Source of the DNA: Alkalilimnicola ehrlichii MLHE-1
GTDB lineage: Bacteria > Pseudomonadota > Gammaproteobacteria > Nitrococcales > Halorhodospiraceae
NCBI RefSeq assembly: GCF_000014785.1
Contig: NC_008340.1
Span: 1,230,001-1,262,000, forward strand
Length of the DNA: 32,000 nucleotides
Direction of reading: 5' to 3'
Position 1 is the first letter of the stretch; each line of letters begins with the position of its first letter. The translations under genes were made by a program, and so were the position numbers. Shown piece after piece: positions 1 to 32,000 of this stretch. Under the pieces are notes generated by a model, which saw only the letters and a program-made list of their open reading frames with translations, had not been told where the DNA came from and did no database searches.

Positions 1-2494
1 GTAGGTCATTGACGATGGCCTGGGCATTCGCCACCCGGGGGTTCACGTTGGCCTCCACGGTGACTGTGCGTTGGCCGTCCACCCGGGTAATGCGCGCCCA
101 CTCGCGGGCTGCCTTACGTTCCGTCGCCACCGCCAGCGGTATGCGTTGGCCGTCCGGCCCGAGCACGGTGAGCTCCTCCAGTGCATCCAGGCGGTTGCGG
201 TCCCGCTCGGTGTGGCGGACCAGGATTTCCACATCGTGGGCGCCGATGCGCAGTGTGCCCCCCAGTTCCCCCAGTATGGCGGCGCGTAGCTGGCGGGCGG
301 TTGCCTCCGCCGTGAGCCCCAGCCCATGCGCGCCTTCCGCCATGCGGAACTGGTATTGCGGCTTGCCGGGCCGCAGGTCGTGCAACACGTTGTACACGCC
401 TTGGTACGTGCCCAGGGTCTCCTTCAGGTGCTCCGACGCCTGCTGAAGTTCGTCGAGGTCGTCGCCGCTCAGGCGAACCTCAATGGGGGTGCCGGCTGGG
501 CCGAAGCCAGGCTCCTGAATGACCAGGCTGTGTACGCCCGCGATGGGGCCGATGGCCTCACGCCAGGCAGCGGTCAGAGTTTCCAGGTCCACCGTGCGGC
601 GCTCCGCGGTGAGCAGGTCGACGCTGAGGGTGGCGACATGGGGGCCGGGCTCACCCGCACTGGGGTTGTGATTGAATCGCACCTGCAGGTTGCGCACCAG
701 CGAGGCACCGTCCGGCTGCTCCGGTGTGAGACGCTCATTCAGTTCTGCCATGGCCTCGCTCACCTGTTTGGCCACCGCCTCGGTGCGGGACAGGGGGGTT
801 CCCTGGGGCATCAGGATGCGGGCCTCCAGCACATCGCCGTCGATGTCGGGCATGGCCTCGGTACCCAGGTGGCCACCGACCAGGTAGCCGGCTGACGCCA
901 GCAGTATCACCAGGGTGCCGGCCAGCACCCCATGGCGGAAGCGTATGGCGCGGTCGGCCAGGCTGCCGACACCTTCCCGGAAGCGATCAAAGGCGCGGTC
1001 AAAACCTTGCCGAAGCCGTGAGTTGCCTTTGGACTGAATCCGGTCGAGACCGCCCCGGAGGTGGTGGGGCAACACCAGGAATGCCTCGATCAGGCTGGCG
1101 GTGAGTGCGGCGATGAGCACCACCGGCAAGACCTGTAAAACCGCGCCCAGCTCACCGGCCAGGAAGGACAGCGGGGTGAATACGACTACCGTGGTCAGGA
1201 AAGAGGAGATGACCCCCGGCAGCACCTGACGGGCACCTTCCACCACGGCCTCCAGCGCACGGCTGCCGGCTCGGGCGCGGGCGGAAATGTTGTCGGTGAT
1301 CACGATGGCGTGGTCCATTACCAGGCCGATGGCCATCAACAGCGCGACCAGGGTGATCATGTTGAGCGATAGTCCGGTCAAGGCCATGACCGTGAACGCG
1401 CCCAGGAACCCCACAGGCAGCCCGATGCCGGCCCAAAGGGCCAGACGCGGGCGGAAGAACAGGCTGAGCACTAGCAATACGAGGATCAGCCCGAGCAGCC
1501 CGTTGGAGACCAGCATTTGCAGCCGGTCACGGACGATCGAAGTGGCATCTTGGGTGACGGTCAGCGTCAGGGCCTCGCCCCAGCGTGCGCGCTCCGTTTC
1601 CAGCAACCCTTGCATAGCCTCCATGACATCCAGGGCATCGGCGTGGGTGGCCTTGTGCACCTCCAGCAGGACGGCGCGTCGCCCATTCATGAGCACCTTC
1701 TCCTCCGTGTGTTCCCGGTGCTCGCTCAGTCGGGCGATTTCGGACAATCGCAGTTCCCCACCACCTTCATCGGAGAGCACGACCAGCTCCCCCAGGCCGA
1801 CGAGGTCGTGGCGTTCGTCGGTGAAGCGCAGCAGGATCTCCCGGTCAGGGGTTTCCAGCGTGCCCAGCGGGCTGTCGATATTCTGGGCGGCAACGCGGGC
1901 GGCCAACTCAATGGCGGACAGACCATGCTGTGCGAGGGCGTCATGGCCTACCTCCACCTGCCACTGGCGCTGGGAGAGCCCATGCGTGATGACGTCGGCC
2001 ACCCCGGGCAGGGCGATCAGGCGATCCTCCAGCCGCTGGGCGTAGGCCTCGTGATCGACCAGGGAGAGGTCCCCGGTGATCGCGACAGCGGCCACGAGGT
2101 CGGTGCGGTGCAGTTCCCGGACCACCGCCGGGTCGGCGCGCTCCGGGAAGTCGGTAATGGCCTTGACCTCGGTGTCGATGTCACCCAGGAACCGCGCCAT
2201 GGTGCCGCGGGGGGCCATGCTGGCGGTGGCCGAGGCGCGGTTGTCCTGGGCGGTACAGACGAATTCGTCCAGGTGTTCCACGCCTTTGACGGCATCGTGC
2301 AGACGCCGGCAGATGTTGTCCTCCACGTCGGCGGCGCTGGCCCCCCGGTACGCCACCTCGATGCTGACCTCGCCGGGACGGTAGTCCGGGAAGGTCTCCC
2401 GCTGCAGGGTGGGGGCCGCGAACAGGCCGACCGCCACCAGAATGACCAGCACCAGGTTGGCGGCGGTGGGGTGCGCGGCAAACCAGCGGATCAT
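1..2494 (-). CDS. RND efflux permease (AcrB/HAE-type), C-terminus lies beyond the left window edge
   Basis: Absent from the supplied ORF track because it has no in-window stop. The ATG at 2494-2492 overlaps the adaptor-gene stop (ATGA). I checked every plus-strand triplet of this frame (starts at positions = 2 mod 3) from 2 to 2494 and found no TTA/CTA/TCA, giving 831 open codons. Translation begins MIRWFAAHPTAANLVLVILVAVGLFAAPTLQRETFPDYRPGEVSIEVAYRGASAADVEDNI. It contains hydrophobic blocks (LLGLILVLLVLSLFFRPRLALWAGIGLPVGFLGAF; NMITLVALLMAIGLVMDHAIV) typical of RND permeases. It lies downstream of TetR and membrane-fusion genes. Confidence 0.85.
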   Translation of the reverse strand, partial: MIRWFAAHPTAANLVLVILVAVGLFAAPTLQRETFPDYRPGEVSIEVAYRGASAADVEDNICRRLHDAVKGVEHLDEFVCTAQDNRASATASMAPRGTMARFLGDIDTEVKAITDFPERADPAVVRELHRTDLVAAVAITGDLSLVDHEAYAQRLEDRLIALPGVADVITHGLSQRQWQVEVGHDALAQHGLSAIELAARVAAQNIDSPLGTLETPDREILLRFTDERHDLVGLGELVVLSDEGGGELRLSEIARLSEHREHTEEKVLMNGRRAVLLEVHKATHADALDVMEAMQGLLETERARWGEALTLTVTQDATSIVRDRLQMLVSNGLLGLILVLLVLSLFFRPRLALWAGIGLPVGFLGAFTVMALTGLSLNMITLVALLMAIGLVMDHAIVITDNISARARAGSRALEAVVEGARQVLPGVISSFLTTVVVFTPLSFLAGELGAVLQVLPVVLIAALTASLIEAFLVLPHHLRGGLDRIQSKGNSRLRQGFDRAFDRFREGVGSLADRAIRFRHGVLAGTLVILLASAGYLVGGHLGTEAMPDIDGDVLEARILMPQGTPLSRTEAVAKQVSEAMAELNERLTPEQPDGASLVRNLQVRFNHNPSAGEPGPHVATLSVDLLTAERRTVDLETLTAAWREAIGPIAGVHSLVIQEPGFGPAGTPIEVRLSGDDLDELQQASEHLKETLGTYQGVYNVLHDLRPGKPQYQFRMAEGAHGLGLTAEATARQLRAAILGELGGTLRIGAHDVEILVRHTERDRNRLDALEELTVLGPDGQRIPLAVATERKAAREWARITRVDGQRTVTVEANVNPRVANAQAIVNDL

Positions 2495-3858
2495 GGCTGT
2501 GTGCCCTCGGCCCGCTCACGTACCGAGGCCTCCAAGGCCTCGTCGCGTCGCGGGTCCAGCAGCATCCCGCCTATGGCTGGCACGACGTCGTCCACCACCA
2601 CCCGGTCCCCCGGCGCCAGCCCTTCCGCCAGGACCGCCAGGCCCTCCTGCCAAAAGGCCACGGATACTGCTCGCCGCTGAAGGCGGTCCTCCTCGTTCAC
2701 GAGGTAGACCTCATCCCGGTGAACGGCGTGGGCCGGGATCACCAGGCGCGGTTCGGTCAGGGGCTGGCTCAGTTCTGCCCGCAGGTACATGCCGCGTACC
2801 AGGGGCGGTCGGACGGGGGGCTGGGCTTGGCGATAGGGGTGATCCACCTGCAGGACGACCCGGGCGGTGCGGGTCTGTGGATCGAGGCCATCAACGACGC
2901 GTTTGACCTGGGCAGGCCAGACCACACCGTCCACACCCACCAGCGTTGCCTTGGCCTCCAACCCGGACAGATCCACCCGGGGCAGTGTGGCGTCGTTGGC
3001 CACCGTCAGCGGAGGCGGAGTGTCACCGCCCAGCAGCCGGCGCATTTGCTTCACCGGCACATGGGCGGTCAGTTCCGCGGCTGCAATGTTGTCCGCCCGG
3101 AACAAGCGCTGTCCGGCGTTGACATGCTGGTGGCGCTCCACCTCGACGTCGTGAACACGCAGGTCATAGGGGGCGAAAAACCGGGTGTCAGCCAGATCCT
3201 GCAAGGCGTGGTCCAGCCGGGTCTCGGTCCGCGCGCGCTGGGCCTCCAGTCGCTCGCGCCGGGCTGGAAAGAGCAGCAGTTGATTCTGCAGGCTCTGCAC
3301 GGCGTGCTCCTGCTGCAATGTCACGCGCTCCTGCTCATCCCGTTGAGCGCTGGAGACCGCCCCACGCTCGGCGAGGCGGCGCACGCGGTCCAACTCCTGC
3401 TCCGCCAGGTCCAGCCGGCGTTGCTCCAGGGCGAGCAGCCGGCGGGTATTCCGTTCCTCGTCGTCCAGCTCGCGCCGTTCCGCCCGCAGGGAGGCGAGTT
3501 CGGCGCGGGCCTCACGCTCTGCAAATTCGTATCGGCTGGGGTCGATTCGGAGAAGTAAGGCCCCTTCCGGGAGGAGGTTGCCGCTCTGCAGCTCCGGGTG
3601 CCGGTAGATTACCCGACCCGGCACGTTGGCTACGGCCGCCCAGGTCTCGGCGGGGCGTGCGACCCCATGGCCCCCGACGCGGACCCGGAGGGGTAATAGC
3701 TCGGCCCGGATATAGCGTACGGCGTGTGAGGCTTCCGGCGTTTCGATCCGCTGAGGGGGCTCGCGCAACAGGACCAGGGTGACTGCGGTGGCCAGCCCGA
3801 TCAGCAGACCCAGAAGGATGGCGGCCGGACCGGACCAGCGATGGCGCATGAGCGTCAT
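2491..3858 (-). CDS. RND efflux periplasmic adaptor (membrane fusion protein, HlyD family)
   Basis: 455-aa ORF with one N-terminal TM helix (AAILLGLLIGLATAVTLVLL) and a long Arg/Glu/Leu coiled-coil hairpin (ELASLRAERRELDDEERNTRRLLALEQRRLDLAEQELDRVRRLAERG), then a beta-rich C-terminal part. ATGA start/stop overlaps at both ends (3855-3858 and 2491-2494). Confidence 0.8.
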   Translation of the reverse strand: MTLMRHRWSGPAAILLGLLIGLATAVTLVLLREPPQRIETPEASHAVRYIRAELLPLRVRVGGHGVARPAETWAAVANVPGRVIYRHPELQSGNLLPEGALLLRIDPSRYEFAEREARAELASLRAERRELDDEERNTRRLLALEQRRLDLAEQELDRVRRLAERGAVSSAQRDEQERVTLQQEHAVQSLQNQLLLFPARRERLEAQRARTETRLDHALQDLADTRFFAPYDLRVHDVEVERHQHVNAGQRLFRADNIAAAELTAHVPVKQMRRLLGGDTPPPLTVANDATLPRVDLSGLEAKATLVGVDGVVWPAQVKRVVDGLDPQTRTARVVLQVDHPYRQAQPPVRPPLVRGMYLRAELSQPLTEPRLVIPAHAVHRDEVYLVNEEDRLQRRAVSVAFWQEGLAVLAEGLAPGDRVVVDDVVPAIGGMLLDPRRDEALEASVRERAEGTQP

Positions 3859-4493
3859 GGCCGGGCCTCCGGCGGATCAACCTTTGGCGCATGGGGGGTG
3901 GCGATACCCTGAAGGTAGAGTGCGAAGACGCGCGGCGCGACGGTGGCAGCCTGCCGCATGTCGCCACTGATCAGTGCCTGGAGCACCAGCCCCTGGATTG
4001 CGCCGATGAACTGGGTGGCCGCTGCCTCGATATCCAGGTCCGGGCGCAGCAGGCCGGCCCTGCACCCGGCCTGAAGGAGCGTCTGCAGCCGTTGCCGGTA
4101 TTTCCGAAGCAGGGCCTGTGCCATCTGGCGTGCCGGCGTCGGCTCGGGGTGTTGAAGCTCACCCAGGATCAGGCGGGGGACGCCGGGGTGGTGGACGATG
4201 AAGTCCACGTGGGTCAGGAAGAGCTGCTCCAAGGCGTCGGTGGGGCTGTCGGCCGCCTCGATGGCCTGGTCGGCCCGGCGCAAGAGCTGTCCACTGGCCC
4301 AGTCCACCACCGCTTCCCAGATGGTGGCCTTGCTGGGGAAGTGTCGGAACAGGGCCCCCTGGGTCACCCCCATGCGCTCGGCGATAGCGGCCATCGTCAC
4401 TCGCGCCGGATTGTGTTCGCCACAGAGTGCGGTCACCGCCCGGATGATCAGGGCCTTGCGCTCCTCGGCGGGCAGACGTTGACGATCTGACAT
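3855..4493 (-). CDS. TetR/AcrR-family transcriptional repressor
   Basis: MSDRQRLPAEERKALIIRAVTALCGEHNPARVTMAAIAERMGVTQGALFRHFPSKATIWEAVV is a classic TetR N-terminal HTH. The track start at 4523 is a GTG inside an operator-like palindrome; the in-frame ATG at 4493 is preferred. The stop overlaps the adaptor start. Confidence 0.85.
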   Translation of the reverse strand: MSDRQRLPAEERKALIIRAVTALCGEHNPARVTMAAIAERMGVTQGALFRHFPSKATIWEAVVDWASGQLLRRADQAIEAADSPTDALEQLFLTHVDFIVHHPGVPRLILGELQHPEPTPARQMAQALLRKYRQRLQTLLQAGCRAGLLRPDLDIEAAATQFIGAIQGLVLQALISGDMRQAATVAPRVFALYLQGIATPHAPKVDPPEARP

Positions 4494-4503
4494 GTCGGAC
4501 CTA

Positions 4504-4531
4504 TTAAGATAGTAACTACCCACTATCCTAA
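4504..4531. promoter_or_regulatory. Imperfect palindrome TTAAGATAGT-N8-ACTATCCTAA, candidate TetR operator
   Basis: 9/10 inverted-repeat arms, read directly. It lies 11 bp upstream of the tetR ATG, in the divergent intergenic region shared with the 4768 gene. Confidence 0.4.
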
Positions 4532-4767
4532 GCGTGGCCCATGTGTTTGTCTATGGGCTTGATCCGGGAATGTTGTGCCCGCTCAGGATCATATGCAGGC
4601 GGCTGTGCGTCGCCAGGTGCGGAAGCCGGTTGCCTCGCCGGGACCGGGACAAAACGCCGCACGGGAGTTCTCCCCTGCAAGGCGCCATAATGTGGTATGC
4701 GGAATGACCGTTATCGGCGCCCCGCCGACCGTACGGTGCGACCGCTCCGAATGAACGGGAGCCCACC

Positions 4768-7700
4768 ATGTCACCTGATGCGCAAGTTCCCCCCGAAGCC
4801 GGTGGCCCACAGGGACGCGATTTTCCCCTGGGTATCGCCGGCTTCCGTTACGCGGATCTCCACAACCCGGCGCAGCTTGCGGAACTGTTGAGCGTTTTCG
4901 ACCAATTCCTGGCGACGGACGATCCGGTATTGTTCGAGGTCTTTCAGCAGTACCGGACGGCCGGGGCGGGGGATCTCTCGGCCACGGAACGCTCGGCGGT
5001 ACTCACCGGGGTGGCCCCGCAAGTGAGCCGTTTTCTGGCCCGCCTCTTTGGGATCGAGAGCGAATGGGGTCGACTCCGGGAACGCGTTCAGCGGGAGTTG
5101 GATACCGTCATGGCCTACCGGGACCAAGTGGTCGCGAAGGTCCGGAAGCGCTTTGCCCCCGAGGATCTAGCCGACTGGGACCTGGAGACCCTGGACCGCG
5201 AGGTCTCTGTGCTCCAAGAGGCATTGTCCGGGAGCGATAACCCAGTCGAAGACCCGGAGCGGGCGCTTGCCGCGAGCGCCATGTCCGTGCTGCAGGCCAT
5301 GGAGACGGGGCACGACCCCGATGGCGTAACGGCCCTTCGGCAGTCACTGGAGGCGCATCCCGATGGCCCCACATTGCTGGCGGAGGCGCTGTCGGAGAGC
5401 ACCCCGCAGGCCTTCTTGGCCGCGCTTCTCAACCGGATAGAACGCTGGACTTTCGCCGCCGTTCAATCCACCGCAATCGGTGCCCAAACGCATGGTTGGA
5501 CGGCGCTGCGGGGACGGGCCAAGACGGACTTTGAGAACCAAGTGCCGTGCGAGCCCGTGGCGCGGGAGGGGTATACGGCGTATCGCACCGACGTGACGCG
5601 AAGGCGGGATGGGTTCGCACTCACTGATCCGGGTCTGCCGCTAAGGCGGATCGTGGACGAGGTGGAGCACTGCCTCTACTGCCACGATCGCGACCGGGAC
5701 TTCTGCTCCAAGGGTATGCGCGCAAAGGCGGGTGGTTTTCGCAACAACCCCTTGGGCACGCCCATGGTGGGCTGTCCGCTGGAGGAGAAGATCTCAGAGG
5801 CGCAATATCTCAAGCACCGGGGCGACAGCCTGGCCGCCCTGGCGGTGGTTATGGTGGACAACCCTATGGTGCCCGGGACCGGCCACCGCATCTGCAAGGA
5901 CTGCGTCACCGCCTGTATCTATCAGAAGGTCGAGCCGGTGGCGATCCCGGAGGTGGAAACGGCCATCCTGCGCGAGGTGCTTGCCCTGCCTTACGGCTTC
6001 GAGATCTACAGCCTGCTCACCCGGTGGAACCCCCTGCACGTCCAGCGCCCCCACATGCTGCCCTACAACGGCAAGAATGTGCTGGTTGCCGGTATGGGGC
6101 CGGCAGGTTACACCCTGGCCCACTACCTGTTGAATGAGGGGTTTGGCGTTGTCGGCATCGATGGCCTGAAGATTGAGCCCCTGCCCGATGAGTTGACTGG
6201 CGTCGCCAGCGGCGTTCCCGCGCCGGTGCGCGATTTCGACACCCTCTACGAGCGACTGGATGAACGGACGGTACTTGGCTTCGGCGGGGTCGCCGAGTAT
6301 GGCATTACCGCTCGCTGGGACAAGAACTTCCTCAAGGTCATCTATCTGACGCTAGCACGACGCCGCGCATTCCGCTGCTTTGGGGGGGTGCGCCTGGGTG
6401 GCACCCTGACGGTGGACGACGCCTGGGCCCTCGGCTTTCATCACATTGCGATCGCCGCCGGGGCCGGCAAGCCGACGGTCATCGGGCTTGAGAACAATCT
6501 GGTGCGCGGCATCCGTCAGGCATCGGACTTTCTGATGGGGCTGCAGCTGACCGGTGCGGCCCAGCGCAACGCCCTGGCCAACATGCAGGTTCGCCTGCCC
6601 GCCGGAGTGGTGGGGGGCGGGCTGACGGCCGTGGATACCACCACGGAGCTCCTCGCCTACTACCCCATCCAGGTGGAGCGAACGTTGGAGCGGTACGAGG
6701 CTGTGGTCAGCCGCTTTGGAGAGGAAGCGGTCCTGGCCGAATATGACGGCGAGGAACGCGAGATCCTTGACGAGTTTCTGGACCATGGCCGCGCCGTCCG
6801 GGCCGAGCGCGCCCGGGCAGAGCAGGCAGGGGAGTGCCCTGACTTCGCGCATCTGCTGTCGGGATGGGGGGGCGTCACGCTCTTCTACCGCAAGGGGTTG
6901 CATGACGCGCCGGCCTATCGGCAGAACCACGACGAGCTGGTCAGGGCCATGGAGGAGGGCCTGATTCTGGCTGATGGTATGGCACCGCAATCGGCCATGG
7001 CAGACGGGCATGGCCACCTGAAGGCCGTTCGTTTTGAGAAGATGCATCAGCAGGAGGATGGCGACTGGGTGGCCGGTGGTGAGACACTCACCTTGCCCCT
7101 TCGGACCCTGGTAGTGGCCGCCGGTACCTCACCCAACGTGGCCTACGAAAGGGAGCACCCGGGCACCTTCGAGCTGGATGGCAAATTCTTCCGTGCCTTC
7201 GAGCCCGGAGAGGACGCCCCACACCTGACGCCGGTGGGCGAGAACCAGCCCACCCCAAAAATTGGTAACCCGGCACCCTTCACCTCCTATGAACATGACG
7301 GCCGCCGCGTGTCCTTCTTCGGCGACAACCATCCCGTTTACGCAGGCAACGTGGTGCGCGCCATGGCCAGCGCCAAGGACGGTTATCCATACATCGTCGA
7401 CCTCTTCCGTCAGGCGCTCGACAGCCTGGACCCGGCCGATCAGCCGCAACGGGATGCGGCCATAAGCCGGTTGCTGGCGCACCTGGATGATCAGCTCCAG
7501 GCACGCGTACAGACGGTGCGGCGGCTGGCACCCAGTATTGTCGAGGTGGTGGCGCGTGCGCCGCTGCAGGCGCGCAACTTCCAGCCCGGGCAGTTCTACC
7601 GGGTACAGAACTACGCGTCGTGCGCCCCGCGGATGAACGGCGTGCCGCTGGTCACCGAGGGGATGGCGCTGACCGGGGCCTGGGTGGATAGGGCGCAGGG

Positions 7701-8481
7701 CCTGGTTTCGGTCATCGTGCTGGAAGTGGGCGCCTCGTCCCGCCTCTGTGCCACTTGGCAACCCGGCGACCCGCTGGTGCTGATGGGACCGACCGGTGCC
7801 CCCACCGAGATACCGGCTGGCGAGACGGTGCTGCTGGCCGGAGGCGGCCTGGGTAACGCCGTGCTCTTCTCCATCGGCCGGGCGTTGCGGGCGGCGGGTA
7901 GCCGGGTGCTTTACTTCGCCGGTTACCGTAACCCCGGCGACATCTATAAGGTTGACGAGATCGAGGCGGCGGCAGACGTAGTCGTCTGGAGTGTTGATCC
8001 CGGTCCCGGGGTGCAACCGGTGGTGGCACGCCGCCCACAGGATCGCAGCGTCGTCGGTAACATTGTGGAGGCAATGACCGCGTATGCCGCTGGTGAGTTA
8101 GGGTCGACTGCAGTGCCCATGGGAGCGGTGGATCGCATCATGGCCATCGGCTCCGATCGCATGATGGCGGCGGTGAAAGCAGCCCGTCGCGGGGCGCTTG
8201 AGCCTTATCTGAAACCTGGCCACGTGGCGCTCGGCTCCATCAACTCGCCGATGCAGTGCATGATGAAAGCGGTCTGTGCCCAGTGCCTGTGCCGGCAGGA
8301 GGATCCGGATAGCGGTGAGGAGCGGTTTGTCTTCAGCTGCTGTGAGCAGGATCAGCCCCTCGATGCCGTGGACTTTGAGCACCTGAACGGACGGCTGCGA
8401 CAGAATTCAGTCCAGGAGAAACTGACCAACCGGTGGCTCGATCTGCTCCTTGCGGAGGCCCCTGACATACCCAGGGTATAA
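4768..8481 (+). CDS. Large multidomain iron-sulfur flavoprotein: about 290-aa unassigned N-terminal region + GltD/NfnB-like domain + PyrK/NfnA-like ferredoxin-reductase-type domain
   Basis: GGGAG RBS 6 nt upstream of the ATG. GltD-type Cys region HCLYCHDRDRDFCSKG...GCPLEEKI...HRICKDCVTACIY. Dinucleotide fold VLVAGMGPAGYTLAHYLLNEGFGVVGIDG, with a second Rossmann-like VVGGGLTAVD. The C-terminal part has FQPGQFYRV, LLAGGGLGNAVLFSIGRAL and the Cys cluster CMMKAVCAQCLC...FSCC, as in PyrK-like 2Fe-2S electron-transfer subunits. Confidence 0.75.
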   Translation: MSPDAQVPPEAGGPQGRDFPLGIAGFRYADLHNPAQLAELLSVFDQFLATDDPVLFEVFQQYRTAGAGDLSATERSAVLTGVAPQVSRFLARLFGIESEWGRLRERVQRELDTVMAYRDQVVAKVRKRFAPEDLADWDLETLDREVSVLQEALSGSDNPVEDPERALAASAMSVLQAMETGHDPDGVTALRQSLEAHPDGPTLLAEALSESTPQAFLAALLNRIERWTFAAVQSTAIGAQTHGWTALRGRAKTDFENQVPCEPVAREGYTAYRTDVTRRRDGFALTDPGLPLRRIVDEVEHCLYCHDRDRDFCSKGMRAKAGGFRNNPLGTPMVGCPLEEKISEAQYLKHRGDSLAALAVVMVDNPMVPGTGHRICKDCVTACIYQKVEPVAIPEVETAILREVLALPYGFEIYSLLTRWNPLHVQRPHMLPYNGKNVLVAGMGPAGYTLAHYLLNEGFGVVGIDGLKIEPLPDELTGVASGVPAPVRDFDTLYERLDERTVLGFGGVAEYGITARWDKNFLKVIYLTLARRRAFRCFGGVRLGGTLTVDDAWALGFHHIAIAAGAGKPTVIGLENNLVRGIRQASDFLMGLQLTGAAQRNALANMQVRLPAGVVGGGLTAVDTTTELLAYYPIQVERTLERYEAVVSRFGEEAVLAEYDGEEREILDEFLDHGRAVRAERARAEQAGECPDFAHLLSGWGGVTLFYRKGLHDAPAYRQNHDELVRAMEEGLILADGMAPQSAMADGHGHLKAVRFEKMHQQEDGDWVAGGETLTLPLRTLVVAAGTSPNVAYEREHPGTFELDGKFFRAFEPGEDAPHLTPVGENQPTPKIGNPAPFTSYEHDGRRVSFFGDNHPVYAGNVVRAMASAKDGYPYIVDLFRQALDSLDPADQPQRDAAISRLLAHLDDQLQARVQTVRRLAPSIVEVVARAPLQARNFQPGQFYRVQNYASCAPRMNGVPLVTEGMALTGAWVDRAQGLVSVIVLEVGASSRLCATWQPGDPLVLMGPTGAPTEIPAGETVLLAGGGLGNAVLFSIGRALRAAGSRVLYFAGYRNPGDIYKVDEIEAAADVVVWSVDPGPGVQPVVARRPQDRSVVGNIVEAMTAYAAGELGSTAVPMGAVDRIMAIGSDRMMAAVKAARRGALEPYLKPGHVALGSINSPMQCMMKAVCAQCLCRQEDPDSGEERFVFSCCEQDQPLDAVDFEHLNGRLRQNSVQEKLTNRWLDLLLAEAPDIPRV

Positions 8482-8767
8482 GCCGCCCGGGGGGCACGGG
8501 TGGAAAAGAAGAGGCCCTCGGTCCGGCCGCCGAGGCGTGTGCCGGATGAGGGCCATAACCACTACGGAGAGGGTTGAATGGACACGGCCTTCTTAAAGCA
8601 GAAATCGGGCCAACTCATGAATACCGAAAAATCAATTGGTTACGAGGAGGGTGCCTGGTCCGGGTAGGGCAAATCGCCCACACGATCCGTTGCCTGCCAC
8701 GATCCGACTCTGAGTGCCGGTGGCGCACCCGGTCCGGGTGACGCGGCGGGGAGGTGCGCGGTTGTCT

Positions 8768-8779
8768 CCCCCCCCCCCC
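8768..8779. repeat. C12 homopolymer tract (intergenic)
   Basis: Counted directly: 12 consecutive C at 8768-8779. Confidence 0.9.
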
Positions 8780-8784
8780 ACACC

Positions 8785-9013
8785 GTCACTGCGAGGAGGC
8801 GAAGCCGAAGTGGCAGTCTACCGCCCTGGATCGCCACGGGCCTTCGGCCCTCGCGATGACGGGGGGAAAGCCTTCGGCCCTGGCAATGACGGGGGTGCCC
8901 CGTTCCTCGTTGATTCGGGCCCGCGCAGCGGGGAGGGGGGCTCGCGATGACGGGGGTGTGCCGTCCTTCGTAGATTCGGGCTCGCGCAGCGGGGGTGGGG
9001 CTCGCAATGAGGA
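8785..9013. repeat. Cluster of GC-rich palindromic (REP-like) elements with degenerate tandem units
   Basis: GTCACTGCGAGG...CCTCGCGATGAC is a long imperfect palindrome. Units GCCTTCGGCCCTCGCGATGACGGGGG (8840-8865) and GCCTTCGGCCCTGGCAATGACGGGGG (8870-8895) match 24/26. Two units of about 58 bp (8896-8956 and 8957-9013) share TTCGGGC(C/T)CGCGCAGCGGGG...GGGGCTCGC(G/A)ATGA. The GGGCC-TTC-GGCCC hairpin cores sit in a noncoding context. Confidence 0.8.
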
Positions 9014-9030
9014 TGTATTCAGTGCTTCCA

Positions 9031-9069
9031 CAAAAACAAAAAAGGGGTTAGGCCGCTAGACCTAACCCC
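9031..9069 (-). terminator. Rho-independent terminator (original tRNA-Asn terminator displaced by the insertion)
   Basis: Stem GGGGTTAGG (9044-9052) / CCTAACCCC (9061-9069) with an 8-nt loop. On the minus strand it is followed by TTTTTTGTTTTTG. It lies immediately 3-prime of the tRNA fragment at 9082-9129. Confidence 0.6.
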
Positions 9070-9081
9070 TCTTCGCTTCTT

Positions 9082-9129
9082 TGGCTCCCCGGGACGGGCT
9101 CGAACCGCCGACCCAGTGATTAACAGTCA
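9082..9129 (-). repeat. att direct repeat, copy 1: 48-bp duplicate of the 3-prime part of tRNA-Asn
   Basis: TGGCTCCCCGGGACGGGCTCGAACCGCCGACCCAGTGATTAACAGTCA is identical (48/48) to 18149-18196 inside the intact tRNA. It covers CCA, acceptor 3-prime strand, T arm, variable loop and anticodon loop. Confidence 0.92.
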
Positions 9130-9244
9130 AGCGTTTCTTTCTTTCCCGTCCATTTTTATCACTTGCTCCCTCCCTCCTGGATGCCCGTAAACCCTTGTAC
9201 GGCCTGCATCCAAGGCGTATTATTCTATTCAGGTTAATGCAGTT

Positions 9245-9289
9245 GGGTGCACATCTTGTGACCGCCAGTGTGCACCCAGTTGTGCACCC
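9245..9289. promoter_or_regulatory. Left-arm array of 9-mer TGTGCACCC sites (candidate integrase/excisionase arm-type sites)
   Basis: GGGTGCACA (9245-9253, inverted), then TGTGCACCC at 9269-9277 and 9281-9289 (12-bp spacing). The block ACCGCCAGTGTGCACCCAGTTGTGCACCCA (9261-9290) matches 18061-18090 at 27/30 in the same orientation. Confidence 0.5.
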
Positions 9290-9340
9290 AATCGGCCCAG
9301 TGATTCGGGTTCTGATCTAGTGATTCAGGAGGGCAGGGCG

Positions 9341-10735
9341 ATGGCTCGCAAGGGTATTACGGCCAAGAAACTGGAGGCGCTCCAGGGCAAGCGCCGCAAG
9401 TCGGCCACCAGGGAGTGGGACGGTGACGGTTCAGGGTTCGGGGTGAAGGTGTCGGCAGCCGGGCGGCTGACATTCTTTCAGTTCTACTACTCCCCCGAGG
9501 GCACCACCGATAAAGACGGTAACGACATTACCGGCAAGCGGCGGTTCATGGGGCTGGGTAACTACCCTGAGACAACGCTCGCAGAGGCGCGGGAGAAGGC
9601 GCAGGAGGCGCGAGAGTTGCTAGAGCGGGGCATTGATCCGCAGGAGCACGCCCGAGAGCAGCAGGAGGCGCACAGGCGGGAGAAACGCAAGCGGGCGCAA
9701 CGGGGCACGCTGGCAGGGGTGGCGGCGCTGTACCTGTGGCACATGCGCAAGCGCGGGCGCTCCAGGGAGTACATTACCGCCGTTCGCCGTGGGTTCCACC
9801 GCGACGTGTTCCCGGTGGTGCCCCGTGACACCAAGGCCGGGGACGTGGAGCCGGAGGACGTGCAACTGATCCTGCACCGGCCCCTAAGCCGTGGCGCTGA
9901 CCATACCGCCCGAGTGCTGCGGGCTAACCTGCATCGCGCGTTCAAGTTGGCCATTCAGGCGGATAACGACCCGCGCAACCTGGGCAGTGCCGTTAAGTTC
10001 CGCGTGCGCCACAACCCGGTGGAGGACGTGCCGCTTGAGGTGCACGTTACGCCCGGAGATCGGGAGCTTTCATTTAGCGAGATCGGGCGCGTATGGCGGG
10101 AGGCCGACCACGCGACCCCTTACCCGCAGGATGCGTTGCTGTTGCGCCTGCTGCTGGCGCTGGGCGGCCAGCACATTACCGAGCTGAGGGAAGCACAGTG
10201 GCCCGAGTTCGATTTGCAGGCCGGACAGTGGCACCTGAAAGCCGCCCGGCACAAAAACCGCACCCGCGACCACCTGGTACCAATCAACAGCACCGCCGCC
10301 GAAGTGCTGGAGGAATTGCGGGCGCTGACTGGTGGGCAAGGGTACCTGTTCCCGCAGCTACGCAACGCGCACAAGCCCATGCGAGCCGAGAGGCCGGGCG
10401 CTATCGTTCGCGGTCTGCTGGCGCACCTGGAGGCGCAGGGCGAGCCGATGGAGAAGTTTACGGCCTCAGACTTCCGGCGCACCTGCAAAACGCGGATGCA
10501 CGAGATAGGGATTCCCAAAACCACCACCAACCACCTGCACAACCATGACTTTGGTGGCGTGAGCGCGAAGCACTACGACCGCTACGACTATTGGGGCGAG
10601 AAACAGCGGGCCATGCGGGCATGGGATATTGCGCTGAAAGCCGCCATTGCAGGCGAGCCGGTGCCCGAGGCGCGTTGCCGGGCGGCGCTCCAGTGGGACG
10701 AGAATGGCGGGGCGCGGCTGGAGGTGGTGGGCTAG
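9341..10735 (+). CDS. Tyrosine recombinase, P4-type integrase (N-terminal arm-binding DUF4102-like domain)
   Basis: AGGAGGG RBS 8 nt before the ATG at 9341 (the track start at 9320 is less likely). N-terminus GSGFGVKVSAAGRLTFFQFYYSP...RRFMGLGNYPETTLAEAREKAQEARELLERGIDP matches the P4-integrase arm-domain pattern. The C-terminal catalytic region has DFRRTCKT...LHNH...KHYDRYDY (R, H-x-x-R-like, Tyr). Confidence 0.85.
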   Translation: MARKGITAKKLEALQGKRRKSATREWDGDGSGFGVKVSAAGRLTFFQFYYSPEGTTDKDGNDITGKRRFMGLGNYPETTLAEAREKAQEARELLERGIDPQEHAREQQEAHRREKRKRAQRGTLAGVAALYLWHMRKRGRSREYITAVRRGFHRDVFPVVPRDTKAGDVEPEDVQLILHRPLSRGADHTARVLRANLHRAFKLAIQADNDPRNLGSAVKFRVRHNPVEDVPLEVHVTPGDRELSFSEIGRVWREADHATPYPQDALLLRLLLALGGQHITELREAQWPEFDLQAGQWHLKAARHKNRTRDHLVPINSTAAEVLEELRALTGGQGYLFPQLRNAHKPMRAERPGAIVRGLLAHLEAQGEPMEKFTASDFRRTCKTRMHEIGIPKTTTNHLHNHDFGGVSAKHYDRYDYWGEKQRAMRAWDIALKAAIAGEPVPEARCRAALQWDENGGARLEVVG

Positions 10736-11072
10736 GTCAAAACACAACATCTAGTGGGGGTGTCGCGCTACACCCCTGATATATGGCTAAAATCGGCACT
10801 TGCGCGACCCCCCTCCAGTGCGGTTTAATCAGGTCTGTGCGTGACGGATTGCGCACAAAAAAGCCCGGCCGCTGTTGGAGCAGTGACCGGGCTGGTGGGG
10901 CAAAGCCCCGTTTCTTTCTACCTTTCGTGCTCCACCGTTGGGGGTGGAGTGAGGTCTACCGTTGGAGCGGTAGCCTCATAGGCAGTATAGCCAGAGTTGA
11001 ACACATAGCGCAACACCTGGCCGTATCTTGCCGCCCCCCGCTGGTGGAGCCTCGAACATGAGGTTCTGACCA

Positions 11073-11300
11073 ATGACCGCACAAAACGCGACCGCCTGCC
11101 CTTCCCGCCTGATGAAAAAGCGGGAAGTCATCGACGTTACCGGCCTTTCCGAGTCCACGATCTGGCGACGTGAGCAGGAAGGGCGATTCCCTCCCCGTAT
11201 TCGCCTGGGCCAGCGCATGACCGTCTGGCGTGAGTCGGACGTTCACGAATGGCTTGCCGATCCGGTTGGTTATCAGCAGGCAGGCGGGGAGGGTGCGTAA
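11073..11300 (+). CDS. AlpA-family (prophage CP4-57-type) DNA-binding regulator / excisionase-like protein
   Basis: 75 aa. LMKKREVIDVTGLSESTIWRREQEGRFPPRIRLGQRMTVWRESDVHEWL matches the AlpA/MerR-like winged-HTH pattern. Its stop overlaps the next gene start (TAATG). Confidence 0.75.
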   Translation: MTAQNATACPSRLMKKREVIDVTGLSESTIWRREQEGRFPPRIRLGQRMTVWRESDVHEWLADPVGYQQAGGEGA

Positions 11301-14077
11301 TGCTGACAGAAAAACGAAACCCCGCCGCCGGGGGCGAACCGGCGAACGGGGCGGGCGCACATTGGGATGGCGTGCAACAGAATTATAGCACTGCCGATAG
11401 CACTGCCGATGCCGCCGTTTCACTGTTCACCGCTACGAACCCCTCCCGCCTTTCCAAGCGGTACCATCTGGACCAACAGGGCCAGCTTCTGACCGCCCCC
11501 GGTGGTTCCCTAGTGCGTGGCGAATACCGGCGCATGGAATGCGGGGAGCCGTGGCAACTGGCAACGCTAATTGACGGGTTGCGGCCAGACCAAGCGTTGG
11601 CCTTTGGCGTGGCTAGGGCTGAACGTTCCCCCGTGGCATCCCGCAAGGCCGCAAAAGAAGGGGACATTACCCGCACCCGTGAGCACTTCGATTGGCCCGC
11701 CGCGCCCGGGTGGCTCATGCTCGACTATGACCCTGAGGCGACCGCCAAACCGCTAGACCGGGATGGCCTGTTGTCGGTGCTGCGGGAAGCGTGGCCAGAC
11801 ATCGAGCGTGCCCCGTTGGTGCTGGGTGATAGTGGCAGTTCCCATATCTACCACGCTGATACGGGCGAATGCGTTAAGGGCCGGGGCGGGTTGCGCTGCT
11901 ATGTCCTGGTGGCTGACGCCCGCGACATACCCCGAGCAGGTGAGGTTCTGCATAAGCGCCTATGGCTTGCGGGTCACGGCTTTTACTTGGTGAGCAAGTC
12001 CGGTGCCCTGCTGGAGCGTGGCCCCGTGGATGCCGTGGTGTGGCAGCCCGAGCGCCTGGACTTCGCCGCCGGTGCCGCTTGCATCGCGCCCCTGGAACAA
12101 CGCCGCCCACCGGCAGAGCCGCGCAACAATGACGCCGCGCCCATCGACACCCGCGCAACGCTGCCGGACCTGACAGCCGCAGAGCTGGAGGAACTGGCCG
12201 AGCTGCGCCGACAGGAACGCGAGGCAATGGCGCCAGACCAAGCATTGCAGCGGGAAGAGTGGGTAGAGCAGCGCCTAGACGAAATCCAGCCGAAGGATGT
12301 CGAGGAAGCCCGCGCCCGGCTAACTGATGCGGTGACGAACGGGCGTCTTTACGGTGACTTCGTTTTGCACCACCAAAGCGGCAAGCGCGTGACGGTCGGG
12401 CAAGTGCTGGACGATCCCGACCGCTGGCATGGGCAACGCTTCGCTGATCCGCTGGAACCGGATTACCGGGCGGACAGCCGAATAGCATGGCTGAACCTTC
12501 GCAGTGGTGGCCGCCCCTTCATCTACAGTCATGCCCACGGCGGGGCGCGTTATACGTTGATCCGCGCAAGCGCCACGTTGAAGGCCCAGCCCGGGGAAAT
12601 GCCGCGCATTGTGCGCGAAGCCGACGCCCTTATGGCTGAAGCCGGTGTTGTGTTCCAACGTGGGGGGCAGCTTGTCCGGGTAGTGGAGGACGGTACCCTA
12701 TTCGGGGTGCAACCGCCTTGGTTGCGGACTCACCTGGAGGAAGTAGCCGCATGGCTGAGGTGGGACGGGCGCGCCAAGGATTGGCTACCTGCCGACGCGC
12801 CCGGAGACCTTGCGCCGCGCATCCTGGCCAACCGGGGCGGCTGGAGCGTGCCCGAGCTGACCGGGGTAATTCGCGGGCCGATACTGCGCCCCGATGGCTC
12901 CCTGTTGAACCAGCCCGGCTATGACAAGGCAACCGGCCTGCTGCTGCTAGCAGACCACCCGGACGGCTGGCCAGCCATTCCAGCGCACCCGAGCCGGGAG
13001 CAGGTACGGGCCGCGTTGGCCACCCTTTGGGAGCCTTTCGCGCGCTTCCCTTATGTCGATGACGTGAGCCGAGCGGTTCAACTGGCCGCGTTGCTGACCG
13101 CCGTTCAGCGCCCACTGTTGGAGACCGCGCCCGCCTTCGCCTGGAACGCCTACCGGGCAGGAACGGGCAAGAGCAAGGGCGCGAAGGCTACAGCATGGCT
13201 AGGCGGTTCCGAGCCGGTCGAAAGCCCGTGGTCGGAGCAAGCCGAGGAACAGCGCAAGCGCCTAATGTCCGCGCTGATGGCCGGGCCGTCTAGTCTGCTG
13301 CTAGACAACGTAAGCGGCCCTATGGACTCGGACACGTTATGCGCGGTGTTGACCGCGAGCGAGTTCAGAGACCGCAAGCTAGGCGTATCTGAGGATGTGA
13401 GCGCCCCAACCCGCGTGTTGGTGGCTGCCACGGGTAACAACCTTCGACTAGTGGGCGACCTGTCCCGCCGGGTACTGGTTGCCACCATCGACCACGGAGT
13501 GGAGAACCCGGAGCGCCTGGCCTTCCCCTTTGACCCGGTGGCCCGCGTGCGGGAGCGGTGGTTGCACTACCGCGCCGCCGCCCTAACGGTGCTGCGCGGG
13601 TTTCTCGCTGAGGGCGCCCCAGCCCATGGCCTTGGAACGATGGGCAGCTATGAACAATGGGATGCCCTTATTCGCCAATGCGTGGTCTGGGTCAGGGCCG
13701 AAGGGCTGGCGGGGTTTAGCCTGGCTGACCCTGCCGACGCCGTGGCCCGCAACTACGACAACGACCCGGAAACGCAGAAGCTCCGGGCGCTGGTGGCGGC
13801 ATGGCACGCGCAACACGCCGCCGCGCCCGTGCGGGTCGCCACGCTAATCAGCACAGCCGGGGGCGATGTCGACGGCTGCACCTTCCCGCAATACGACGAA
13901 GGACGGGCGGCGCTGCTGGAGGCCCTGCAAGAGATCGCGGGGGATCGTGGTTATGTGAATCGCCGCCGGTTGGGCCGTTGGATAGAGCGCCACGCCGGGC
14001 GCGTTGTCGATGGCCTGCGCATTGAGAGCGCGGGGGAGGCGTACAAGACCCGGCAATGGCGGGTGGTGCAAGTCTGA
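11300..14077 (+). CDS. Primase/helicase-like replication protein (AEP-like N-terminal motifs + P-loop NTPase)
   Basis: Start ATG at 11300, coupled to the alpA-like stop; the track ORF begins earlier at 11249. N-terminal motifs resemble archaeo-eukaryotic primase signatures: LMLDYDPE (DxD), GDSGSSHIYH (SGxxxH), VDAVVW. The central ILRPDGSLLNQPGYDKATGLLL resembles the D5_N/P4-primase region. P-loop AYRAGTGKSKGA and Walker-B-like SSLLLDNV. The position after int and alpA is as in P4-like/PICI-like elements. Confidence 0.6.
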   Translation: MLTEKRNPAAGGEPANGAGAHWDGVQQNYSTADSTADAAVSLFTATNPSRLSKRYHLDQQGQLLTAPGGSLVRGEYRRMECGEPWQLATLIDGLRPDQALAFGVARAERSPVASRKAAKEGDITRTREHFDWPAAPGWLMLDYDPEATAKPLDRDGLLSVLREAWPDIERAPLVLGDSGSSHIYHADTGECVKGRGGLRCYVLVADARDIPRAGEVLHKRLWLAGHGFYLVSKSGALLERGPVDAVVWQPERLDFAAGAACIAPLEQRRPPAEPRNNDAAPIDTRATLPDLTAAELEELAELRRQEREAMAPDQALQREEWVEQRLDEIQPKDVEEARARLTDAVTNGRLYGDFVLHHQSGKRVTVGQVLDDPDRWHGQRFADPLEPDYRADSRIAWLNLRSGGRPFIYSHAHGGARYTLIRASATLKAQPGEMPRIVREADALMAEAGVVFQRGGQLVRVVEDGTLFGVQPPWLRTHLEEVAAWLRWDGRAKDWLPADAPGDLAPRILANRGGWSVPELTGVIRGPILRPDGSLLNQPGYDKATGLLLLADHPDGWPAIPAHPSREQVRAALATLWEPFARFPYVDDVSRAVQLAALLTAVQRPLLETAPAFAWNAYRAGTGKSKGAKATAWLGGSEPVESPWSEQAEEQRKRLMSALMAGPSSLLLDNVSGPMDSDTLCAVLTASEFRDRKLGVSEDVSAPTRVLVAATGNNLRLVGDLSRRVLVATIDHGVENPERLAFPFDPVARVRERWLHYRAAALTVLRGFLAEGAPAHGLGTMGSYEQWDALIRQCVVWVRAEGLAGFSLADPADAVARNYDNDPETQKLRALVAAWHAQHAAAPVRVATLISTAGGDVDGCTFPQYDEGRAALLEALQEIAGDRGYVNRRRLGRWIERHAGRVVDGLRIESAGEAYKTRQWRVVQV

Positions 14078-14079
14078 GT

Positions 14080-14194
14080 TAGTGGGGGTTTCGGGGGTTT
14101 CTGGGGTTTCTCACAACGATGGGTTCAAAACTGTCAGCGACAGTTCAGACCTATAGAGCGAAACAAACCCCAGAAACCCCACAAACCCCCACTA
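14080..14194. repeat. 30-bp inverted repeat built from three tandem 9-bp GGGGGTTTC iterons per arm (candidate origin of replication)
   Basis: Left arm TAGTGGGGGTTTCGGGGGTTTCTGGGGTTT (14080-14109) pairs with AAACCCCAGAAACCCCACAAACCCCCACTA (14165-14194) at 28/30. The 55-bp spacer is less GC-rich and holds a perfect hairpin AACTGTC-AGC-GACAGTT (14129-14145). The repeat starts 3 bp after the primase-like stop. Confidence 0.8.
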
Positions 14195-14398
14195 GCTACC
14201 GGACCCGAATATAACCTCGCTCAAATCAGGGGCAATTACCCCGGCCTACCCTCCAGCGCCCGCCTTTAAGCCGCCCCTGTGGTGGTGATTGAACCCCGCC
14301 AAGTGATAACTAATCACTCTCGTCAATTCATGTTAATGCAGTTTAATCAATCACTTGTAAAACATTGTCCCGCTAGTACCATAGGGAGTAAGGGTTTT

Positions 14399-14419
14399 AG
14401 GTGCACAAATGGGTGCACA
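14399..14419. promoter_or_regulatory. Two inverted-orientation copies of the 9-mer (AGGTGCACA, GGGTGCACA) upstream of the packaging module
   Basis: 14399-14407 (8/9) and 14411-14419 (9/9), 12-bp spacing, 23 bp upstream of the 14442 ATG and downstream of a possible TTGTAA-N16-TACCAT promoter (14355-14382). Confidence 0.45.
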
Positions 14420-14441
14420 TTAGCGAGAGGTTAGGCGCGAA

Positions 14442-14807
14442 ATGGCGGCCAAGCATCAGGACATTCCAAAGCAATACCGCCCCGGCTGGCTGGAATCGCT
14501 GGACGGTCGTTATGGCCTTGCCCGTGAGCTACGCGCCCGCTTCGATGAAGTCTGTAATGACCTTGGTGGTGCGGATCGCTTGTCTTACATGCAGCGATCC
14601 CTTGTAGAGCGTGGTCTGTGGCTCGAATACTGGCTGGCCCAACAGGAGCAGGCGTTGTCCAAGGGCGGTGACTTCGACGTGGGCAAGTGGGTGCAGGCCG
14701 CTAACAGTCTCCAGGGTATCTACTCCCGCCTTGGTCTGGAGCGCCGTCAACGTGACGTTCCAGACCTTGCGCAATACCTGGCGGCCAAGGCAGGGGAGGC
14801 GGGCTAA
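14442..14807 (+). CDS. Hypothetical protein; putative small terminase subunit by position
   Basis: 121-aa helical protein with high GC3. It lies directly upstream of, and is translationally coupled to (TAATG at 14805-14809), the mini-ORF and TerL. I recognise no diagnostic motif. Confidence 0.45.
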   Translation: MAAKHQDIPKQYRPGWLESLDGRYGLARELRARFDEVCNDLGGADRLSYMQRSLVERGLWLEYWLAQQEQALSKGGDFDVGKWVQAANSLQGIYSRLGLERRQRDVPDLAQYLAAKAGEAG

Positions 14808-15040
14808 TGGTCATCTGTGCCAACTGCCGCCACTACCCCGGTCCCGGCCAGCTATGCGCGGTGGCCAAGCGCCACGCCACGCACCACCGCCGTTCCTGCC
14901 GCTACCACCGGACGGACACCAGCGCCCGCCACGTCGCCACGCTCCGCCGCCTGGCGGTGGATTGGCTCCACCAGGGCGATCACAACCGCTACGCCGTAAC
15001 CCTGGACCTGGCCCACCAGGCACGGGAGGCGATGCGATGA
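14807..15040 (+). CDS. Small Cys4/His-rich protein (possible zinc-ribbon), hypothetical
   Basis: 77 aa, MVICANCRHYPGPGQLCAVAKRHATHHRRSCRYH. Strong G/C third-position bias. Start and stop both overlap the neighbours (TAATG; ATGCGATGA). Confidence 0.45.
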   Translation: MVICANCRHYPGPGQLCAVAKRHATHHRRSCRYHRTDTSARHVATLRRLAVDWLHQGDHNRYAVTLDLAHQAREAMR

Positions 15041-16428
15041 GCGTCACCATCCGCGACGTGATGACCGATCCCGCCCTGTTCGGTGGCCAGTTCGGTGGCG
15101 ACACCTGGGCCGCCTGGCGTGCGCTCCTGAGCGGCTTTTATGGCCTCCCGCTGGACGATGCCGAGGCACAGCACTGGCACGCGCTCACAGACCGCGAGAG
15201 CGCCCCGCAGAGCGCACATGACGAGTTGTGGCTAGTGGTAGGCCGCCGCGGTGGCAAGTCCAATGCAGCGGCCTTGCTGGCGGTCTATGAGGCGTGTTTC
15301 AAAGACCACCGCGATGCCCTGGCACCCGGTGAGGTTGCCACCACCCGCGTCATGGCTGCCGACCGTGCGCAGGCCCGCAGCGTGTTCCGGTATATCTCCG
15401 GTCTGATGCACGCGAATCCGATGCTGGAACGGCTGATCGTGCGCGAGGATCGGGAATCCATAGAGCTGTCCAACCGGGCTGTTATCGAGGTGGGCACGGC
15501 CTCATTCCGCACGACACGCGGCTACACGTTCGCGGCGGTGATTGCCGACGAGGTGGCGTTCTGGCGCTCCGATGACAGCGCGAACCCTGACAGCGAGATC
15601 ATTGCCGCCGTGCGTCCCGGTCTGGCCACGCTGAACGGCAAGCTGATCGCGCTTTCCAGCCCATACGCCCGACGCGGTGAGCTATGGGAAAACTACCGCC
15701 GACACTACGGCAAGGCATCGCCCATCCTGGTGGCGCAGGCTCCCAGCCGCACCATGAATCCCTCATTGCCTGAGCGCGTGGTCACGGAGGCAATGGAGCG
15801 TGACCCGGCCAGTGCGGCGGCGGAGTACCTGGCGGAGTTCAGGACGGACGTGGAGACCTTCCTGCAACGCGAAGTAGTAGAGGCCGCCACGCGGCCCACC
15901 CCGCTGGAGTTGCCCTACAACAAGCGCGTTACCTATACCGCCTTTGTTGATCCGGCAGGTGGTGGCGCGGATGAGTTCACCGCCGCCATCGGCCACCGGG
16001 AAGGGGAGCGCGTGGTCGTGGACGTGCTACGCGCCCGCAAGGGTACGCCTGCCGAGATCGTTGCCGAATACGCCGACCTGCTGAAGTCCTACCGGATCAC
16101 CCGCGCTATCTCGGATCGTTATGCAGGCTCATGGCCTGCCGACGAGTTCAGCCGCCACGGGATCACCGTAGAGCAGGCCGCTAAACCGAAGTCAGACCTT
16201 TATCGGGACATGCTCGCCAGCATGAACAGCGCCCGCGTGGAGCTTCCGCCCGATGATCGGCTGATGACCCAGCTAATCAGCCTGGAGCGCCGCACAGCAC
16301 GCGGTGGCCGGGACAGTATCGACCACGCCCCCGGTGGTCACGATGACAGAGCAAACGCCGTTGCCGGTCTGGTGGCGGCCAACTCACGCGCCCCAGGCGA
16401 ACGGATGCGGGCGCTTTGCACTTGGTAG
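15037..16428 (+). CDS. Phage terminase large subunit
   Basis: The ATG at 15037 overlaps the upstream stop; the track ORF from 14611 has a Pro/Arg-rich, non-protein-like extension. Walker A LVVGRRGGKSNAAALL, Walker B AAVIADEVAFW. The C-terminal RNaseH-like nuclease has acidic residues in FVDPAGGGADEF and GGHDDRANAVAG. Confidence 0.8.
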   Translation: MSVTIRDVMTDPALFGGQFGGDTWAAWRALLSGFYGLPLDDAEAQHWHALTDRESAPQSAHDELWLVVGRRGGKSNAAALLAVYEACFKDHRDALAPGEVATTRVMAADRAQARSVFRYISGLMHANPMLERLIVREDRESIELSNRAVIEVGTASFRTTRGYTFAAVIADEVAFWRSDDSANPDSEIIAAVRPGLATLNGKLIALSSPYARRGELWENYRRHYGKASPILVAQAPSRTMNPSLPERVVTEAMERDPASAAAEYLAEFRTDVETFLQREVVEAATRPTPLELPYNKRVTYTAFVDPAGGGADEFTAAIGHREGERVVVDVLRARKGTPAEIVAEYADLLKSYRITRAISDRYAGSWPADEFSRHGITVEQAAKPKSDLYRDMLASMNSARVELPPDDRLMTQLISLERRTARGGRDSIDHAPGGHDDRANAVAGLVAANSRAPGERMRALCTW

Positions 16429-16446
16429 TACAGCGAGGTAACGACG

Positions 16447-16872
16447 ATGGCAGTTTTCAGAAGTGACAGCCCACAGCATTGGGAACAACCGTCCAGGCCC
16501 ATTAAGGAGTTCTGGAGTTCCGACCTTGAGCCGAAGGCCGACAGCAAGCCCACCCGACGCAAGGCAGACCCGAGCGCGGTGCAACGGCTGATGAACCAGC
16601 GCACCGCCACCCCGAAGGCCGACACCGCTCCGCCGCGCCGTGCTGGCCGGTATGACGCTGGTGCCGAGCGCCGCCGACAGGCCGCCGCGATGGCGGAAAT
16701 CCGCGACCGTCACAAGTCTAGTCGCGGCCTCACCCGCACCGACGCGAAGGCAAAGGCCGCTCCGGTCATGCCAGAGCCGACCACGGACAGCGCTCCGAGT
16801 GGTGGCGGGTATCAGGCGATGGTGGACGCGATCAAGGGCGCACATAAGCGGGGAGGTGATAACAATGGGTAA
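16447..16872 (+). CDS. Hypothetical basic, low-complexity protein
   Basis: 141 aa, rich in Arg/Lys/Ala/Pro, with no recognisable motif. It occupies the position where a portal gene would follow TerL in a phage. It overlaps the next ORF by 8 bp (ATGGGTAA). Confidence 0.4.
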   Translation: MAVFRSDSPQHWEQPSRPIKEFWSSDLEPKADSKPTRRKADPSAVQRLMNQRTATPKADTAPPRRAGRYDAGAERRRQAAAMAEIRDRHKSSRGLTRTDAKAKAAPVMPEPTTDSAPSGGGYQAMVDAIKGAHKRGGDNNG

Positions 16873-17437
16873 GCATGTAGACGCACTGGAAAAGCAGATT
16901 GCCGAAGAGTACCGGCTCAACGAGGAACACGCAGCCGCCGCCGACAAGGCCCGCGACGAGTATCAGGCCGCCGTGGCTGCCGGGGACATGGGAGCGGCTT
17001 CCAACTGCCGTGCCGAGGCCGAACGGCTGGACGGCCTTGCTCGTCAACATGGCGACCGCATAGACGCCCTGGAGGCGCAACGGCCCGAAGCCGAGCGCAA
17101 GGATAACGGCCCTGCCTTCCGGCAGGCGGTGAAGGTGATGGAGCAGGAGTTGCAGGAGGAAGCCGACACCCATGCCGAGCTGGCCGAGCTGGTGGGTAAG
17201 CTGGCCGATCTGCGTAAACGGCTGGACGAAGTACACGCCAGCGCCACCGCCGCCTGTCGCAAAGCCTTTCAGGCCGCCGACGCTGCCCATGAACCGCGAC
17301 CCGAAGTTGACCGGGATCGCATGGCCACCACCGCCGACATGGATGCCCTGATGCGTACAGTAAGGGAGCTGATGAACGTGGCGGGGCACCAGGCAACGCT
17401 AGTCATGAACACGCGGGATAAGGCCCGCGCCGCCTAG
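16865..17437 (+). CDS. Hypothetical acidic alpha-helical coiled-coil protein (scaffold-like composition)
   Basis: The ATG at 16865 is in frame with track ORF 16640-17437. 190 aa, starting MGKHVDALEKQIAEEYRLNEEHAAAADKARDEYQAAV..., with heptad-like Ala/Glu/Leu/Arg composition and good GC3 bias. Confidence 0.5.
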   Translation: MGKHVDALEKQIAEEYRLNEEHAAAADKARDEYQAAVAAGDMGAASNCRAEAERLDGLARQHGDRIDALEAQRPEAERKDNGPAFRQAVKVMEQELQEEADTHAELAELVGKLADLRKRLDEVHASATAACRKAFQAADAAHEPRPEVDRDRMATTADMDALMRTVRELMNVAGHQATLVMNTRDKARAA

Positions 17438-17519
17438 ACCTCGCTGGAAGTGGGGAGCGGTTATTGCCTGCACCGCTCGCGTCCGGCCCGATGGGGTGGC
17501 CGCCCACGAAACCCCTAGC

Positions 17520-17565
17520 GCCCCGGTGGCCTCACTCAGCCATCGGGGCGTGTTTTGTTTTTGGG
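17520..17565 (+). terminator. Rho-independent terminator after the packaging-module genes
   Basis: Stem GCCCCGGTGG (17520-17529) / CCATCGGGGC (17540-17549), 9/10, with a 10-nt loop, followed by GTGTTTTGTTTTTGGG. Confidence 0.55.
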
Positions 17566-17593
17566 AGCCGCCATCGCAACGGAAGCACTCGCC

Positions 17594-18058
17594 ATGTATG
17601 AGGCGGAGGCGAAGGAGAGGCAGAGGTTGTCCCCTGGGCGGCCAGTCGCGAGCGCCGGAAAAGGTCCGGAAATAATTCCGGATGTTTCTGATGATCAGCC
17701 CATCACCACCAGTCAGAAGGCCGCCATCGCAGCCGAGAAGATGGAGCCGCCCAAGCCGTCCCGCTACGAGCAAGAATCCCGCGCCAAGGCCGCCGCAGAC
17801 TTCGGCACCAATCCGCGCTATGTGTCGGATGCGAAGAGGTGGCGCAGTGCTAGGCCGCATTCTTGCATGTCATGCAAGGGGCATTCCCCCATGCAAGGCG
17901 TGCCAACATTGAAGTTTCCTATCGGTATTGGCGGTAAACGGCGTTTGTCCTATCGACCTGCGCGGGTGGTCTGGCATCCATCCGCAGAGTGGGGCGGGTT
18001 CTGGCGACCCGGTGGCCGACCGCTGGGTAAAGTGCGCTGCACCCAGTTATGCACCTAG
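17594..18058 (+). pseudogene. ParB-like/KorB-like fragment (probable remnant)
   Basis: YEAEAKERQRLSPGRP...GKGPEI...ESRAKAAADFGTNPRYVSDAKRW resembles the region after the ParB N-terminal domain in phage ParB-like nucleases, but no N-terminal domain is present. The track start (TTG at 17555) lies inside the terminator T-tract, and the 3-prime part of the ORF runs through the arm-site repeats. Confidence 0.25.
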
Positions 18059-18089
18059 CAACCGCCAATGTGCACCCACCTGTGCACCC
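18037..18089. promoter_or_regulatory. Right-arm array of 9-mer sites (candidate arm-type recombinase sites)
   Basis: Perfect TGTGCACCC at 18069-18077 and 18081-18089 (12-bp spacing, the same geometry as the left arm), plus degenerate copies CTGCACCC (18037-18044) and TATGCACCT (18048-18056), 12 bp apart. Confidence 0.5.
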
Positions 18090-18103
18090 AGATAACCCCC
18101 AGA

Positions 18104-18147
18104 CAAACAAAAAGGGCCTAAGCGAATCGCCTAGGCCCTTGTTTTGT
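18104..18147 (-). terminator. Rho-independent (bidirectional-looking) terminator supplied by the element to the reconstituted tRNA-Asn
   Basis: Stem AGGGCCTA (18113-18120) / TAGGCCCT (18132-18139) with an 11-nt loop. An A-run lies on one side and TTGTTTTGT on the other. It lies directly 3-prime of the tRNA on the minus strand. Confidence 0.6.
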
Positions 18148-18148
18148 A

Positions 18149-18224
<76 letters not shown>

Positions 18225-18248
18225 ACTGTGCGTTGCGTTGTGCTGGGC

Positions 18249-18276
18249 ATTGTACTCACGCGCTGCCACCTGTCAA
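18249..18276 (-). promoter_or_regulatory. Sigma-70-type promoter for tRNA-Asn
   Basis: Minus strand reads TTGACA (18276-18271), a 16-nt spacer, then TACAAT (18254-18249). The -10 element ends about 25 nt upstream of the mature 5-prime end. Confidence 0.5.
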
Positions 18277-18327
18277 GCCCGTGCCAGAGAAGCCCGGAGC
18301 GGCATAACCGGCGCTCGCCGTCGGGTG

Positions 18328-18666
18328 TCAGCAGAAATCGCGGTTGGGCATTAGCCAGCCGGCAGATGGTCGGTGACCGGCCTGTTCCGCCTCACGGTAG
18401 CGTTGGATGAAGTCGCTCACCAGCGCCTCCAGTGCGGCATCCGGATCCTTCTCATCCTCCAGGTCCACCATGGCGGGTTCGTCCTGTAGCGGGGTCTGTA
18501 TGAAGTGGCTCTGCTCGTAGCCCAACGCATGGTTGTGGATCTCATAGTAGAGCCTGAGCCTCACCGTGGTCGGGATCGAGCCGAGGCGAAAGTCCACCTC
18601 GGCGAGAAGCTCTCTGGCCTCCTCCACAATGGGGTCCTTCAGTGCCTTGACGTTAGCAGCTTGCAT
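18328..18666 (-). CDS. Hypothetical protein (112 aa)
   Basis: The ATG at 18666 is preceded by GGAGGGAAAAGCTG. The longer track ORF (to 18786) extends into an AT-rich intergenic region and is unlikely. MQAANVKALKDPIVEEARELLAEVDFRLGS...; I recognise no motif. Confidence 0.5.
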   Translation of the reverse strand: MQAANVKALKDPIVEEARELLAEVDFRLGSIPTTVRLRLYYEIHNHALGYEQSHFIQTPLQDEPAMVDLEDEKDPDAALEALVSDFIQRYREAEQAGHRPSAGWLMPNRDFC

Positions 18667-18703
18667 CAGCTTTTCCCTCCGGGAAGCCAGTTTGGGTCGT
18701 TTG

Positions 18704-18717
18704 TTGCCATCTATCAA
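18704..18717. promoter_or_regulatory. FNR/DNR-like half-conserved box TTGCC-N4-ATCAA
   Basis: It matches the TTG-N8-CAA core and the right half of TTGAT-N4-ATCAA. It lies in the AT-rich divergent region between the 18666 gene and the Crp/Fnr gene. Confidence 0.3.
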
Positions 18718-18745
18718 AAAATAAAGATGTAAATGCCCCGTGTCT

Positions 18746-18759
18746 TTGCTTTGTATCAA
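18746..18759. promoter_or_regulatory. FNR/DNR-like half-conserved box TTGCT-N4-ATCAA
   Basis: Second box in the same intergenic region, about 70 bp upstream of the regulator start. Confidence 0.3.
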
Positions 18760-18824
18760 ACATAGAACTAAAGTCATAAGTAACAATATTCATAATATAT
18801 GTATCGCACCAAAGCCGGAGGATT

Positions 18825-19535
18825 GTGATGGTGACTACCAATGTCATCAGGTTGCACGAGGATTTGGAGACTAGTCCGCTCTTCTCCGGGCTGGCTGAAC
18901 GCCAGGTCTCCGAGGTTATCTCGCGCGGACACCGCCGTGTGGTACCCGGTGGCGGGACTTTGTTCAACTGCGGCGAGCCGGCAGATCAGTTTTTTCTGGT
19001 GGTCGAGGGTGCCGTGAAGTTGTTTCGCGCCATGAGTAATGGCCACGTGGTCGTCGTCAGGATCATCCGGCCGGGGGAACCCTTCGCCGCCTGCTCGGTC
19101 GTGGGCCGGCCGGACGCGACATACCCGGTGACCGCCCGCGCCTGGATGGATGTGACGGTGCTGGCGTGGTCCCGGGGGACGATGAGTAGCGAACTTCGTC
19201 GGTTACCTACGCTGCAGTACAACCTGCTTCAGCTCGTTAGCCAATACCAGGACCAGACCGTGGACCGCCTTTGTGAGTCCTCTACGCAGCCGGTCGCACA
19301 AAGGCTGGCCCACTGCCTGCTGCGACTCGCTGACCAGGCCTCCATACCCACCACGGATGGTTTGCAGCTGCGTGACCCTTTGACCCGCCAAGAGTTGGCG
19401 GAATTCTGCGGAACGACGCTCCATACCGTCAGCCGCCTGCTGGCGCAATGGGAGCGCGATGGCCTGGTGCGTGTCGGGCGCTGCCGGGTCACGCTCGCAT
19501 CCACGAAACGCTTGCAACTCCTCAGCATGCAGTAA
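18825..19535 (+). CDS. Crp/Fnr-family transcriptional regulator (DNR/NnrR-like; no FNR Cys cluster)
   Basis: cNMP-binding-like beta-roll (LFSGLAERQVSEVISRGHRRVVPGGGTLFNCGEPADQFFLVVEGAVKLF) and a C-terminal HTH (TRQELAEFCGTTLHTVSRLLAQWERDGLV). There are no N-terminal cysteines. GGAGGA RBS; the start is GTG 18825 or ATG 18828. Confidence 0.8.
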   Translation: MMVTTNVIRLHEDLETSPLFSGLAERQVSEVISRGHRRVVPGGGTLFNCGEPADQFFLVVEGAVKLFRAMSNGHVVVVRIIRPGEPFAACSVVGRPDATYPVTARAWMDVTVLAWSRGTMSSELRRLPTLQYNLLQLVSQYQDQTVDRLCESSTQPVAQRLAHCLLRLADQASIPTTDGLQLRDPLTRQELAEFCGTTLHTVSRLLAQWERDGLVRVGRCRVTLASTKRLQLLSMQ

Positions 19536-19562
19536 CCAGCCGTCGATTGCACCTGCGACAGA

Positions 19563-19576
19563 TTGTCCCAGGTCAA
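19563..19576. promoter_or_regulatory. FNR/DNR-like box TTGTC-N4-GTCAA
   Basis: TTG-N8-CAA core, about 115 bp upstream of the first cytochrome c start. Confidence 0.3.
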
Positions 19577-19689
19577 TTTGTTCTCCGGCAAAGACCTTTC
19601 CAGTGTTTAGGCGTTCACTAGGTAACGAGCCGGTGGTAAACAGCGCCGGCTCTATAACGACAACAGCTTTCTGGAGAGGTACACCGGAC

Positions 19690-20007
19690 ATGTTTCGCAA
19701 AATGATTGTATCTGTAGCAGTCGGCGGGGCGCTGCTGGCCTCCGGGGCCGCCGTGGCGGGTGACCCGGAGCGCGGTGAGCAACTCGCGACCACCTGTTTT
19801 GCCTGCCACGGGGCGCAAGGCCGCAACGACTCACCTCAGTACCCGCAGCTGGCGCAGCAGAACGAGGAGTACATCCTCATCCAACTGCAAAACTTCCAGG
19901 ACGGGAGCCGGGAAGACCCGCTGATGTCGCCCCAGGCGGCGCAACTCACTGAGCAGGACAAGAAGGATCTTGCTGCCTATTTCACGGCACAGACGCTTTG
20001 CCCATAA
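19690..20007 (+). CDS. Monohaem class I cytochrome c (c4/c553-like), secreted
   Basis: The ATG at 19690 has a GGAGAGG RBS; the track ORF from 19459 overlaps the regulator gene. Signal peptide MFRKMIVSVAVGGALLASGAAVA, haem motif CFACH, distal Met region DPLMSPQ, and a typical LTEQDKKDLAAYF tail. Confidence 0.8.
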   Translation: MFRKMIVSVAVGGALLASGAAVAGDPERGEQLATTCFACHGAQGRNDSPQYPQLAQQNEEYILIQLQNFQDGSREDPLMSPQAAQLTEQDKKDLAAYFTAQTLCP

Positions 20008-20076
20008 GCGGGTCGGCGGTCATTCCTCACACTTCGGGCGAAGGCTGGAAGCCGCGACCGAACACCGCAGCAGAGT

Positions 20077-20090
20077 TTGTTCACGCACAA
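20077..20090. promoter_or_regulatory. FNR/DNR-like box TTGTT-N4-CACAA
   Basis: TTG-N8-CAA core, about 100 bp upstream of the second cytochrome c gene that heads the nosR-containing gene string. Confidence 0.3.
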
Positions 20091-20191
20091 AGATAAAGCG
20101 TGCGGTGCGGTGGTGAAGTGGGGGTGCTTGCTGGCCGGCGACCCAATGAAAAGAACCACCACAGGCCGACTGATTACGAGGTACACGAGCG

Positions 20192-20533
20192 ATGGCACAC
20201 CGAATTTTTTTGAGCGCGCTGGTTGGGGTGGCCTTATCCATTCCGATGCTTGTCTCTGCGGAAGAGCTTAAGGGAGATCCCAACCAAGGCATGCTTTTTG
20301 CCGCGACCAGTTGTTACCAATGCCACGGGTTGACGGGCAGTGATCCTGCGTTTGATCGCTACCCTCGACTGATCGGACAGCATGAGAATTACCTGTTTAA
20401 GCAGTTGGTGGCCTTCAGGGAGGGAGATCGGGAACACACGGAAATGACGCCGATTATGGACAGGCCTCAATTCCAGAGGGATCAGGCGCTTAGGGATGTT
20501 GCTGCGTGGTATGCAGCGCAAGGCTGCGAATAG
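20192..20533 (+). CDS. Monohaem class I cytochrome c, secreted
   Basis: Signal peptide MAHRIFLSALVGVALSIPMLVSA, haem motif CYQCH, Met region EMTPIM, and an ALRDVAAWYAAQ tail. It ends 20-30 bp before nosR. Confidence 0.8.
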   Translation: MAHRIFLSALVGVALSIPMLVSAEELKGDPNQGMLFAATSCYQCHGLTGSDPAFDRYPRLIGQHENYLFKQLVAFREGDREHTEMTPIMDRPQFQRDQALRDVAAWYAAQGCE

Positions 20534-20552
20534 CCGTTAGCTTTAGCCTTTT

Positions 20553-22703
20553 GTGGAGGCCCCAGTGATCAATCGGTTTCGCCCGTTTCTGATAATTCTG
20601 TTGACCGCGCTGCTCCTGCTCCCTTTCAGCGGGGCCTGGGCAGCGGACTGGCTGGAAGACCTGTTTCCCGGCGCGGACGAGGTAGGGGAGCCAGAAGGCG
20701 ATCCCCCTGTCATCCCGCTCTTCTCTAATGGTGAGAAGGTGGGCTACGCCTTCGAAACAGTCAACTTCGCGCCAATCGGCGCGTATTCCGGCAAACCGGT
20801 CAACATGCGGGTGGGGCTGGACCTTAACGGCAAGATCACTGGGGCCCAGCTCCTTGATCACTCCGAGCCCATTGTGCTGATCGGTGTTCCGGACTCAAAA
20901 CTGGTGGAGTTTCTGGAGCAGTACGAAGGCCTGCACGTTACCGACCGAGTCCGCGTTGGTGGCCGTGACCGTGAGGGCTATATCGGAGTCGACTCCGTCT
21001 CCAGCGCCACAGTAACGGTGGTGGTGATGGGGGATTCCATCATGCGCTCAGCGCGTATGGTGGCCCGTGAGCGCGGCATTGTTGAAGTGGATACCGCGGC
21101 CCTCCGCGAGCCCGCGACCGTCCGCGAGGATATCTTCGAGCCAGCCACCTGGCAGGAACTGATTGAAATGGGGGCCCTGGGTCATCTCCACATCACCCTG
21201 GGTGACCGGGACGACGCCTTTGTCGGCACCCGCGGCGAGGGGATCGACGAGGCCCCCGAAGAGCGTCGTGACGAGACGCTCATTGAGCTCTTTTATGCCT
21301 ATGTGAACGTGCCCACCGTCGGCCGCAACCTGCTCGGCGATGACGCCTACGAGCGGATGATGGCGCGTCTTGAGGAAGGCGAGCATTTGATCGCCGTTAT
21401 GGCCACCGACGAGAGCAATTATTCGTTCAAGGGGGATGGCTGGGTACGTGGCGGTGTCTTCGACCGCATGCAGATCGTGCAGGGCGACGAGACCGTTCAG
21501 TTCCATGATCGAGACCTGATCCGACTGTACGACGTGGCCATCGACGGGCAACCGCCGCTCGACGAGAAGGAGTTATTTATCGTCCGGCAGGAGGCCATGT
21601 TCGATCCGGCCGAGCCAATCGAGCTGGAGCTGCTGGTGCGCCGCGAGGTGGGGCCCGTCGACCGGATGAACGCCCGGTTCTTCACCACCTACCAGGTGCC
21701 CGAGCATTTCCTGGATATCCCGGAGCCGCCACCCAGCCTGGAAGAGGATGACACGCCCCTGTGGCTGACGGTCTGGGAGGACCGGGTGTTCGGTATCACC
21801 GTGCTCGGCCTCGGCCTGGGGTTACTGACCCTGATCCTGCTGTTCCAAGATGTGTTGGCCCGCCGGCCGCGGCTACTGTACTGGATCCGCCACGGGTTCC
21901 TGGTCTACACGGTCGGGTTCATCGGTTACTACACCCTGGCCCAGTTGTCCGTGGTCAACGTGCTGACCTTCATGAACTCGCTGTTCACGGACTTCCAGTG
22001 GTCCACGTTCCTGATGGACCCCTATATGTTCATCCTCTGGAGCTTCGTGGCAGTGACCGTGCTGCTATGGGGACGTGGGGTCTTCTGTGGCTGGCTCTGC
22101 CCCTTCGGTGCCATGCAGGAGCTGATCAACGAGGTGGCCCGGAAGCTGAGGGTGCCCCAGTTTGAGCTGCCCTTTGCGGTGCATGAGCGACTCTGGGCCT
22201 TGAAATACATCATTTTGCTGGGCCTGTTCGCGGTGTCGCTGCACTCGCTGATCGAGGCCGAGCGGTATGCCGAGATTGAGCCTTTCAAGACCGCGATCTC
22301 TATGCAGTTCATGCGCGAGTGGGCCTTTGTGCTCTACGCGGTAGGGCTCTTGGTAGTCGGGGTCTTCATGCGCAAGGCCTTCTGCCGGTATGTCTGCCCC
22401 CTGGGGGCGGCCCTGGCCATCCCAGCACGGATCCGTCTGTTCGACTGGCTGCGCCGTCACCAGGAGTGCGGCAGCCCCTGCCAGATCTGCGCCAACGAAT
22501 GCGAGGTGCAGGCCATTCACCCGGACGGGCACATCAATGCGAACGAGTGCCACTACTGCCTGGACTGCCAGGTGACGTACTGGAACGACCGAAAGTGCCC
22601 ACCAATGATTGTTGGCCGTAAACGCCGGGAAAAGGCGGCGCGGCAAGCCGAGGGGCGGGCGAATAAAGCCTTCCCTGATCTGAAGAAGCCCCAGGAAGCG
22701 TGA
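20553..22703 (+). CDS. nosR: NosR, membrane-bound FMN/iron-sulfur regulator and electron-transfer protein for N2O reductase
   Basis: The likely start is GTG 20565 (GGAGG at 20555-20559), giving the signal/TM MINRFRPFLIILLTALLLLPFSGAWA. It has a periplasmic FMN-binding-type domain, multiple TM helices, CX3CP motifs CGWLCPFGA and CRYVCPLGA, and a C-terminal ferredoxin-type CGSPCQICANECE and CHYCLDCQVTYWNDRKCP. Confidence 0.9.
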   Translation: MEAPVINRFRPFLIILLTALLLLPFSGAWAADWLEDLFPGADEVGEPEGDPPVIPLFSNGEKVGYAFETVNFAPIGAYSGKPVNMRVGLDLNGKITGAQLLDHSEPIVLIGVPDSKLVEFLEQYEGLHVTDRVRVGGRDREGYIGVDSVSSATVTVVVMGDSIMRSARMVARERGIVEVDTAALREPATVREDIFEPATWQELIEMGALGHLHITLGDRDDAFVGTRGEGIDEAPEERRDETLIELFYAYVNVPTVGRNLLGDDAYERMMARLEEGEHLIAVMATDESNYSFKGDGWVRGGVFDRMQIVQGDETVQFHDRDLIRLYDVAIDGQPPLDEKELFIVRQEAMFDPAEPIELELLVRREVGPVDRMNARFFTTYQVPEHFLDIPEPPPSLEEDDTPLWLTVWEDRVFGITVLGLGLGLLTLILLFQDVLARRPRLLYWIRHGFLVYTVGFIGYYTLAQLSVVNVLTFMNSLFTDFQWSTFLMDPYMFILWSFVAVTVLLWGRGVFCGWLCPFGAMQELINEVARKLRVPQFELPFAVHERLWALKYIILLGLFAVSLHSLIEAERYAEIEPFKTAISMQFMREWAFVLYAVGLLVVGVFMRKAFCRYVCPLGAALAIPARIRLFDWLRRHQECGSPCQICANECEVQAIHPDGHINANECHYCLDCQVTYWNDRKCPPMIVGRKRREKAARQAEGRANKAFPDLKKPQEA

Positions 22704-22750
22704 TATGCCGGGGGGCGTAAGCGAGTGTTCGATGTAAAGCCGAGAGGGCG

Positions 22751-24679
22751 ATGACAATGAAAGAGATGGACACAAAGACCACCACGGTGGACACCACCAA
22801 CAGTGAGGAATCGGCGGGCCTGCGGAACCCGAGCCGTCGTAAGTTCCTCGGTACCACGGCTGCCGTTGGGGCGGTCAGCGCCGCGGGTGCCGCCGGCACC
22901 GGTGCGCTGGTTCGCTCCGGTGAGGTACAGGCAGCCGACCAATCCATTCTAGAGAAGATCCACGTAGGGCCGGGGGATCTCGACGAGTACTACGGCTTCT
23001 GGAGCGGCGGTCACAACGGCGAGGTTCGGGTTTACGGCGTGCCGTCGATGCGGGAGATCATGCGCATCCCGGTATTCAATGTCTGTTCCGCAACCGGCTA
23101 TGGCATCAGTAACGAGAGCAAGCGGATTCTGGGCGAAAGCTCTAAGTTCCTGAATGGCGACGCCCACCACCCGCATATCAGTTACACCGATGGCAAGCAC
23201 GACGGCCGGTACCTGTTTATCAACGACAAGGCCAATACCCGCGTCGCCCGGGTCCGGCTTGACATCATGAAGACGGACAAGGTGACCACCATCCCGAACG
23301 CCCAGGCGATCCACGGCCTGCGGCTGCAGAAGGCGCCGAAAACCGGCTATGTCTACTGCAACGGTGAGATGATCATTCCGTTGCCCAACGACGGCACCGA
23401 GCTGGAGGATCCCAAGAAGCACTTCTCCGTCTGGTCCGCGTTGGATTCTGAGACCATGGAGGTGGCCTGGCAGGTGCTGGTGGATGGCAACCTGGACAAC
23501 ATGGACTCCAGCTATTGTGGGAAGTACGGGGCATCCACCTGCTACAACTCCGAGCACGGCTTCACGCTTGAGGAGAAGATGCGGGCGGAGCGCGACCATG
23601 TGGTCATCTTCAATATCCCGCGCATCGAGGAGGCCGTCGAGAATGGCGAATACATGACCTTCGGTGACAATGGCGTCCCGGTGGTCGATGGCCGAAAGGG
23701 TTCTCAGCTTACCCGGTACATCCCGGTGCCCCGTAACCCCCACGGCCTGAACGGCTCCACCGACGGCAAGTACTTCATTGCCAACGGCAAGCTGTCGCCC
23801 ACGGTCACCATGATCGACATTTCCCGTTTGGATGACCTGTTCGATGACAAAATCGAGCCGCGGGATGCGGTCGCCGGCGAGCCGGAACTGGGTCTGGGGC
23901 CACTGCATACTACTTTTGACGGGCGCGGCAACGCCTACACTACGCTGTTCATCGACAGCCAGGTGGTCAAGTGGAACATGGAGGATGCGGTCCGCCACTT
24001 CCAGGGCGAGAACGTCAACTACATCCGGCAGAAGTTGAACGTGCACTACCAGCCGGGCCACCTCAAGGCCACGCTGGCCGAATCCAGTGAAGCGGACGGC
24101 AAGTGGTTGTTCTCCCTTAATAAGTTCTCGAAGGACCGCTTCCTTCCCGTGGGGCCGCTGCACCCGGAGAACGATCAGATGATCGACATCTCCGGCGAGG
24201 AGATGAAGCTGGTCCACGATACCCCGACCTTTGCGGAGCCGCATGACTGCGTGGTGGTTCGGCGTGACCAGATCCAGACCAAGCAGATCTGGGAACGCGA
24301 CGATCCCTACTTCGCTGAAACGGTGAAGATGGCGGAGGAGGACGGTGTCACTCTGACCCGTGATAATAAGGTCATCCGTGACGGCAACAAAGTGCGGGTC
24401 TATATGACCCTGATTGCGCCGGAGTTCGGTATGAACCACTTCCGGGTGAAGCAGGGTGACGAGGTGACCGTGGTCTGCACCAACCTCGACATGATCCAGG
24501 ACCTCACCCACGGCTTCTGTGTGTGTGATCATGGGGTCAGTATCGAGGTCAGCCCGCAGCAGACGGCATCGGTGACCTTTACCGCCGACAAGGCCGGGGT
24601 CTACTGGTATTACTGCAACTGGTTCTGCCATGCCATGCACATGGAGATGGCCGGTCGCATGATCGTGGAACCCGCGTAA
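22751..24679 (+). CDS. nosZ: Nitrous-oxide reductase NosZ (Tat-exported, clade I type)
   Basis: Twin-arginine signal [17 protein letters not shown], a His-rich beta-propeller (DAHHPHISY) and a C-terminal CuA motif HGFCV...[14 protein letters not shown]. Confidence 0.95.
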
Positions 24680-24687
24680 GGCCGAGC

Positions 24688-24721
24688 GCTGCCGGACCGG
24701 GCACCGCACCGGTTCGGCAGC
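24688..24721 (+). other. Strong intercistronic hairpin between nosZ and nosD
   Basis: GCTGCCGGACCGG (24688-24700) pairs with CCGGTTCGGCAGC (24709-24721) at 12/13, with an 8-nt loop and no T-tract. It starts 9 nt after the nosZ stop. Confidence 0.5.
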
Positions 24722-24734
24722 CTCTGAGAGACTG

Positions 24735-26063
24735 ATGCGAATGACCTTGAAATCCATCGTTACGCTGATGCTGTTGCTCACCCTCTCCCTGATGAAGGGG
24801 GCCTGGGCCGAGCCAACGTATGTGCAGCCCGGGGGTATGGGTCTGCAGGAGGCCATTGATCAAGCCGAACCTGGCGATACGCTCTCGCTGCGACCCGGGG
24901 TCTATAGAGGCAACTTCCGGATCGATAAACCCTTGACCCTGAAGGGGGATAACGGGGCCATCCTGGATGGCCAAGGGGTCGGTGTCACCCTGTCCATTAT
25001 TGGTGCACCAGATACCCGTGTGGAGGGCCTGATCATCCGCAACAGTGGCATCGATATGACTGAAATGGATGCTGCGATCTTTCTCGACAAGGGCTCCCAC
25101 CGCACAGTTATTACAGGTAACCGGATTCATTCCCGTGCCTTTGGGATATGGGCCGGGGAGAGCGATGAGGTGCTGATTATCGCCAACCGGATCAGCGGTG
25201 ATACCCGTATGCGTTCGGCAGAGCGCGGCGATGGCATCCGCATGTTCCGGCTGACAGACTCGGTCATCATCGCCAACGAGATCTGGGAAGCCCGCGACGG
25301 CATCTATATCGATGTCAGTCATCACAACCGTCTGATTGGCAACGTCCTGCATAATCAGCGGTATGGTATTCATTACATGTTTTCCCACACCAACGATGTG
25401 TTGGTGAACCGAACCTATGATAACCGCATGGGCTACGCCCTGATGATGTCCCGTCACCTCAATGTACAGGGGAATACCTCTATCAGGGATCAGAATTACG
25501 GGATTCTTCTTAATGCGGTCACTTATTCCTATCTCGCAAGGAACCGTTCTCTTGACGTGATGCGGGGCCACCCGCCCGGTACGCCGGATGGGCATGGCGT
25601 TCTTGGCGCCGAGGGCAAAGCCGTTTTTATTTACAACTCGCAACACAACGAATTTGAAGACAACCTGTTCGCCCGTGCGGAGATCGGCGTCCATCTGACA
25701 GCCGGCTCCAACAACAACCACTTTCACGGCAATTCATTCGTCGGGAACCAGCACCAGGTGATGTACGTCGCGAATGTGGAGCAGGAGTGGTCTCACGAGG
25801 GGCGGGGTAACTACTGGAGCGATTACATGGGTTGGGATCTCAGGGGCGATGGCATCGGTGATGTCCCGTATGAGCCCAACGATGCCATGGACGGCATCCT
25901 CTGGAAATACCCTGCCGCCAAGATCCTTTTGAACAGTCCTGCGGTGCAGGTCCTGCGCTGGGTTCAGCGGCAATTCCCGGTGCTTCGCCCCAGTGGCGTG
26001 AAGGACAGCTATCCGCTGATCAGGCCTGCGCATGATTTGAAGCTCCTGGAGGAACTCGGGTGA
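24735..26063 (+). CDS. nosD: NosD, periplasmic parallel beta-helix copper-delivery component
   Basis: Signal peptide MRMTLKSIVTLMLLLTLSLMKGAWA and repeated beta-helix turns (IRNSGID, GNRIHS, ANRISG, ANEIWE, GNVLHNQRYGIHYMFS, GNSFVGN). Its stop overlaps the nosF start (GTGA). Confidence 0.9.
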   Translation: MRMTLKSIVTLMLLLTLSLMKGAWAEPTYVQPGGMGLQEAIDQAEPGDTLSLRPGVYRGNFRIDKPLTLKGDNGAILDGQGVGVTLSIIGAPDTRVEGLIIRNSGIDMTEMDAAIFLDKGSHRTVITGNRIHSRAFGIWAGESDEVLIIANRISGDTRMRSAERGDGIRMFRLTDSVIIANEIWEARDGIYIDVSHHNRLIGNVLHNQRYGIHYMFSHTNDVLVNRTYDNRMGYALMMSRHLNVQGNTSIRDQNYGILLNAVTYSYLARNRSLDVMRGHPPGTPDGHGVLGAEGKAVFIYNSQHNEFEDNLFARAEIGVHLTAGSNNNHFHGNSFVGNQHQVMYVANVEQEWSHEGRGNYWSDYMGWDLRGDGIGDVPYEPNDAMDGILWKYPAAKILLNSPAVQVLRWVQRQFPVLRPSGVKDSYPLIRPAHDLKLLEELG

Positions 26064-26986
26064 GCAAAGTAGTCAGTCTAGAGAGCGTCGATAAGCACTT
26101 CGGGTCGGTCCACGCGGTCACCGGTCTCACCCTCGGGCTGGAGGCCGGCGAGGTGCTGGGTTTGATGGGCCACAATGGGGCCGGTAAATCGACCACAATG
26201 AAACTTATCCTGGGCTTGCTGACGCCAACGGCCGGCAGCGTGGAGGTCTTTGGAAAGAGTCCTTCACAAAAGGAGGCGGCGGACCTGCGCGGCAGGATCG
26301 GCTATCTACCGGAGAATGTTTCCTTTTACGAGCAACTGACCGGCCGAGAGGTGCTGCGGTACTTTGCGGATCTGAAGAAGGTGGCCCGTAGCCTGGTCGG
26401 GACACTGCTCGAGCGGGTCGGCCTGGCCCACGCCGCGGACCGAAAGGTGCGGACCTATTCCAAGGGCATGCGTCAGCGGCTGGGCCTGGCGCAGGCGCTT
26501 TTGGGGGACCCGCAGCTACTCCTGATGGATGAGCCCACGGTGGGGCTTGATCCCATCGCGACCCGCGACTTCTACGACATGATGGATGACCTGCGCGGGA
26601 AGGGGGTGAGCATCATTCTCTGCTCTCACGTCCTCCCGGGCATTGAGCGCCATATCGACCGCGCCGCCATCATGGGCCAGGGCAAGCTGCTTGCCCAGGG
26701 CACACTCGATGAACTGCGGCGCCTCGCTGGGTTGCCTCAGACCATCAAGGTCTTTACCCGCACGCCCGACCGGATCCTCGCCCATGCGGAGGGCACCGGA
26801 TTGGAGGGGCGTCGGGTGAACGGGCAGGCCGTCGAGATCGTTACCCACGATGGCCAGAAGGTGGACGTGCTCAGGCACCTGCTGGCCAGTGAGGGCGTGG
26901 ACGACATGGAGTGGCAGCCGGCCTCGCTGGAGCACCTCTACGTGCACTTTGACAAACAAATGGAAGGGAGTGGGGCGCCGCGATGA
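26060..26986 (+). CDS. nosF: NosF, ABC ATPase
   Basis: Walker A GHNGAGKST, signature YSKGMRQRLGLA, Walker B LLLMDEPTVGLD. ATGA overlap with nosY. Confidence 0.9.
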   Translation: MSKVVSLESVDKHFGSVHAVTGLTLGLEAGEVLGLMGHNGAGKSTTMKLILGLLTPTAGSVEVFGKSPSQKEAADLRGRIGYLPENVSFYEQLTGREVLRYFADLKKVARSLVGTLLERVGLAHAADRKVRTYSKGMRQRLGLAQALLGDPQLLLMDEPTVGLDPIATRDFYDMMDDLRGKGVSIILCSHVLPGIERHIDRAAIMGQGKLLAQGTLDELRRLAGLPQTIKVFTRTPDRILAHAEGTGLEGRRVNGQAVEIVTHDGQKVDVLRHLLASEGVDDMEWQPASLEHLYVHFDKQMEGSGAPR

Positions 26987-27810
26987 ACGCCATTTTCACT
27001 GTTGCCGGCAAGGAGTTTAGAGATGGTCTGAGAAACCGATGGGTGCTAGCCATTACCATCGTCTTTGCGCTCTTTGCGATCGGTCTGGCCTGGTTTGGGG
27101 CGGCGGCGGCCGGTCATGTCGGGTTTACCGGTGTGGCCACCACGATCATCAGCCTGGCCACCCTGGCTGTGTTCCTGATCCCGCTGATCGCGCTGATGCT
27201 CGCCTACGACAGCATCGTCGGGGAAGATCAGCAGGGCACCCTTCTGCTTCTGCTGACCTACCCGTTGTCACGCAGTCAATTGGTCACGGGTAAGTTCCTG
27301 GGCCATGCCAGCATTCTCGGGCTGTCCACGCTGGTGGGGTTCGGGGTTGCGGGTGTGGTCATCGGGCTGCTCGGGGGCGGAGTTGATGCCGGCCAGCTGG
27401 CGGGCGGGTTCGGCATGTTCATTGGCAGTGCGCTGCTGCTGGGCTGGTCCTTCATTGGAATGGCGTACCTGATCAGCGTGATGGTGGGGGACAAGTCCAA
27501 GGCCGCCGGCCTTGCCCTGGTGGTCTGGTTTCTGTTCGTTCTGGTCTATGACCTGGTGCTGCTTGCACTGCTGGTGGGGACCGAGGGGGCCGTCTCTTCG
27601 GTCCTGTTCCAGGTGCTGCTGCTCTTCAACCCCACTGATGTCTTCCGACTGATCAATCTGACCGGTTTTGAGGCGGCAAGGGAGTATGCGGGGCTGACGT
27701 CCGTGGGTGCCGACGCCTATTCGCTCCCCCTGCTGTTTGGTGTTTTGGCGGTTTGGGCGGTTGTGCCCTTTCTCCTGGCGATGTGGCGATTTCGTCACAG
27801 GACTGCTTGA
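26983..27810 (+). CDS. nosY: NosY, ABC-2-type permease
   Basis: 275 aa with about 6 hydrophobic helices and a conserved N-terminus MNAIFTVAGKEFRDGLRNRWV. It sits between nosF and nosL. Confidence 0.85.
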   Translation: MNAIFTVAGKEFRDGLRNRWVLAITIVFALFAIGLAWFGAAAAGHVGFTGVATTIISLATLAVFLIPLIALMLAYDSIVGEDQQGTLLLLLTYPLSRSQLVTGKFLGHASILGLSTLVGFGVAGVVIGLLGGGVDAGQLAGGFGMFIGSALLLGWSFIGMAYLISVMVGDKSKAAGLALVVWFLFVLVYDLVLLALLVGTEGAVSSVLFQVLLLFNPTDVFRLINLTGFEAAREYAGLTSVGADAYSLPLLFGVLAVWAVVPFLLAMWRFRHRTA

Positions 27811-27819
27811 GGTTTATAG

Positions 27820-28401
27820 ATGACTGATCGGCGTACCCTGTTGAAGCTGTTTTCCGGCCTCCCCCTAGTGGGCCTGACGGTGGCGTGCAGCGAGACGGAG
27901 GACCAGACAGCGGCCTGCTCACCCAGGCCCTTCCACGACGATGAACTCTGTGTGTTGTGCGGCATGACGATTGTCGAATACCCCGGGCCGAAAGCCCAGG
28001 CCTGTGTCGATGACGGCACCCGGAACCTGGGATTTTGCTCCACCACTGACCTGTTTGCCTGGGCACTGCAGCCGGAGAACGCCACCCGGCTGCGCCGGGC
28101 CTACGTCCATGACATGGAGGGGCAGTCGTGGGAGTCCCCCGATGACAGCCTGCTGATGGTGGCTAAGCAGGCATATTACGTCGTCGGCGATCCCCGGATC
28201 GCTGCCATGGGCCTGACTCTGGTGCCCTTCGGTGACGACCGGCGGGCCGAAGCGCATAAACAGCACCTGGTCGATAACGGTGTGGACGACGCCCACATCC
28301 TGACCTACGACGAGATCGACTGGGATGTCCTAAACGAACTGAGTTCCGCGGTCGGCTCGATGGACTTCGAGCGCGCGCGGGAAATCATGGGTGACATGTG
28401 A
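27820..28401 (+). CDS. nosL: NosL copper-chaperone lipoprotein (copy 1)
   Basis: Signal peptide with lipobox-like LTVAC and the NosL-family CVLCGM motif. It sits directly after nosY. Confidence 0.85.
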   Translation: MTDRRTLLKLFSGLPLVGLTVACSETEDQTAACSPRPFHDDELCVLCGMTIVEYPGPKAQACVDDGTRNLGFCSTTDLFAWALQPENATRLRRAYVHDMEGQSWESPDDSLLMVAKQAYYVVGDPRIAAMGLTLVPFGDDRRAEAHKQHLVDNGVDDAHILTYDEIDWDVLNELSSAVGSMDFERAREIMGDM

Positions 28402-29153
28402 TGCAGGAAGGAAAGATTCAAGAAGAGTCCGATTATGAGGTCTCCAGCTGGGGGCAACTGGCCCCTGGCGAGGAGGTGCAGCGGGGACCGATGCTGATCT
28501 CGGACTGGAGCACCAACGAGCGGCCGGTGGCATCCGTGATCTGGCTGCACGGCCTTGGTGCGAATGGGACCGACTTTGATGGGGTTTTCCCCAAGATGCG
28601 GCAAACCAACCGTATTGGCATCCACCACGTGGTGCCCCACGCCCCGGTGCGGCGGATCACCGTGAACGACGGGGGGCTGCTCAGGGGGTGGTTTGATCTG
28701 TTCAGTCTGGATCTCGACGCCGAGGAGGATGTCGAGGGCATCCGCGATAGCCATGAACGGATCGTTGATCTGATCAGAGATGAGCAGGATGCAGGCATCC
28801 CGGCCAACCGGATCGTGCTGGCGGGCTACTCCCAGGGCGGCGCCATGGCCCTGCACACGGGGTTGCGGTACCCGGAGCCGCTCGCGGGCGTGGTCTGCCT
28901 TTCCGGCTATCTGCCGTTGCCGGAAACGCTGCAGGCGGAACAGCACCACGCCAACGCCGGTACCCCCATCTTCATGGCCCATGGCACGCGCGATGATGTC
29001 ATGGACTTCGGGCGTGCCGAGCAGGGGCGCGAGAAGCTGAAGGCCCTCGGTCACGACGTGCATTGGGAGGATTACCCGATTATGCATGAGGTGTGCATTG
29101 AGGAAATGGACGCGCTGGATGAGTGGCTCATGGCGCGCCTGAAGCAGGACTGA
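28398..29153 (+). CDS. Alpha/beta hydrolase, carboxylesterase/phospholipase family
   Basis: VIWLHGLGANGTDF oxyanion region, nucleophile elbow GYSQGGAM, HGTRDDVM (Asp) and YPIMHEV (His). The start (GTG 28398 or ATG 28401) overlaps the nosL stop. About 45 aa of extra N-terminus make a later start (MLISDW) possible. Confidence 0.8.
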   Translation: MMQEGKIQEESDYEVSSWGQLAPGEEVQRGPMLISDWSTNERPVASVIWLHGLGANGTDFDGVFPKMRQTNRIGIHHVVPHAPVRRITVNDGGLLRGWFDLFSLDLDAEEDVEGIRDSHERIVDLIRDEQDAGIPANRIVLAGYSQGGAMALHTGLRYPEPLAGVVCLSGYLPLPETLQAEQHHANAGTPIFMAHGTRDDVMDFGRAEQGREKLKALGHDVHWEDYPIMHEVCIEEMDALDEWLMARLKQD

Positions 29154-29186
29154 TGGGTCTCCGGTCACCTATTCGAGGTCACACAA

Positions 29187-29801
29187 TTGAACAGCATTAC
29201 CCAGAACTTTGGGGCTCATGGCCGCCTTCTGACCGCTCTGGCCGTTGCACTCCTCGGGGGCGGTTTCGCCTCCTCGGCTGCGGCCTGCCTGGAGGCCGGC
29301 GAGGAGACAGTCGGCGAGGTCAGTGATTCCTTCTGTGGTCAGGAGGGCTGGCCGCTCTTTTATGCCGGTGAGGTTGACGGGATCAAGACCTTCTTCGACG
29401 CCGAGTCCGGTGATCCGCAGATGCGATGGGACAGCGCCACCTGCCATCAGTGCGTGGGCGGCGTGGACACCTCATTTTCGGATGGTTACAGCAACACCTA
29501 CGAAGTGCTGTGGGACTACGGCGACTCCGACGGCCTTGAAGGGTTTGATAGCGCTCGTTACTGCGCGGAGAAAGGCGAGGGGTGGTTCCTGCCCGCCATA
29601 GAGCAATTGGAACTGGTCTGGGAAAACCGGGACCGGATCGACTACTCGCAGGTCGGATGGTCCGATTCCGCGATGCCCTATTGGTCATCCACCGTGGACA
29701 AGGATACCGGCCAGGTACTGCATGTGCGGTTCATGGACGGTCAGCGGGCCATGTTTTTTACGCATTTCAGTCGGCTGGTGCGCTGTGCCCGGGCTGAATG
29801 A
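29187..29801 (+). CDS. Secreted DUF1566-like (Lcl C-terminal-domain-like) protein, Cys-rich
   Basis: TTG start with GAGG 8 nt upstream. Signal-like LLTALAVALLGGGFASSAAAC. GWFLPAIEQLELVW...YWSST...VRCAR matches the DUF1566 pattern (GWRLPt..EL...yWSSt...vRCVR). Confidence 0.6.
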   Translation: MNSITQNFGAHGRLLTALAVALLGGGFASSAAACLEAGEETVGEVSDSFCGQEGWPLFYAGEVDGIKTFFDAESGDPQMRWDSATCHQCVGGVDTSFSDGYSNTYEVLWDYGDSDGLEGFDSARYCAEKGEGWFLPAIEQLELVWENRDRIDYSQVGWSDSAMPYWSSTVDKDTGQVLHVRFMDGQRAMFFTHFSRLVRCARAE

Positions 29802-29823
29802 GGGTGTACAGAGGTAGAGGTAT

Positions 29824-30369
29824 ATGCTGACCAGGCGGTCCGCGATCATCCTGCTGGGACTCTCCCCCCTGATTGCGTTGAAGGGCTGTGGGGACGGATT
29901 GCGGGCCCAGTGTGATGCGGCCACCACGGCATCGGATGAGCGCTGTGCGCAATGCGGCATGGTGGTCGTGGACTATCCCGGCCCCAAGGGGCAGGTCTGC
30001 GTGGATGATGGCCGGAAGAACCTCAGTTTCTGCTCCACCACAGACCTGTTTGCCTGGGTGATGCAGGCGGAGAATGCTGGCCGTGTTCGCCAGGCGTACG
30101 TGCATGACCTGGGGGAGACCGACTGGGAGCAGCCGGACGACACGGCGTTGATCGTGGCCGATAAGGCGCTGTACGTCATGGGGGATCGCAGGATGGGGGC
30201 CATGGGGCCGACCCTCATCCCGTACGCCAGCGAACAGAAAGCCGAGCGCCACGCCCAGTCGCTTGAGAAGGGCCAGGTGCTCACCTATGAGGAGATCGAC
30301 TGGGATGTCCTCAACGCTGTCACTCAATCAATGCTGGACAGCCCGGAAAGGCCCGAATATAGGCGGTGA
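29824..30369 (+). CDS. nosL: NosL-family lipoprotein (copy 2, paralog)
   Basis: Lipobox LIALKGC and the CAQCGM motif. By-eye alignment to copy 1 gives roughly 55-60% identity (YPGPK.Q.CVDDG..NL.FCSTTDLFAW...AYVHD...LTY.EIDWDVLN). The two copies share a 20-nt identical stretch, GAGATCGACTGGGATGTCCT. Confidence 0.8.
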   Translation: MLTRRSAIILLGLSPLIALKGCGDGLRAQCDAATTASDERCAQCGMVVVDYPGPKGQVCVDDGRKNLSFCSTTDLFAWVMQAENAGRVRQAYVHDLGETDWEQPDDTALIVADKALYVMGDRRMGAMGPTLIPYASEQKAERHAQSLEKGQVLTYEEIDWDVLNAVTQSMLDSPERPEYRR

Positions 30370-30428
30370 CCCCAAACCCGCGGTGGGTGATCCCGCGGTT
30401 TTTCAGAAACTGGTACGAGGATATTCCG

Positions 30429-30803
30429 ATGAAGAGTTATTCTTTGCCCCTGGTGGTGACTTTGGCACTGCTCGTATGGTCCGTGGCGGGGCTGGCCCAG
30501 GATGTTGAGCGATCTGAAGTCTACCCGGTGAACGGGATTTTTGTCTCCTATGATGAGGCGGATCATGAAATTGTGGTGATTCATGAGGAGGTGCCCCAGG
30601 TCATGCGGGCCATGCGCATGATGCTCCGCCTGCCGGAAGGCGAGCCGGCCCCGCAATTCACCCACGGTGACAAAATTCGTTTTGGGATGCAGCGGCGTGC
30701 CGTTCAGGGCCACCAATGGTTCGCAATGGACCTCGAACCGTTACCGGAAGAGACCGCGCTGGTGCTGCCGGAGAAGGCGCTGGAACGCGAGGGGCTGAAA
30801 TAA
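30429..30803 (+). CDS. CusF-like periplasmic Cu(I)-binding protein
   Basis: The ATG at 30429 has GAGGA 7 nt upstream; the track ORF from 30366 is extended. Signal peptide MKSYSLPLVVTLALLVWSVAGLA. GIFVSYDEADHEIVVIHEEVPQVMRAMRMMLRL...GDKIRFGM fits the CusF pattern (His plus Met-x-Met on a small beta-barrel). Confidence 0.65.
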   Translation: MKSYSLPLVVTLALLVWSVAGLAQDVERSEVYPVNGIFVSYDEADHEIVVIHEEVPQVMRAMRMMLRLPEGEPAPQFTHGDKIRFGMQRRAVQGHQWFAMDLEPLPEETALVLPEKALEREGLK

Positions 30804-30862
30804 AAAACAAGAAAGTTCCTGAGGGGCCGGCGTTGGGCTGAGCCTCTGACTTCCTCCGTGTA

Positions 30863-30896
30863 CCCCGGGTCGGCTTGTCCATCCGGGGTTTTTTCT
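30863..30896 (+). terminator. Rho-independent terminator ending the nos-associated gene string
   Basis: CCCCGG (30863-30868) / CCGGGG (30883-30888) stem followed by TTTTTTCTG. Confidence 0.6.
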
Positions 30897-30920
30897 GTCT
30901 GCCGGCTGGTGCGTCCCGGG

Positions 30921-32000
30921 CTAGCCGCCGGCCCCGTCGCCTCTATCCGGGCCCCGGGGCAGGCGCTCGCGGGGCAGGTGGCAAAGCACCCGGTGTCCCG
31001 GCGCCGGCCCGTGGTCCGGCGGCGGCGAGTGCGCGCAAATCGGCAGTACGTAGGGGCAACGGGTGTGGAAGGGGCACCCCTCGGGACGCCCCGCCGGGCC
31101 CGGGTTGTGGCCCGGCAGGCGGACCGGCGGGCGCCAGGCCCGGCCCGGATCCGGCGTGGCGGCCAGCAGGGCCGCGGTGTAGGGGTGGCCGGGGCCTGCA
31201 AAGACCGCCTCCACCGGGCCCTCCTCGACCACCTCGCCCAGGTACATCACCGCCACCCGGTCGGCCAGATAGCGCACCACCGCCAGGTCGTGGGAGATGA
31301 ACAGGTAGGCCGCGCCGGTCTCCGCCTGCAGGCGCAAGAGCAGTTCTAGGATGGCGGCCTGAACCGAAACGTCCAGGGCCGAGGTGGGCTCGTCCAGCAC
31401 CACCAGCTCCGGGGCACCGGCAAAGGCCCGGGCGATGGCGGCCCGTTGCCGCTGGCCGCCGGAGAGCTGCCCCGGGCGCCTTGCGCCCAACTCGCCGCTC
31501 AGTGCCACGCTGCCGAGCAGGGCAAGGGCCCGCTCGCGGGCCTGTTTTCGGCGCAGTCCACCCAGGGTGCGCGCCGCGCGCTGGAGCATGCTGGCGAGCC
31601 GGTGGCTGGGGTTGAGGGTGTCGTCCGGTGACTGGAACACCATCTGCAGACGGCGTAGGGTTCGTCCGCTGCGGCGGCGGAGGCGGCCGGCCAGGGGCTT
31701 GCCCTGAAGCTCCAAGGTACCTGCCGTGGCGGGCTTGAGCCCGGTGACGGCCCGGGCCAGGGTGGTCTTGCCGCTGCCGGACTCACCGACTAGCGCCAGG
31801 GTCTGCCCGCCGCCCAGGGTTAGTGAGACCTCCCGCAGCACCCGGACCCGGCCGTAATCGACGTTGAGGCCCTCGATCTTTAGGGCCGGGGGCCGGCCGT
31901 CGTCGGGCGTGGCGTCGGGCCGGGGCGCGGCGCGACTCGGGCGGACCGCCTGACCGGCGAGGTCCGGGAGCAGGCACCGGCTCTGCTGACTGGGCGCCAC
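30921..32000 (-). CDS. Peptide/nickel-type ABC transporter ATP-binding protein, 5-prime end beyond the right edge (possibly the second half of a fused double-ATPase)
   Basis: Walker A GESGSGKTT, signature LSGGQRQRAAIARA, Walker B LVVLDEPTSALD, and the oligopeptide-type C-terminal extension PGHPYTAALL...CPFHTRCP. The low-complexity linker-like sequence before the ABC domain, with no plausible start in the window, suggests an upstream fused domain. Confidence 0.85.
   Translation of the reverse strand: MAPSQQSRCLLPDLAGQAVRPSRAAPRPDATPDDGRPPALKIEGLNVDYGRVRVLREVSLTLGGGQTLALVGESGSGKTTLARAVTGLKPATAGTLELQGKPLAGRLRRRSGRTLRRLQMVFQSPDDTLNPSHRLASMLQRAARTLGGLRRKQARERALALLGSVALSGELGARRPGQLSGGQRQRAAIARAFAGAPELVVLDEPTSALDVSVQAAILELLLRLQAETGAAYLFISHDLAVVRYLADRVAVMYLGEVVEEGPVEAVFAGPGHPYTAALLAATPDPGRAWRPPVRLPGHNPGPAGRPEGCPFHTRCPYVLPICAHSPPPDHGPAPGHRVLCHLPRERLPRGPDRGDGAGG

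Follow-up and report, generated by a model that had tools for sequence, protein, structure and literature searches.

The island inserted at a tRNA-Asn gene of Alkalilimnicola ehrlichii MLHE-1 carries a repeated 9-mer, TGTGCACCC, which is probably the arm-type recognition sequence of the tyrosine integrase (Int) encoded by the same island. On this sequence-based reading, a third and internal pair of these sites (hereafter M) would act as a mimic of the att site that represses the promoter of the packaging genes. The layout of the sites, their conservation and two independent co-variations were observed directly across related elements, and they suggest that the recombinase may also switch the packaging genes. 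Both arm sites and the autoregulation of int have been described before, whereas an att mimic bound by Int at the promoter of packaging genes appears to have no published precedent; a search of the open-access literature returned neither a paper linking GTGCACCCA to an integrase arm site nor an internal att-like operator ahead of packaging genes.

The window, i.e., the whole 32-kb stretch analyzed, contains a 9.1-kb island for which tRNA-Asn is the insertion site. The island lies between the copies of a 53-nt direct repeat (9077-9129 and 18144-18196, 96% identical), which corresponds to the 3' part of tRNA-Asn. The anticodon stem-loop of this tRNA (AGTGA-TTAACAG-TCACT, 18182-18198), located at the inner end of the repeat, is presumed to be the crossover region. 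Over these 9.1 kb the gene content is that of a phage satellite (PICI or P4-like sensu lato), with int, alpA, a replicase and a few packaging-redirection genes, and the full virion module is absent. The genes and the target site are the following:

9077..9129, attL-side copy of the 3' part of tRNA-Asn (core repeat), left boundary of the island
9341..10735, (+), tyrosine integrase with N-terminal arm-binding domain (Pfam, PHROG 1)
11073..11300, (+), AlpA-type HTH protein, candidate recombination directionality factor (RDF; PF05930, E 8e-17)
11297..14077, (+), primase/helicase-like replicase (phrog_16593, phrog_29234)
14077..14197, inverted arrays of GGGGTTTC iterons (inverted repeat I1, 33 nt, 91% complementary)
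14442..14807, (+), 121-aa all-helical ORF preceding the large terminase gene (858 homologues, structure model)
15037..16428, (+), large terminase subunit, TerL (phrog_2, E 5e-23)
18149..18224, (−), tRNA-Asn(GTT) (ARAGORN, Rfam, direct repeat)

The integrase matches a protein of A. ehrlichii MLHE-1 at 100% identity and bears the Arm-DNA-bind_3 domain (PF13356, residues 7-107, E 9e-19) and the Phage_integrase domain (PF00589, E 2e-11). A search of genome contigs with this protein yielded a single match (L001), weak and unrelated, and the Rfam search matched only the tRNA. The GGGGTTTC arrays, whose iteron is distinct from the 9-mer, are the probable origin of replication.

The 9-mer occurs in six exact copies, at 9245-9253(−), 9269-9277(+), 9281-9289(+), 14411-14419(−), 18069-18077(+) and 18081-18089(+), all of them within the 1,119 bp of intergenic DNA of the island and none in the remaining ~30.9 kb of the window. 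Shuffled windows contained 0.61 copies on average and three at most, and none of the 100 reached six. No copy was found in the 23 kb of chromosomal flank within the window, nor any exact copy in the flanks of the related elements L002 and L003. One-mismatch variants were not enriched over the whole window (13 found against 13.5 expected), and the signal therefore consists of the clustered exact copies. The fuller form of the motif is nGTGCACCCAa. The copies named in a preliminary description of this DNA were all recovered, including an 8/9 copy at 14399-14407 on the minus strand and a degenerate pair, cTGCACCCagtTATGCACCT, at 18037-18056; the 12-bp pitch was seen in all pairs, and the 27/30 match between 9261-9290 and 18061-18090 was reproduced. 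The same description placed the copies in noncoding DNA only, which stands for the six exact copies, but the degenerate pair overlaps the last codons of ORF 17555-18058, an ORF of doubtful reality. The two arms are organized as follows:

9195..9223, (+), putative int promoter, TTGTAC-17-TATTAT, placed by eye
9245..9253, (−), inverted arm-type copy of the L arm, reading GGGTGCACA on the plus strand
9269..9289, (+), tandem pair of the L arm, TGTGCACCCagtTGTGCACCC, 12-bp pitch, upstream of int and kept in five related elements
9296..9326, (+), two copies of the left half of the att core, CCCAGTGATT (9296-9305) and AGTGATTC (9319-9326), between the L-arm pair and the int RBS
18036..18056, (+), degenerate pair of the R arm, gCTGCACCCagtTATGCACCT (repeat family D4)
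18069..18089, (+), tandem pair of the R arm, TGTGCACCCaccTGTGCACCC, ~60 bp from the tRNA 3' end

Since these copies flank the 53-nt direct repeat, they occupy both arms of attP. In the reconstructed attP they fall at about −154 to −101 and +122 to +166 from the center of the anticodon loop, as short non-core repeats on both sides of the crossover and within about 200 bp of it, and the motif is the only 8-mer repeat common to both arms (three elements). This arrangement around the tRNA-Asn repeat, together with the arm-binding domain (PF13356) of the cognate integrase, supports the layout of arm-type sites of a P4-type integrase that had been proposed earlier.

Aligning the arms of related islands, a check suggested at the outset, revealed that the motif is kept in L002, L003, L004, L007 and L010, in each of which the same inverted copy lies 15 bp ahead of the pair; equivalents of the R-arm pair are located at 17858-17878 in L002 and at 14943-14966 in L007. 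The motif is present on both arms next to integrases 36-77% identical, in four different tRNAs, and both motif and layout are retained with integrases 58-77% identical, three tRNA-type targets and different cargo (terminase_4/protease in L002, a restriction-modification system in L003). The L007 integrase resembles that of the window in its N-domain (59% identical) and far less in the remainder (30%), and despite its tRNA-Lys target the motif is retained at L, M and R. Conversely, the arm motif is replaced where the integrase lineage changes (L143, L146, L148, L150, L169, L170 and L174). The sites hence follow the integrase lineage, with the same motif accompanying N-domains 59-77% identical and other motifs accompanying diverged integrases. 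Two observations run counter to this trend. The GTGCACCCA pairs also flank attP beside integrase subfamilies with barely alignable N-domains (phage Persinger and its relatives, the 'MGKLSD...' islands, and one low-GC phage in which no arm domain could be recognised), which is hard to reconcile with a simple N-domain specificity, and L006 has an integrase N-domain 53% identical to that of the window, yet its repeat differs.

The L-arm 9-mers lie between the putative promoter at 9195-9223, which is absent from the output of a consensus promoter scan, and the int RBS. L004 and L002 have a promoter-like element at the matching position, and because the pair adjoins the RBS in L003, L004 and L007, any int promoter must be upstream of it. 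Such a location of the L-arm copies would also give negative autoregulation. The L002 equivalent of the att-core half copies is CCTAGTGAT, in agreement with the core variant of L002 itself.

The third pair is located 5 kb inside the island, in the region preceding the small ORF and TerL, in which the following features were delineated:

14302..14318, pseudo-core AGTGA-TAACTAA-TCACT, with the arms of the tRNA-Asn anticodon stem and a different 7-bp spacer
14355..14382, (+), putative promoter TTGTAA-16-TACCAT, in a block (14345-14382) conserved in alignment A2
14399..14419, (−), M pair, TGTGCACCCattTGTGCACCT on the minus strand, 22 bp ahead of the start of the small ORF

M sites were found in 11 related elements, among which there are six different arm motifs. 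The arm motif of each element recurs at its M, just 5' of the 120-aa ORF that precedes TerL, and in every case (11/11) M adjoins the RBS and is inverted. When eight elements from four motif classes were compared, the matrix of L against M was cleanly diagonal, and a blind test on three IMG/VR elements contributed two further motif classes. In a comparison that left out L145, which has an M site but no int, the longest word common to L and the reverse complement of M averaged 11.1 in matched elements, versus 6.3 (maximum 10) in 80 mismatched pairs. The earlier suggestion that the third pair is linked to the control of the packaging module is supported as well, and by more than was offered at first: the pair is conserved, co-varies with the arms and is accompanied by the pseudo-core. 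The putative promoter of this region was not called by the consensus promoter scan; it is overlapped by a match to the IHF consensus, AATCAATCACTTG (14345-14357), which was found in two of the eight M regions, those of the window and L004. The region also contains a second conserved block, of the TTCTATTCA type, available as an RDF site.

The pseudo-core was sought with a stem-N7-stem pattern, local alignment of the tRNA to the sequence upstream of M being too weak for such short sites; by local alignment, L146 alone exceeded the shuffles (Smith-Waterman 35 versus a shuffle maximum of 26), with 12 extra flanking nucleotides shared. Throughout the 32 kb, 14302-14318 is the sole match to the pattern besides the real site at 18182-18198. 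Six elements (the window, L004, L145, L007, L143 and L146) have pseudo-cores, each fitting its own target tRNA (Asn, Thr, Lys or Val) and located 72-99 bp upstream of M, with stems matching that tRNA at 9-10 of 10 positions and spacers at only 2-4 of 7. In the window the arms are identical and the spacer agrees at three of seven positions (TAACTAA versus TTAACAG), so the pseudo-core seems to imitate a binding site and not to serve as a partner in recombination. No pseudo-core was evident in L148 and L150, whose target is the 3' end of a tRNA/tmRNA. Two comparisons separate the components of M. The window and L007 share the arm motif and differ in the tRNA, and there the pseudo-core tracks the tRNA; the window and L143 share the tRNA and differ in the arm motif, and there the M pair tracks the arm motif. 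The pseudo-core thus changes with the tRNA target and the pair with the arm motif, so that M looks like an internal mimic of att, which favors Int over the AlpA-type protein as the binder.

The 9-mers could instead be sites of the AlpA-type protein, a small winged-helix RDF that, in the manner of P4 Vis, 186 Apl or P2 Cox, would polymerize on the direct repeats of the att arms and of the internal promoter, switching excision and packaging together; we consider this unlikely, though a rival to be taken seriously. An AlpA/HTH_17 gene is present in every element examined, including phage Persinger, L095 and L169-L174, its product is 56-59% identical in all compared satellite relatives with GTGCACCCA, and it diverges along with the motif class. 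AlpA therefore co-occurs and co-varies with the motif, as the Int N-domain also does, and these trends do not discriminate between the two proteins. RDFs typically bind direct repeats separated by about one helical turn, with which the pitch of 11-12 bp agrees; Vis of P4, besides being required for excision, also controls late promoters. Binding to both att and a promoter is documented for Apl and Cox (PMC7498355, PMC3936717), and for RdfS (PMC11963761). RdfS, however, is without a consensus motif (PMC11963761), whereas the 9-mer sites are sharply defined. RDF sites are expected as direct repeats confined to a single arm, in the interval that separates the core from the arm-type sites, but here the copies lie on both arms and in both orientations, and assigning them to AlpA would leave the arm-binding domain of Int siteless, with no other candidate for the arm-type repeat. 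Moreover, the pseudo-core found with the M pair changes with the tRNA anticodon stem, a property of the core-binding and catalytic domains of Int and not of an RDF, while the recognition-helix regions of AlpA are similar across motif classes (e.g., TIWRR, TVWRW and SVWRW) and the TTCTATTCA-type block could serve the RDF instead. Repeats on both arms combined with an internal core mimic point to the integrase rather than to an RDF.

It is quite improbable that M is a decaying, functionless relic of an old att junction left by fused tandem elements, with only the L and R copies being relevant. Tandem integration is common at tRNA sites, and tRNA-like sequence does extend beyond the stems upstream of M (GAACC..CCGCCAAGTGA in the window, and 30 nt at 80% identity in L146). 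Nevertheless, the retention of stems against a spacer changed in six of six elements indicates selective conservation and not uniform decay. In addition, M pairs match the arm motif now carried by their element in six classes, pseudo-cores match the tRNA now targeted for four tRNAs, the position by the RBS and the inversion are invariant in 11 elements, and no int remnant follows M.

Even less can be said for the 9-mers as iterons of the replicase, in the manner of the type I iterons of the P4 alpha protein, a reading we hold to be extremely improbable. The P4 iterons are TGTTCACC, which differs by one base from TGTGCACC, and one cluster of 9-mers is ~200 bp from the probable origin. Against this, the same motif accompanies at least four unrelated replicases (the 926-aa primase of the window and L003, the only fetched locus with a homologue of it; the NrS1-1_pol-like HBD/DUF3987 protein of L004; DnaB/AAA_25 in L007; and Prim-Pol/DUF927 in L095) and is present in L002 without any large replicase. 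The sites neither co-vary with the replicase nor cluster at the origin, which is marked by the separate GGGGTTTC array, and in phages they flank att cores. Finally, a chance cluster or a genome-wide (REP-like) repeat of the host, unrelated to the element, has a negligible probability: a metagenome pattern scan for the pair did return many unrelated 12-bp tandem arrays, which made up most of the matches listed and leave the scan unfit as an estimate of frequency, but the shuffles, the empty chromosomal flank and the retention of the motif at orthologous positions in other genera all oppose it.

The arm-type assignment can be placed alongside known recombination systems. The P' arm of the lambda attP has the order C'-H'-P'1-P'2-P'3, in which a single bivalent integrase spans a core-type site and, beyond a bend, the adjacent tandem arm-type sites. 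We propose the same architecture for the R arm and the M region of the island; the lambda arm, however, serves recombination only, while M has a mismatched spacer, a putative promoter in the loop and, in some members, an IHF consensus. In ICEMlSymR7A of Mesorhizobium, the arm (P) sites of IntS have the experimentally defined consensus TGKTGGTATC, integration requires no more than attP and intS, and IntS bound at attP shuts down PintS (PMC11963761). The likeness comprises a P4-family integrase and several short arm-type repeats placed around the core in about 280 bp of attP, and the TGTTGGY class of L148 and L150 resembles the IntS consensus. The window differs in its motif, GTGCACCCA; furthermore, ICEMlSymR7A has no described internal arm-plus-core mimic before another operon, and it is the RDF RdfS, not Int, that connects excision with transfer genes there.

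In KplE1 and P4, Int is known to regulate its own gene via attL sites, and an int gene abutting the att arm is predicted for 61.5% of tRNA-associated int genes (PMC2951348). In the KplE1 IntS/TorI and P4 Int/Vis systems the arm-type, core-type and RDF sites overlap the int promoter, with negative autoregulation (PMC2951348), as may be the case here; those systems regulate int itself, whereas in the island a second, similarly built site is found before the packaging genes. 186 Apl, P2 Cox and P4 Vis are examples of one recombination protein acting at att and at a promoter through direct repeats spaced by a helical turn (PMC7498355, PMC3936717), but these small RDFs bind one arm, and here both arms and a core mimic are concerned. 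A tyrosine-recombinase fold that represses transcription is known from MrpR/YopR and SroF of SPbeta-like phages (PMC10516654, bioRxiv 2025.11.27.690993). In the available text of these sources they are dedicated repressors, not described as integrases acting at their own att sites, whereas in the island a bona fide integrase would do both jobs by means of an att look-alike.

We infer the binder, the promoter positions, the sign of the regulation and its coupling to excision as follows. In the excised circle, the R-arm pairs and the L-arm triplet (inverted copy and tandem pair) would be placed ~100-165 bp to either side of the crossover, with the N-terminal domain of Int gripping the arm copies and the C-terminal domains holding the core. 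At M, the order is the pseudo-core, ~90 bp with a promoter-like element, two inverted arm-type sites, and the RBS of the operon of the small ORF and TerL. If Int spanned the pseudo-core and the arm pair, the promoter would be enclosed and most likely repressed, and the altered spacer of the pseudo-core would keep it from recombining with the real att sites. The availability of free integrase, and through it the recombination state, would then set the expression of the packaging genes, with the titration of Int by a re-formed attP or remodeling by AlpA as possible switches. We also put forward, tentatively and at somewhat short of even odds, that the island may belong to a widespread family of ~9-kb satellite-like islands in which Int directly governs the terminase operon through a promoter-wrapping att mimic, re-tailored with each change of tRNA or arm, so that packaging expression reads the recombination state.

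For P4/DUF4102-type integrases, arm-type sites have been experimentally defined in very few cases, and the sharply defined motif, the six alternative specificities and the natural domain-swap cases described here offer a system for the study of DNA reading by the arm-binding domain. Should the proposed role of M be correct, the att mimic would be a simple coupling of the excision state to the production of packaging proteins, a coupling that is an open question for most phage satellites outside SaPI, PICI and P4, and it would indicate that the architecture of a recombination site can be copied and repurposed as an operator. The same motif on both arms and, inverted, ahead of a small ORF-TerL pair also provides a rule to delimit this unannotated family.

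With regard to the packaging genes themselves, the small ORF at 14442 has at least 858 homologues (E<=1e-5), for none of which a Pfam domain is recorded, and its structure model has a pLDDT of 86.6. The best meaningful match in a fold search was the HK97 TerS 8pop_B (probability 0.54, E 1.9, non-significant); the TerS-like label is based on this match and on position, and the ORF is a possible small terminase. A search of viral contigs with the alignment of the small ORF returned zero matches. The Pfam matches of the 15037 TerL to TerL_ATPase and to the T7 RNaseH-like domain were weak, and its relatives were found in viral contigs of 40-110 kb without int.

The 9-mer TGTGCACCC, for which the preliminary description had claimed six exact copies, was recovered six times and each time where expected, compared with a mean of 0.61 and a maximum of 3 in 100 dinucleotide-preserving shuffles. 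The 8/9 copy at 14399-14407, the degenerate copies at 18037-18056 and the 27/30 match between the 30-bp blocks of the two arms were likewise reproduced. All six exact copies are confined to intergenic DNA totalling 1,119 bp of a single element, with none in the remaining ~30.9 kb of the window and none in the flanks of the related loci L002 and L003; on the shuffles and on these counts, which cover the window and those flanks, both chance and a genome-wide repeat were rejected. One-mismatch variants counted across the window were not enriched, and an Rfam search of the region matched the tRNA only. The integrase of the window shares 100% identity with one from Alkalilimnicola ehrlichii MLHE-1, the strain of origin. 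The 3' 53 nt of tRNA-Asn(GTT) recur at 9077-9129, which bounds the island at 9.1 kb, with the following layout:

9077-9129: repeat of the 3' 53 nt of the tRNA
9245-9289: L arm
9341-10735, plus strand: integrase (Int), Arm-DNA-bind_3 and catalytic domain
11073-11300, plus strand: AlpA, a helix-turn-helix (HTH) protein
next, plus strand: primase/helicase, 926 aa
14399-14419, minus strand: third pair (M)
next, plus strand: ORF of 121 aa, without family
next, plus strand: TerL
next, plus strand: two or three ORFs without assignment
18036-18089: R arm
18149-18224, minus strand: tRNA-Asn(GTT)

The anticodon stem-loop AGTGA-TTAACAG-TCACT, where the 53-nt repeat ends, is the likely crossover region. 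In the reconstructed attP, the R-arm copies, in direct orientation, span roughly -154 to -101, and the L-arm copies, one inverted and then a direct pair, roughly +122 to +166. At 9296-9305 and 9319-9326, after the L-arm pair and before the RBS of int, the att core's left half occurs again (CCCAGTGATT, AGTGATTC), and these copies may be extra core-type integrase sites; in the related locus L002 (9913-9921), CCTAGTGAT fits that element's own core variant. Separate from the 9-mer, inverted iteron arrays of GGGGTTTC(T) around a less GC-rich centre (14077-14109 and 14165-14197) lie directly 3' of the primase/helicase gene and probably mark the replication origin of the island.

The layout before int, an inverted copy, 15 bp and a tandem pair at 12-bp pitch, is the same beside integrases 58-77% identical in Natronospira bacteriovora (L002), Aquisalimonas (L003) and two metagenomic elements (L004, L010), whose att cores represent three different tRNA types and among which the cargo differs (terminase_4 and a protease in L002, a restriction-modification system in L003). 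The R-arm pair of L002 lies 60 bp from tRNA-Asn, and the right end of L004 holds three copies of the motif. The most telling case is L007, targeting tRNA-Lys, in which GTGCACCCA is present at L, M and R; its integrase (5607-6875) is 59% identical to that of the window in the N-terminal domain versus 30% in the rest, which makes it a mosaic and a natural swap of arm-binding and core-binding parts. In the window, L002 and L007, no 8-mer other than those of the 9-mer is common to both arms, which leaves an integrase bearing an arm-binding domain without alternative candidate sites. Comparative evidence supports the arm-type binding-site reading first proposed from the window itself. A 12-residue insert, SPEGTTDKDGND, was also noted at Int residues ~50-63, within the arm-binding domain of GTGCACCCA-class satellite integrases; it is retained in L007 and missing from the compared loci L006, L009 and L143.

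The third pair is a rule across the small ORF-TerL family. The 121-aa ORF belongs to a family of at least 858 proteins (E<=1e-5) with no Pfam domain on record; its structure, modelled with confidence (pLDDT 86.6), is all-helical, and since the best meaningful PDB match, the HK97 small terminase, reached only E 1.9 and probability 0.54, 'TerS-like' stays a positional guess. Elements combining the small ORF and TerL with other integrase lineages carry other arm motifs:

Spiribacter vilamensis (L143), target tRNA-Asn: GGTGACAAA
L146, target tRNA-Val: GGTCACACG
L148, target tRNA-Asn 3' end: TGTTGGY
L150, target tmRNA: TGTTGGY

The last of these motifs is similar to the arm consensus determined by experiment for IntS of ICEMlSymR7A (PMC11963761). 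All four elements carry their own arm motif again, in inverted orientation, no more than 70 bp before the small ORF. With eight elements scored against four motifs in the M region, the matrix is strictly diagonal. As a blind test, TerL relatives were taken from IMG/VR; only three had an integrase, and all three obey the rule, adding two motifs. When L was compared with M read in reverse complement, the longest common word in ten elements had a mean length of 11.1 nt (minimum 8); the corresponding mean for 80 cross-class pairs was 6.3 (maximum 10). Most of the TerL relatives (L152-L199, 34-55% identical) are in contigs in which the DNA upstream of TerL gave no integrase homologue; many of these contigs measure 40-110 kb, and they are possibly helper-type phages, the source of the satellite terminase. 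The interval 14807-15040, which separates the small ORF from TerL, is filled by a 77-aa Cys/His-rich ORF; at this position L148 has an ORF of 105 aa.

Each locus was searched with the anticodon stem of the element's own target tRNA, taken as two 5-nt arms around any 7 nt. This yielded the real core(s) and, 72-99 bp ahead of the M pair, one extra site with 0-1 mismatch in the window (14302-14318), L004, L145, L007, L143 and L146, the tRNAs being Asn, Thr, Lys and Val; at one mismatch, L146 and L007 also show a few scattered matches elsewhere. No such pseudo-core was evident in the elements targeting the 3' end (L148, L150). The pseudo-cores keep 9-10 of 10 stem positions of the real core but only 2-4 of 7 spacer positions. 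With the same arm motif and different target tRNAs, the window and L007 have correspondingly different pseudo-cores; the window and L143, with tRNA and pseudo-core stems in common, differ in their M pairs. The aligned order is pseudo-core, TTCA...ATTCA block, AATCAATCACTTGTA, -10-like hexamer, M pair and RBS, with AATCAATCACTTGTA matching the IHF consensus in two members and overlapping a -35-like hexamer. Another block, of TTCTATTCA / TTCAnGTTAATGCAGTT type, is conserved in the L arm (9222-9244) as well as in M (14323-14343; M-region alignment columns ~57-75) of GTGCACCCA-class elements and is a possible site for AlpA or a host factor.

Because the M-region site tracks both arm and core (tRNA) specificity, and the integrase is the one protein reading both, the integrase is the best explanation of this site. 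The altered spacer would leave the pseudo-core open to binding and at the same time block strand exchange with a real att site, and with it the deletion or inversion of half of the element. In the simplest reading, an integrase bridge would enclose the promoter and repress the small ORF-TerL operon, as suggested by the M pair abutting the RBS and the promoter-like hexamers just upstream; a promoter scan made no call at the putative promoters, and we infer their positions, the sign of regulation and any coupling to excision. At the L arm, the same logic would let the integrase control its own gene, as is established for KplE1, P4 and ICEMlSymR7A (PMC2951348, PMC11963761). Arm sites and int autoregulation are known biology, of which this element would be a further case; for an internal att mimic before a packaging operon, we found no description in the open-access literature searched. 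It is also possible that AlpA binds the repeats as a directionality factor (RDF) with dual att and promoter roles, given that it occurs in every element, co-varying with the motif, and that RDFs acting at both places are well known (PMC11963761, PMC7498355, PMC3936717); this fits less well with a motif on both arms, with the lack of other arm sites for the integrase and with the pseudo-core accompanying M. That M is a relic of fusion is unlikely in view of the selective conservation within the pseudo-core and the double co-variation of M pair with arm motif and of pseudo-core with tRNA. Replicase iterons were rejected, the same motif occurring with at least four unrelated replicases.

The assignment to the integrase is tempered by the wider distribution of the motif. 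Scanning IMG/VR with GTGCACCCANNNGTGCACCCA gave 11 loci. In eight of these, two motif clusters flank a tRNA-like core at a spacing of 210-250 bp, beside a DUF4102 integrase from another subfamily (26-30% identical); the isolated Pseudomonas phage Persinger is among these loci. In a metagenome scan, the matches listed included many unrelated tandem arrays and also the same motif beside a third DUF4102 subfamily. Being found beside several integrase subfamilies, the motif is widespread at attP, and it is the pairing of one 9-mer with such dissimilar N-domains that makes the assignment less firm. In Persinger (L011/L142; NC_054149, 24.6-25.1 kb), attP lies beside the phage's own tRNA-Arg, with GTGCACCCA pairs flanking a candidate core, CTGCTTAGAAGGCGG, that mimics its anticodon stem-loop. 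In the low-GC phage contig L015 (4520-4800), whose integrase has no recognisable DUF4102 domain, a tRNA-like core is flanked by GTGCACCCA pairs, one of which falls within the last part of the int reading frame. In L014, a prophage-like contig with a tail-type gene and then a tRNA immediately upstream of the att region, motif pairs (4903-4923 and 5992-6012) directly precede non-integrase genes, int being 4 kb distant.

ORF 17555-18058, at the right end of the island and with no Pfam match, may be a gene that is frameshifted or in decay. Its N-terminal part (EAKERQ...SRAKAAADFGTNPRYVSDAKR) is plausible, looks HTH-like by eye and is resembled by a peptide in L007 (14760-14910); its W-, R- and C-rich tail extends into the copies of the R arm. 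Just outside the island, the chromosomal flank at 8900-9000 carries two GC-rich, REP-like 40-nt direct repeats 61 bp apart.

Follow-up and report, generated by a model that had tools for sequence, protein, structure and literature searches.

The island of Alkalilimnicola ehrlichii MLHE-1 measures 9,067 bp, the spacing of its terminal repeats, and occupies positions 9077-18196 of the window, the 32,000-nucleotide stretch of DNA that was analysed (Table 1). It is flanked by a 48-53-nt direct repeat derived from the 3' end of tRNA-Asn; the two copies are 96% identical over 53 nt, and an exact 48-nt match begins at 9082 and 18149. The island extends past the span covered by the initial annotation (11073-17437) and includes the integrase gene. 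The genes listed in that annotation were all recovered where it had placed them, as ORFs and as NCBI calls, and all ORF calls of the island agree with the NCBI annotation of A. ehrlichii MLHE-1. The TAATG and ATGCGATGA overlaps also read exactly as claimed, and the terminator expected after orf190 is present as a hairpin. All 8 matches to TGCACCCA in the 32-kb window fall inside the island (1.85 expected; none of 100 shuffles gave as many). The clusters at the two ends are candidate arm-type Int or AlpA binding sites.

Table 1. Features of the A. ehrlichii MLHE-1 island in window coordinates.
Feature	Position	Strand	Basis or detail
Left att repeat	9077..9129		Displaced tRNA-Asn 3' 48 nt + 5 nt
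Three TGCACCCA motifs, one inverted, between att and int	9244..9290		Motif scan
P4-type tyrosine integrase, 464 aa (NCBI start)	9341..10735	+	Pfam, phrog_1; longest ORF from 9320
alpA, AlpA-family regulator/excisionase	11073..11300	+	PF05930 E 7.6e-17; phrog_2790 E 1.7e-13
Primase/helicase-type replicase, 925 aa (NCBI start 11300)	11300..14077	+	PHROG profiles
Probable replication origin: three GGGGGTTTC iterons facing three inverted copies, 55-nt spacer	14077..14197		Repeat search
Lower-GC packaging-operon leader	14198..14441		Sequence reading; GC dip to 0.59
orf121, small-terminase-like, 121 aa	14442..14807	+	Position, weak fold match
orf77, small Cys-rich, 77 aa	14807..15040	+	Cys at 4, 7, 17, 31
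TerL, 463 aa, ATPase + RNase H-like nuclease	15037..16428	+	phrog_2 E 5.4e-23; fold; motifs
orf141, basic low-complexity, 141 aa	16447..16872	+	NCBI ABI56419
orf190, acidic all-helical, 190 aa	16865..17437	+	Position, profile
Terminator-like hairpin + T-run, closes packaging operon	17518..17551	+	13-bp stem, 10 GC pairs, then GTTTTGTTTT
Second three-TGCACCCA cluster adjoining tRNA-side att	18038..18090		Motif scan
Right att repeat (18144-18196) in intact tRNA-Asn(GTT) (18149-18224)	18144..18224	-	ARAGORN; Rfam tRNA 66.8 bits

The integrase matches Arm-DNA-bind_3 (E 9.6e-19), Phage_integrase (E 1.4e-11) and Phage_int_M in Pfam, and phrog_1 (E 1.8e-39) in PHROG. The replicase start overlaps the alpA stop (TGATG). 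Its N-terminus matches the DNA primase profile phrog_16593 (E 3.8e-57, residues 62-407) and its C-terminal half phrog_29234 (E 3.4e-97), together with the polymerase/primase profile phrog_19930; a P-loop, AGTGKS, is readable in the translation. Its UniRef name is 'DNA primase/polymerase bifunctional N-terminal domain', and Pfam and PDB searches returned no match. The iteron array that follows is probably the replication origin: it forms a 33-nt inverted repeat, 91% complementary, and GGGGGTTTC occurs 7 times in the window against 1.4 expected. Three related loci (L004, L003, L058) carry analogous iteron/inverted-repeat sets after the replicase gene, with different sequences.

The leader of the packaging operon contains TAACTAATCACT/TAATCAATCACT repeats, a TGCACCCA match at 14410-14417 and, immediately ahead of the orf121 start, GGTGCACA / TGGGTGCACA. 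It is a candidate promoter/operator and possibly a pac/cos region; no cos or pac site could be delimited in the sequence of 14198-14441, where the initial annotation had proposed to look for one. In 77 of 84 loci the orf121 family directly precedes TerL, and it is 60-80% identical across genera; none of its 335 homologs is named or has a Pfam domain. The AlphaFold model of orf121 is all-helical (pLDDT 83). Its top five matches in BFVD are all 'Terminase small subunit' (best E 7.8e-3, TM 0.57), and Foldseek against the PDB weakly matches HK97 TerS (E 1.4-7.6). The earlier label of a 121-aa TerS-like protein is thus weakly supported, by position and a weak fold match and not by sequence: searches of Pfam, PHROG and further resources gave no sequence-level match to any TerS family, and no homolog was found in known phages. 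On position and fold, orf121 might be a small terminase. The next gene, orf77, is translationally coupled on both sides, through TAATG with orf121 and ATGA (ATGCGATGA) with TerL. One syntenic homolog is present (in L003, E 1e-7); most relatives lack orf77, and there the TerS-like gene abuts TerL. It has no family match in Pfam, PHROG or PADLOC.

The large terminase is apparently intact, as the initial annotation held. Its AlphaFold model matches the full-length large terminases of HK97, T4 and Sf6 in Foldseek (HK97 TerL 6z6d, E 2.6e-19; T4 gp17; Sf6 gp2, TM 0.52), and the structures 5tge and 5m1f, both TerL nuclease domains, are matched by the family profile. In 23 homologs there is no variation in Walker A (G69-S75), in Walker B (D171, E172) or in the acidic nuclease residues D305, D436 and D437. 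Judged from the substitution pattern, TerL is under purifying selection (dN/dS about 0.13-0.21), a point that the initial annotation had proposed to check; this value and that of orf190 (0.23-0.45) are rough, since synonymous sites are saturated. More than 7,600 TerL homologs were found. The best match among 50,697 phage records is 25.6% identical, and at the DNA level there is no match to any phage record.

Only two genes follow TerL. Weak syntenic homologs of orf141 (E about 1e-5, small database) sit between TerL and the orf190 homolog in L001, L003 and L004; no family match was found. The orf190 family comprises 31 cluster representatives, all about 180-215 aa. Its profile matches only designed helical bundles in the PDB, and PHROG, Pfam and PADLOC gave no match; from its position, orf190 is a candidate scaffold-like or head-interface factor. 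Among relatives the post-TerL genes are swappable and mostly encode phage-unrelated helical proteins. TerL and att are 1.7 kb apart, so a portal and a capsid gene cannot fit between them, and the ORF content of the island includes no portal, capsid, tail or lysis gene.

The island belongs to a large conserved family, of which we could find no published description. The order int, AlpA/HTH, replicase, orf121 family, TerL and one or two variable genes holds in most of 84 loci, with the replicase type exchanged among at least five families, and independent gene calls on three 8.6-9.3-kb contigs give the identical order. Many bacteria share this arrangement at a size of roughly 8-10 kb. The search for syntenic int-alpA-primase-TerS-TerL islands suggested earlier thus found them recurring in dozens of genomes. 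In 27 related loci the int-side repeat is the 3' end of a tRNA gene located 1.1-6.5 kb past TerL. At least 11 tRNA genes serve as targets (Met, Leu, Ser, Val, Ala, Asn, Cys, Lys, Thr, Pro, Arg). These 27 loci measure 7.2-15.1 kb, with a median near 9.8 kb, and TerL lies within 2.6 kb of att in 20 of them and in the window. Two IMG/VR contigs (9,398 and 9,819 bp) have the matching gene set and terminal overlaps of 60 and 114 nt; the overlaps mark complete assemblies that are circular or terminally redundant and need not represent virion DNA.

A major capsid gene directly follows TerL in about 10% of loci, sometimes with a prohead protease. The capsid genes are HK97-type or Gp13-like, and the protease occurs with or without a capsid gene. 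No portal was found in any inspected locus, capsid-bearing relatives included, and no head-completion, tail or lysis gene lies inside the att-bounded elements of these loci. The absence of portal, capsid and tail genes proposed in the initial annotation is therefore true for the A. ehrlichii island; its capsid part does not extend to the whole family. The lineage derives from a head module: some relatives carry capsid or protease genes and, in true phages with a 43% identical TerL, a portal occupies the downstream position.

The island matches no satellite class among those compared. Capsid-forming PICIs (cf-PICIs), reportedly the subject of work by Alqurainy and colleagues in 2023, are about 12-15 kb long. 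They likewise carry int, alpA and pri-rep followed by their own TerS and TerL, and take the rest of the virion from a helper, as the A. ehrlichii island presumably does. Their 11 core components include portal, major capsid, protease and head-tail adaptor/connector, and usually HNH (PMC10085698). The island, at about 9 kb, lacks all of these; even its capsid-bearing relatives have no portal, and its TerL lineage shares only about 26% identity with the closest phage in the database. Gram-negative PICIs (EcCICFT073 type) and SaPIs share the int, alpA, primase-replicase order, an origin beside the replicase, tRNA or att integration and a similar size (PICI median 9.5 kb; PMC10085698). In PICIs, however, helper TerL is redirected by a satellite TerS, or by Rpp binding the phage TerS, and a capsid-morphogenesis gene is present, typically with no further phage structural gene, whereas in the island TerL is complete and neither Rpp, Cpm nor a capsid-morphogenesis gene can be recognised. 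P4 and P4-like elements resemble it in the P4-type integrase, AlpA-like regulator, large primase/helicase and small genome, and possibly in small-capsid packaging. Unlike the island, P4 has no terminase gene, the P2 terminase acting on P4's own cos site, and it encodes Sid, Psu and Delta, of which Pfam and PHROG searches found no homologs in the island. PICMIs and marine VEIMEs are also very small integrative satellites of environmental Proteobacteria with a minimal packaging gene set, and concatemer packaging is a plausible common solution; they are reported with TerS homologs, VEIMEs also with 'motor-like ATPases', but a conserved TerS-TerL pair is not reported. The Streptomyces satellites MiniFlayer and MulchRoom do bear TerS and TerL, yet they encode portal, capsid, scaffold and head-to-tail adaptor and lack replication genes, the opposite functional split. 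The initial view that the island falls outside P4, PICI/SaPI and cf-PICI alike is upheld against published core-gene definitions (PMC10085698).

With moderate confidence, we regard the island as an integrative phage satellite that loads itself into helper-made heads by means of its own terminase; we infer both helper dependence and packaging. A helper phage or stress might switch on AlpA, leading to excision and expression, with the TGCACCCA sites at both ends and ahead of the packaging operon serving as AlpA operators or Int arm sites. The replicase would fire the iteron origin just 3' of its own gene and generate concatemers. As the small terminase, orf121 would recognise a site on the island, and TerL would cut the DNA and pump it through the portal of helper-built procapsids. 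Using its own TerL on these procapsids, the island would therefore neither retarget the helper terminase nor compete for it. The variable post-TerL genes (orf141 and orf190 here) might fit the element to a particular helper head, either as alternative scaffolds that yield small heads sized for about 9 kb or as adaptors joining the helper portal to the foreign TerL; alternatively, headful packaging could place several genome copies in a normal head. Against helper-head packaging counts the fact that a terminase must dock on the portal, and in general a terminase would not be expected to pair with the portal of an unrelated phage.

It is unlikely that the island is chiefly an anti-phage module, in which the terminase would sabotage an infecting phage by occupying portals or procapsids or by cutting DNA, with the variable genes as defence or counter-defence cargo. 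Known satellites do interfere with helper packaging (PMC10085698; PMC9618062), and the att-adjacent genes vary highly among relatives, like satellite defence hotspots. However, PADLOC defence models gave zero matches for any island gene, the capsid or protease in the variable slot of some relatives points to head assembly, and the tight size distribution, together with the variety of tRNA sites, implies that the element spreads efficiently by horizontal transfer; interference and self-packaging can, moreover, coexist.

Quite improbable, too, is a role confined to the element's own DNA, in which the TerS-like/TerL pair resolves concatemers or aids excision and the island spreads with no dedicated encapsidation, for instance in vesicles, by conjugative mobilisation or through generalised transduction. 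The cassette does occur on an integrase-free Methylobacterium plasmid of 58 kb, and a 9.7-kb circular Roseomonas replicon bears a truncated copy; it is therefore not bound to one kind of replicon. Yet both the ATPase (translocase) and the nuclease motifs of TerL are conserved, and a pure resolvase needs no motor; Pfam, PHROG and other profile searches revealed no relaxase/oriT-type gene, and in some relatives the cassette comes with capsid and protease genes.

A self-sufficient minimal virus or gene-transfer-agent-like particle, independent of any helper, is very improbable: a major capsid protein, in some cases with a protease, is encoded by a minority of the relatives, but the missing head, tail and lysis genes and the short space after TerL would require orf141 or orf190 to serve as a cryptic portal or capsid. 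Equally improbable is the decayed prophage fused to a satellite that the initial annotation had entertained, a functionless TerS-TerL-orf141-orf190 stump of a head module left by deletions; TerS, TerL and head genes do follow phage order, and distant TerL relatives (43% identity) in real phages adjoin a portal, but the relatives show no portal-capsid continuation, and the short form of roughly 9 kb recurs with equal boundaries in dozens of genomes, at many tRNA sites and in complete 9.4-9.8-kb contigs. Invariant TerL motifs, purifying selection, the cross-genus identity of orf121, and the lack of a close TerL or any orf121 homolog in known phages also speak against decay, and the att and tRNA boundaries oppose the view that the relatives are assembly fragments of larger prophages.

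The best-supported reading of the island is that of a phage satellite. The att structure shows integration through Int: a 53-nt direct repeat, the 3' part of tRNA-Asn(GTT), bounds the element, and the island between its two copies measures 9,067 bp. An ORF listing of the window recovers every feature of the initial annotation in its place, and reading of the sequence bears out the coupling of orf121, orf77 (small ORFs named by their length in amino acids) and TerL, with TAATG and ATGA overlaps exactly as described. TerL, the products of orf121 and orf190 and the remaining proteins match those of Alkalilimnicola ehrlichii MLHE-1, the source of the window, at 100% identity. The span first proposed is correct in its features and too short in extent, the direct repeat carrying the element beyond it. 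ORFs were chosen by conservation and NCBI gene calls; these replace composition-based (GC3) gene calling, which was dropped because it overlooked three genes (alpA, orf121, orf141) and chose the wrong strand for orf190. The ORFs at 10783-11061 and 17555-18058 are without homologs and are not counted as genes. The replicase, a primase/helicase-type gene, gave no Pfam or PDB match in the primase search.

Features of the island and its tRNA target, with positions in the window
Feature	Position	Strand	Remarks
Direct repeat, left copy	9077-9129		53 nt
Octamer TGCACCCA, three copies	9244-9290		near left att
Integrase, P4-type tyrosine	NCBI start 9341		left end of island; domains Arm-DNA-bind_3, Phage_int_M, Phage_integrase
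alpA	11073-11300		PF05930, E 7.6e-17
Replicase	NCBI start 11300, end 14077		start overlaps alpA stop
Iterons and inverted copies	14077-14197		likely replication origin
Octamer TGCACCCA	14410-14417		right before orf121 start codon
orf121	14442-14807		121 aa, TerS-like
Octamer TGCACCCA	14688-14695		inside orf121
orf77	14807-15040		77 aa, Cys-rich
TerL	15037-16428		463 aa
orf141	16447-16872		141 aa, basic
orf190	16865-17437		190 aa, acidic, helical
Terminator-like hairpin	17518-17551
Octamer TGCACCCA, three copies	18038-18090		near right att
Direct repeat, right copy	18144-18196		53 nt
tRNA-Asn(GTT)	18149-18224	minus

The identity of TerL is secure. It matches phrog_2 in the PHROG search (E 5.4e-23), its Pfam TerL_ATPase match is weak (E 3.6e-3, under the cut-off), and its family profile matches the solved TerL nuclease domains 5tge and 5m1f among PDB sequences (E 3e-3). 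The AlphaFold model (pLDDT 72) matches the full-length large terminases of HK97, T4, Sf6 and D6E with E values down to 2.6e-19; in Foldseek it also fits the ATPase domains of T4 gp17 and P74-26 and the nuclease of G20c (TM 0.76, target-normalised). Across 23 homologs of 65-78% identity, Walker A (G69RRGGKS75) and Walker B (D171-E172) are invariant, as are the acidic residues D305, D436 and D437; the former mark an N-terminal ASCE ATPase, the latter a C-terminal RNase H-like nuclease. Pairwise dN/dS is 0.13-0.21, with synonymous sites saturated. The final ~16 residues have no consensus among close homologs; speculatively, such an end would suit a helper-specific contact.

The product of orf121 is regarded as TerS-like with moderate confidence, from its position and a marginal fold match. 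It lies directly upstream of TerL, with coupling, in 77 of 84 loci, and has at least 335 homologs of 60-80% identity, all of them unnamed and lacking any Pfam domain. Its AlphaFold model is all-helical (pLDDT 83). Against predicted viral structures (BFVD), small terminase subunits make up the top five matches and many of those ranked below, all marginal (best E 7.8e-3, TM 0.57); against the PDB, the HK97 small terminase is listed three times at non-significant values (best E 1.4). At the sequence level no TerS match was found in Pfam, PHROGs, NCBIfam, PADLOC or PDB-profile searches, and tblastn against 50,697 phage records was blank even at E 1.

The 9-kb form is conserved. More than 7,600 homologs of TerL are on record, many of them on 8-10-kb contigs. 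Three of these contigs carry int, HTH/AlpA, a primase and a protein of 116-118 aa, then TerL with one or two small genes behind it, and terminate in a tRNA-like att sequence. Scanning a single genome for each species yielded 80 loci, spread over Gamma- and Alphaproteobacteria, Acidobacteriota, Nitrospira and others. Most share gene order by conservation-based ORF clustering, and the replicase is swapped among at least five unrelated families. At 27 related loci, a tRNA gene lies 1.1-6.5 kb past TerL and its 3' end is repeated just 5' of int, with 11 tRNA identities in use; these elements and that of the window measure 7.2-15.1 kb (median ~9.8 kb). Two IMG/VR contigs (9,398 and 9,819 bp) with the island gene set overlap exactly at their ends, by 60 and 114 nt, and are therefore complete circular or terminally redundant copies. 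The initial annotation had also entertained a decayed prophage fused to a satellite; the compact 9-kb form recurs with its tRNA/att boundaries, and that reading is rejected.

Several loci add detail on how such elements are distributed. In Alcanivorax jadensis (L058), ARAGORN calls a tRNA-Pro at both element ends (4205-4278 and 13596-13672); the att copy on the int side is thus of a length that lets it pass for a second tRNA gene. A second A. ehrlichii genome (a 3.19-Mb contig; protein-search entries P0005 and P0277) has a TerL only 80% identical and an orf141 product at least 90% identical; the species therefore has related yet distinct islands in circulation. Short contigs in MAGs labelled Methanosarcinales (L028) and Opitutales (L030) encode a TerL 62% identical to the gammaproteobacterial one; the archaeal and verrucomicrobial binning probably reflects a mis-binned mobile element, not true hosts. 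On the 58-kb plasmid pM44601 of Methylobacterium sp. 4-46 (L105), positions 1343-4213 hold a cassette of TerS-like, TerL, 114-aa and 231-aa genes; neither the ~1.3 kb before it nor the 9 kb after it holds an integrase. The packaging cassette thus moves between replicon types. A 9,720-bp circular plasmid of Roseomonas sp. FDAARGOS_362 (L104) carries a DUF5906 primase, a resolvase and a TerS-like gene. It resembled an excised island copy, but with only TerL residues 1-161 and no integrase it counts as weak evidence and is a degenerate relative maintained as an episome.

Directly 3' of the replicase stop, three GGGGGTTTC iterons face three inverted copies over 55 nt. Comparable iteron/inverted-repeat sets follow the replicase in three relatives (L004, 5240-5466; L003, 4963-5077; L058, 9308-9430), where the iteron sequence differs in keeping with the swapped replicase types. 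Since the origin of PICIs and SaPIs adjoins the replicase, the set is likely to be the replication origin. All eight copies of the octamer TGCACCCA in the 32-kb window fall within the island, with 1.85 expected by chance. They probably bind an island protein, the candidates being Int (as arm sites) and AlpA (as operators). No cos or pac site could be defined in the island.

The genes after TerL are variable. For orf77, orf141 and orf190, no above-threshold match was found in Pfam, PHROGs, NCBIfam or PADLOC. Sub-threshold matches of orf190 (Pfam HSBP1, NCBIfam ASRP) were set aside as coiled-coil noise, and its family profile retrieved only designed helical bundles from PDB sequences, judged a compositional match. 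Three relatives (L001, L003 and L004) also have the orf141-orf190 pair after TerL, and one relative has orf77; the orf190 family comprises ~31 cluster representatives, all near 190 aa. ORF clustering shows that the slot 3' of TerL varies among relatives. It holds a helical superfamily, made up of families F5, F15 and F44 as linked by hhalign, at 23 loci, family F11 at eight, the orf190 family (F24) at four, an HK97-type capsid protein (PF05065, E 5e-72) at six, a coiled-coil protein with a Gp13-like capsid protein at three, a prohead protease (Peptidase_S78) at three, and tape-measure-like proteins in rhizobial and Halomonas variants. In hhalign, F24 and F11 were unlinked to any other post-TerL family, and the helical families gave no meaningful PHROGs or PADLOC match.

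No portal family was seen in this slot at the loci inspected. Of the 27 tRNA-anchored loci, 20 have at most 2.6 kb between TerL and att, and so does the window, where 1.7 kb with two unrelated small ORFs follows TerL; in L002 a capsid gene and an 89-aa ORF precede the element end. A capsid gene, HK97-type or Gp13-like, adjoins TerL in L002 (7563-8705), L014, L018, L020, L045, L027, L031 and L046. A portal would not fit in these capsid-bearing members, which would build their own shells and borrow the portal. Tape-measure-like proteins (TMP_3, phrog_24) follow the slot in L008, L013, L045, L054-L073 (rhizobial), L084, L086 and L088; among the carriers are variants from Halomonas and Rhizobiaceae and two complete IMG/VR contigs. 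In the case of the mycobacterial EPIPs, it was recently remarked that a tape-measure protein is unusual for a satellite (PMC12822802). Rhizobial variants often have a small serine recombinase (resolvase) right upstream of the TerS-like gene.

In content the island is compatible with a phage satellite in the general sense: it has genes for packaging and replication but none for a portal, tail or lysis. Comparison with published core sets (PMC10085698, PMC10690885) separates it from each named class. Like PICIs, it has an integrase, an AlpA-type regulator and a primase-replicase in PICI order; unlike them, it has no capsid-morphogenesis match for any ORF, its orf121 matches no known TerS profile, and it encodes an intact-looking TerL, whereas PICIs lack other phage structural or packaging genes (PMC10085698). 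It thereby falls outside the part of the PICI definition that requires a capsid-morphogenesis gene, a TerS redirecting the terminase of the helper and dependence on the helper TerL. The cf-PICI definition calls for at least nine of 11 core components, including TerL, major capsid, portal, protease and head-tail adaptor/connector (PMC10085698), whereas the island has about five (int, alpA, pri-rep, TerL and possibly TerS). From P4 it differs in the absence of the capsid-size and transactivation genes sid, psu and delta (Pfam and PHROG searches) and in having its own terminase instead of using the helper's at cos. For PICMIs and VEIMEs, reports mention only TerS or 'motor-like ATPases', while MiniFlayer and MulchRoom have a full head module and no replication genes. 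A full-text literature search found no description of an int-alpA-primase-TerS-TerL element without portal, though the wider literature may differ.

Relatedness to phages is distant. Among the 50,697 phage records, the closest TerL (Synechococcus phage S-CBS4) is 25.6% identical, and island DNA has no match; IMG/VR TerLs at 43% identity belong to true phages, whose TerS is a different one and whose portal measures 912 aa. Together with the unmatched orf121, this points to a satellite lineage derived from a phage head module and long separate from it.

A working model can be proposed for the satellite. The island would probably be switched on via AlpA and would replicate from its own origin, after which its private TerS-like/TerL enzyme would load island DNA into procapsids built by a helper that supplies at least the portal and tails. 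Alternative scaffolds, adaptors or a capsid protein of its own, encoded in the variable slot, would adapt the element to the helper head. Small capsids are compatible with the narrow range of element sizes, and so are concatemers that fill a head; P4, for comparison, fits 11.6 kb into a T=4 head, and PICMIs are reported to package concatemers. PICIs borrow all but TerS and cf-PICIs borrow only tails, and the proposed strategy lies in between.

More broadly, the chances are judged about even that the island belongs to a very large unnamed family of ~8-10-kb tRNA-integrating satellites of Proteobacteria and other phyla. Its hallmark would be a private TerS-TerL motor with a swappable 'head-interface' slot (helical proteins, capsid protein or protease, never portal), the foreign terminase taking over the helper's portal-bearing procapsids. 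If so, this would be a distinct mode of phage parasitism, with one's own motor on another's portal, and would bear on the real specificity of terminase-portal recognition. The family would also seem abundant, its TerL homologs being mostly unnamed 'hypothetical proteins' on ~9-kb contigs; given their number, many small 'defective prophage' calls or viral contigs from saline, marine and soil metagenomes may be such satellites. The conserved TerS-like/TerL pair would offer a simple marker for finding them, and the cassette on plasmids hints at making other replicons transducible.

Two minor observations concern the island margins. An unannotated reading frame at 17596-17850 (MYEAEAKERQRLSPGRP...RYVSDAKRW), between the operon terminator and the tRNA, resembles short phage/plasmid DNA-binding proteins; no homolog was found in the related loci or the protein collection, and it may be a remnant or noncoding. 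In host DNA bordering the left att site (8840-9000), a GC-rich unit of 26-60 nt (GCCTTCGGCCCTCGCGATGACGGGGG...) is present two to three times in tandem and could represent a REP-like repeat.

Follow-up and report, generated by a model that had tools for sequence, protein, structure and literature searches.

The 32,000-nucleotide stretch of Alkalilimnicola ehrlichii MLHE-1 DNA analysed here (hereafter the window) contains an island of about 9.07 kb, bounded by 48-bp direct repeats at 9082-9129 and 18149-18196. The second of these, attR, is the 3' part of a tRNA-Asn(GTT) gene (18149..18224, minus strand), and the first, attL (9082..9129), is a displaced copy of that 3' part, with 53 nt that are 96% identical to 18144-18196. 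An Rfam scan of the 32-kb window gave a tRNA as its sole match. The large ORFs of the island, from the integrase gene through orf265, all lie on the plus strand. They begin with a tyrosine integrase (9320..10735; Pfam Arm-DNA-bind_3, Phage_int_M and Phage_integrase), a 92-aa ORF (orf92, 10783-11061) and an AlpA-family regulator (11073..11300; Pfam Phage_AlpA, E 8e-17), the last directly upstream of the gene for a 925-aa primase-helicase and putative initiator (11300..14077), recognised by a PHROG match and its predicted fold. A dyad and then an intergenic region of lower GC content, roughly 245 bp long (about 14198-14441), separate this gene from orf121 (14442-14807) and a terminase-large-subunit-like (TerL-like) gene (14611-16428; phrog_2, E 1e-22), and ORFs without known function follow from 16640. 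Searches of Pfam, PHROG and NCBIfam found no match to capsid, tail or lysis genes in the island. The traits of PICIs (a size of roughly 10-15 kb, an att site, an integrase, alpA and no structural or lysis genes) are thus present in this 9.07-kb island, and its int-alpA-pri/rep-ori layout with a single direction of transcription is that of Gram-negative PICIs (PMC6092414). Unlike PICIs, it has a TerL-like gene, which is atypical, and not terS or capsid-remodelling genes.

The dyad (14078-14197) is near-perfect and about 120 bp long. The primase stop codon ends at 14077 and the dyad starts 3 nt past it; gene end and dyad adjoin each other, 14078 being in practice the base that follows the gene. 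Its layout is three 9-bp GGGGTTTC units, a 55-bp spacer of lower GC content and three inverted units. The left arm (14080..14110, plus strand) consists of a TAGT(G) flank and then, on the same strand, the units GGGGGTTTC (14084-14092), GGGGGTTTC (14093-14101) and TGGGGTTTC (14102-14110), and the right arm (14165..14197, minus strand) holds the inverted units AAACCCC at 14165, 14174 and 14183 together with the flank CACTAGCT. Taken at full length, the inverted-repeat arms (14077-14109 and 14165-14197) span 33 nt with 91% complementarity; their 30-nt core (14080-14109 and 14165-14194) is complementary at 28 of 30 positions, with 55 nt between the arms. The spacer (14111..14164) carries the motifs GAAAA...TGTCA-N-GACA...TATAG, which are conserved family-wide, and within it a palindrome with perfect 7-bp arms (14129..14145, AACTGTC-AGC-GACAGTT) sits on the exact dyad centre of the whole element. 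The first-pass annotation had described this structure, with its three tandem 9-bp units, mirrored arm, 55-bp gap and perfect 7-bp hairpin in a lower-GC spacer, and all of it is found at the same positions. The GC content of the spacer is 0.47, against 0.64 for the window. For a high-GC host, this is only a moderate AT-richness.

The structure is far above chance level. It is the top inverted repeat of the 10-kb island region, with a score of 24, and a score of at least 18 was reached in 0.27% of 1483 background windows of 340 nt taken from the related loci described below. GGGGTTTC occurs 7 times in the window, where 1.4 occurrences are expected, and a count of 7 was reached in none of 100 shuffles. 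Folded as single-stranded DNA, the stretch of 136 nt reaches -39.4 kcal/mol (z = -8.1).

The 925-aa product of the adjoining gene matches a DNA primase family in PHROG (phrog_16593, E 4e-57) and has more than 565 homologs, nearly all of them unnamed. Searches of Pfam, NCBIfam and PDB sequences, including those with a 25-member family profile, gave no match for this protein, and structure prediction was therefore needed. The AlphaFold2 model, built on 114 homologs (pLDDT 92.9, pTM 0.88), was matched by Foldseek to ASFV PrimPol (E 2e-10), to MPXV E5 and the phage NrS-1 C-terminal region, and also to SaPI5 Pri-Rep (7ola, E 1.6e-6) and the PriRep1-dsDNA structure (7pds, E 2.4e-6). The global TM-scores are low (0.2-0.3), as is expected for multi-domain proteins with mobile domains. 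According to the model, the fold is that of an AEP primase-polymerase joined to a D5-type SF3 helicase, which is the fold class of the SaPI Pri-Rep initiator. The residues that do not vary within the family include a GSGKT Walker A motif and, N-terminally, a DYD motif. The last 60 or so residues of the model form a helix, a second helix and a beta-hairpin (pLDDT about 97), and this arrangement looks winged-helix-like. The assignment is one of topology, since the best matches of the isolated C-terminal 184 aa, all of them winged-helix domains (BLM RQC, Orc1/Cdc6 and PadR/LmrR), are non-significant (E at least 0.5). For the same reason (best E 0.5), the model does not establish which module of the protein would bind the origin.

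To compare the locus with its relatives we gathered 2 loci of reference genomes, 80 metagenomic loci, 4 loci on viral contigs and several more through exact-protein look-up. An inverted repeat with a loop of 30-120 nt and a score of at least 12 was found in 49 of 75 windows taken after the primase gene, versus 1.3% of the 1483 background windows from the same related loci, and a rescan of whole loci with a re-assigned gene end added about 9 more. An iteron-built inverted repeat thus directly follows the homologous primase gene in about 58 of 75 related loci. A clear inverted repeat is lacking in some 15 distant relatives (38-42% identity), and several others have a flipped unit polarity or a displaced repeat, as in H. 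halophila SL1, where the dyad is displaced by about 460 bp downstream. The gap between stop codon and repeat has a median of 6 nt and, for 33 of the 38 distinct relatives, does not exceed 20 nt; several lineages even have their TGA stop inside the first unit. Counted from the stop, the units start at about +7, +16 and +25 and the inverted units at about +88, +97 and +106, with a period of 9 bp. Two sets of three units, arrays about 81 bp apart and a lower-GC centre are common to the related loci, and the median total span of the dyad in relatives is 110 bp. The position and geometry of the dyad are therefore conserved observably, and homologous elements carry a repeat structure at this place, as the first-pass annotation had expected. 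The check that it had proposed, whether iteron number and sequence vary together with the primase gene from island to island, was made in the same survey, where the roughly 58 loci combine constant geometry with lineage-specific units. Judging from these comparisons, it is the layout that is conserved across dozens of related elements, and not the sequence.

More than ten different unit sequences are found among the relatives, distributed by primase lineage and not by neighbouring genes. The unit is GGGGTTTC in the window and in Oceanicaulis (L001), GGTGGGAGT in Halorhodospira abdelmalekii (L002), GAGGGTTTG in L003-L006, GGGGGATAC in L009, TGCAGTTAG in L010, ATCGGAGTT in L012, GGGATTA in L013, GGGATATGT in L014-L018, GTGAGTTAT in L023-L026, GGTGGGTTT in L040, TGCAGGAGT in L080 and TGTGAGTTT in Spiribacter (L091). 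In the protein, the C-terminal helix and wing vary in sequence along with the class of unit: NRRRLGRWIERHAGR goes with GGGTTT-type units, NGRYFAGWLRRHKGR with GGGAT-type units and NSRAIAAFMRRNKGR with TGCAGTTA units. Shared descent confounds this agreement between protein and unit.

Unlike the units, the core of the spacer (...GAAAA-TGTCA-N-TGACA-nTTT...TATAG...) is common to the lineages. The GC content of the central 50 nt is below that of the locus in all 38 relatives (0.42 vs 0.54, p = 7e-12). The motif TGnCA-N(0-4)-TGACA occurs at the midpoint of the inverted repeat in 19 of 38 loci versus 12 of 4591 background windows, and its offset from the dyad centre (mean -0.9, sd 2.6) is at most one base in most of the 19 loci; the motif of the window, CTGTCAGCGACAG, is a variant of this central TGTCA-N-TGACA dyad. 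A sigma-70 promoter in the spacer was considered and rejected, TGACA and TATAG being merely about 9 nt apart. Units in mirror-image positions are slightly more alike than units that are not (7.34 vs 6.65 of 9, p = 4e-5), and the element is therefore both iterated and two-fold symmetric. With such a combination, the DNA could form a cruciform or hairpin just as well as it could carry a symmetric assembly of proteins.

A homolog of the primase is also found on a plasmid. A tblastn search against plasmids identified a protein 32% identical over 95% coverage on Psychrobacter pA32H2, a circular molecule of 6547 bp that has four annotated CDS and belongs to no replicon type so far recognised. On the 3' side of the homolog there follow, in order, a hairpin with a T-run, three copies of GGTAGGGA, about 90 bp of AT-rich sequence and three inverted copies of CCCTACC. 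A related layout occurs on another plasmid, pA17P3. A literature search on pA32H2 and pA17P3 found nothing. The arrangement on pA32H2 gives indirect but meaningful support to the idea that the primase gene and the dyad together may constitute a replicon.

The dyad matches the published organisation of PICI and SaPI origins, and by this analogy it would be another case of a known design. PICI origins lie immediately 3' of pri-rep and have two iteron sets around an AT-rich region, and pri and ori are both required for plasmid maintenance in the E. coli PICI (PMC6092414); SaPI Rep is a self-loading helicase that binds opposed iterons via its C-terminal WHD (PMC9371898). The first-pass annotation had drawn the analogy with a PICI ori, and it holds (PMC6092414, PMC9371898): as in the origins of SaPIbov1, SaPI1 and EcCICFT073, the dyad is directly 3' of the initiator gene and has opposed iterons around an AT-richer centre. 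The sequence of the iterons is element-specific in both cases, the specificity of binding being here a prediction from comparison, and the 925-aa protein, whose model resembles 7ola and 7pds, would likewise be a self-loading helicase fused to or paired with a primase and would end in a winged-helix domain. There are also differences. The 925-aa protein family is unrelated at the sequence level, with no hit in Pfam, NCBIfam or PDB sequences; the units are of 9 bp here versus 5-6 bp there; the arrangement is a strict three plus three units at 9-bp phasing, with the whole element a near-perfect dyad; and there is a family-wide central TGTCA-N-TGACA palindrome, not found in the passages on PICI origins that were consulted (PMC6092414, PMC9371898). 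The central dyad, conserved across lineages, is a feature added to the PICI-type design.

A second parallel is the Sulfolobus plasmid pRN1 (ORF904), which, like the island, has a dyad of about 100 bp just downstream of its own gene (PMC4234260). In pRN1, this 100-bp stem-loop comes just after a primpol/SF3/WH gene and is required for replication; it consists of a 21-nt stem and a 58-nt loop, both the symmetry of the stem and the loop are needed, and among its relatives the structure is conserved and the sequence little conserved (PMC4234260). Unlike the element described here, pRN1 is an archaeal plasmid, and its stem is not described as tandem iterons (PMC4234260). As for pRN1 (PMC4234260), cruciform extrusion might play a role in the element described here. 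A similar stem-loop is also found in Bordetella phage BIP-1.

Other known origins resemble the dyad less completely. The satellite P4 has an alpha protein made up of a primase, an SF3 helicase and a C-terminal origin-binding domain for short repeated octamers; its origin is bipartite, with an iteron cluster at ori and a second one, crr, required in cis kilobases away, and the primase of alpha is of a type other than AEP. Like P4, the island is a satellite-like element with a multifunctional primase-helicase and short repeats; unlike P4, it has one compact dyad and an AEP primase. The analogy with P4 ori/crr, which had been proposed alongside that with PICIs, fails for want of a further iteron cluster in the island: the search of the island returned solitary matches only, at 10752 (TAGTGGGGG-type), 11316 and 17508. 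A crr-like second cluster was likewise sought across 38 loci, and none was found save a duplicated whole origin in L040. In the classical iteron origins (RK2, R6K, pPS10, F, P1), iterons of 17-22 bp are repeated directly to one side of the DUE; these origins also have DnaA boxes, and their Rep protein acts neither as a helicase nor as a primase. They share with the dyad repeated, replicon-specific initiator sites beside an easily melted region, but the definition of a classical iteron plasmid fails here because of the inverted 9-mers, the helicase-primase initiator and the lack of a DnaA box in or near the dyad, the single match in the window (at most one mismatch) being at 7383-7391. In SV40 LTag and papillomavirus E1, inverted sets of short sites direct the head-to-head loading of two SF3 hexamers. 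The likeness to the dyad would be one of mechanism only, these being eukaryotic viruses with other origin-binding domains and no primase fusion.

We consider it likely, with good though not complete confidence, that the dyad at 14078-14197 serves this 9-kb integrated satellite-like island as its origin of vegetative replication, recognised in cis by the primase-helicase encoded directly upstream. That the adjacent primase-helicase serves an origin here had been the main proposal of the first-pass annotation, and the position, the constant geometry and the linkage to the primase gene in relatives argue for it. One might picture the process as follows, binding, melting, priming and the stoichiometry of assembly being what we infer. 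After excision of the island, the winged-helix-like C-terminal domain would bind the 9-bp units, three per side and facing each other, and two helicase assemblies would load mirror-wise on both sides of the 55-bp lower-GC spacer. The spacer would then melt around its conserved palindrome in the centre, primers would be made by the AEP primase-polymerase domain at the N-terminus, and a host polymerase would take over. The sequence of the units would act as a lineage-specific address, and the core of the spacer would be common to the whole family.

An array of protein-binding sites need not serve initiation, and the repeat could instead serve AlpA or another regulator as its operator, act in partition as a centromere-like site, or be involved in incompatibility or copy control. 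Because the alpA-like gene also accompanies the primase in many loci, co-occurrence alone cannot name the protein that binds the units, and the solitary unit-like sites near the start of the primase operon could point to regulation. The array, however, is at the end of the operon and not at a promoter, and no partition genes were found in the island by the Pfam, PHROG and NCBIfam searches. Moreover, opposed arrays with a lower-GC centre on the 3' side of a helicase-primase gene are the published plan of an origin, for which pri and ori were sufficient (PMC6092414). We therefore regard a non-initiation array as unlikely.

The same location, exactly at the 3' end of a gene and between two co-oriented modules, would suit an RNA or transcriptional barrier, that is, a 3' hairpin that terminates transcription, insulates the primase operon against that of the terminase-like gene or lends stability to the primase mRNA. 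The sense RNA of the dyad is indeed very stable (-78.7 kcal/mol, z = -10.9), and the greater likeness of mirror-image units is what a stem would need. A stem, on the other hand, needs neither tandem repetition in its arms nor a conserved unpaired centre. There is no T-run, and no intrinsic terminator is called in 13800-14800; a loop of 55 nt on a 30-bp stem is unlike intrinsic terminators, and the stem is followed by CACTAGCTACCGG. In L002, L013, L016, pA32H2 and pA17P3 a separate canonical terminator lies ahead of the units. Nor do the mismatches of the arms preserve RNA pairing: 18% of arm positions are mismatched, and among the 189 mismatches 21 (11%) are G:U in the sense RNA and 127 (67%) are transversions, as expected at random. 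This wobble test argues only against a stem in the sense RNA. The terminator or insulator that the first-pass annotation had offered as its alternative is accordingly disfavoured, and we think a barrier of this kind quite improbable.

A packaging signal (pac or cos) for the products of orf121 and the TerL-like gene would be in a suitable place, the TerL-like gene and the small ORF before it starting about 250 bp downstream, and satellites do have packaging signals of their own. The orf121/TerL module, however, is found only in the window, L005, L013 and L091, that is, in 4 of about 80 related loci; the loci without it have other downstream genes, and in most of them the dyad is still present after the primase gene. 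The units also follow the primase. L001, with a primase 82% identical, has the same unit as the window and different downstream genes. Conversely, the module is better conserved than the primase in Spiribacter L091 (primase 65%, orf121 75%, TerL 72%) and in L013 (primase 44%, TerL 63%), and their units still differ from that of the window. Since the units keep to the primase and not to the packaging genes in these three loci, the pac/cos idea is disposed of, and pA32H2 provides a further case of the repeat with no annotated terminase; we give a packaging role very little credence. Finally, a MITE or a genome-wide REP-like repeat that landed after the gene by chance, to which the roughly 30-bp inverted repeats at the ends and the total length of about 120 bp could point, can be practically dismissed, as the element is present in a single copy within the 32-kb window with no evident target-site duplication, and more than 50 lineages have it, in lineage-specific sequence, at one fixed position relative to the homologous gene.

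Reading the dyad as an origin gives a function to a conspicuous non-coding structure and, by association, to a large "hypothetical" protein family (more than 565 homologs, no Pfam domain). It would bring Ectothiorhodospiraceae, many environmental lineages and small plasmids within the range of the PICI-type origin design, and it does not overturn current understanding. The natural variants, with their fixed geometry, different 9-bp units and matching C-terminal changes, make a convenient system for studying how origins are read by self-loading primase-helicases and how satellites avoid cross-talk. One might speculate further that protein and dyad form a widespread replicon cassette in which the central dyad is the true site of melting or priming and the units are mere address labels, a joint reading that we find possible but doubtful. 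The cassette, a primase-helicase of about 900 aa (AEP primase and D5 helicase) outside any Pfam family plus a strict three-plus-three dyad origin, may be the first recognised example of its kind, common to tRNA-integrated satellites and small plasmids in many Proteobacteria. A conserved region of the protein may then recognise TGTCA-N-TGACA, and the 9-bp labels may be interchangeable and prevent the cross-activation of co-resident elements. If this joint reading were true, the dozens of protein/unit pairs would amount to a ready recognition code of a new origin-binding domain.

The element also provides a signature for searches: a primase stop codon, three 9-bp units, about 55 bp of lower GC content with a central TGTCA/TGACA dyad, and three inverted 9-bp units. 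A scan of IMG/VR for the exact GGGGTTTC triple found 16 contigs, which are unrelated, being coding tandem repeats or one-sided arrays without a primase homolog or an inverted partner. The triple by itself is not diagnostic of the element.

Occurrences of a locus's own unit outside the origin are in slight excess across 38 loci (83 versus 54 control hits). In the window, the decamer CTAGTGGGGG, reported earlier to recur at 10751-10760, is indeed present there, and the likeness continues beyond it: the solitary iteron-like site TAGTGGGGGTgTC (10752..10764, plus strand), between the integrase gene and orf92, matches 14080-14092 at 12 of 13 positions. A 9-mer of this kind is expected 0.2 times per window, and the site could be an auxiliary site, a regulatory site or a chance occurrence. 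A solitary GGGGTTTC unit (11316..11323, minus strand) lies within codons 6-8 of the primase gene, and L003-L006 have a match to their own iteron at the equivalent position.

The 9-kb int/alpA/primase island carries, at 14442-16428, a terminase-large-subunit-like gene of its own (605 aa, phrog_2), which is preceded by a conserved 121-aa ORF (orf121); no capsid genes were found in this island. This pair of genes is also kept in Spiribacter vilamensis (L091; 75% for orf121 and 72% for the terminase-like gene), as well as in the related loci L013 and L005. In PICI-like satellites the usual terminase gene is terS, and by comparison the large-subunit-like gene of the island is unusual.

We also found motifs common to the att-proximal ends of the island (9224-9291 and 18038-18090) and to the intergenic DNA 5' of this gene pair (14323-14343 and 14397-14425). 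Within the latter, TCaATTCAtGTTAATGCAGTT has 90% identity with 9224-9244, and the box pair GTGCACCCA-nn-TGTGCACC is an inverted copy of 9263-9291 that recurs near attR. These common motifs may be binding sites for the arm domain of the integrase or for a regulator.

Two solitary sites resembling the 9-bp units of the candidate origin lie outside its dyad. One is on the minus strand at 11316-11323, within the primase gene at codons 6-8; the other (TAGTGGGGGTgTC, 10752-10764) is directly 3' of int. In four related loci (L003-L006), a match to the locus's own unit occurs at the relative position equal to that of the 11316-11323 site. The two sites could be autoregulatory, or could be due to chance.

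The dyad itself varies among the relatives. A metagenomic relative (L040) possesses a second complete 3+3 dyad, built of GGTGGGTTT, approximately 930 bp 3' of the first (it spans about +931 to +1045, counted from the stop codon of the primase gene). In some distant relatives (L058, L070, L076, L079 and L081; 38-42% identity), the unit strand that comes first is the C-rich one, and the polarity of the units relative to the spacer is thus flipped; L081 has three arms. A small ORF stands between the primase stop and the dyad in L090. In Halorhodospira halophila SL1 (L089), the dyad (10140-10250) is degenerate and lies some 460 bp away from the primase stop, and because of this degeneracy and displacement the element may be decaying. 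The element's neighbour is a type I R-M/Abi cluster; the 7 kb upstream contain no called integrase.

To the left of the island, the only assignment for a 1237-aa ORF (4768-8481) is a weak, sub-threshold match to Pyr_redox_2. Between this ORF and the island, immediately outside attL (8840-9000), are tandem-like repeats of roughly 60 nt (CTGGCAATGACGGGGGTGCCCCGTTCCTCG..., 83% identity), and GCCTTCGGCCCTCGCGATGACGGGGG is present in three copies in the same segment.

Follow-up and report, generated by a model that had tools for sequence, protein, structure and literature searches.

Satellite proteins that exploit the heads of helper phages are already known. P4 encodes Sid, an external size-determining scaffold, and Psu, a 190-aa helical decoration protein of the capsid; both are satellite-encoded helical proteins, in the range of about 190-245 aa, that act on the capsid protein of the helper. 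External scaffolds such as Sid and the PLE protein TcaP form a cage on the hexamers of the helper capsid. Among the SaPI size switchers, Ccm is a homolog of the capsid protein. In SaPI operon I, the non-homologous switchers CpmAB, Ccm and the multi-helical Rcm swap at one fixed position (PMC12409344). The core of the cfPICIs includes terL together with genes for capsid, portal, head-tail adaptor and connector, and terL is treated as a core marker specific to these elements (PMC10085698).

Here we analyze a window of 32,000 nucleotides from Alkalilimnicola ehrlichii MLHE-1 (NC_008340.1:1230001-1262000) and, within it, two overlapping genes, ORF141 and ORF190, whose families are orphans. The best explanation of our data is that the two form a translationally coupled two-protein cassette, seated in the capsid-determinant slot of a 9.07-kb helper-dependent satellite.

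A terminase-carrying island in tRNA-Asn

The island spans 9.07 kb in tRNA-Asn, and its recognized genes all lie on the plus strand (Table 1). It has the features of a PICI/P4-like satellite, namely an integrase, an AlpA-type regulator, a primase-replicase, att sites, small size and no tail or lysis genes. The TGCACCCA-type repeats inside both ends are likely integrase arm-type sites, and the AlpA/HTH_17-like ORF occupies the same position as in relatives. The Walker A (GRRGGKS) and Walker B (DE) motifs of TerL and its nuclease acidic residues are invariant in 22 homologs. The 121-aa protein encoded upstream had no match in Pfam, PHROGs, PADLOC or the PDB; its position suggests that it is TerS. 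Downstream of ORF190, a strong terminator-like hairpin would end the TerS-TerL-ORF141-ORF190 operon, and the pair closes the late operon.

Table 1. Features of the island, numbered from the first letter of the window
Feature	Position	Strand	Remarks
attL	9082..9129		48-nt exact direct repeat of the 3' part of tRNA-Asn; identical to 18149-18196
TGCACCCA-type repeats near attL	9252..9290		recur at 18038-18090; period-12 repeat at 9265-9290
Tyrosine integrase	9320..10735	+	Arm-DNA-bind_3 9.6e-19, Phage_integrase 1.4e-11, phrog_1 1.8e-39
AlpA/HTH_17-like small regulator or excisionase	11073..11282 (approximate)	+	tblastn with HTH_17 proteins of L001, L007 and L121, E 1e-6 to 1e-4
Primase/helicase-type replication protein, 942 aa	11249..14077	+	phrog_16593 DNA primase 3.8e-57, phrog_29234 3.4e-97
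TerS-position protein, 121 aa	14442..14807	+	adjoins TerL upstream in all relatives, 44-75% identity
Cys-rich ORF, 77 aa	14807..15040	+	follows the TerS-position gene and precedes TerL; L120 counterpart (78 aa) 73% identical
TerL, 463 aa	15037..16428	+	phrog_2 5.4e-23
ORF141, 141 aa	16447..16872	+	ATG start; basic, mostly disordered
ORF190, 190 aa	16865..17437	+	acidic all-helical protein, orphan family; ATG inside a longer GTG ORF
Terminator-like hairpin and T-run	17518..17561 (hairpin 17518-17551)	+	13 pairs, 10 of them G-C
tRNA-Asn(GTT)	18149..18224	-	3' 48 nt (18149-18196) = attR

Between attL and attR we found no capsid, portal, protease, head-tail connector, tail or lysis genes, and no Rfam family apart from the tRNA. 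As capsid, portal, protease and tail genes are missing from the island, its shell must come from a helper phage, and we regard the element as a phage satellite that brings its own terminase and probably depends on a helper.

The island belongs to a large set of elements. Homologs of its TerL number more than 7600 at E < 1e-20, many of them on 8-10-kb contigs, and over most of its length the protein is at most 26% identical to any GenBank phage counterpart. A gene order of integrase, small ORF, HTH_17, a primase whose type varies, 120-aa protein, TerL, variable genes and att recurs in Thioalkalivibrio, Spiribacter, Marinobacter and metagenomes. Two contigs of 10.2 kb (L047) and 8.2 kb (L020) have terminal overlaps and are therefore circular. 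We considered a prophage remnant and rejected it, as the compact architecture is conserved across genera, the att sites are intact and circular contigs exist. In the literature that we searched, we found no description of integrase-AlpA-primase-TerS-TerL islands without capsid genes, and the satellite family appears to be undescribed.

A conserved pair of a basic and an acidic protein

ORF141 starts 18 nt 3' of TerL, in the same operon, and overlaps ORF190 by 8 nt (ATGGGTAA); a GAGG-type Shine-Dalgarno sequence lies upstream of each. Both genes are real, conserved and subject to purifying selection. Among 1.84 billion representatives, a full HMMER scan picked out 31 cluster representatives related to ORF190, 150-241 aa long and mostly matched over nearly their full length, the exception being one 63-aa C-terminal fragment. 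The dN/dS ratio is 0.2-0.4 for ORF190, 0.10-0.44 for ORF141 (unsaturated comparisons only) and 0.12-0.16 for TerL. A k-mer search with ORF141 matched ORF141 alone, and its homologs were collected instead from gene neighborhoods, which yielded positional homologs in L001, L003, L007, L118, L119 and L121.

In all TerL-type loci examined, the distant L118 and L119 included, the ORF190 homolog is immediately preceded by a small basic ORF. All seven of the seven pairs measured are spaced by -8 to +2 nt and combine an upstream protein of pI 10.0-11.0 and net charge +4 to +12 with an ORF190-side protein of pI 5.1-6.1 and net charge -2 to -10. Many long spurious ORFs do arise in all frames of this high-GC region, and on that ground the two genes might be chance reading frames in G+C-rich DNA, or else decayed remnants of a portal gene. 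The conservation data refute such a reading, whose probability we place close to nil: 31 conserved clusters, dN/dS of 0.2-0.4, the Shine-Dalgarno sequences, a pLDDT of 97 and a pairing and charge pattern kept in 7 loci all stand against it.

ORF141 (pI 10.4, net charge +10) lies on the disordered side of the charge-hydropathy boundary, with 67% disorder-promoting and few order-promoting residues. Its single-sequence AlphaFold2 model (pLDDT 63.8, pTM 0.21) has no globular fold, only three isolated helices at residues 42-53, 71-92 and 121-133. The family shares a motif in the form of a short basic amphipathic helix, hydrophobic-x-[D/E/S]-hydrophobic-[R/K]-x-[A/M]-[H/W/Y]-[K/R]-[R/K], which is present twice in long members and once, at the C-terminus, in short ones. 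The two copies in the A. ehrlichii protein, at residues about 78-93 and 121-134, both match predicted helices. Viewed post hoc, the C-terminal helix motif (e.g. SMADSIRNA) resembles the C-terminus of a head-protease-like protein of the phage relative L026 (SLTERIRTS); a likeness to the C-terminus of the F3 proteins found in other cassettes (see below) is a further post hoc lead. In switchers of the CpmB/Rcm type, a C-terminal motif common to them and the helper scaffolding protein permits competition for its binding site on the capsid protein.

ORF190 (pI 5.2, net charge -10) is rich in Ala (22%), Glu (11%), Arg (10%), Asp (9%) and Leu (7%), and its C-terminus is conserved and basic, frequently ending in R-K-A-A or R-K-A-G. 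The AlphaFold2 model, built on a 33-sequence alignment, is all-helical (pLDDT 97.2, pTM 0.74), with predicted helices at 3-39, 42-71, 73-140 and 159-189, that is, of 37, 30, 68 and 31 residues. The modeled protein is elongated and largely alpha-helical, which is the shape of a phage scaffold. A canonical coiled coil was not found, since the maximum a/d occupancy of 0.75 is reached by 17% of shuffles, and the model suggests that ORF190 is better described as an intramolecular elongated helical bundle. A split or decayed portal or capsid gene was ruled out as the source of ORF190 by its confident all-alpha fold.

Much of the initial annotation of the two genes is upheld by these results. It gave the 8-bp overlap and the coordinates correctly, and its basic disordered protein is what we find in ORF141. 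Structure prediction, which it had suggested as a check, produced the all-helical model of ORF190. Its acidic coiled-coil protein is indeed acidic and is not a canonical coiled coil, and the heptad-like character ascribed to ORF190 falls away, given how often shuffled sequences match its occupancy of a/d positions by strong hydrophobic residues.

Searches for relatives of known function were negative throughout. Neither protein matched Pfam, PHROGs or PADLOC, and phmmer and profile searches of the PDB matched de novo designed helical proteins only, which we attribute to composition. No match to ORF190 at E <= 1 was obtained by tblastn against 50,697 phage genomes. Homology to scaffolds (P22 gp8, phi29 gp7, 80alpha gp46, lambda Nu3, protease-scaffold fusions) was detected neither by sequence nor by fold, and the same was true of Sid, CpmB, Rcm, Psu and decoration proteins; an hhalign comparison with the protease-scaffold protein of L026 was negative as well. 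A Foldseek search of the ORF190 model against the PDB and BFVD gave nothing below E = 0.02, and Sid, TcaP, CpmB, Psu and phage scaffolds were absent among the 50 best Foldseek matches listed and among the PDB sequence matches listed. With all homology tests negative, membership of a scaffold, Sid or CpmB family is not supported.

The best Foldseek E-values, 0.03-0.05, belong to ESCRT-III, Vipp1 and tape-measure hairpins. The best PDB matches are CHMP1B, Vipp1, Snf7 and PspA, with a 'prob' of up to 1.0, and would fit an ESCRT-III/PspA/Vipp1-like protein that polymerizes and remodels membranes. We consider this highly improbable for ORF190. E-values of these matches are at least 0.046, TM-scores are 0.4-0.5 and full-length rmsd is 15-30 Å; those that superpose well span a single hairpin only, and any long helical hairpin would give such ESCRT-III and tape-measure matches, so we judge them generic. 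Pfam Snf7 matched only 3 of 33 members, at E of at least 0.11, while the 25 families listed do not include PspA_IM30. The order of helix lengths in ORF190 (37, 30, 68, 31) also differs from what we take to be the ESCRT-III fold.

The slot after TerL and its occupants

We examined more than 100 loci for the content of the slot, defined as whatever genes separate TerL from a small conserved gene of family F1. Among these loci the cassette types are mutually exclusive. The ORF141/ORF190 pair is found in 5 distinct complete loci and in some partial loci. In 13 loci the slot is filled by F0, a protein of about 250 aa, together with F3 or F5 as a partner of 60-80 aa; some of these also have a DUF2213 prohead-protease domain that stands alone (Pfam 8.6e-33, phrog_530 4e-32). 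This domain is in the slot of the L008, L040 and L043 elements. About 8 loci have an F4 protein (about 240 aa). Another 6, namely L120, L017, L018, L020, L072/L073 and L114, encode a major capsid protein of the HK97 type (best Pfam Phage_capsid E-value 1.9e-76). The F1 gene follows capsid, F0, F4 and pair cassettes, in the last case in L118; downstream of the A. ehrlichii MLHE-1 ORF190, no F1-family gene was found in the window. Profile-profile comparisons with hhalign showed no relationship among the slot families, nor did the ORF190 and ORF141 profiles relate to the other slot families, to the L120 capsid protein or its N-terminal arm, or to the protease-like protein of L026.

One of these loci, L120, comes from another strain of A. 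ehrlichii, and its TerL is the closest relative of ours (80% identical). In its slot a Phage_capsid protein of 380 aa is encoded ahead of the F1 gene, and a portal gene is lacking; L017 carries both a capsid and a portal gene. The pair thus sits exactly where a sister element in the same species has its capsid gene. A fixed operon position with alternative, non-homologous occupants, a capsid protein or a homolog of it among them, is also what characterizes the position of the SaPI switchers.

The comparative context of the slot gives partial support to a role of the pair in capsid morphogenesis, and it bears on the initial annotation in three ways. The pair had been said to occupy the portal position, and this is confirmed by IMG/VR relatives with 43-47% TerL identity, which are true phages and have a portal gene directly after TerL; in L023 and L026 a MuF-like protein follows the portal, and in L026 a DUF2213-related head-protease-like protein comes next. 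From composition and position only, ORF190 had been likened to scaffolds, Sid and CpmB, which the capsid and protease-domain alternatives in the slot favor and which the searches of Pfam, PHROGs, the PDB, Foldseek databases and phages do not. Finally, absence of the pair from otherwise syntenic elements had been named as an outcome that would count against this idea. Most such elements do lack the pair, but what stands in its place, a capsid protein or a protease domain, speaks for the idea.

We propose, tentatively and with less than even confidence, that the two proteins together form a factor that acts on the assembly of helper capsids. ORF190 would be an elongated helical bundle, with a longest helix of 68 residues or roughly 10 nm, and may act like a scaffold on the helper capsid protein. 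ORF141, whose one or two short helices, basic and amphipathic, would sit on flexible linkers, could anchor ORF190 to the shell by these helices, or the helices could bind ORF190 itself through charge complementarity. The pair would give the satellite access to procapsids, perhaps of a smaller size in keeping with 9 kb of DNA, and the island's own terminase would then fill them. In this way the pair would replace the need for a satellite-encoded capsid gene of the kind found in the sister element. By our estimate, a 9-kb genome would match a small shell of the HK97 type (T=3 or T=4). Marine satellites, for their part, can be packaged as concatemers without capsid remodeling (PMC9618062), so a size redirector is not required. 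Our analysis establishes the anatomy, the conservation, the pairing and the equivalence of the slot; the binding partners of the pair and any effect on capsid size are inferred, the case being one of guilt by position.

The same position admits a factor that works at the level of packaging, on terminase or portal and not on the shell. Such a factor might block or redirect the helper TerS/TerL, or fit the island's TerL to the portal of the helper, ORF141 perhaps binding DNA. The PICI proteins Ppi and Rpp act on helper TerS/TerL and a PLE factor manipulates the packaging motor of ICP1; such interference proteins are small, orphan and helical, which fits the pair. The pair also shares an operon with TerL, which ends 18 nt before it, and ORF141 is strongly basic. 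Satellites are known to target the helper packaging motor (PMC11417361). Against this stand the alternative occupants of the slot, which are capsid and protease-domain genes and not packaging genes, and the failure of our searches to detect homology to any terminase-binding protein.

A further argument comes from distant ORF190 homologs (P0152 and P0136) in minimal islands that encode an integrase and a primase but neither TerS nor TerL. These are L122 (Nitrincola sp. A-D6) and L123; in L123 the small basic ORF is downstream, not upstream, of the ORF190 homolog. The function of ORF190 would on this evidence be independent of an island-encoded terminase, which makes an adaptor role for TerL unlikely. 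Their occurrence fits a protein that acts on helper components and not on the island's TerL. Taken with the slot alternatives, it leads us to regard a packaging factor as unlikely.

Accessory cargo unrelated to morphogenesis is another reading, and one that we hold to be unlikely too, if slightly less so. The slot would then be a terminal hot-spot, and the pair, for example, an interference system directed at phages or the helper, a factor regulating helper gene expression, or a gene for host fitness. The slot is indeed highly variable, with at least five non-homologous cassettes among elements whose TerL proteins are 65-80% identical. It lies at the distal end of the island close to att, where satellites also keep unrelated accessory and defense cargo, and this, together with the orphan status of the other common cassettes (F0/F3 and F4), weighs against a capsid reading. 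Variable hot-spots of defense genes in P4 and PICI satellites (PMC9122126) offer a precedent. On the other side, the pair had no PADLOC match, and the recognizable occupants of the slot, the capsid protein and the DUF2213 protease domain, are all head-morphogenesis genes. The cassette is moreover flanked by the conserved late-operon genes TerL and F1 and is co-transcribed with the terminase.

Returning to helper capsid assembly, it is tempting to extend the proposal to the whole family of elements. The pair may be a previously unknown two-component hijacker of capsid assembly that functionally replaces a satellite-encoded major capsid protein. It would belong to a large, undescribed family of gammaproteobacterial satellites of roughly 8-10 kb that carry TerS and TerL and a swappable slot, filled by a capsid protein of the element's own, by a protease domain serving as a decoy or by orphan scaffold-like sets, and each of these options would probably be paired with a different helper. 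In this full form the proposal is doubtful.

Significance and comparison with known systems

The island has TerS and TerL, no capsid genes and a swappable capsid-determinant cassette, a combination that we did not find in the literature searched. If our reading is correct, the pair would be a new, non-homologous way to commandeer helper capsids, beside Sid, CpmAB, Ccm, Rcm and TcaP. Capsid-forming and capsid-stealing lifestyles would then be interconvertible by the swap of one cassette, here within a single species. The family of elements would merit its own description, its TerL having thousands of metagenomic homologs and no close relative in sequenced phages. Because terL is the current marker for capsid-forming PICIs, tools of the SatelliteFinder type may miss or misfile such islands. 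The census of cassettes, in turn, would be a natural experiment for pairing satellites with their helpers.

Several described systems share traits with this island. P4 is similar in size (about 10 kb), is integrated in a tRNA gene and carries an integrase and a primase, as does this island, but it lacks terminase genes and uses the P2 terminase and a cos site; we found no homology to Sid or Psu here. Like the internal scaffolds of phages (P22 gp8, phi29 gp7, 80alpha gp46 and the DUF2213 protease-scaffold fusions), ORF190 is elongated, acidic and all-alpha and is encoded downstream of the terminase, in the region of the head genes. It differs from them in having no homology to them and in belonging to an element without a cognate capsid gene. 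Phage scaffolds are present in procapsids, are needed for the shell to assemble correctly and leave it before or during the packaging of DNA.

The cf-PICIs are satellites with an integrase, AlpA and a primase that encode TerS and TerL, as here, and the relative L017 has a capsid and a portal gene. However, the island measures 9 kb against a cfPICI median of 14 kb and, having no capsid, portal, protease or connector genes, falls outside the cfPICI definition.

The SaPI switchers differ from the pair in that no similarity in sequence or fold links it to CpmB, Rcm or the 80alpha scaffold. The host here is a gammaproteobacterium, and the island encodes a TerL of its own, unlike SaPIs. The likenesses lie in kind and in arrangement: both are small, mostly helical satellite proteins encoded in a late or packaging operon, and both come from one locus with alternating occupants, here an HK97 capsid protein (L120) or ORF141/ORF190. 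The two-gene arrangement of ORF141 and ORF190, finally, recalls that of cpmA-cpmB.

Island ends and the place of F1

In the related loci compared here, designated by L-numbers, the late operon closes with F1, a conserved 70-155-aa protein that carries the motif LW.AAL...DA and to which no known family was assigned. F1 is the last late-operon gene behind all cassette types, whether the slot after the large terminase gene (TerL) holds a capsid protein, F0, F4 or the ORF141-ORF190 pair. The window's island is without F1, and its place is occupied by an ORF that lies past the terminator (17518-17551) and adjoins attR. This ORF has no match in Pfam, PHROG or PADLOC, and may be either a remnant or a small gene in its own right beside attR. 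Its N-terminal part (AKERQ...GKG...RYVSDAKRW) has a presumed likeness to DNA-binding motifs of the ParB or HTH type.

Repeats containing TGCACCCA sit just within both island ends and are probably arm-type binding sites of the integrase. On the host side, directly outside attL, lies a G+C-rich tandem repeat with internal palindromes; its 61-nt unit is present in 2.1 copies with 85% matches.

Coordinates of features in the window and in related loci
Feature	Locus	Position	Strand
ORF adjoining attR	window	17594-18058	+
TGCACCCA-containing repeats	window	9252-9290 and 18038-18090	
61-nt tandem repeat	window	8883-9010	
77-aa Cys-rich ORF, between TerS-position gene and TerL	window	14807-15040	+
78-aa gene, equivalent position	L120	8768-9004	
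F1	L064	2717-2992	
F1	L120	11916-12197	
F1	L118	917-1123	
Satellite with capsid gene	L120 (A. ehrlichii CP184336.1)	3399-12197	
Terminase-less ORF190-family island	L122 (Nitrincola sp. A-D6)	4782-10606	
Terminase-less ORF190-family island	L123	3233-10823	
Stand-alone DUF2213 domain	L008	10282-10731	
F3	L077	11151-11360	
F3	L082	1943-2161	
Phage head-protease-like protein	L026	12754-14403	

Terminase genes and a probable satellite lineage

The TerL clade (P0005-P0124; L038-L117) has >7600 homologs in public data, with 65-80% identity across several gammaproteobacterial genera, and in no sequenced phage does identity to it, taken over most of the protein, exceed 26%. Contigs of 8-10 kb carry many of its members, and one member (L047) is on a circular contig of 10.2 kb. 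The clade has the appearance of a satellite lineage that is abundant and not yet described.

The apparent gap of 230 nt that separates TerL from the TerS-position gene holds a 77-aa Cys-rich ORF (CxxC...C...C), which may encode a zinc-binding packaging accessory. Its counterpart in L120, from another A. ehrlichii strain, is 73% identical, and the ORF is missing from most relatives. Genes of the ORF190 family are present, too, in islands of 6-7.5 kb that have an integrase and a primase and are without terminase genes. One of these, L122, ends in a tRNA-like sequence and adjoins host pgsA-type (CDP-OH_P_transf) and uvrC genes, the same neighbours as in L006.

Head proteins and a shared C-terminus

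Sister satellites (L120, L072/L073 and L114) combine TerS-like, TerL and HK97 major capsid proteins without portal or protease, and stand midway between satellites that steal capsids and satellites that form them. Identity between the L120 capsid protein and those of Bcep176 and Azospirillum Cd-type siphophages is 39-42%. Elsewhere (L008, L040/L041 and L043/L044) the slot holds stand-alone 150-aa DUF2213 domains. Phage head-maturation protease proteins, some with coil-containing annotation, have DUF2213 as their N-terminal domain; the satellite domain could be a decoy or hijacker of prohead maturation.

The C-termini of the F3 cassette proteins (60-72 aa), such as SLTERIKSQL and SLTERIRDSLQHG, match the extreme C-terminus of the head-protease-like protein of L026, a true phage relative (PPSLTERIRTSRAVN), and those of ORF141, such as SMADSIRNAWRK, resemble both. 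In a post hoc observation among 8246 ORFs, the strict motif near the C-terminus was confined to F3, L026 head-protease-like and ORF141-type proteins. Read post hoc from these sequences, the shared C-termini may reflect mimicry of a scaffold C-terminus in the style of CpmB, the SaPI capsid-size switcher.

Follow-up and report, generated by a model that had tools for sequence, protein, structure and literature searches.

Organisation of the nos cluster and its 3' tail

The window, the whole stretch of 32,000 nucleotides that was analysed from Alkalilimnicola ehrlichii MLHE-1, contains a nos cluster with an extended 3' end. The genes and features of this cluster are as follows.

18825-19535, + strand: Crp/FNR-family regulator heading the cluster (Pfam cNMP_binding and HTH_Crp_2)
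19690-20007, + strand: monohaem c-type cytochrome, 105 aa (PF00034; also 105 aa in the gene call of L001)
20192-20533, + strand: second monohaem c-type cytochrome (PF00034)
20553-22703, + strand: nosR (NCBIfam NF046105, 1045.7 bits against a cut-off of 1000)
22751-24679, + strand: nosZ, clade I, Tat-dependent (TIGR04244, 1032.7 bits against a cut-off of 625)
24735-26063, + strand: nosD (NosD/Beta_helix Pfam match on the identical gene of L001)
26060-26986, + strand: nosF, ABC ATPase
26983-27810, + strand: nosY, ABC-2 permease (PF12679)
27820-28401, + strand: nosL1, putative primary NosL copper chaperone (PF05573, 116.7 bits)
28401 (ATG) or 28398 (GTG) to 29153, + strand: APT/carboxylesterase-family serine hydrolase (Abhydrolase_2, PF02230, 163.9 bits)
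29187-29801, + strand: P3, secreted DUF1566/Lcl_C C-type-lectin-like protein with a TTG start (homology and fold model)
29824-30369, + strand: nosL2, second NosL paralogue (PF05573, 142.7 bits)
30429-30803, + strand: CusF/SilF-like periplasmic protein, 124 aa, with a Sec signal (PF11604, 28.6 bits)
30862-30895, + strand: intrinsic-terminator-like hairpin (30862-30889) and U6 at the end of the unit (fold prediction)

HMM searches recovered a Tat-type NosZ together with NosR, NosD, NosF, NosY and NosL in order, identifying the cluster as clade I. The same nosR-Z-D-F-Y-L order is found in canonical clade I systems (Pseudomonas stutzeri, 7osf-7osj; P. denitrificans; Shewanella denitrificans NosL, 7og7), with which the cluster also shares its Tat-dependent NosZ, strong NosL family matches, and CxxCGM, C-x3-D and Met ligands. 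In contrast to these systems, four extra genes follow nosL, one of them encoding a second NosL; a Crp/FNR gene and a pair of cytochrome c genes lie ahead of nosR; and the NosL signal peptides of this haloalkaliphile clade carry an RR (Tat-like) motif. The A. ehrlichii nos tail is a variant of the known nosRZDFYL system. A box search located FNR-like boxes at 18704-18717 and 18746-18759, near the Crp/FNR gene, and the Alkalispirillum cluster is headed by the same Crp/FNR gene. A small divergent ORF at 18328-18666 returned no match in a PDB search.

An earlier note on this DNA had described a tail of five genes, and all five ORFs (nosL1, the Abhydrolase_2 esterase, P3, nosL2 and the cusF-like gene) were found where it had placed them, on the + strand and with gaps of at most 59 nt. 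The gaps are 9 nt from nosY to nosL1, as read from the sequence, 33 nt from the esterase to P3, 22 nt from P3 to nosL2 and 59 nt from nosL2 to the cusF-like gene. At the nosL1/esterase junction the genes overlap (ATGTGATG), and the overlapping stop and start that had been reported are visible as TGATG. A ribosome-binding site can be read ahead of each tail gene, the real start of the cusF-like gene being ATG 30429 with its own GAGGA site. The single terminator claimed at 30863-30896 corresponds to the folded hairpin at 30862-30889 followed by U6. In GC and GC3 the tail matches the rest of the nos genes and departs from the flanking ABC gene; this uniform base composition and the one terminator bear out the view that the tail genuinely extends the nos cluster on the same strand. 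Operon-like spacing and the single terminator are the two grounds on which we infer that the tail may be co-transcribed with nosDFYL1, and the extended nos operon most likely ends at this one terminator.

Conservation of the tail genes across nos loci

We identified the whole tail, including its terminator, in L006, a relative at about 85.5% DNA identity, in which synteny stops after the terminator. In comparison with L006, dN/dS was 0.12-0.19 for the tail genes and 0.014-0.077 for nosDFYL1. By this measure, the extra tail genes are selectively maintained under purifying selection.

The block of P3, nosL2 and the cusF-like gene was found in Alkalilimnicola only. It was found neither in Alkalispirillum, the sister genus, nor at 10 further nos loci surveyed, indicating that it is dispensable for N2O reduction in general. 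The adjacency of nosL and the esterase gene extends to Alkalispirillum mobile and to one metagenomic lineage (L020). The expected co-occurrence of the tail with nos genes in relatives holds for the entire tail in L006, and for the nosL-esterase pair in Alkalispirillum mobile and L020. The tail is by these distributions composite, with an older nosL-esterase pair, and its five genes do not form one evolutionary unit. Two of the extra genes, encoding the esterase and the CusF-like protein, recur beside nos in other soda-lake bacteria; at pH 10, N2O/nitrate is respired by Alkalispirillum and Halomonas campisalis relatives (PMC2525850).

Proteins encoded by the tail

Both NosL proteins lie above the PF05573 gathering cut-off of 24 bits. 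They are about 48-49% identical, and the 55-60% previously estimated by eye was too high, an alignment giving 49%. Alkalispirillum has one NosL, to which both show about 58-59% identity and with which NosL1 groups, and NosL2 matched the structures of P. stutzeri NosL (7osf, 2e-31) and Shewanella NosL (7og7, 5e-26). The CxxCGM, FCSTTD and AMG ligand motifs of NosL1 are invariant in NosL1, NosL2 and their L006 orthologues, with all six Zn/Cu ligands kept; the C-x-x-C-G-M, C-x3-D and distal Met of both proteins correspond to the Zn/Cu ligands of Shewanella NosL, which are Cys59, Cys62, Met64, Cys88, Asp92 and Met145 (PMC8457098). By inspection, both signal peptides contain RR and a hydrophobic stretch, and end in a putative lipobox, LTVAC in NosL1 and ALKGC in NosL2. 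Of the two features that the earlier note had attributed to both copies, CxxCGM is present in each, and the lipobox, as judged by inspection, is atypical in NosL2 (Lys at -2). NosL1 is 96% conserved in L006 (dN/dS 0.045), and NosL2 (0.134) has evolved three times faster.

The esterase is assigned to Abhydrolase_2 by its HMM match and by a Ser-Asp-His triad in GxSQGG, HGxxD and H, of which S144, D198 and H229 are invariant across nine aligned sequences. It has no signal peptide, and its best solved relative is the P. aeruginosa carboxylesterase PA3859 (8e-43), followed by human APT1/2. The triad and GxSQGG are shared with PA3859, P. fluorescens esterase II, human APT1/2 and Francisella FTT258, at 40-50% identity to the bacterial members. 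It is set apart from others of the APT/carboxylesterase family by the overlap of its start with a lipoprotein copper chaperone's stop codon in a respiratory operon. In Alkalilimnicola and Alkalispirillum, the protein is also extended by about 28 residues at its N terminus.

Among the extra tail genes, that of the esterase is the most widely conserved. It adjoins the 3' end of nosL in L006, L019 and L020, and these three esterases form one clade with that of the window in our tree. The nosL/esterase stop/start overlap is kept in three lineages, with the esterases having diverged to 54-59% identity. In Halovibrio and KBTZ08, we additionally identified a divergent esterase gene between a TIGR01778 TonB-dependent copper receptor gene and nosR. 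The closest relatives outside the clade (50-56% identity) occupy housekeeping loci (such as lptM-lysA-dapF and cyaY) or other unrelated contexts. No second close A. ehrlichii paralogue was found among the best 120 matches, so that the nos-linked esterase may be the only orthologue of this organism. Read as a lack of any link to nos, the earlier remark that an esterase and a DUF1566 protein play no known part in N2O reductase maturation was too negative for the esterase, which is linked to nos at lineage level, though without a known role.

P3 scores below the gathering threshold of Lcl_C/DUF1566 (PF07603; 19.7 bits against 34.9). A phmmer search with P3 yielded 303 homologues, several of which pass the Pfam cut-off, and the P3 model (pLDDT 87) gave its best fold match with the Legionella Lcl C-terminal domain (8q4e, E 1e-4, probability 1.0), with C-type lectins next. 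Its relationship to these above-threshold members and the confident fold match of the model together confirm P3 as a member of the DUF1566/Lcl_C family, upholding the proposed DUF1566-like identity despite the sub-threshold score. With Legionella Lcl, P3 shares the W(F/Y)LP, YWSS and VRCxR motifs and a C126-C200 pair, and it differs in being a single domain, in having a CHQC motif and one more Cys pair in its N-terminal part, in its sub-threshold Pfam score and in its nos operon setting. The description of P3 as Cys-rich is not borne out, as it has only 6 Cys in 204 aa. We rejected its first Cys as a lipobox residue, this Cys being conserved and structural. Within nos clusters P3 was found only in Alkalilimnicola, and its closest outside homologue, at 58% identity, has genes for a PAS histidine kinase and for an RND pump on either side and no nos genes nearby.

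The match of the CusF-like protein to PF11604 is marginal (28.6 bits against a cut-off of 27). A profile of 12 CusF-like homologues matched SilF (8bxj) at 7e-10 and CusF (2vb2) at 9e-8, with SilF/CusF matches ranging from 7e-10 to 5e-7. NCBIfam CusF did not match the protein, and scored the L010 homologue at 30 bits against a cut-off of 143. An AlphaFold2 model built on a two-sequence alignment reached a pLDDT of 48.8. The predicted Cu(I) site, H52, M59, M62 and M64, is invariant in the alignment of the family and aligns to H36/W44/M47/M49 of CusF/SilF. Like CusF and SilF of the CusCFBA/Sil efflux systems, the protein is small and secreted, is aligned by a family profile across the OB-fold core, and retains the metal-binding His and two Met. 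It differs in an invariant Met59 in place of Trp44, in a loop shortened by a one-residue deletion, in a conserved C-terminal LPxxTxLxLP extension, and in its neighbours, which are nos/denitrification and copper-uptake genes with no cusCBA.

No RND, MFP or OMF genes lie beside the cusF-like gene in the window, L006, L010 or L025-L031. The closest homologues (38-45% identity) were identified in Billgrantia campisalis and seven metagenomic contigs, either 1.2 kb upstream of nosR or beside genes for a cupredoxin, a NirT-type cytochrome, DsbD_2 and a TonB-dependent copper receptor. For five more distant members (L032-L036), the contigs gave no match to nos genes; the genes of L033 and L034 sit behind a PQQ sugar dehydrogenase gene.

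A candidate copper relay and competing explanations

To our knowledge, biology has no sink for the greenhouse gas N2O other than N2O reductase, an enzyme that fails where copper is scarce. In P. stutzeri and P. denitrificans, NosL docks on NosDFY, and hands Cu(I) over to NosD and then NosZ. For NosL as the donor of Cu(I) to NosDFY and NosZ, published work raises the questions of how it is itself loaded and by what path copper gets to it through the periplasm (PMC8457098, PMC6530538). NosL is essential under copper limitation only (PMC6530538).

We consider it somewhat probable that a clade I nosRZDFYL operon, of which this region forms the 3' end, was extended in two steps, with nosL2 and the cusF-like gene encoding an auxiliary periplasmic Cu(I) relay. 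In the first step, common to Alkalispirillum and one metagenomic lineage, the gene of a cytoplasmic APT/carboxylesterase-type hydrolase would have joined the end of nosL, and the esterase would be expressed together with NosL. In the second, confined to Alkalilimnicola, P3, the NosL2 lipoprotein and the periplasmic CusF-like protein would have been added. NosL1 would act as the primary chaperone, docking on NosDFY and delivering Cu(I) to NosD and NosZ, and the soluble CusF-like protein would take up periplasmic Cu(I) at its His-Met3 site. Its copper could come from a P1B-ATPase, by analogy with E. coli, in which CopA transfers copper to CusF, and would be given to membrane-anchored NosL2, or to NosL1. 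Such a relay would widen and buffer the copper supply of N2O reductase in a haloalkaline habitat, in which we assume copper to be scarce.

The expanded periplasmic copper supply that the earlier note had suggested draws support from the NosL ligands, the CusF-like site and the relatives in nos islands. The recurrence of CusF-like relatives in nos/denitrification islands of Billgrantia-type haloalkaliphiles, by copper receptors and again in other soda-lake denitrifiers, lends independent genomic support to a copper-supply role. Together, the additional intact NosL and the dedicated CusF-like protein would make a concrete candidate donor/relay pair for the copper loading of NosL. Against such a role, the classical function of CusF proteins is copper efflux and not copper supply.

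Alternatively, nosL2 and the cusF-like gene might serve general periplasmic copper homeostasis or detoxification, or another cuproenzyme, being located downstream of nos without feeding NosZ. CusF and SilF are known as efflux-associated chaperones (PMC6769254), NosL-family proteins also occur outside nos clusters (PMC8457098), the distant CusF-like members lie in non-nos contexts, and NosL2 evolves faster than NosL1. However, no cusCBA/RND, copA or multicopper oxidase genes adjoin the tail, the gaps of 22-59 nt are too short to hold an obvious separate promoter for the block, the nos terminator closes it, and its closest CusF-like relatives are embedded in nos/denitrification islands of an unrelated family. 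We regard this explanation as unlikely. Less likely still is that the two NosLs are specialised by copper centre or partner (for example, NosL1 for NosDFY/CuZ and NosL2 for CuA directly), rather than working in series with the CusF-like protein. The literature is divided over NosL as a supplier of CuZ alone or of CuA too (PMC6530538; PMC8457098), and the identities of the paralogues to one another and to Alkalispirillum NosL, with all ligands kept in both, are those of old duplicates. Nothing in the NosL sequences distinguishes partner specificity, though, organisms with a single NosL assemble both centres, and the adjacency of nosL2 and the cusF-like gene suggests joint action.

For the esterase and P3, a real possibility, if one short of probable, is that both are passengers outside maturation: the nos island would have been inserted beside, or would have captured, a resident housekeeping carboxylesterase gene in the Alkalilimnicola-Alkalispirillum ancestor, and P3 later. 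The housekeeping or otherwise unrelated loci of the next-closest esterases and the possible status of this esterase as sole orthologue fit this history, as does the single clade of nosL-adjacent esterases, which one event would explain; the position of the esterase could reflect a single historical insertion rather than function. P3 in turn may be a passenger, though selectively maintained, since no evidence ties it to nos beyond Alkalilimnicola; its nearest homologue lies in the kinase/RND pump setting, and we know of no metal function for DUF1566. Against a passenger status stand the overlap kept in three lineages in spite of esterase divergence, the separate divergent esterase within the Halovibrio/KBTZ08 nos cluster, and the purifying selection on both genes (dN/dS 0.185 for P3) in an operon. 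The overlap of the esterase start with the nosL stop, and the adjacency of the Halovibrio relative to a copper receptor, make the esterase a candidate for a maturation role. It is nonetheless improbable, more so than any alternative above, that haloalkaliphiles use the APT-like hydrolase, hitherto unrecognised in this role, to mature N2O reductase or acquire copper, with the CusF-like protein as the missing upstream Cu(I) donor for NosL. In such a case, the esterase might cross the membrane with RR-signal NosL by hitch-hiking through Tat, a route suggested for NosPQ with NosZ, or might hydrolyse an ester-containing copper carrier, much as Fes hydrolyses enterobactin. If true, the nosL-esterase pairing would add an enzymatic step to a pathway thought to be pure metal trafficking.

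NosP and NosQ, which are encoded between nosL and nosR and protect NosZ maturation at low pH (bioRxiv 10.64898/2025.12.16.694761), are likewise products of lineage-specific accessory genes located after nosL in clade I and tied to a pH extreme. Compared by description only, they are small proteins that lack signal peptides and bind NosZ, whereas the tail proteins belong to known families (esterase, DUF1566, NosL and CusF) and three are exported. P3 and the CusF-like protein are unlikely to be NosP/NosQ equivalents, because both have signal peptides. The A. ehrlichii tail would parallel NosPQ as a case in which nos clusters gain lineage-specific helpers at pH extremes.

Gene content and signals of the nos tail

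We identified a clade I nos cluster in which every defining gene was checked and found, closed by a tail of five genes: nosL1, an esterase gene, the gene for a secreted protein (P3), nosL2 and a cusF-like gene. The chromosome of another A. ehrlichii-type strain (CP184336.1) is 99.7% identical to the window.

Features of the nos cluster and its tail, in window positions
Ahead of nosR, + strand: Crp/FNR regulator, then two monohaem cytochromes c
+ strand: nosR (NF046105, 1046 bits)
+ strand: nosZ, Tat-type, clade I (TIGR04244, 1033 bits)
Between nosZ and the five-gene tail, + strand: nosD, nosF, nosY
27820-28401, + strand: NosL1 (PF05573, 116.7 bits)
28401-29153, + strand: esterase (PF02230, 163.9 bits)
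29187-29801, + strand: P3, of the DUF1566 family by homology, motifs and fold model
29824-30369, + strand: NosL2 (PF05573, 142.7 bits; P. stutzeri NosL, 2e-31)
30429-30803, + strand: CusF-like protein (PF11604, 28.6 bits against a cut-off of 27)
30862-30895: terminator-like hairpin followed by U6, closing the unit

The successive gaps from nosY through nosL1, esterase, P3 and nosL2 to the cusF-like gene are 9, -1 (a TGATG overlap), 33, 22 and 59 nt, and each of the five tail genes is preceded by a GAGG-type ribosome-binding site. An earlier note, made from the sequence alone, had described five closely spaced genes on one strand, a stop/start overlap between nosL and the esterase gene, and a single terminator; all of these were confirmed. 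Its estimate of 55-60% identity between the NosL copies was too high, the measured value being 49%, and its description of P3 as Cys-rich did not hold, with six cysteines counted, the first a conserved structural residue and not a lipobox. The cusF-like gene starts at the ATG at 30429, not at an overlapping GTG.

A box search returned no FNR-type box inside or just upstream of the tail. The sole FNR-type boxes in promoter position lie at 18704-18759, upstream of the Crp/FNR gene, and the two remaining two-mismatch matches fall within nosR and nosF. A hairpin-like sequence between nosL2 and the cusF-like gene was rejected as a signal, being no more stable than shuffled sequence and not kept in L006, a metagenomic relative; terminator-like matches inside genes were likewise at chance level (12 against 9.7 expected).

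Conservation, selection and composition

Conservation of the tail beside nos in relatives, on which the reading in the earlier note turned, was found in layers. The whole tail is kept in L006 and the nosL-esterase pair more widely, but the closest outside homologue of P3 (58% identity) is flanked by a PAS histidine kinase and an RND pump and is not near nos genes, and the 10 other nos loci recovered showed no second NosL within 10 kb. L006 is 85.5% identical to the window in DNA from nosZ to the terminator, with the same gene order, and synteny stops past the terminator. In Nei-Gojobori comparisons of the window with L006, dN/dS was 0.014-0.077 for nosD, nosF, nosY and nosL1, 0.118 for the esterase, 0.185 for P3, 0.134 for nosL2 and 0.125 for the cusF-like gene; the four extra genes are therefore maintained by selection, more loosely than the nos core.

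In GC and GC3 the tail equals the other nos genes and is sharply unlike the downstream ABC ATPase gene, and is thus compositionally part of the nos cluster. A recent transfer of the P3-nosL2-cusF module was rejected on the grounds that the module does not differ from the remaining cluster in GC or GC3.

The comparison drew on 10 loci from genomes, 15 from metagenomes and a handful of individual look-ups, a small and phylogenetically clustered sample. The genome scan with NosL patterns gave only 10 loci, the A. ehrlichii genome itself not among them, which keeps the nos-cluster survey small; counted as independent events, the nos associations number roughly two each for the esterase and the CusF-like protein. 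At the level of gene neighbourhood, it is these two components that carry the wider linkage to nos.

NosL1, NosL2, P3 and the CusF-like protein

In the NosL structure of Prasser et al. (PMC8457098), Cys59, Cys88 and Asp92 hold a structural Zn, Cys62 bridges both metals, and Met64 and Met145 are the Cu(I) ligands. NosL1, NosL2 and the L006 orthologue of each keep the matching motifs CxxCGM, FCSTTD and AMG unchanged, and therefore both paralogues look competent. NosL1 branches with the single NosL of Alkalispirillum (59% identity) and NosL2 forms the sister branch (58% to Alkalispirillum NosL, 48% to NosL1), which marks the duplication of nosL as old. Recent tandem duplication was accordingly ruled out as the origin of NosL2, the copies being 48-49% identical and each about 58-59% identical to the Alkalispirillum protein. 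Between the window and L006, NosL1 is 96% and NosL2 86% conserved, in keeping with NosL1 being the main, constrained partner of NosDFY and NosL2 having an auxiliary part.

As judged by eye, NosLs of the haloalkaliphile clade carry a twin-arginine-like motif (e.g. MTDRRTLLKL, MLTRRKFII) before the lipobox: both copies in the window (27820-27890 and 29824-29890), Alkalispirillum mobile (L019), a metagenomic lineage (L020), Halovibrio (L007), and loci L008 and L028. Pseudomonas-type NosLs, by contrast, have Lys-type Sec signals. The motif points to Tat export, in the haloalkaliphile clade, of a NosL folded beforehand and possibly loaded with Zn; NosLs of this clade also have two additional conserved Cys. 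Strict pairing of this signal peptide with the esterase was rejected, since L028 has the motif and no esterase in range.

For the CusF-like protein, a word-indexed search returned only the protein itself and its L006 orthologue, and relatives were obtained by phmmer on fetched loci. His52, Met59, Met62 and Met64 are invariant across the 12 homologues assembled. Direct phmmer against the PDB gave only spurious LacI matches and a profile of the 12 sequences was required, which matched SilF (7e-10) and CusF (9e-8 to 7e-7). It aligns His52, Met62 and Met64 with CusF His36, Met47 and Met49, and places Met59 at the Trp44 position with a loop one residue shorter; unlike the CusF-like family, CusF has no conserved C-terminal LPxxTxLxLP tail. 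An AlphaFold2 model from a two-sequence alignment was unusable (pLDDT 48.8).

The closest CusF-like relatives (38-45% identity) are in Billgrantia (formerly Halomonas) campisalis and seven metagenomic contigs, where the gene lies either 1.2 kb upstream of nosRZDFYL or beside a sigma-54 regulator, a DsbD_2 protein and a TonB-dependent copper receptor adjoining nos; upstream of it are genes for a NapC/NirT-EB_dh cytochrome, in some loci (L010, L025) a cupredoxin, and a small unknown protein. Thus, judged by neighbourhood, a nos-linked CusF-like subfamily is present in two unrelated haloalkaliphilic lineages, each with members obtained by enrichment at pH 10 on N2O or nitrate (PMC2525850). More distant members gave no match to nos genes on their contigs, and two of them come after a PQQ sugar dehydrogenase gene. 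The full Billgrantia-type module (L010 11020-19445; L025-L031) runs from a NapC/NirT-EB_dh fusion cytochrome, the cupredoxin (L010, L025) and a protein of about 184 aa with a weak PepSY match, through a CusF-like protein with a His-rich N-terminus, the sigma-54 regulator, the DsbD_2 protein and the copper receptor, to an unknown 184-aa protein, a cytochrome c and the nos genes, and looks like a copper-uptake/denitrification island.

P3 scores 19.7 bits against Pfam Lcl_C, under the threshold of 34.9. A word-indexed search returned only P3 and its L006 orthologue; a full HMMER search was needed for relatives and gave 303, several of which exceed the Lcl_C cut-off. P3 shares the WxLP, YWSS and VRCxR motifs with the DUF1566 family, and its model (pLDDT 87) best matches the fold of the Legionella Lcl C-terminal domain, then C-type lectins. 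On homology and modelled fold P3 is thus placed in the DUF1566 family, as the earlier note had proposed, despite the sub-threshold Pfam score. Outside Alkalilimnicola we found nothing that ties P3 to nos, and P3 may therefore be a passenger.

NosL is a Cu(I)-binding protein required for CuZ and, when copper is limiting, for both copper centres (PMC6530538). Copper passes from NosL to NosD of the NosDFY complex and on to NosZ, with matching structures 7osf-7osj and 7znq; going by a reference listed in PMC6769254, E. coli CopA can load CusF. The sequences show the content of the tail, its conservation, purifying selection, ligand conservation and recurrent nos and copper-uptake neighbourhoods. 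We lean slightly towards a reading in which the tail would be co-transcribed with nosDFYL1, and the soluble CusF-like protein would gather periplasmic Cu(I) and pass it to lipid-anchored NosL2 and/or NosL1, raising flux or buffering toward NosDFY. That the tail is a conserved operon extension encoding Cu(I)-handling proteins is more probable than this relay as a whole, and that it is dedicated to NosZ less so.

In the searchable literature we found no description of the tail, of a nosL duplication, or of a CusF or an esterase linked to nos; the tail combines known families (NosL, CusF-like, APT-like esterase and DUF1566) in a new way that selection maintains. Conceptually, NosP/NosQ come closest as a precedent: these accessory proteins are encoded between nosL and nosR and needed only at low pH. 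They are described as previously uncharacterised and without signal peptides, and so are probably unrelated to the tail proteins (bioRxiv 10.64898/2025.12.16.694761).

The esterase and the surroundings of the nos cluster

The esterase is the most widely conserved of the four extra genes. Among solved structures it is closest to P. aeruginosa PA3859 (8e-43) and human acyl-protein thioesterases, and the Ser144/Asp198/His229 triad is intact. In the sister genus, Alkalispirillum mobile has Crp-cytc-nosRZDFYL, then an esterase (59% identity) overlapping the nosL stop, then unrelated convergent genes, and L020 has the order nosRZDFYL-esterase-metK. The four nosL-adjacent esterases form one clade in a neighbour-joining tree of 122 homologues, and the homologues that come next lie in loci that are either housekeeping or unrelated (lptM-lysA-dapF in Aquisalimonas, cyaY-esterase in L023 and two more unrelated contexts). 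With housekeeping genes as its nearest kin beyond the clade, the esterase gene may instead have been inserted once in the past and then retained, a serious rival to a function in nos, for which we know of no esterase precedent. However, Halovibrio salipaludis and Halomonadaceae KBTZ08 have, independently, a divergent esterase of about 40% identity, whose gene has one for a TonB-dependent copper receptor (TIGR01778) on one side and nosR on the other, and this arrangement and the kept nosL-esterase stop/start overlap both speak for function.

Per-gene GC in the nos cluster (18800-30900) is 0.54-0.63, against 0.65-0.69 upstream and 0.75 downstream, which suggests horizontal acquisition of the whole cluster. 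Directly upstream is an integrative island of about 9 kb (9077-18196). At its two ends stands a 53-nt direct repeat (9077-9129 and 18144-18196), a copy of the 3' half of tRNA-Asn (18149-18224, - strand), and inside it are the gene for a P4-type integrase (9320-10735) and large ORFs (942, 605 and 265 aa) that match nothing in Pfam. The nos cluster is not part of the island and sits to the 5' side of the tRNA gene. Further upstream, a 1237-aa ORF (4768-8481) with only a weak Pyr_redox_2 match adjoins an opposite-strand TetR regulator and HlyD-family protein.

In Alkalilimnicola (18328-18666, - strand), Alkalispirillum (L019 531-869, - strand; 74% identity) and Halovibrio (L007 2304-2648, - strand; 32% identity), a gene transcribed divergently from the nos regulator or nosR encodes a small protein (about 112 aa) that lacks a signal peptide and has the C-terminus ...GWLMP. 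The protein had no match in Pfam, NCBIfam or PDB, and its gene may be an undescribed nos-associated one.

Past the conserved terminator, L006 (6760-7626) has an FNR-like box, a gene for a cytochrome c and the beginning of a second nosR-like gene, which is divergent, and a second nos-type locus may follow; the window has the ABC ATPase gene there instead. In L001, the other A. ehrlichii-type strain (GCA_049200435.1), an IS with a DDE_Tnp_1 transposase (12587-14275, about 31700 in the window) splits this oligopeptide-type ABC ATPase gene downstream of the tail; the same gene is intact in the window.
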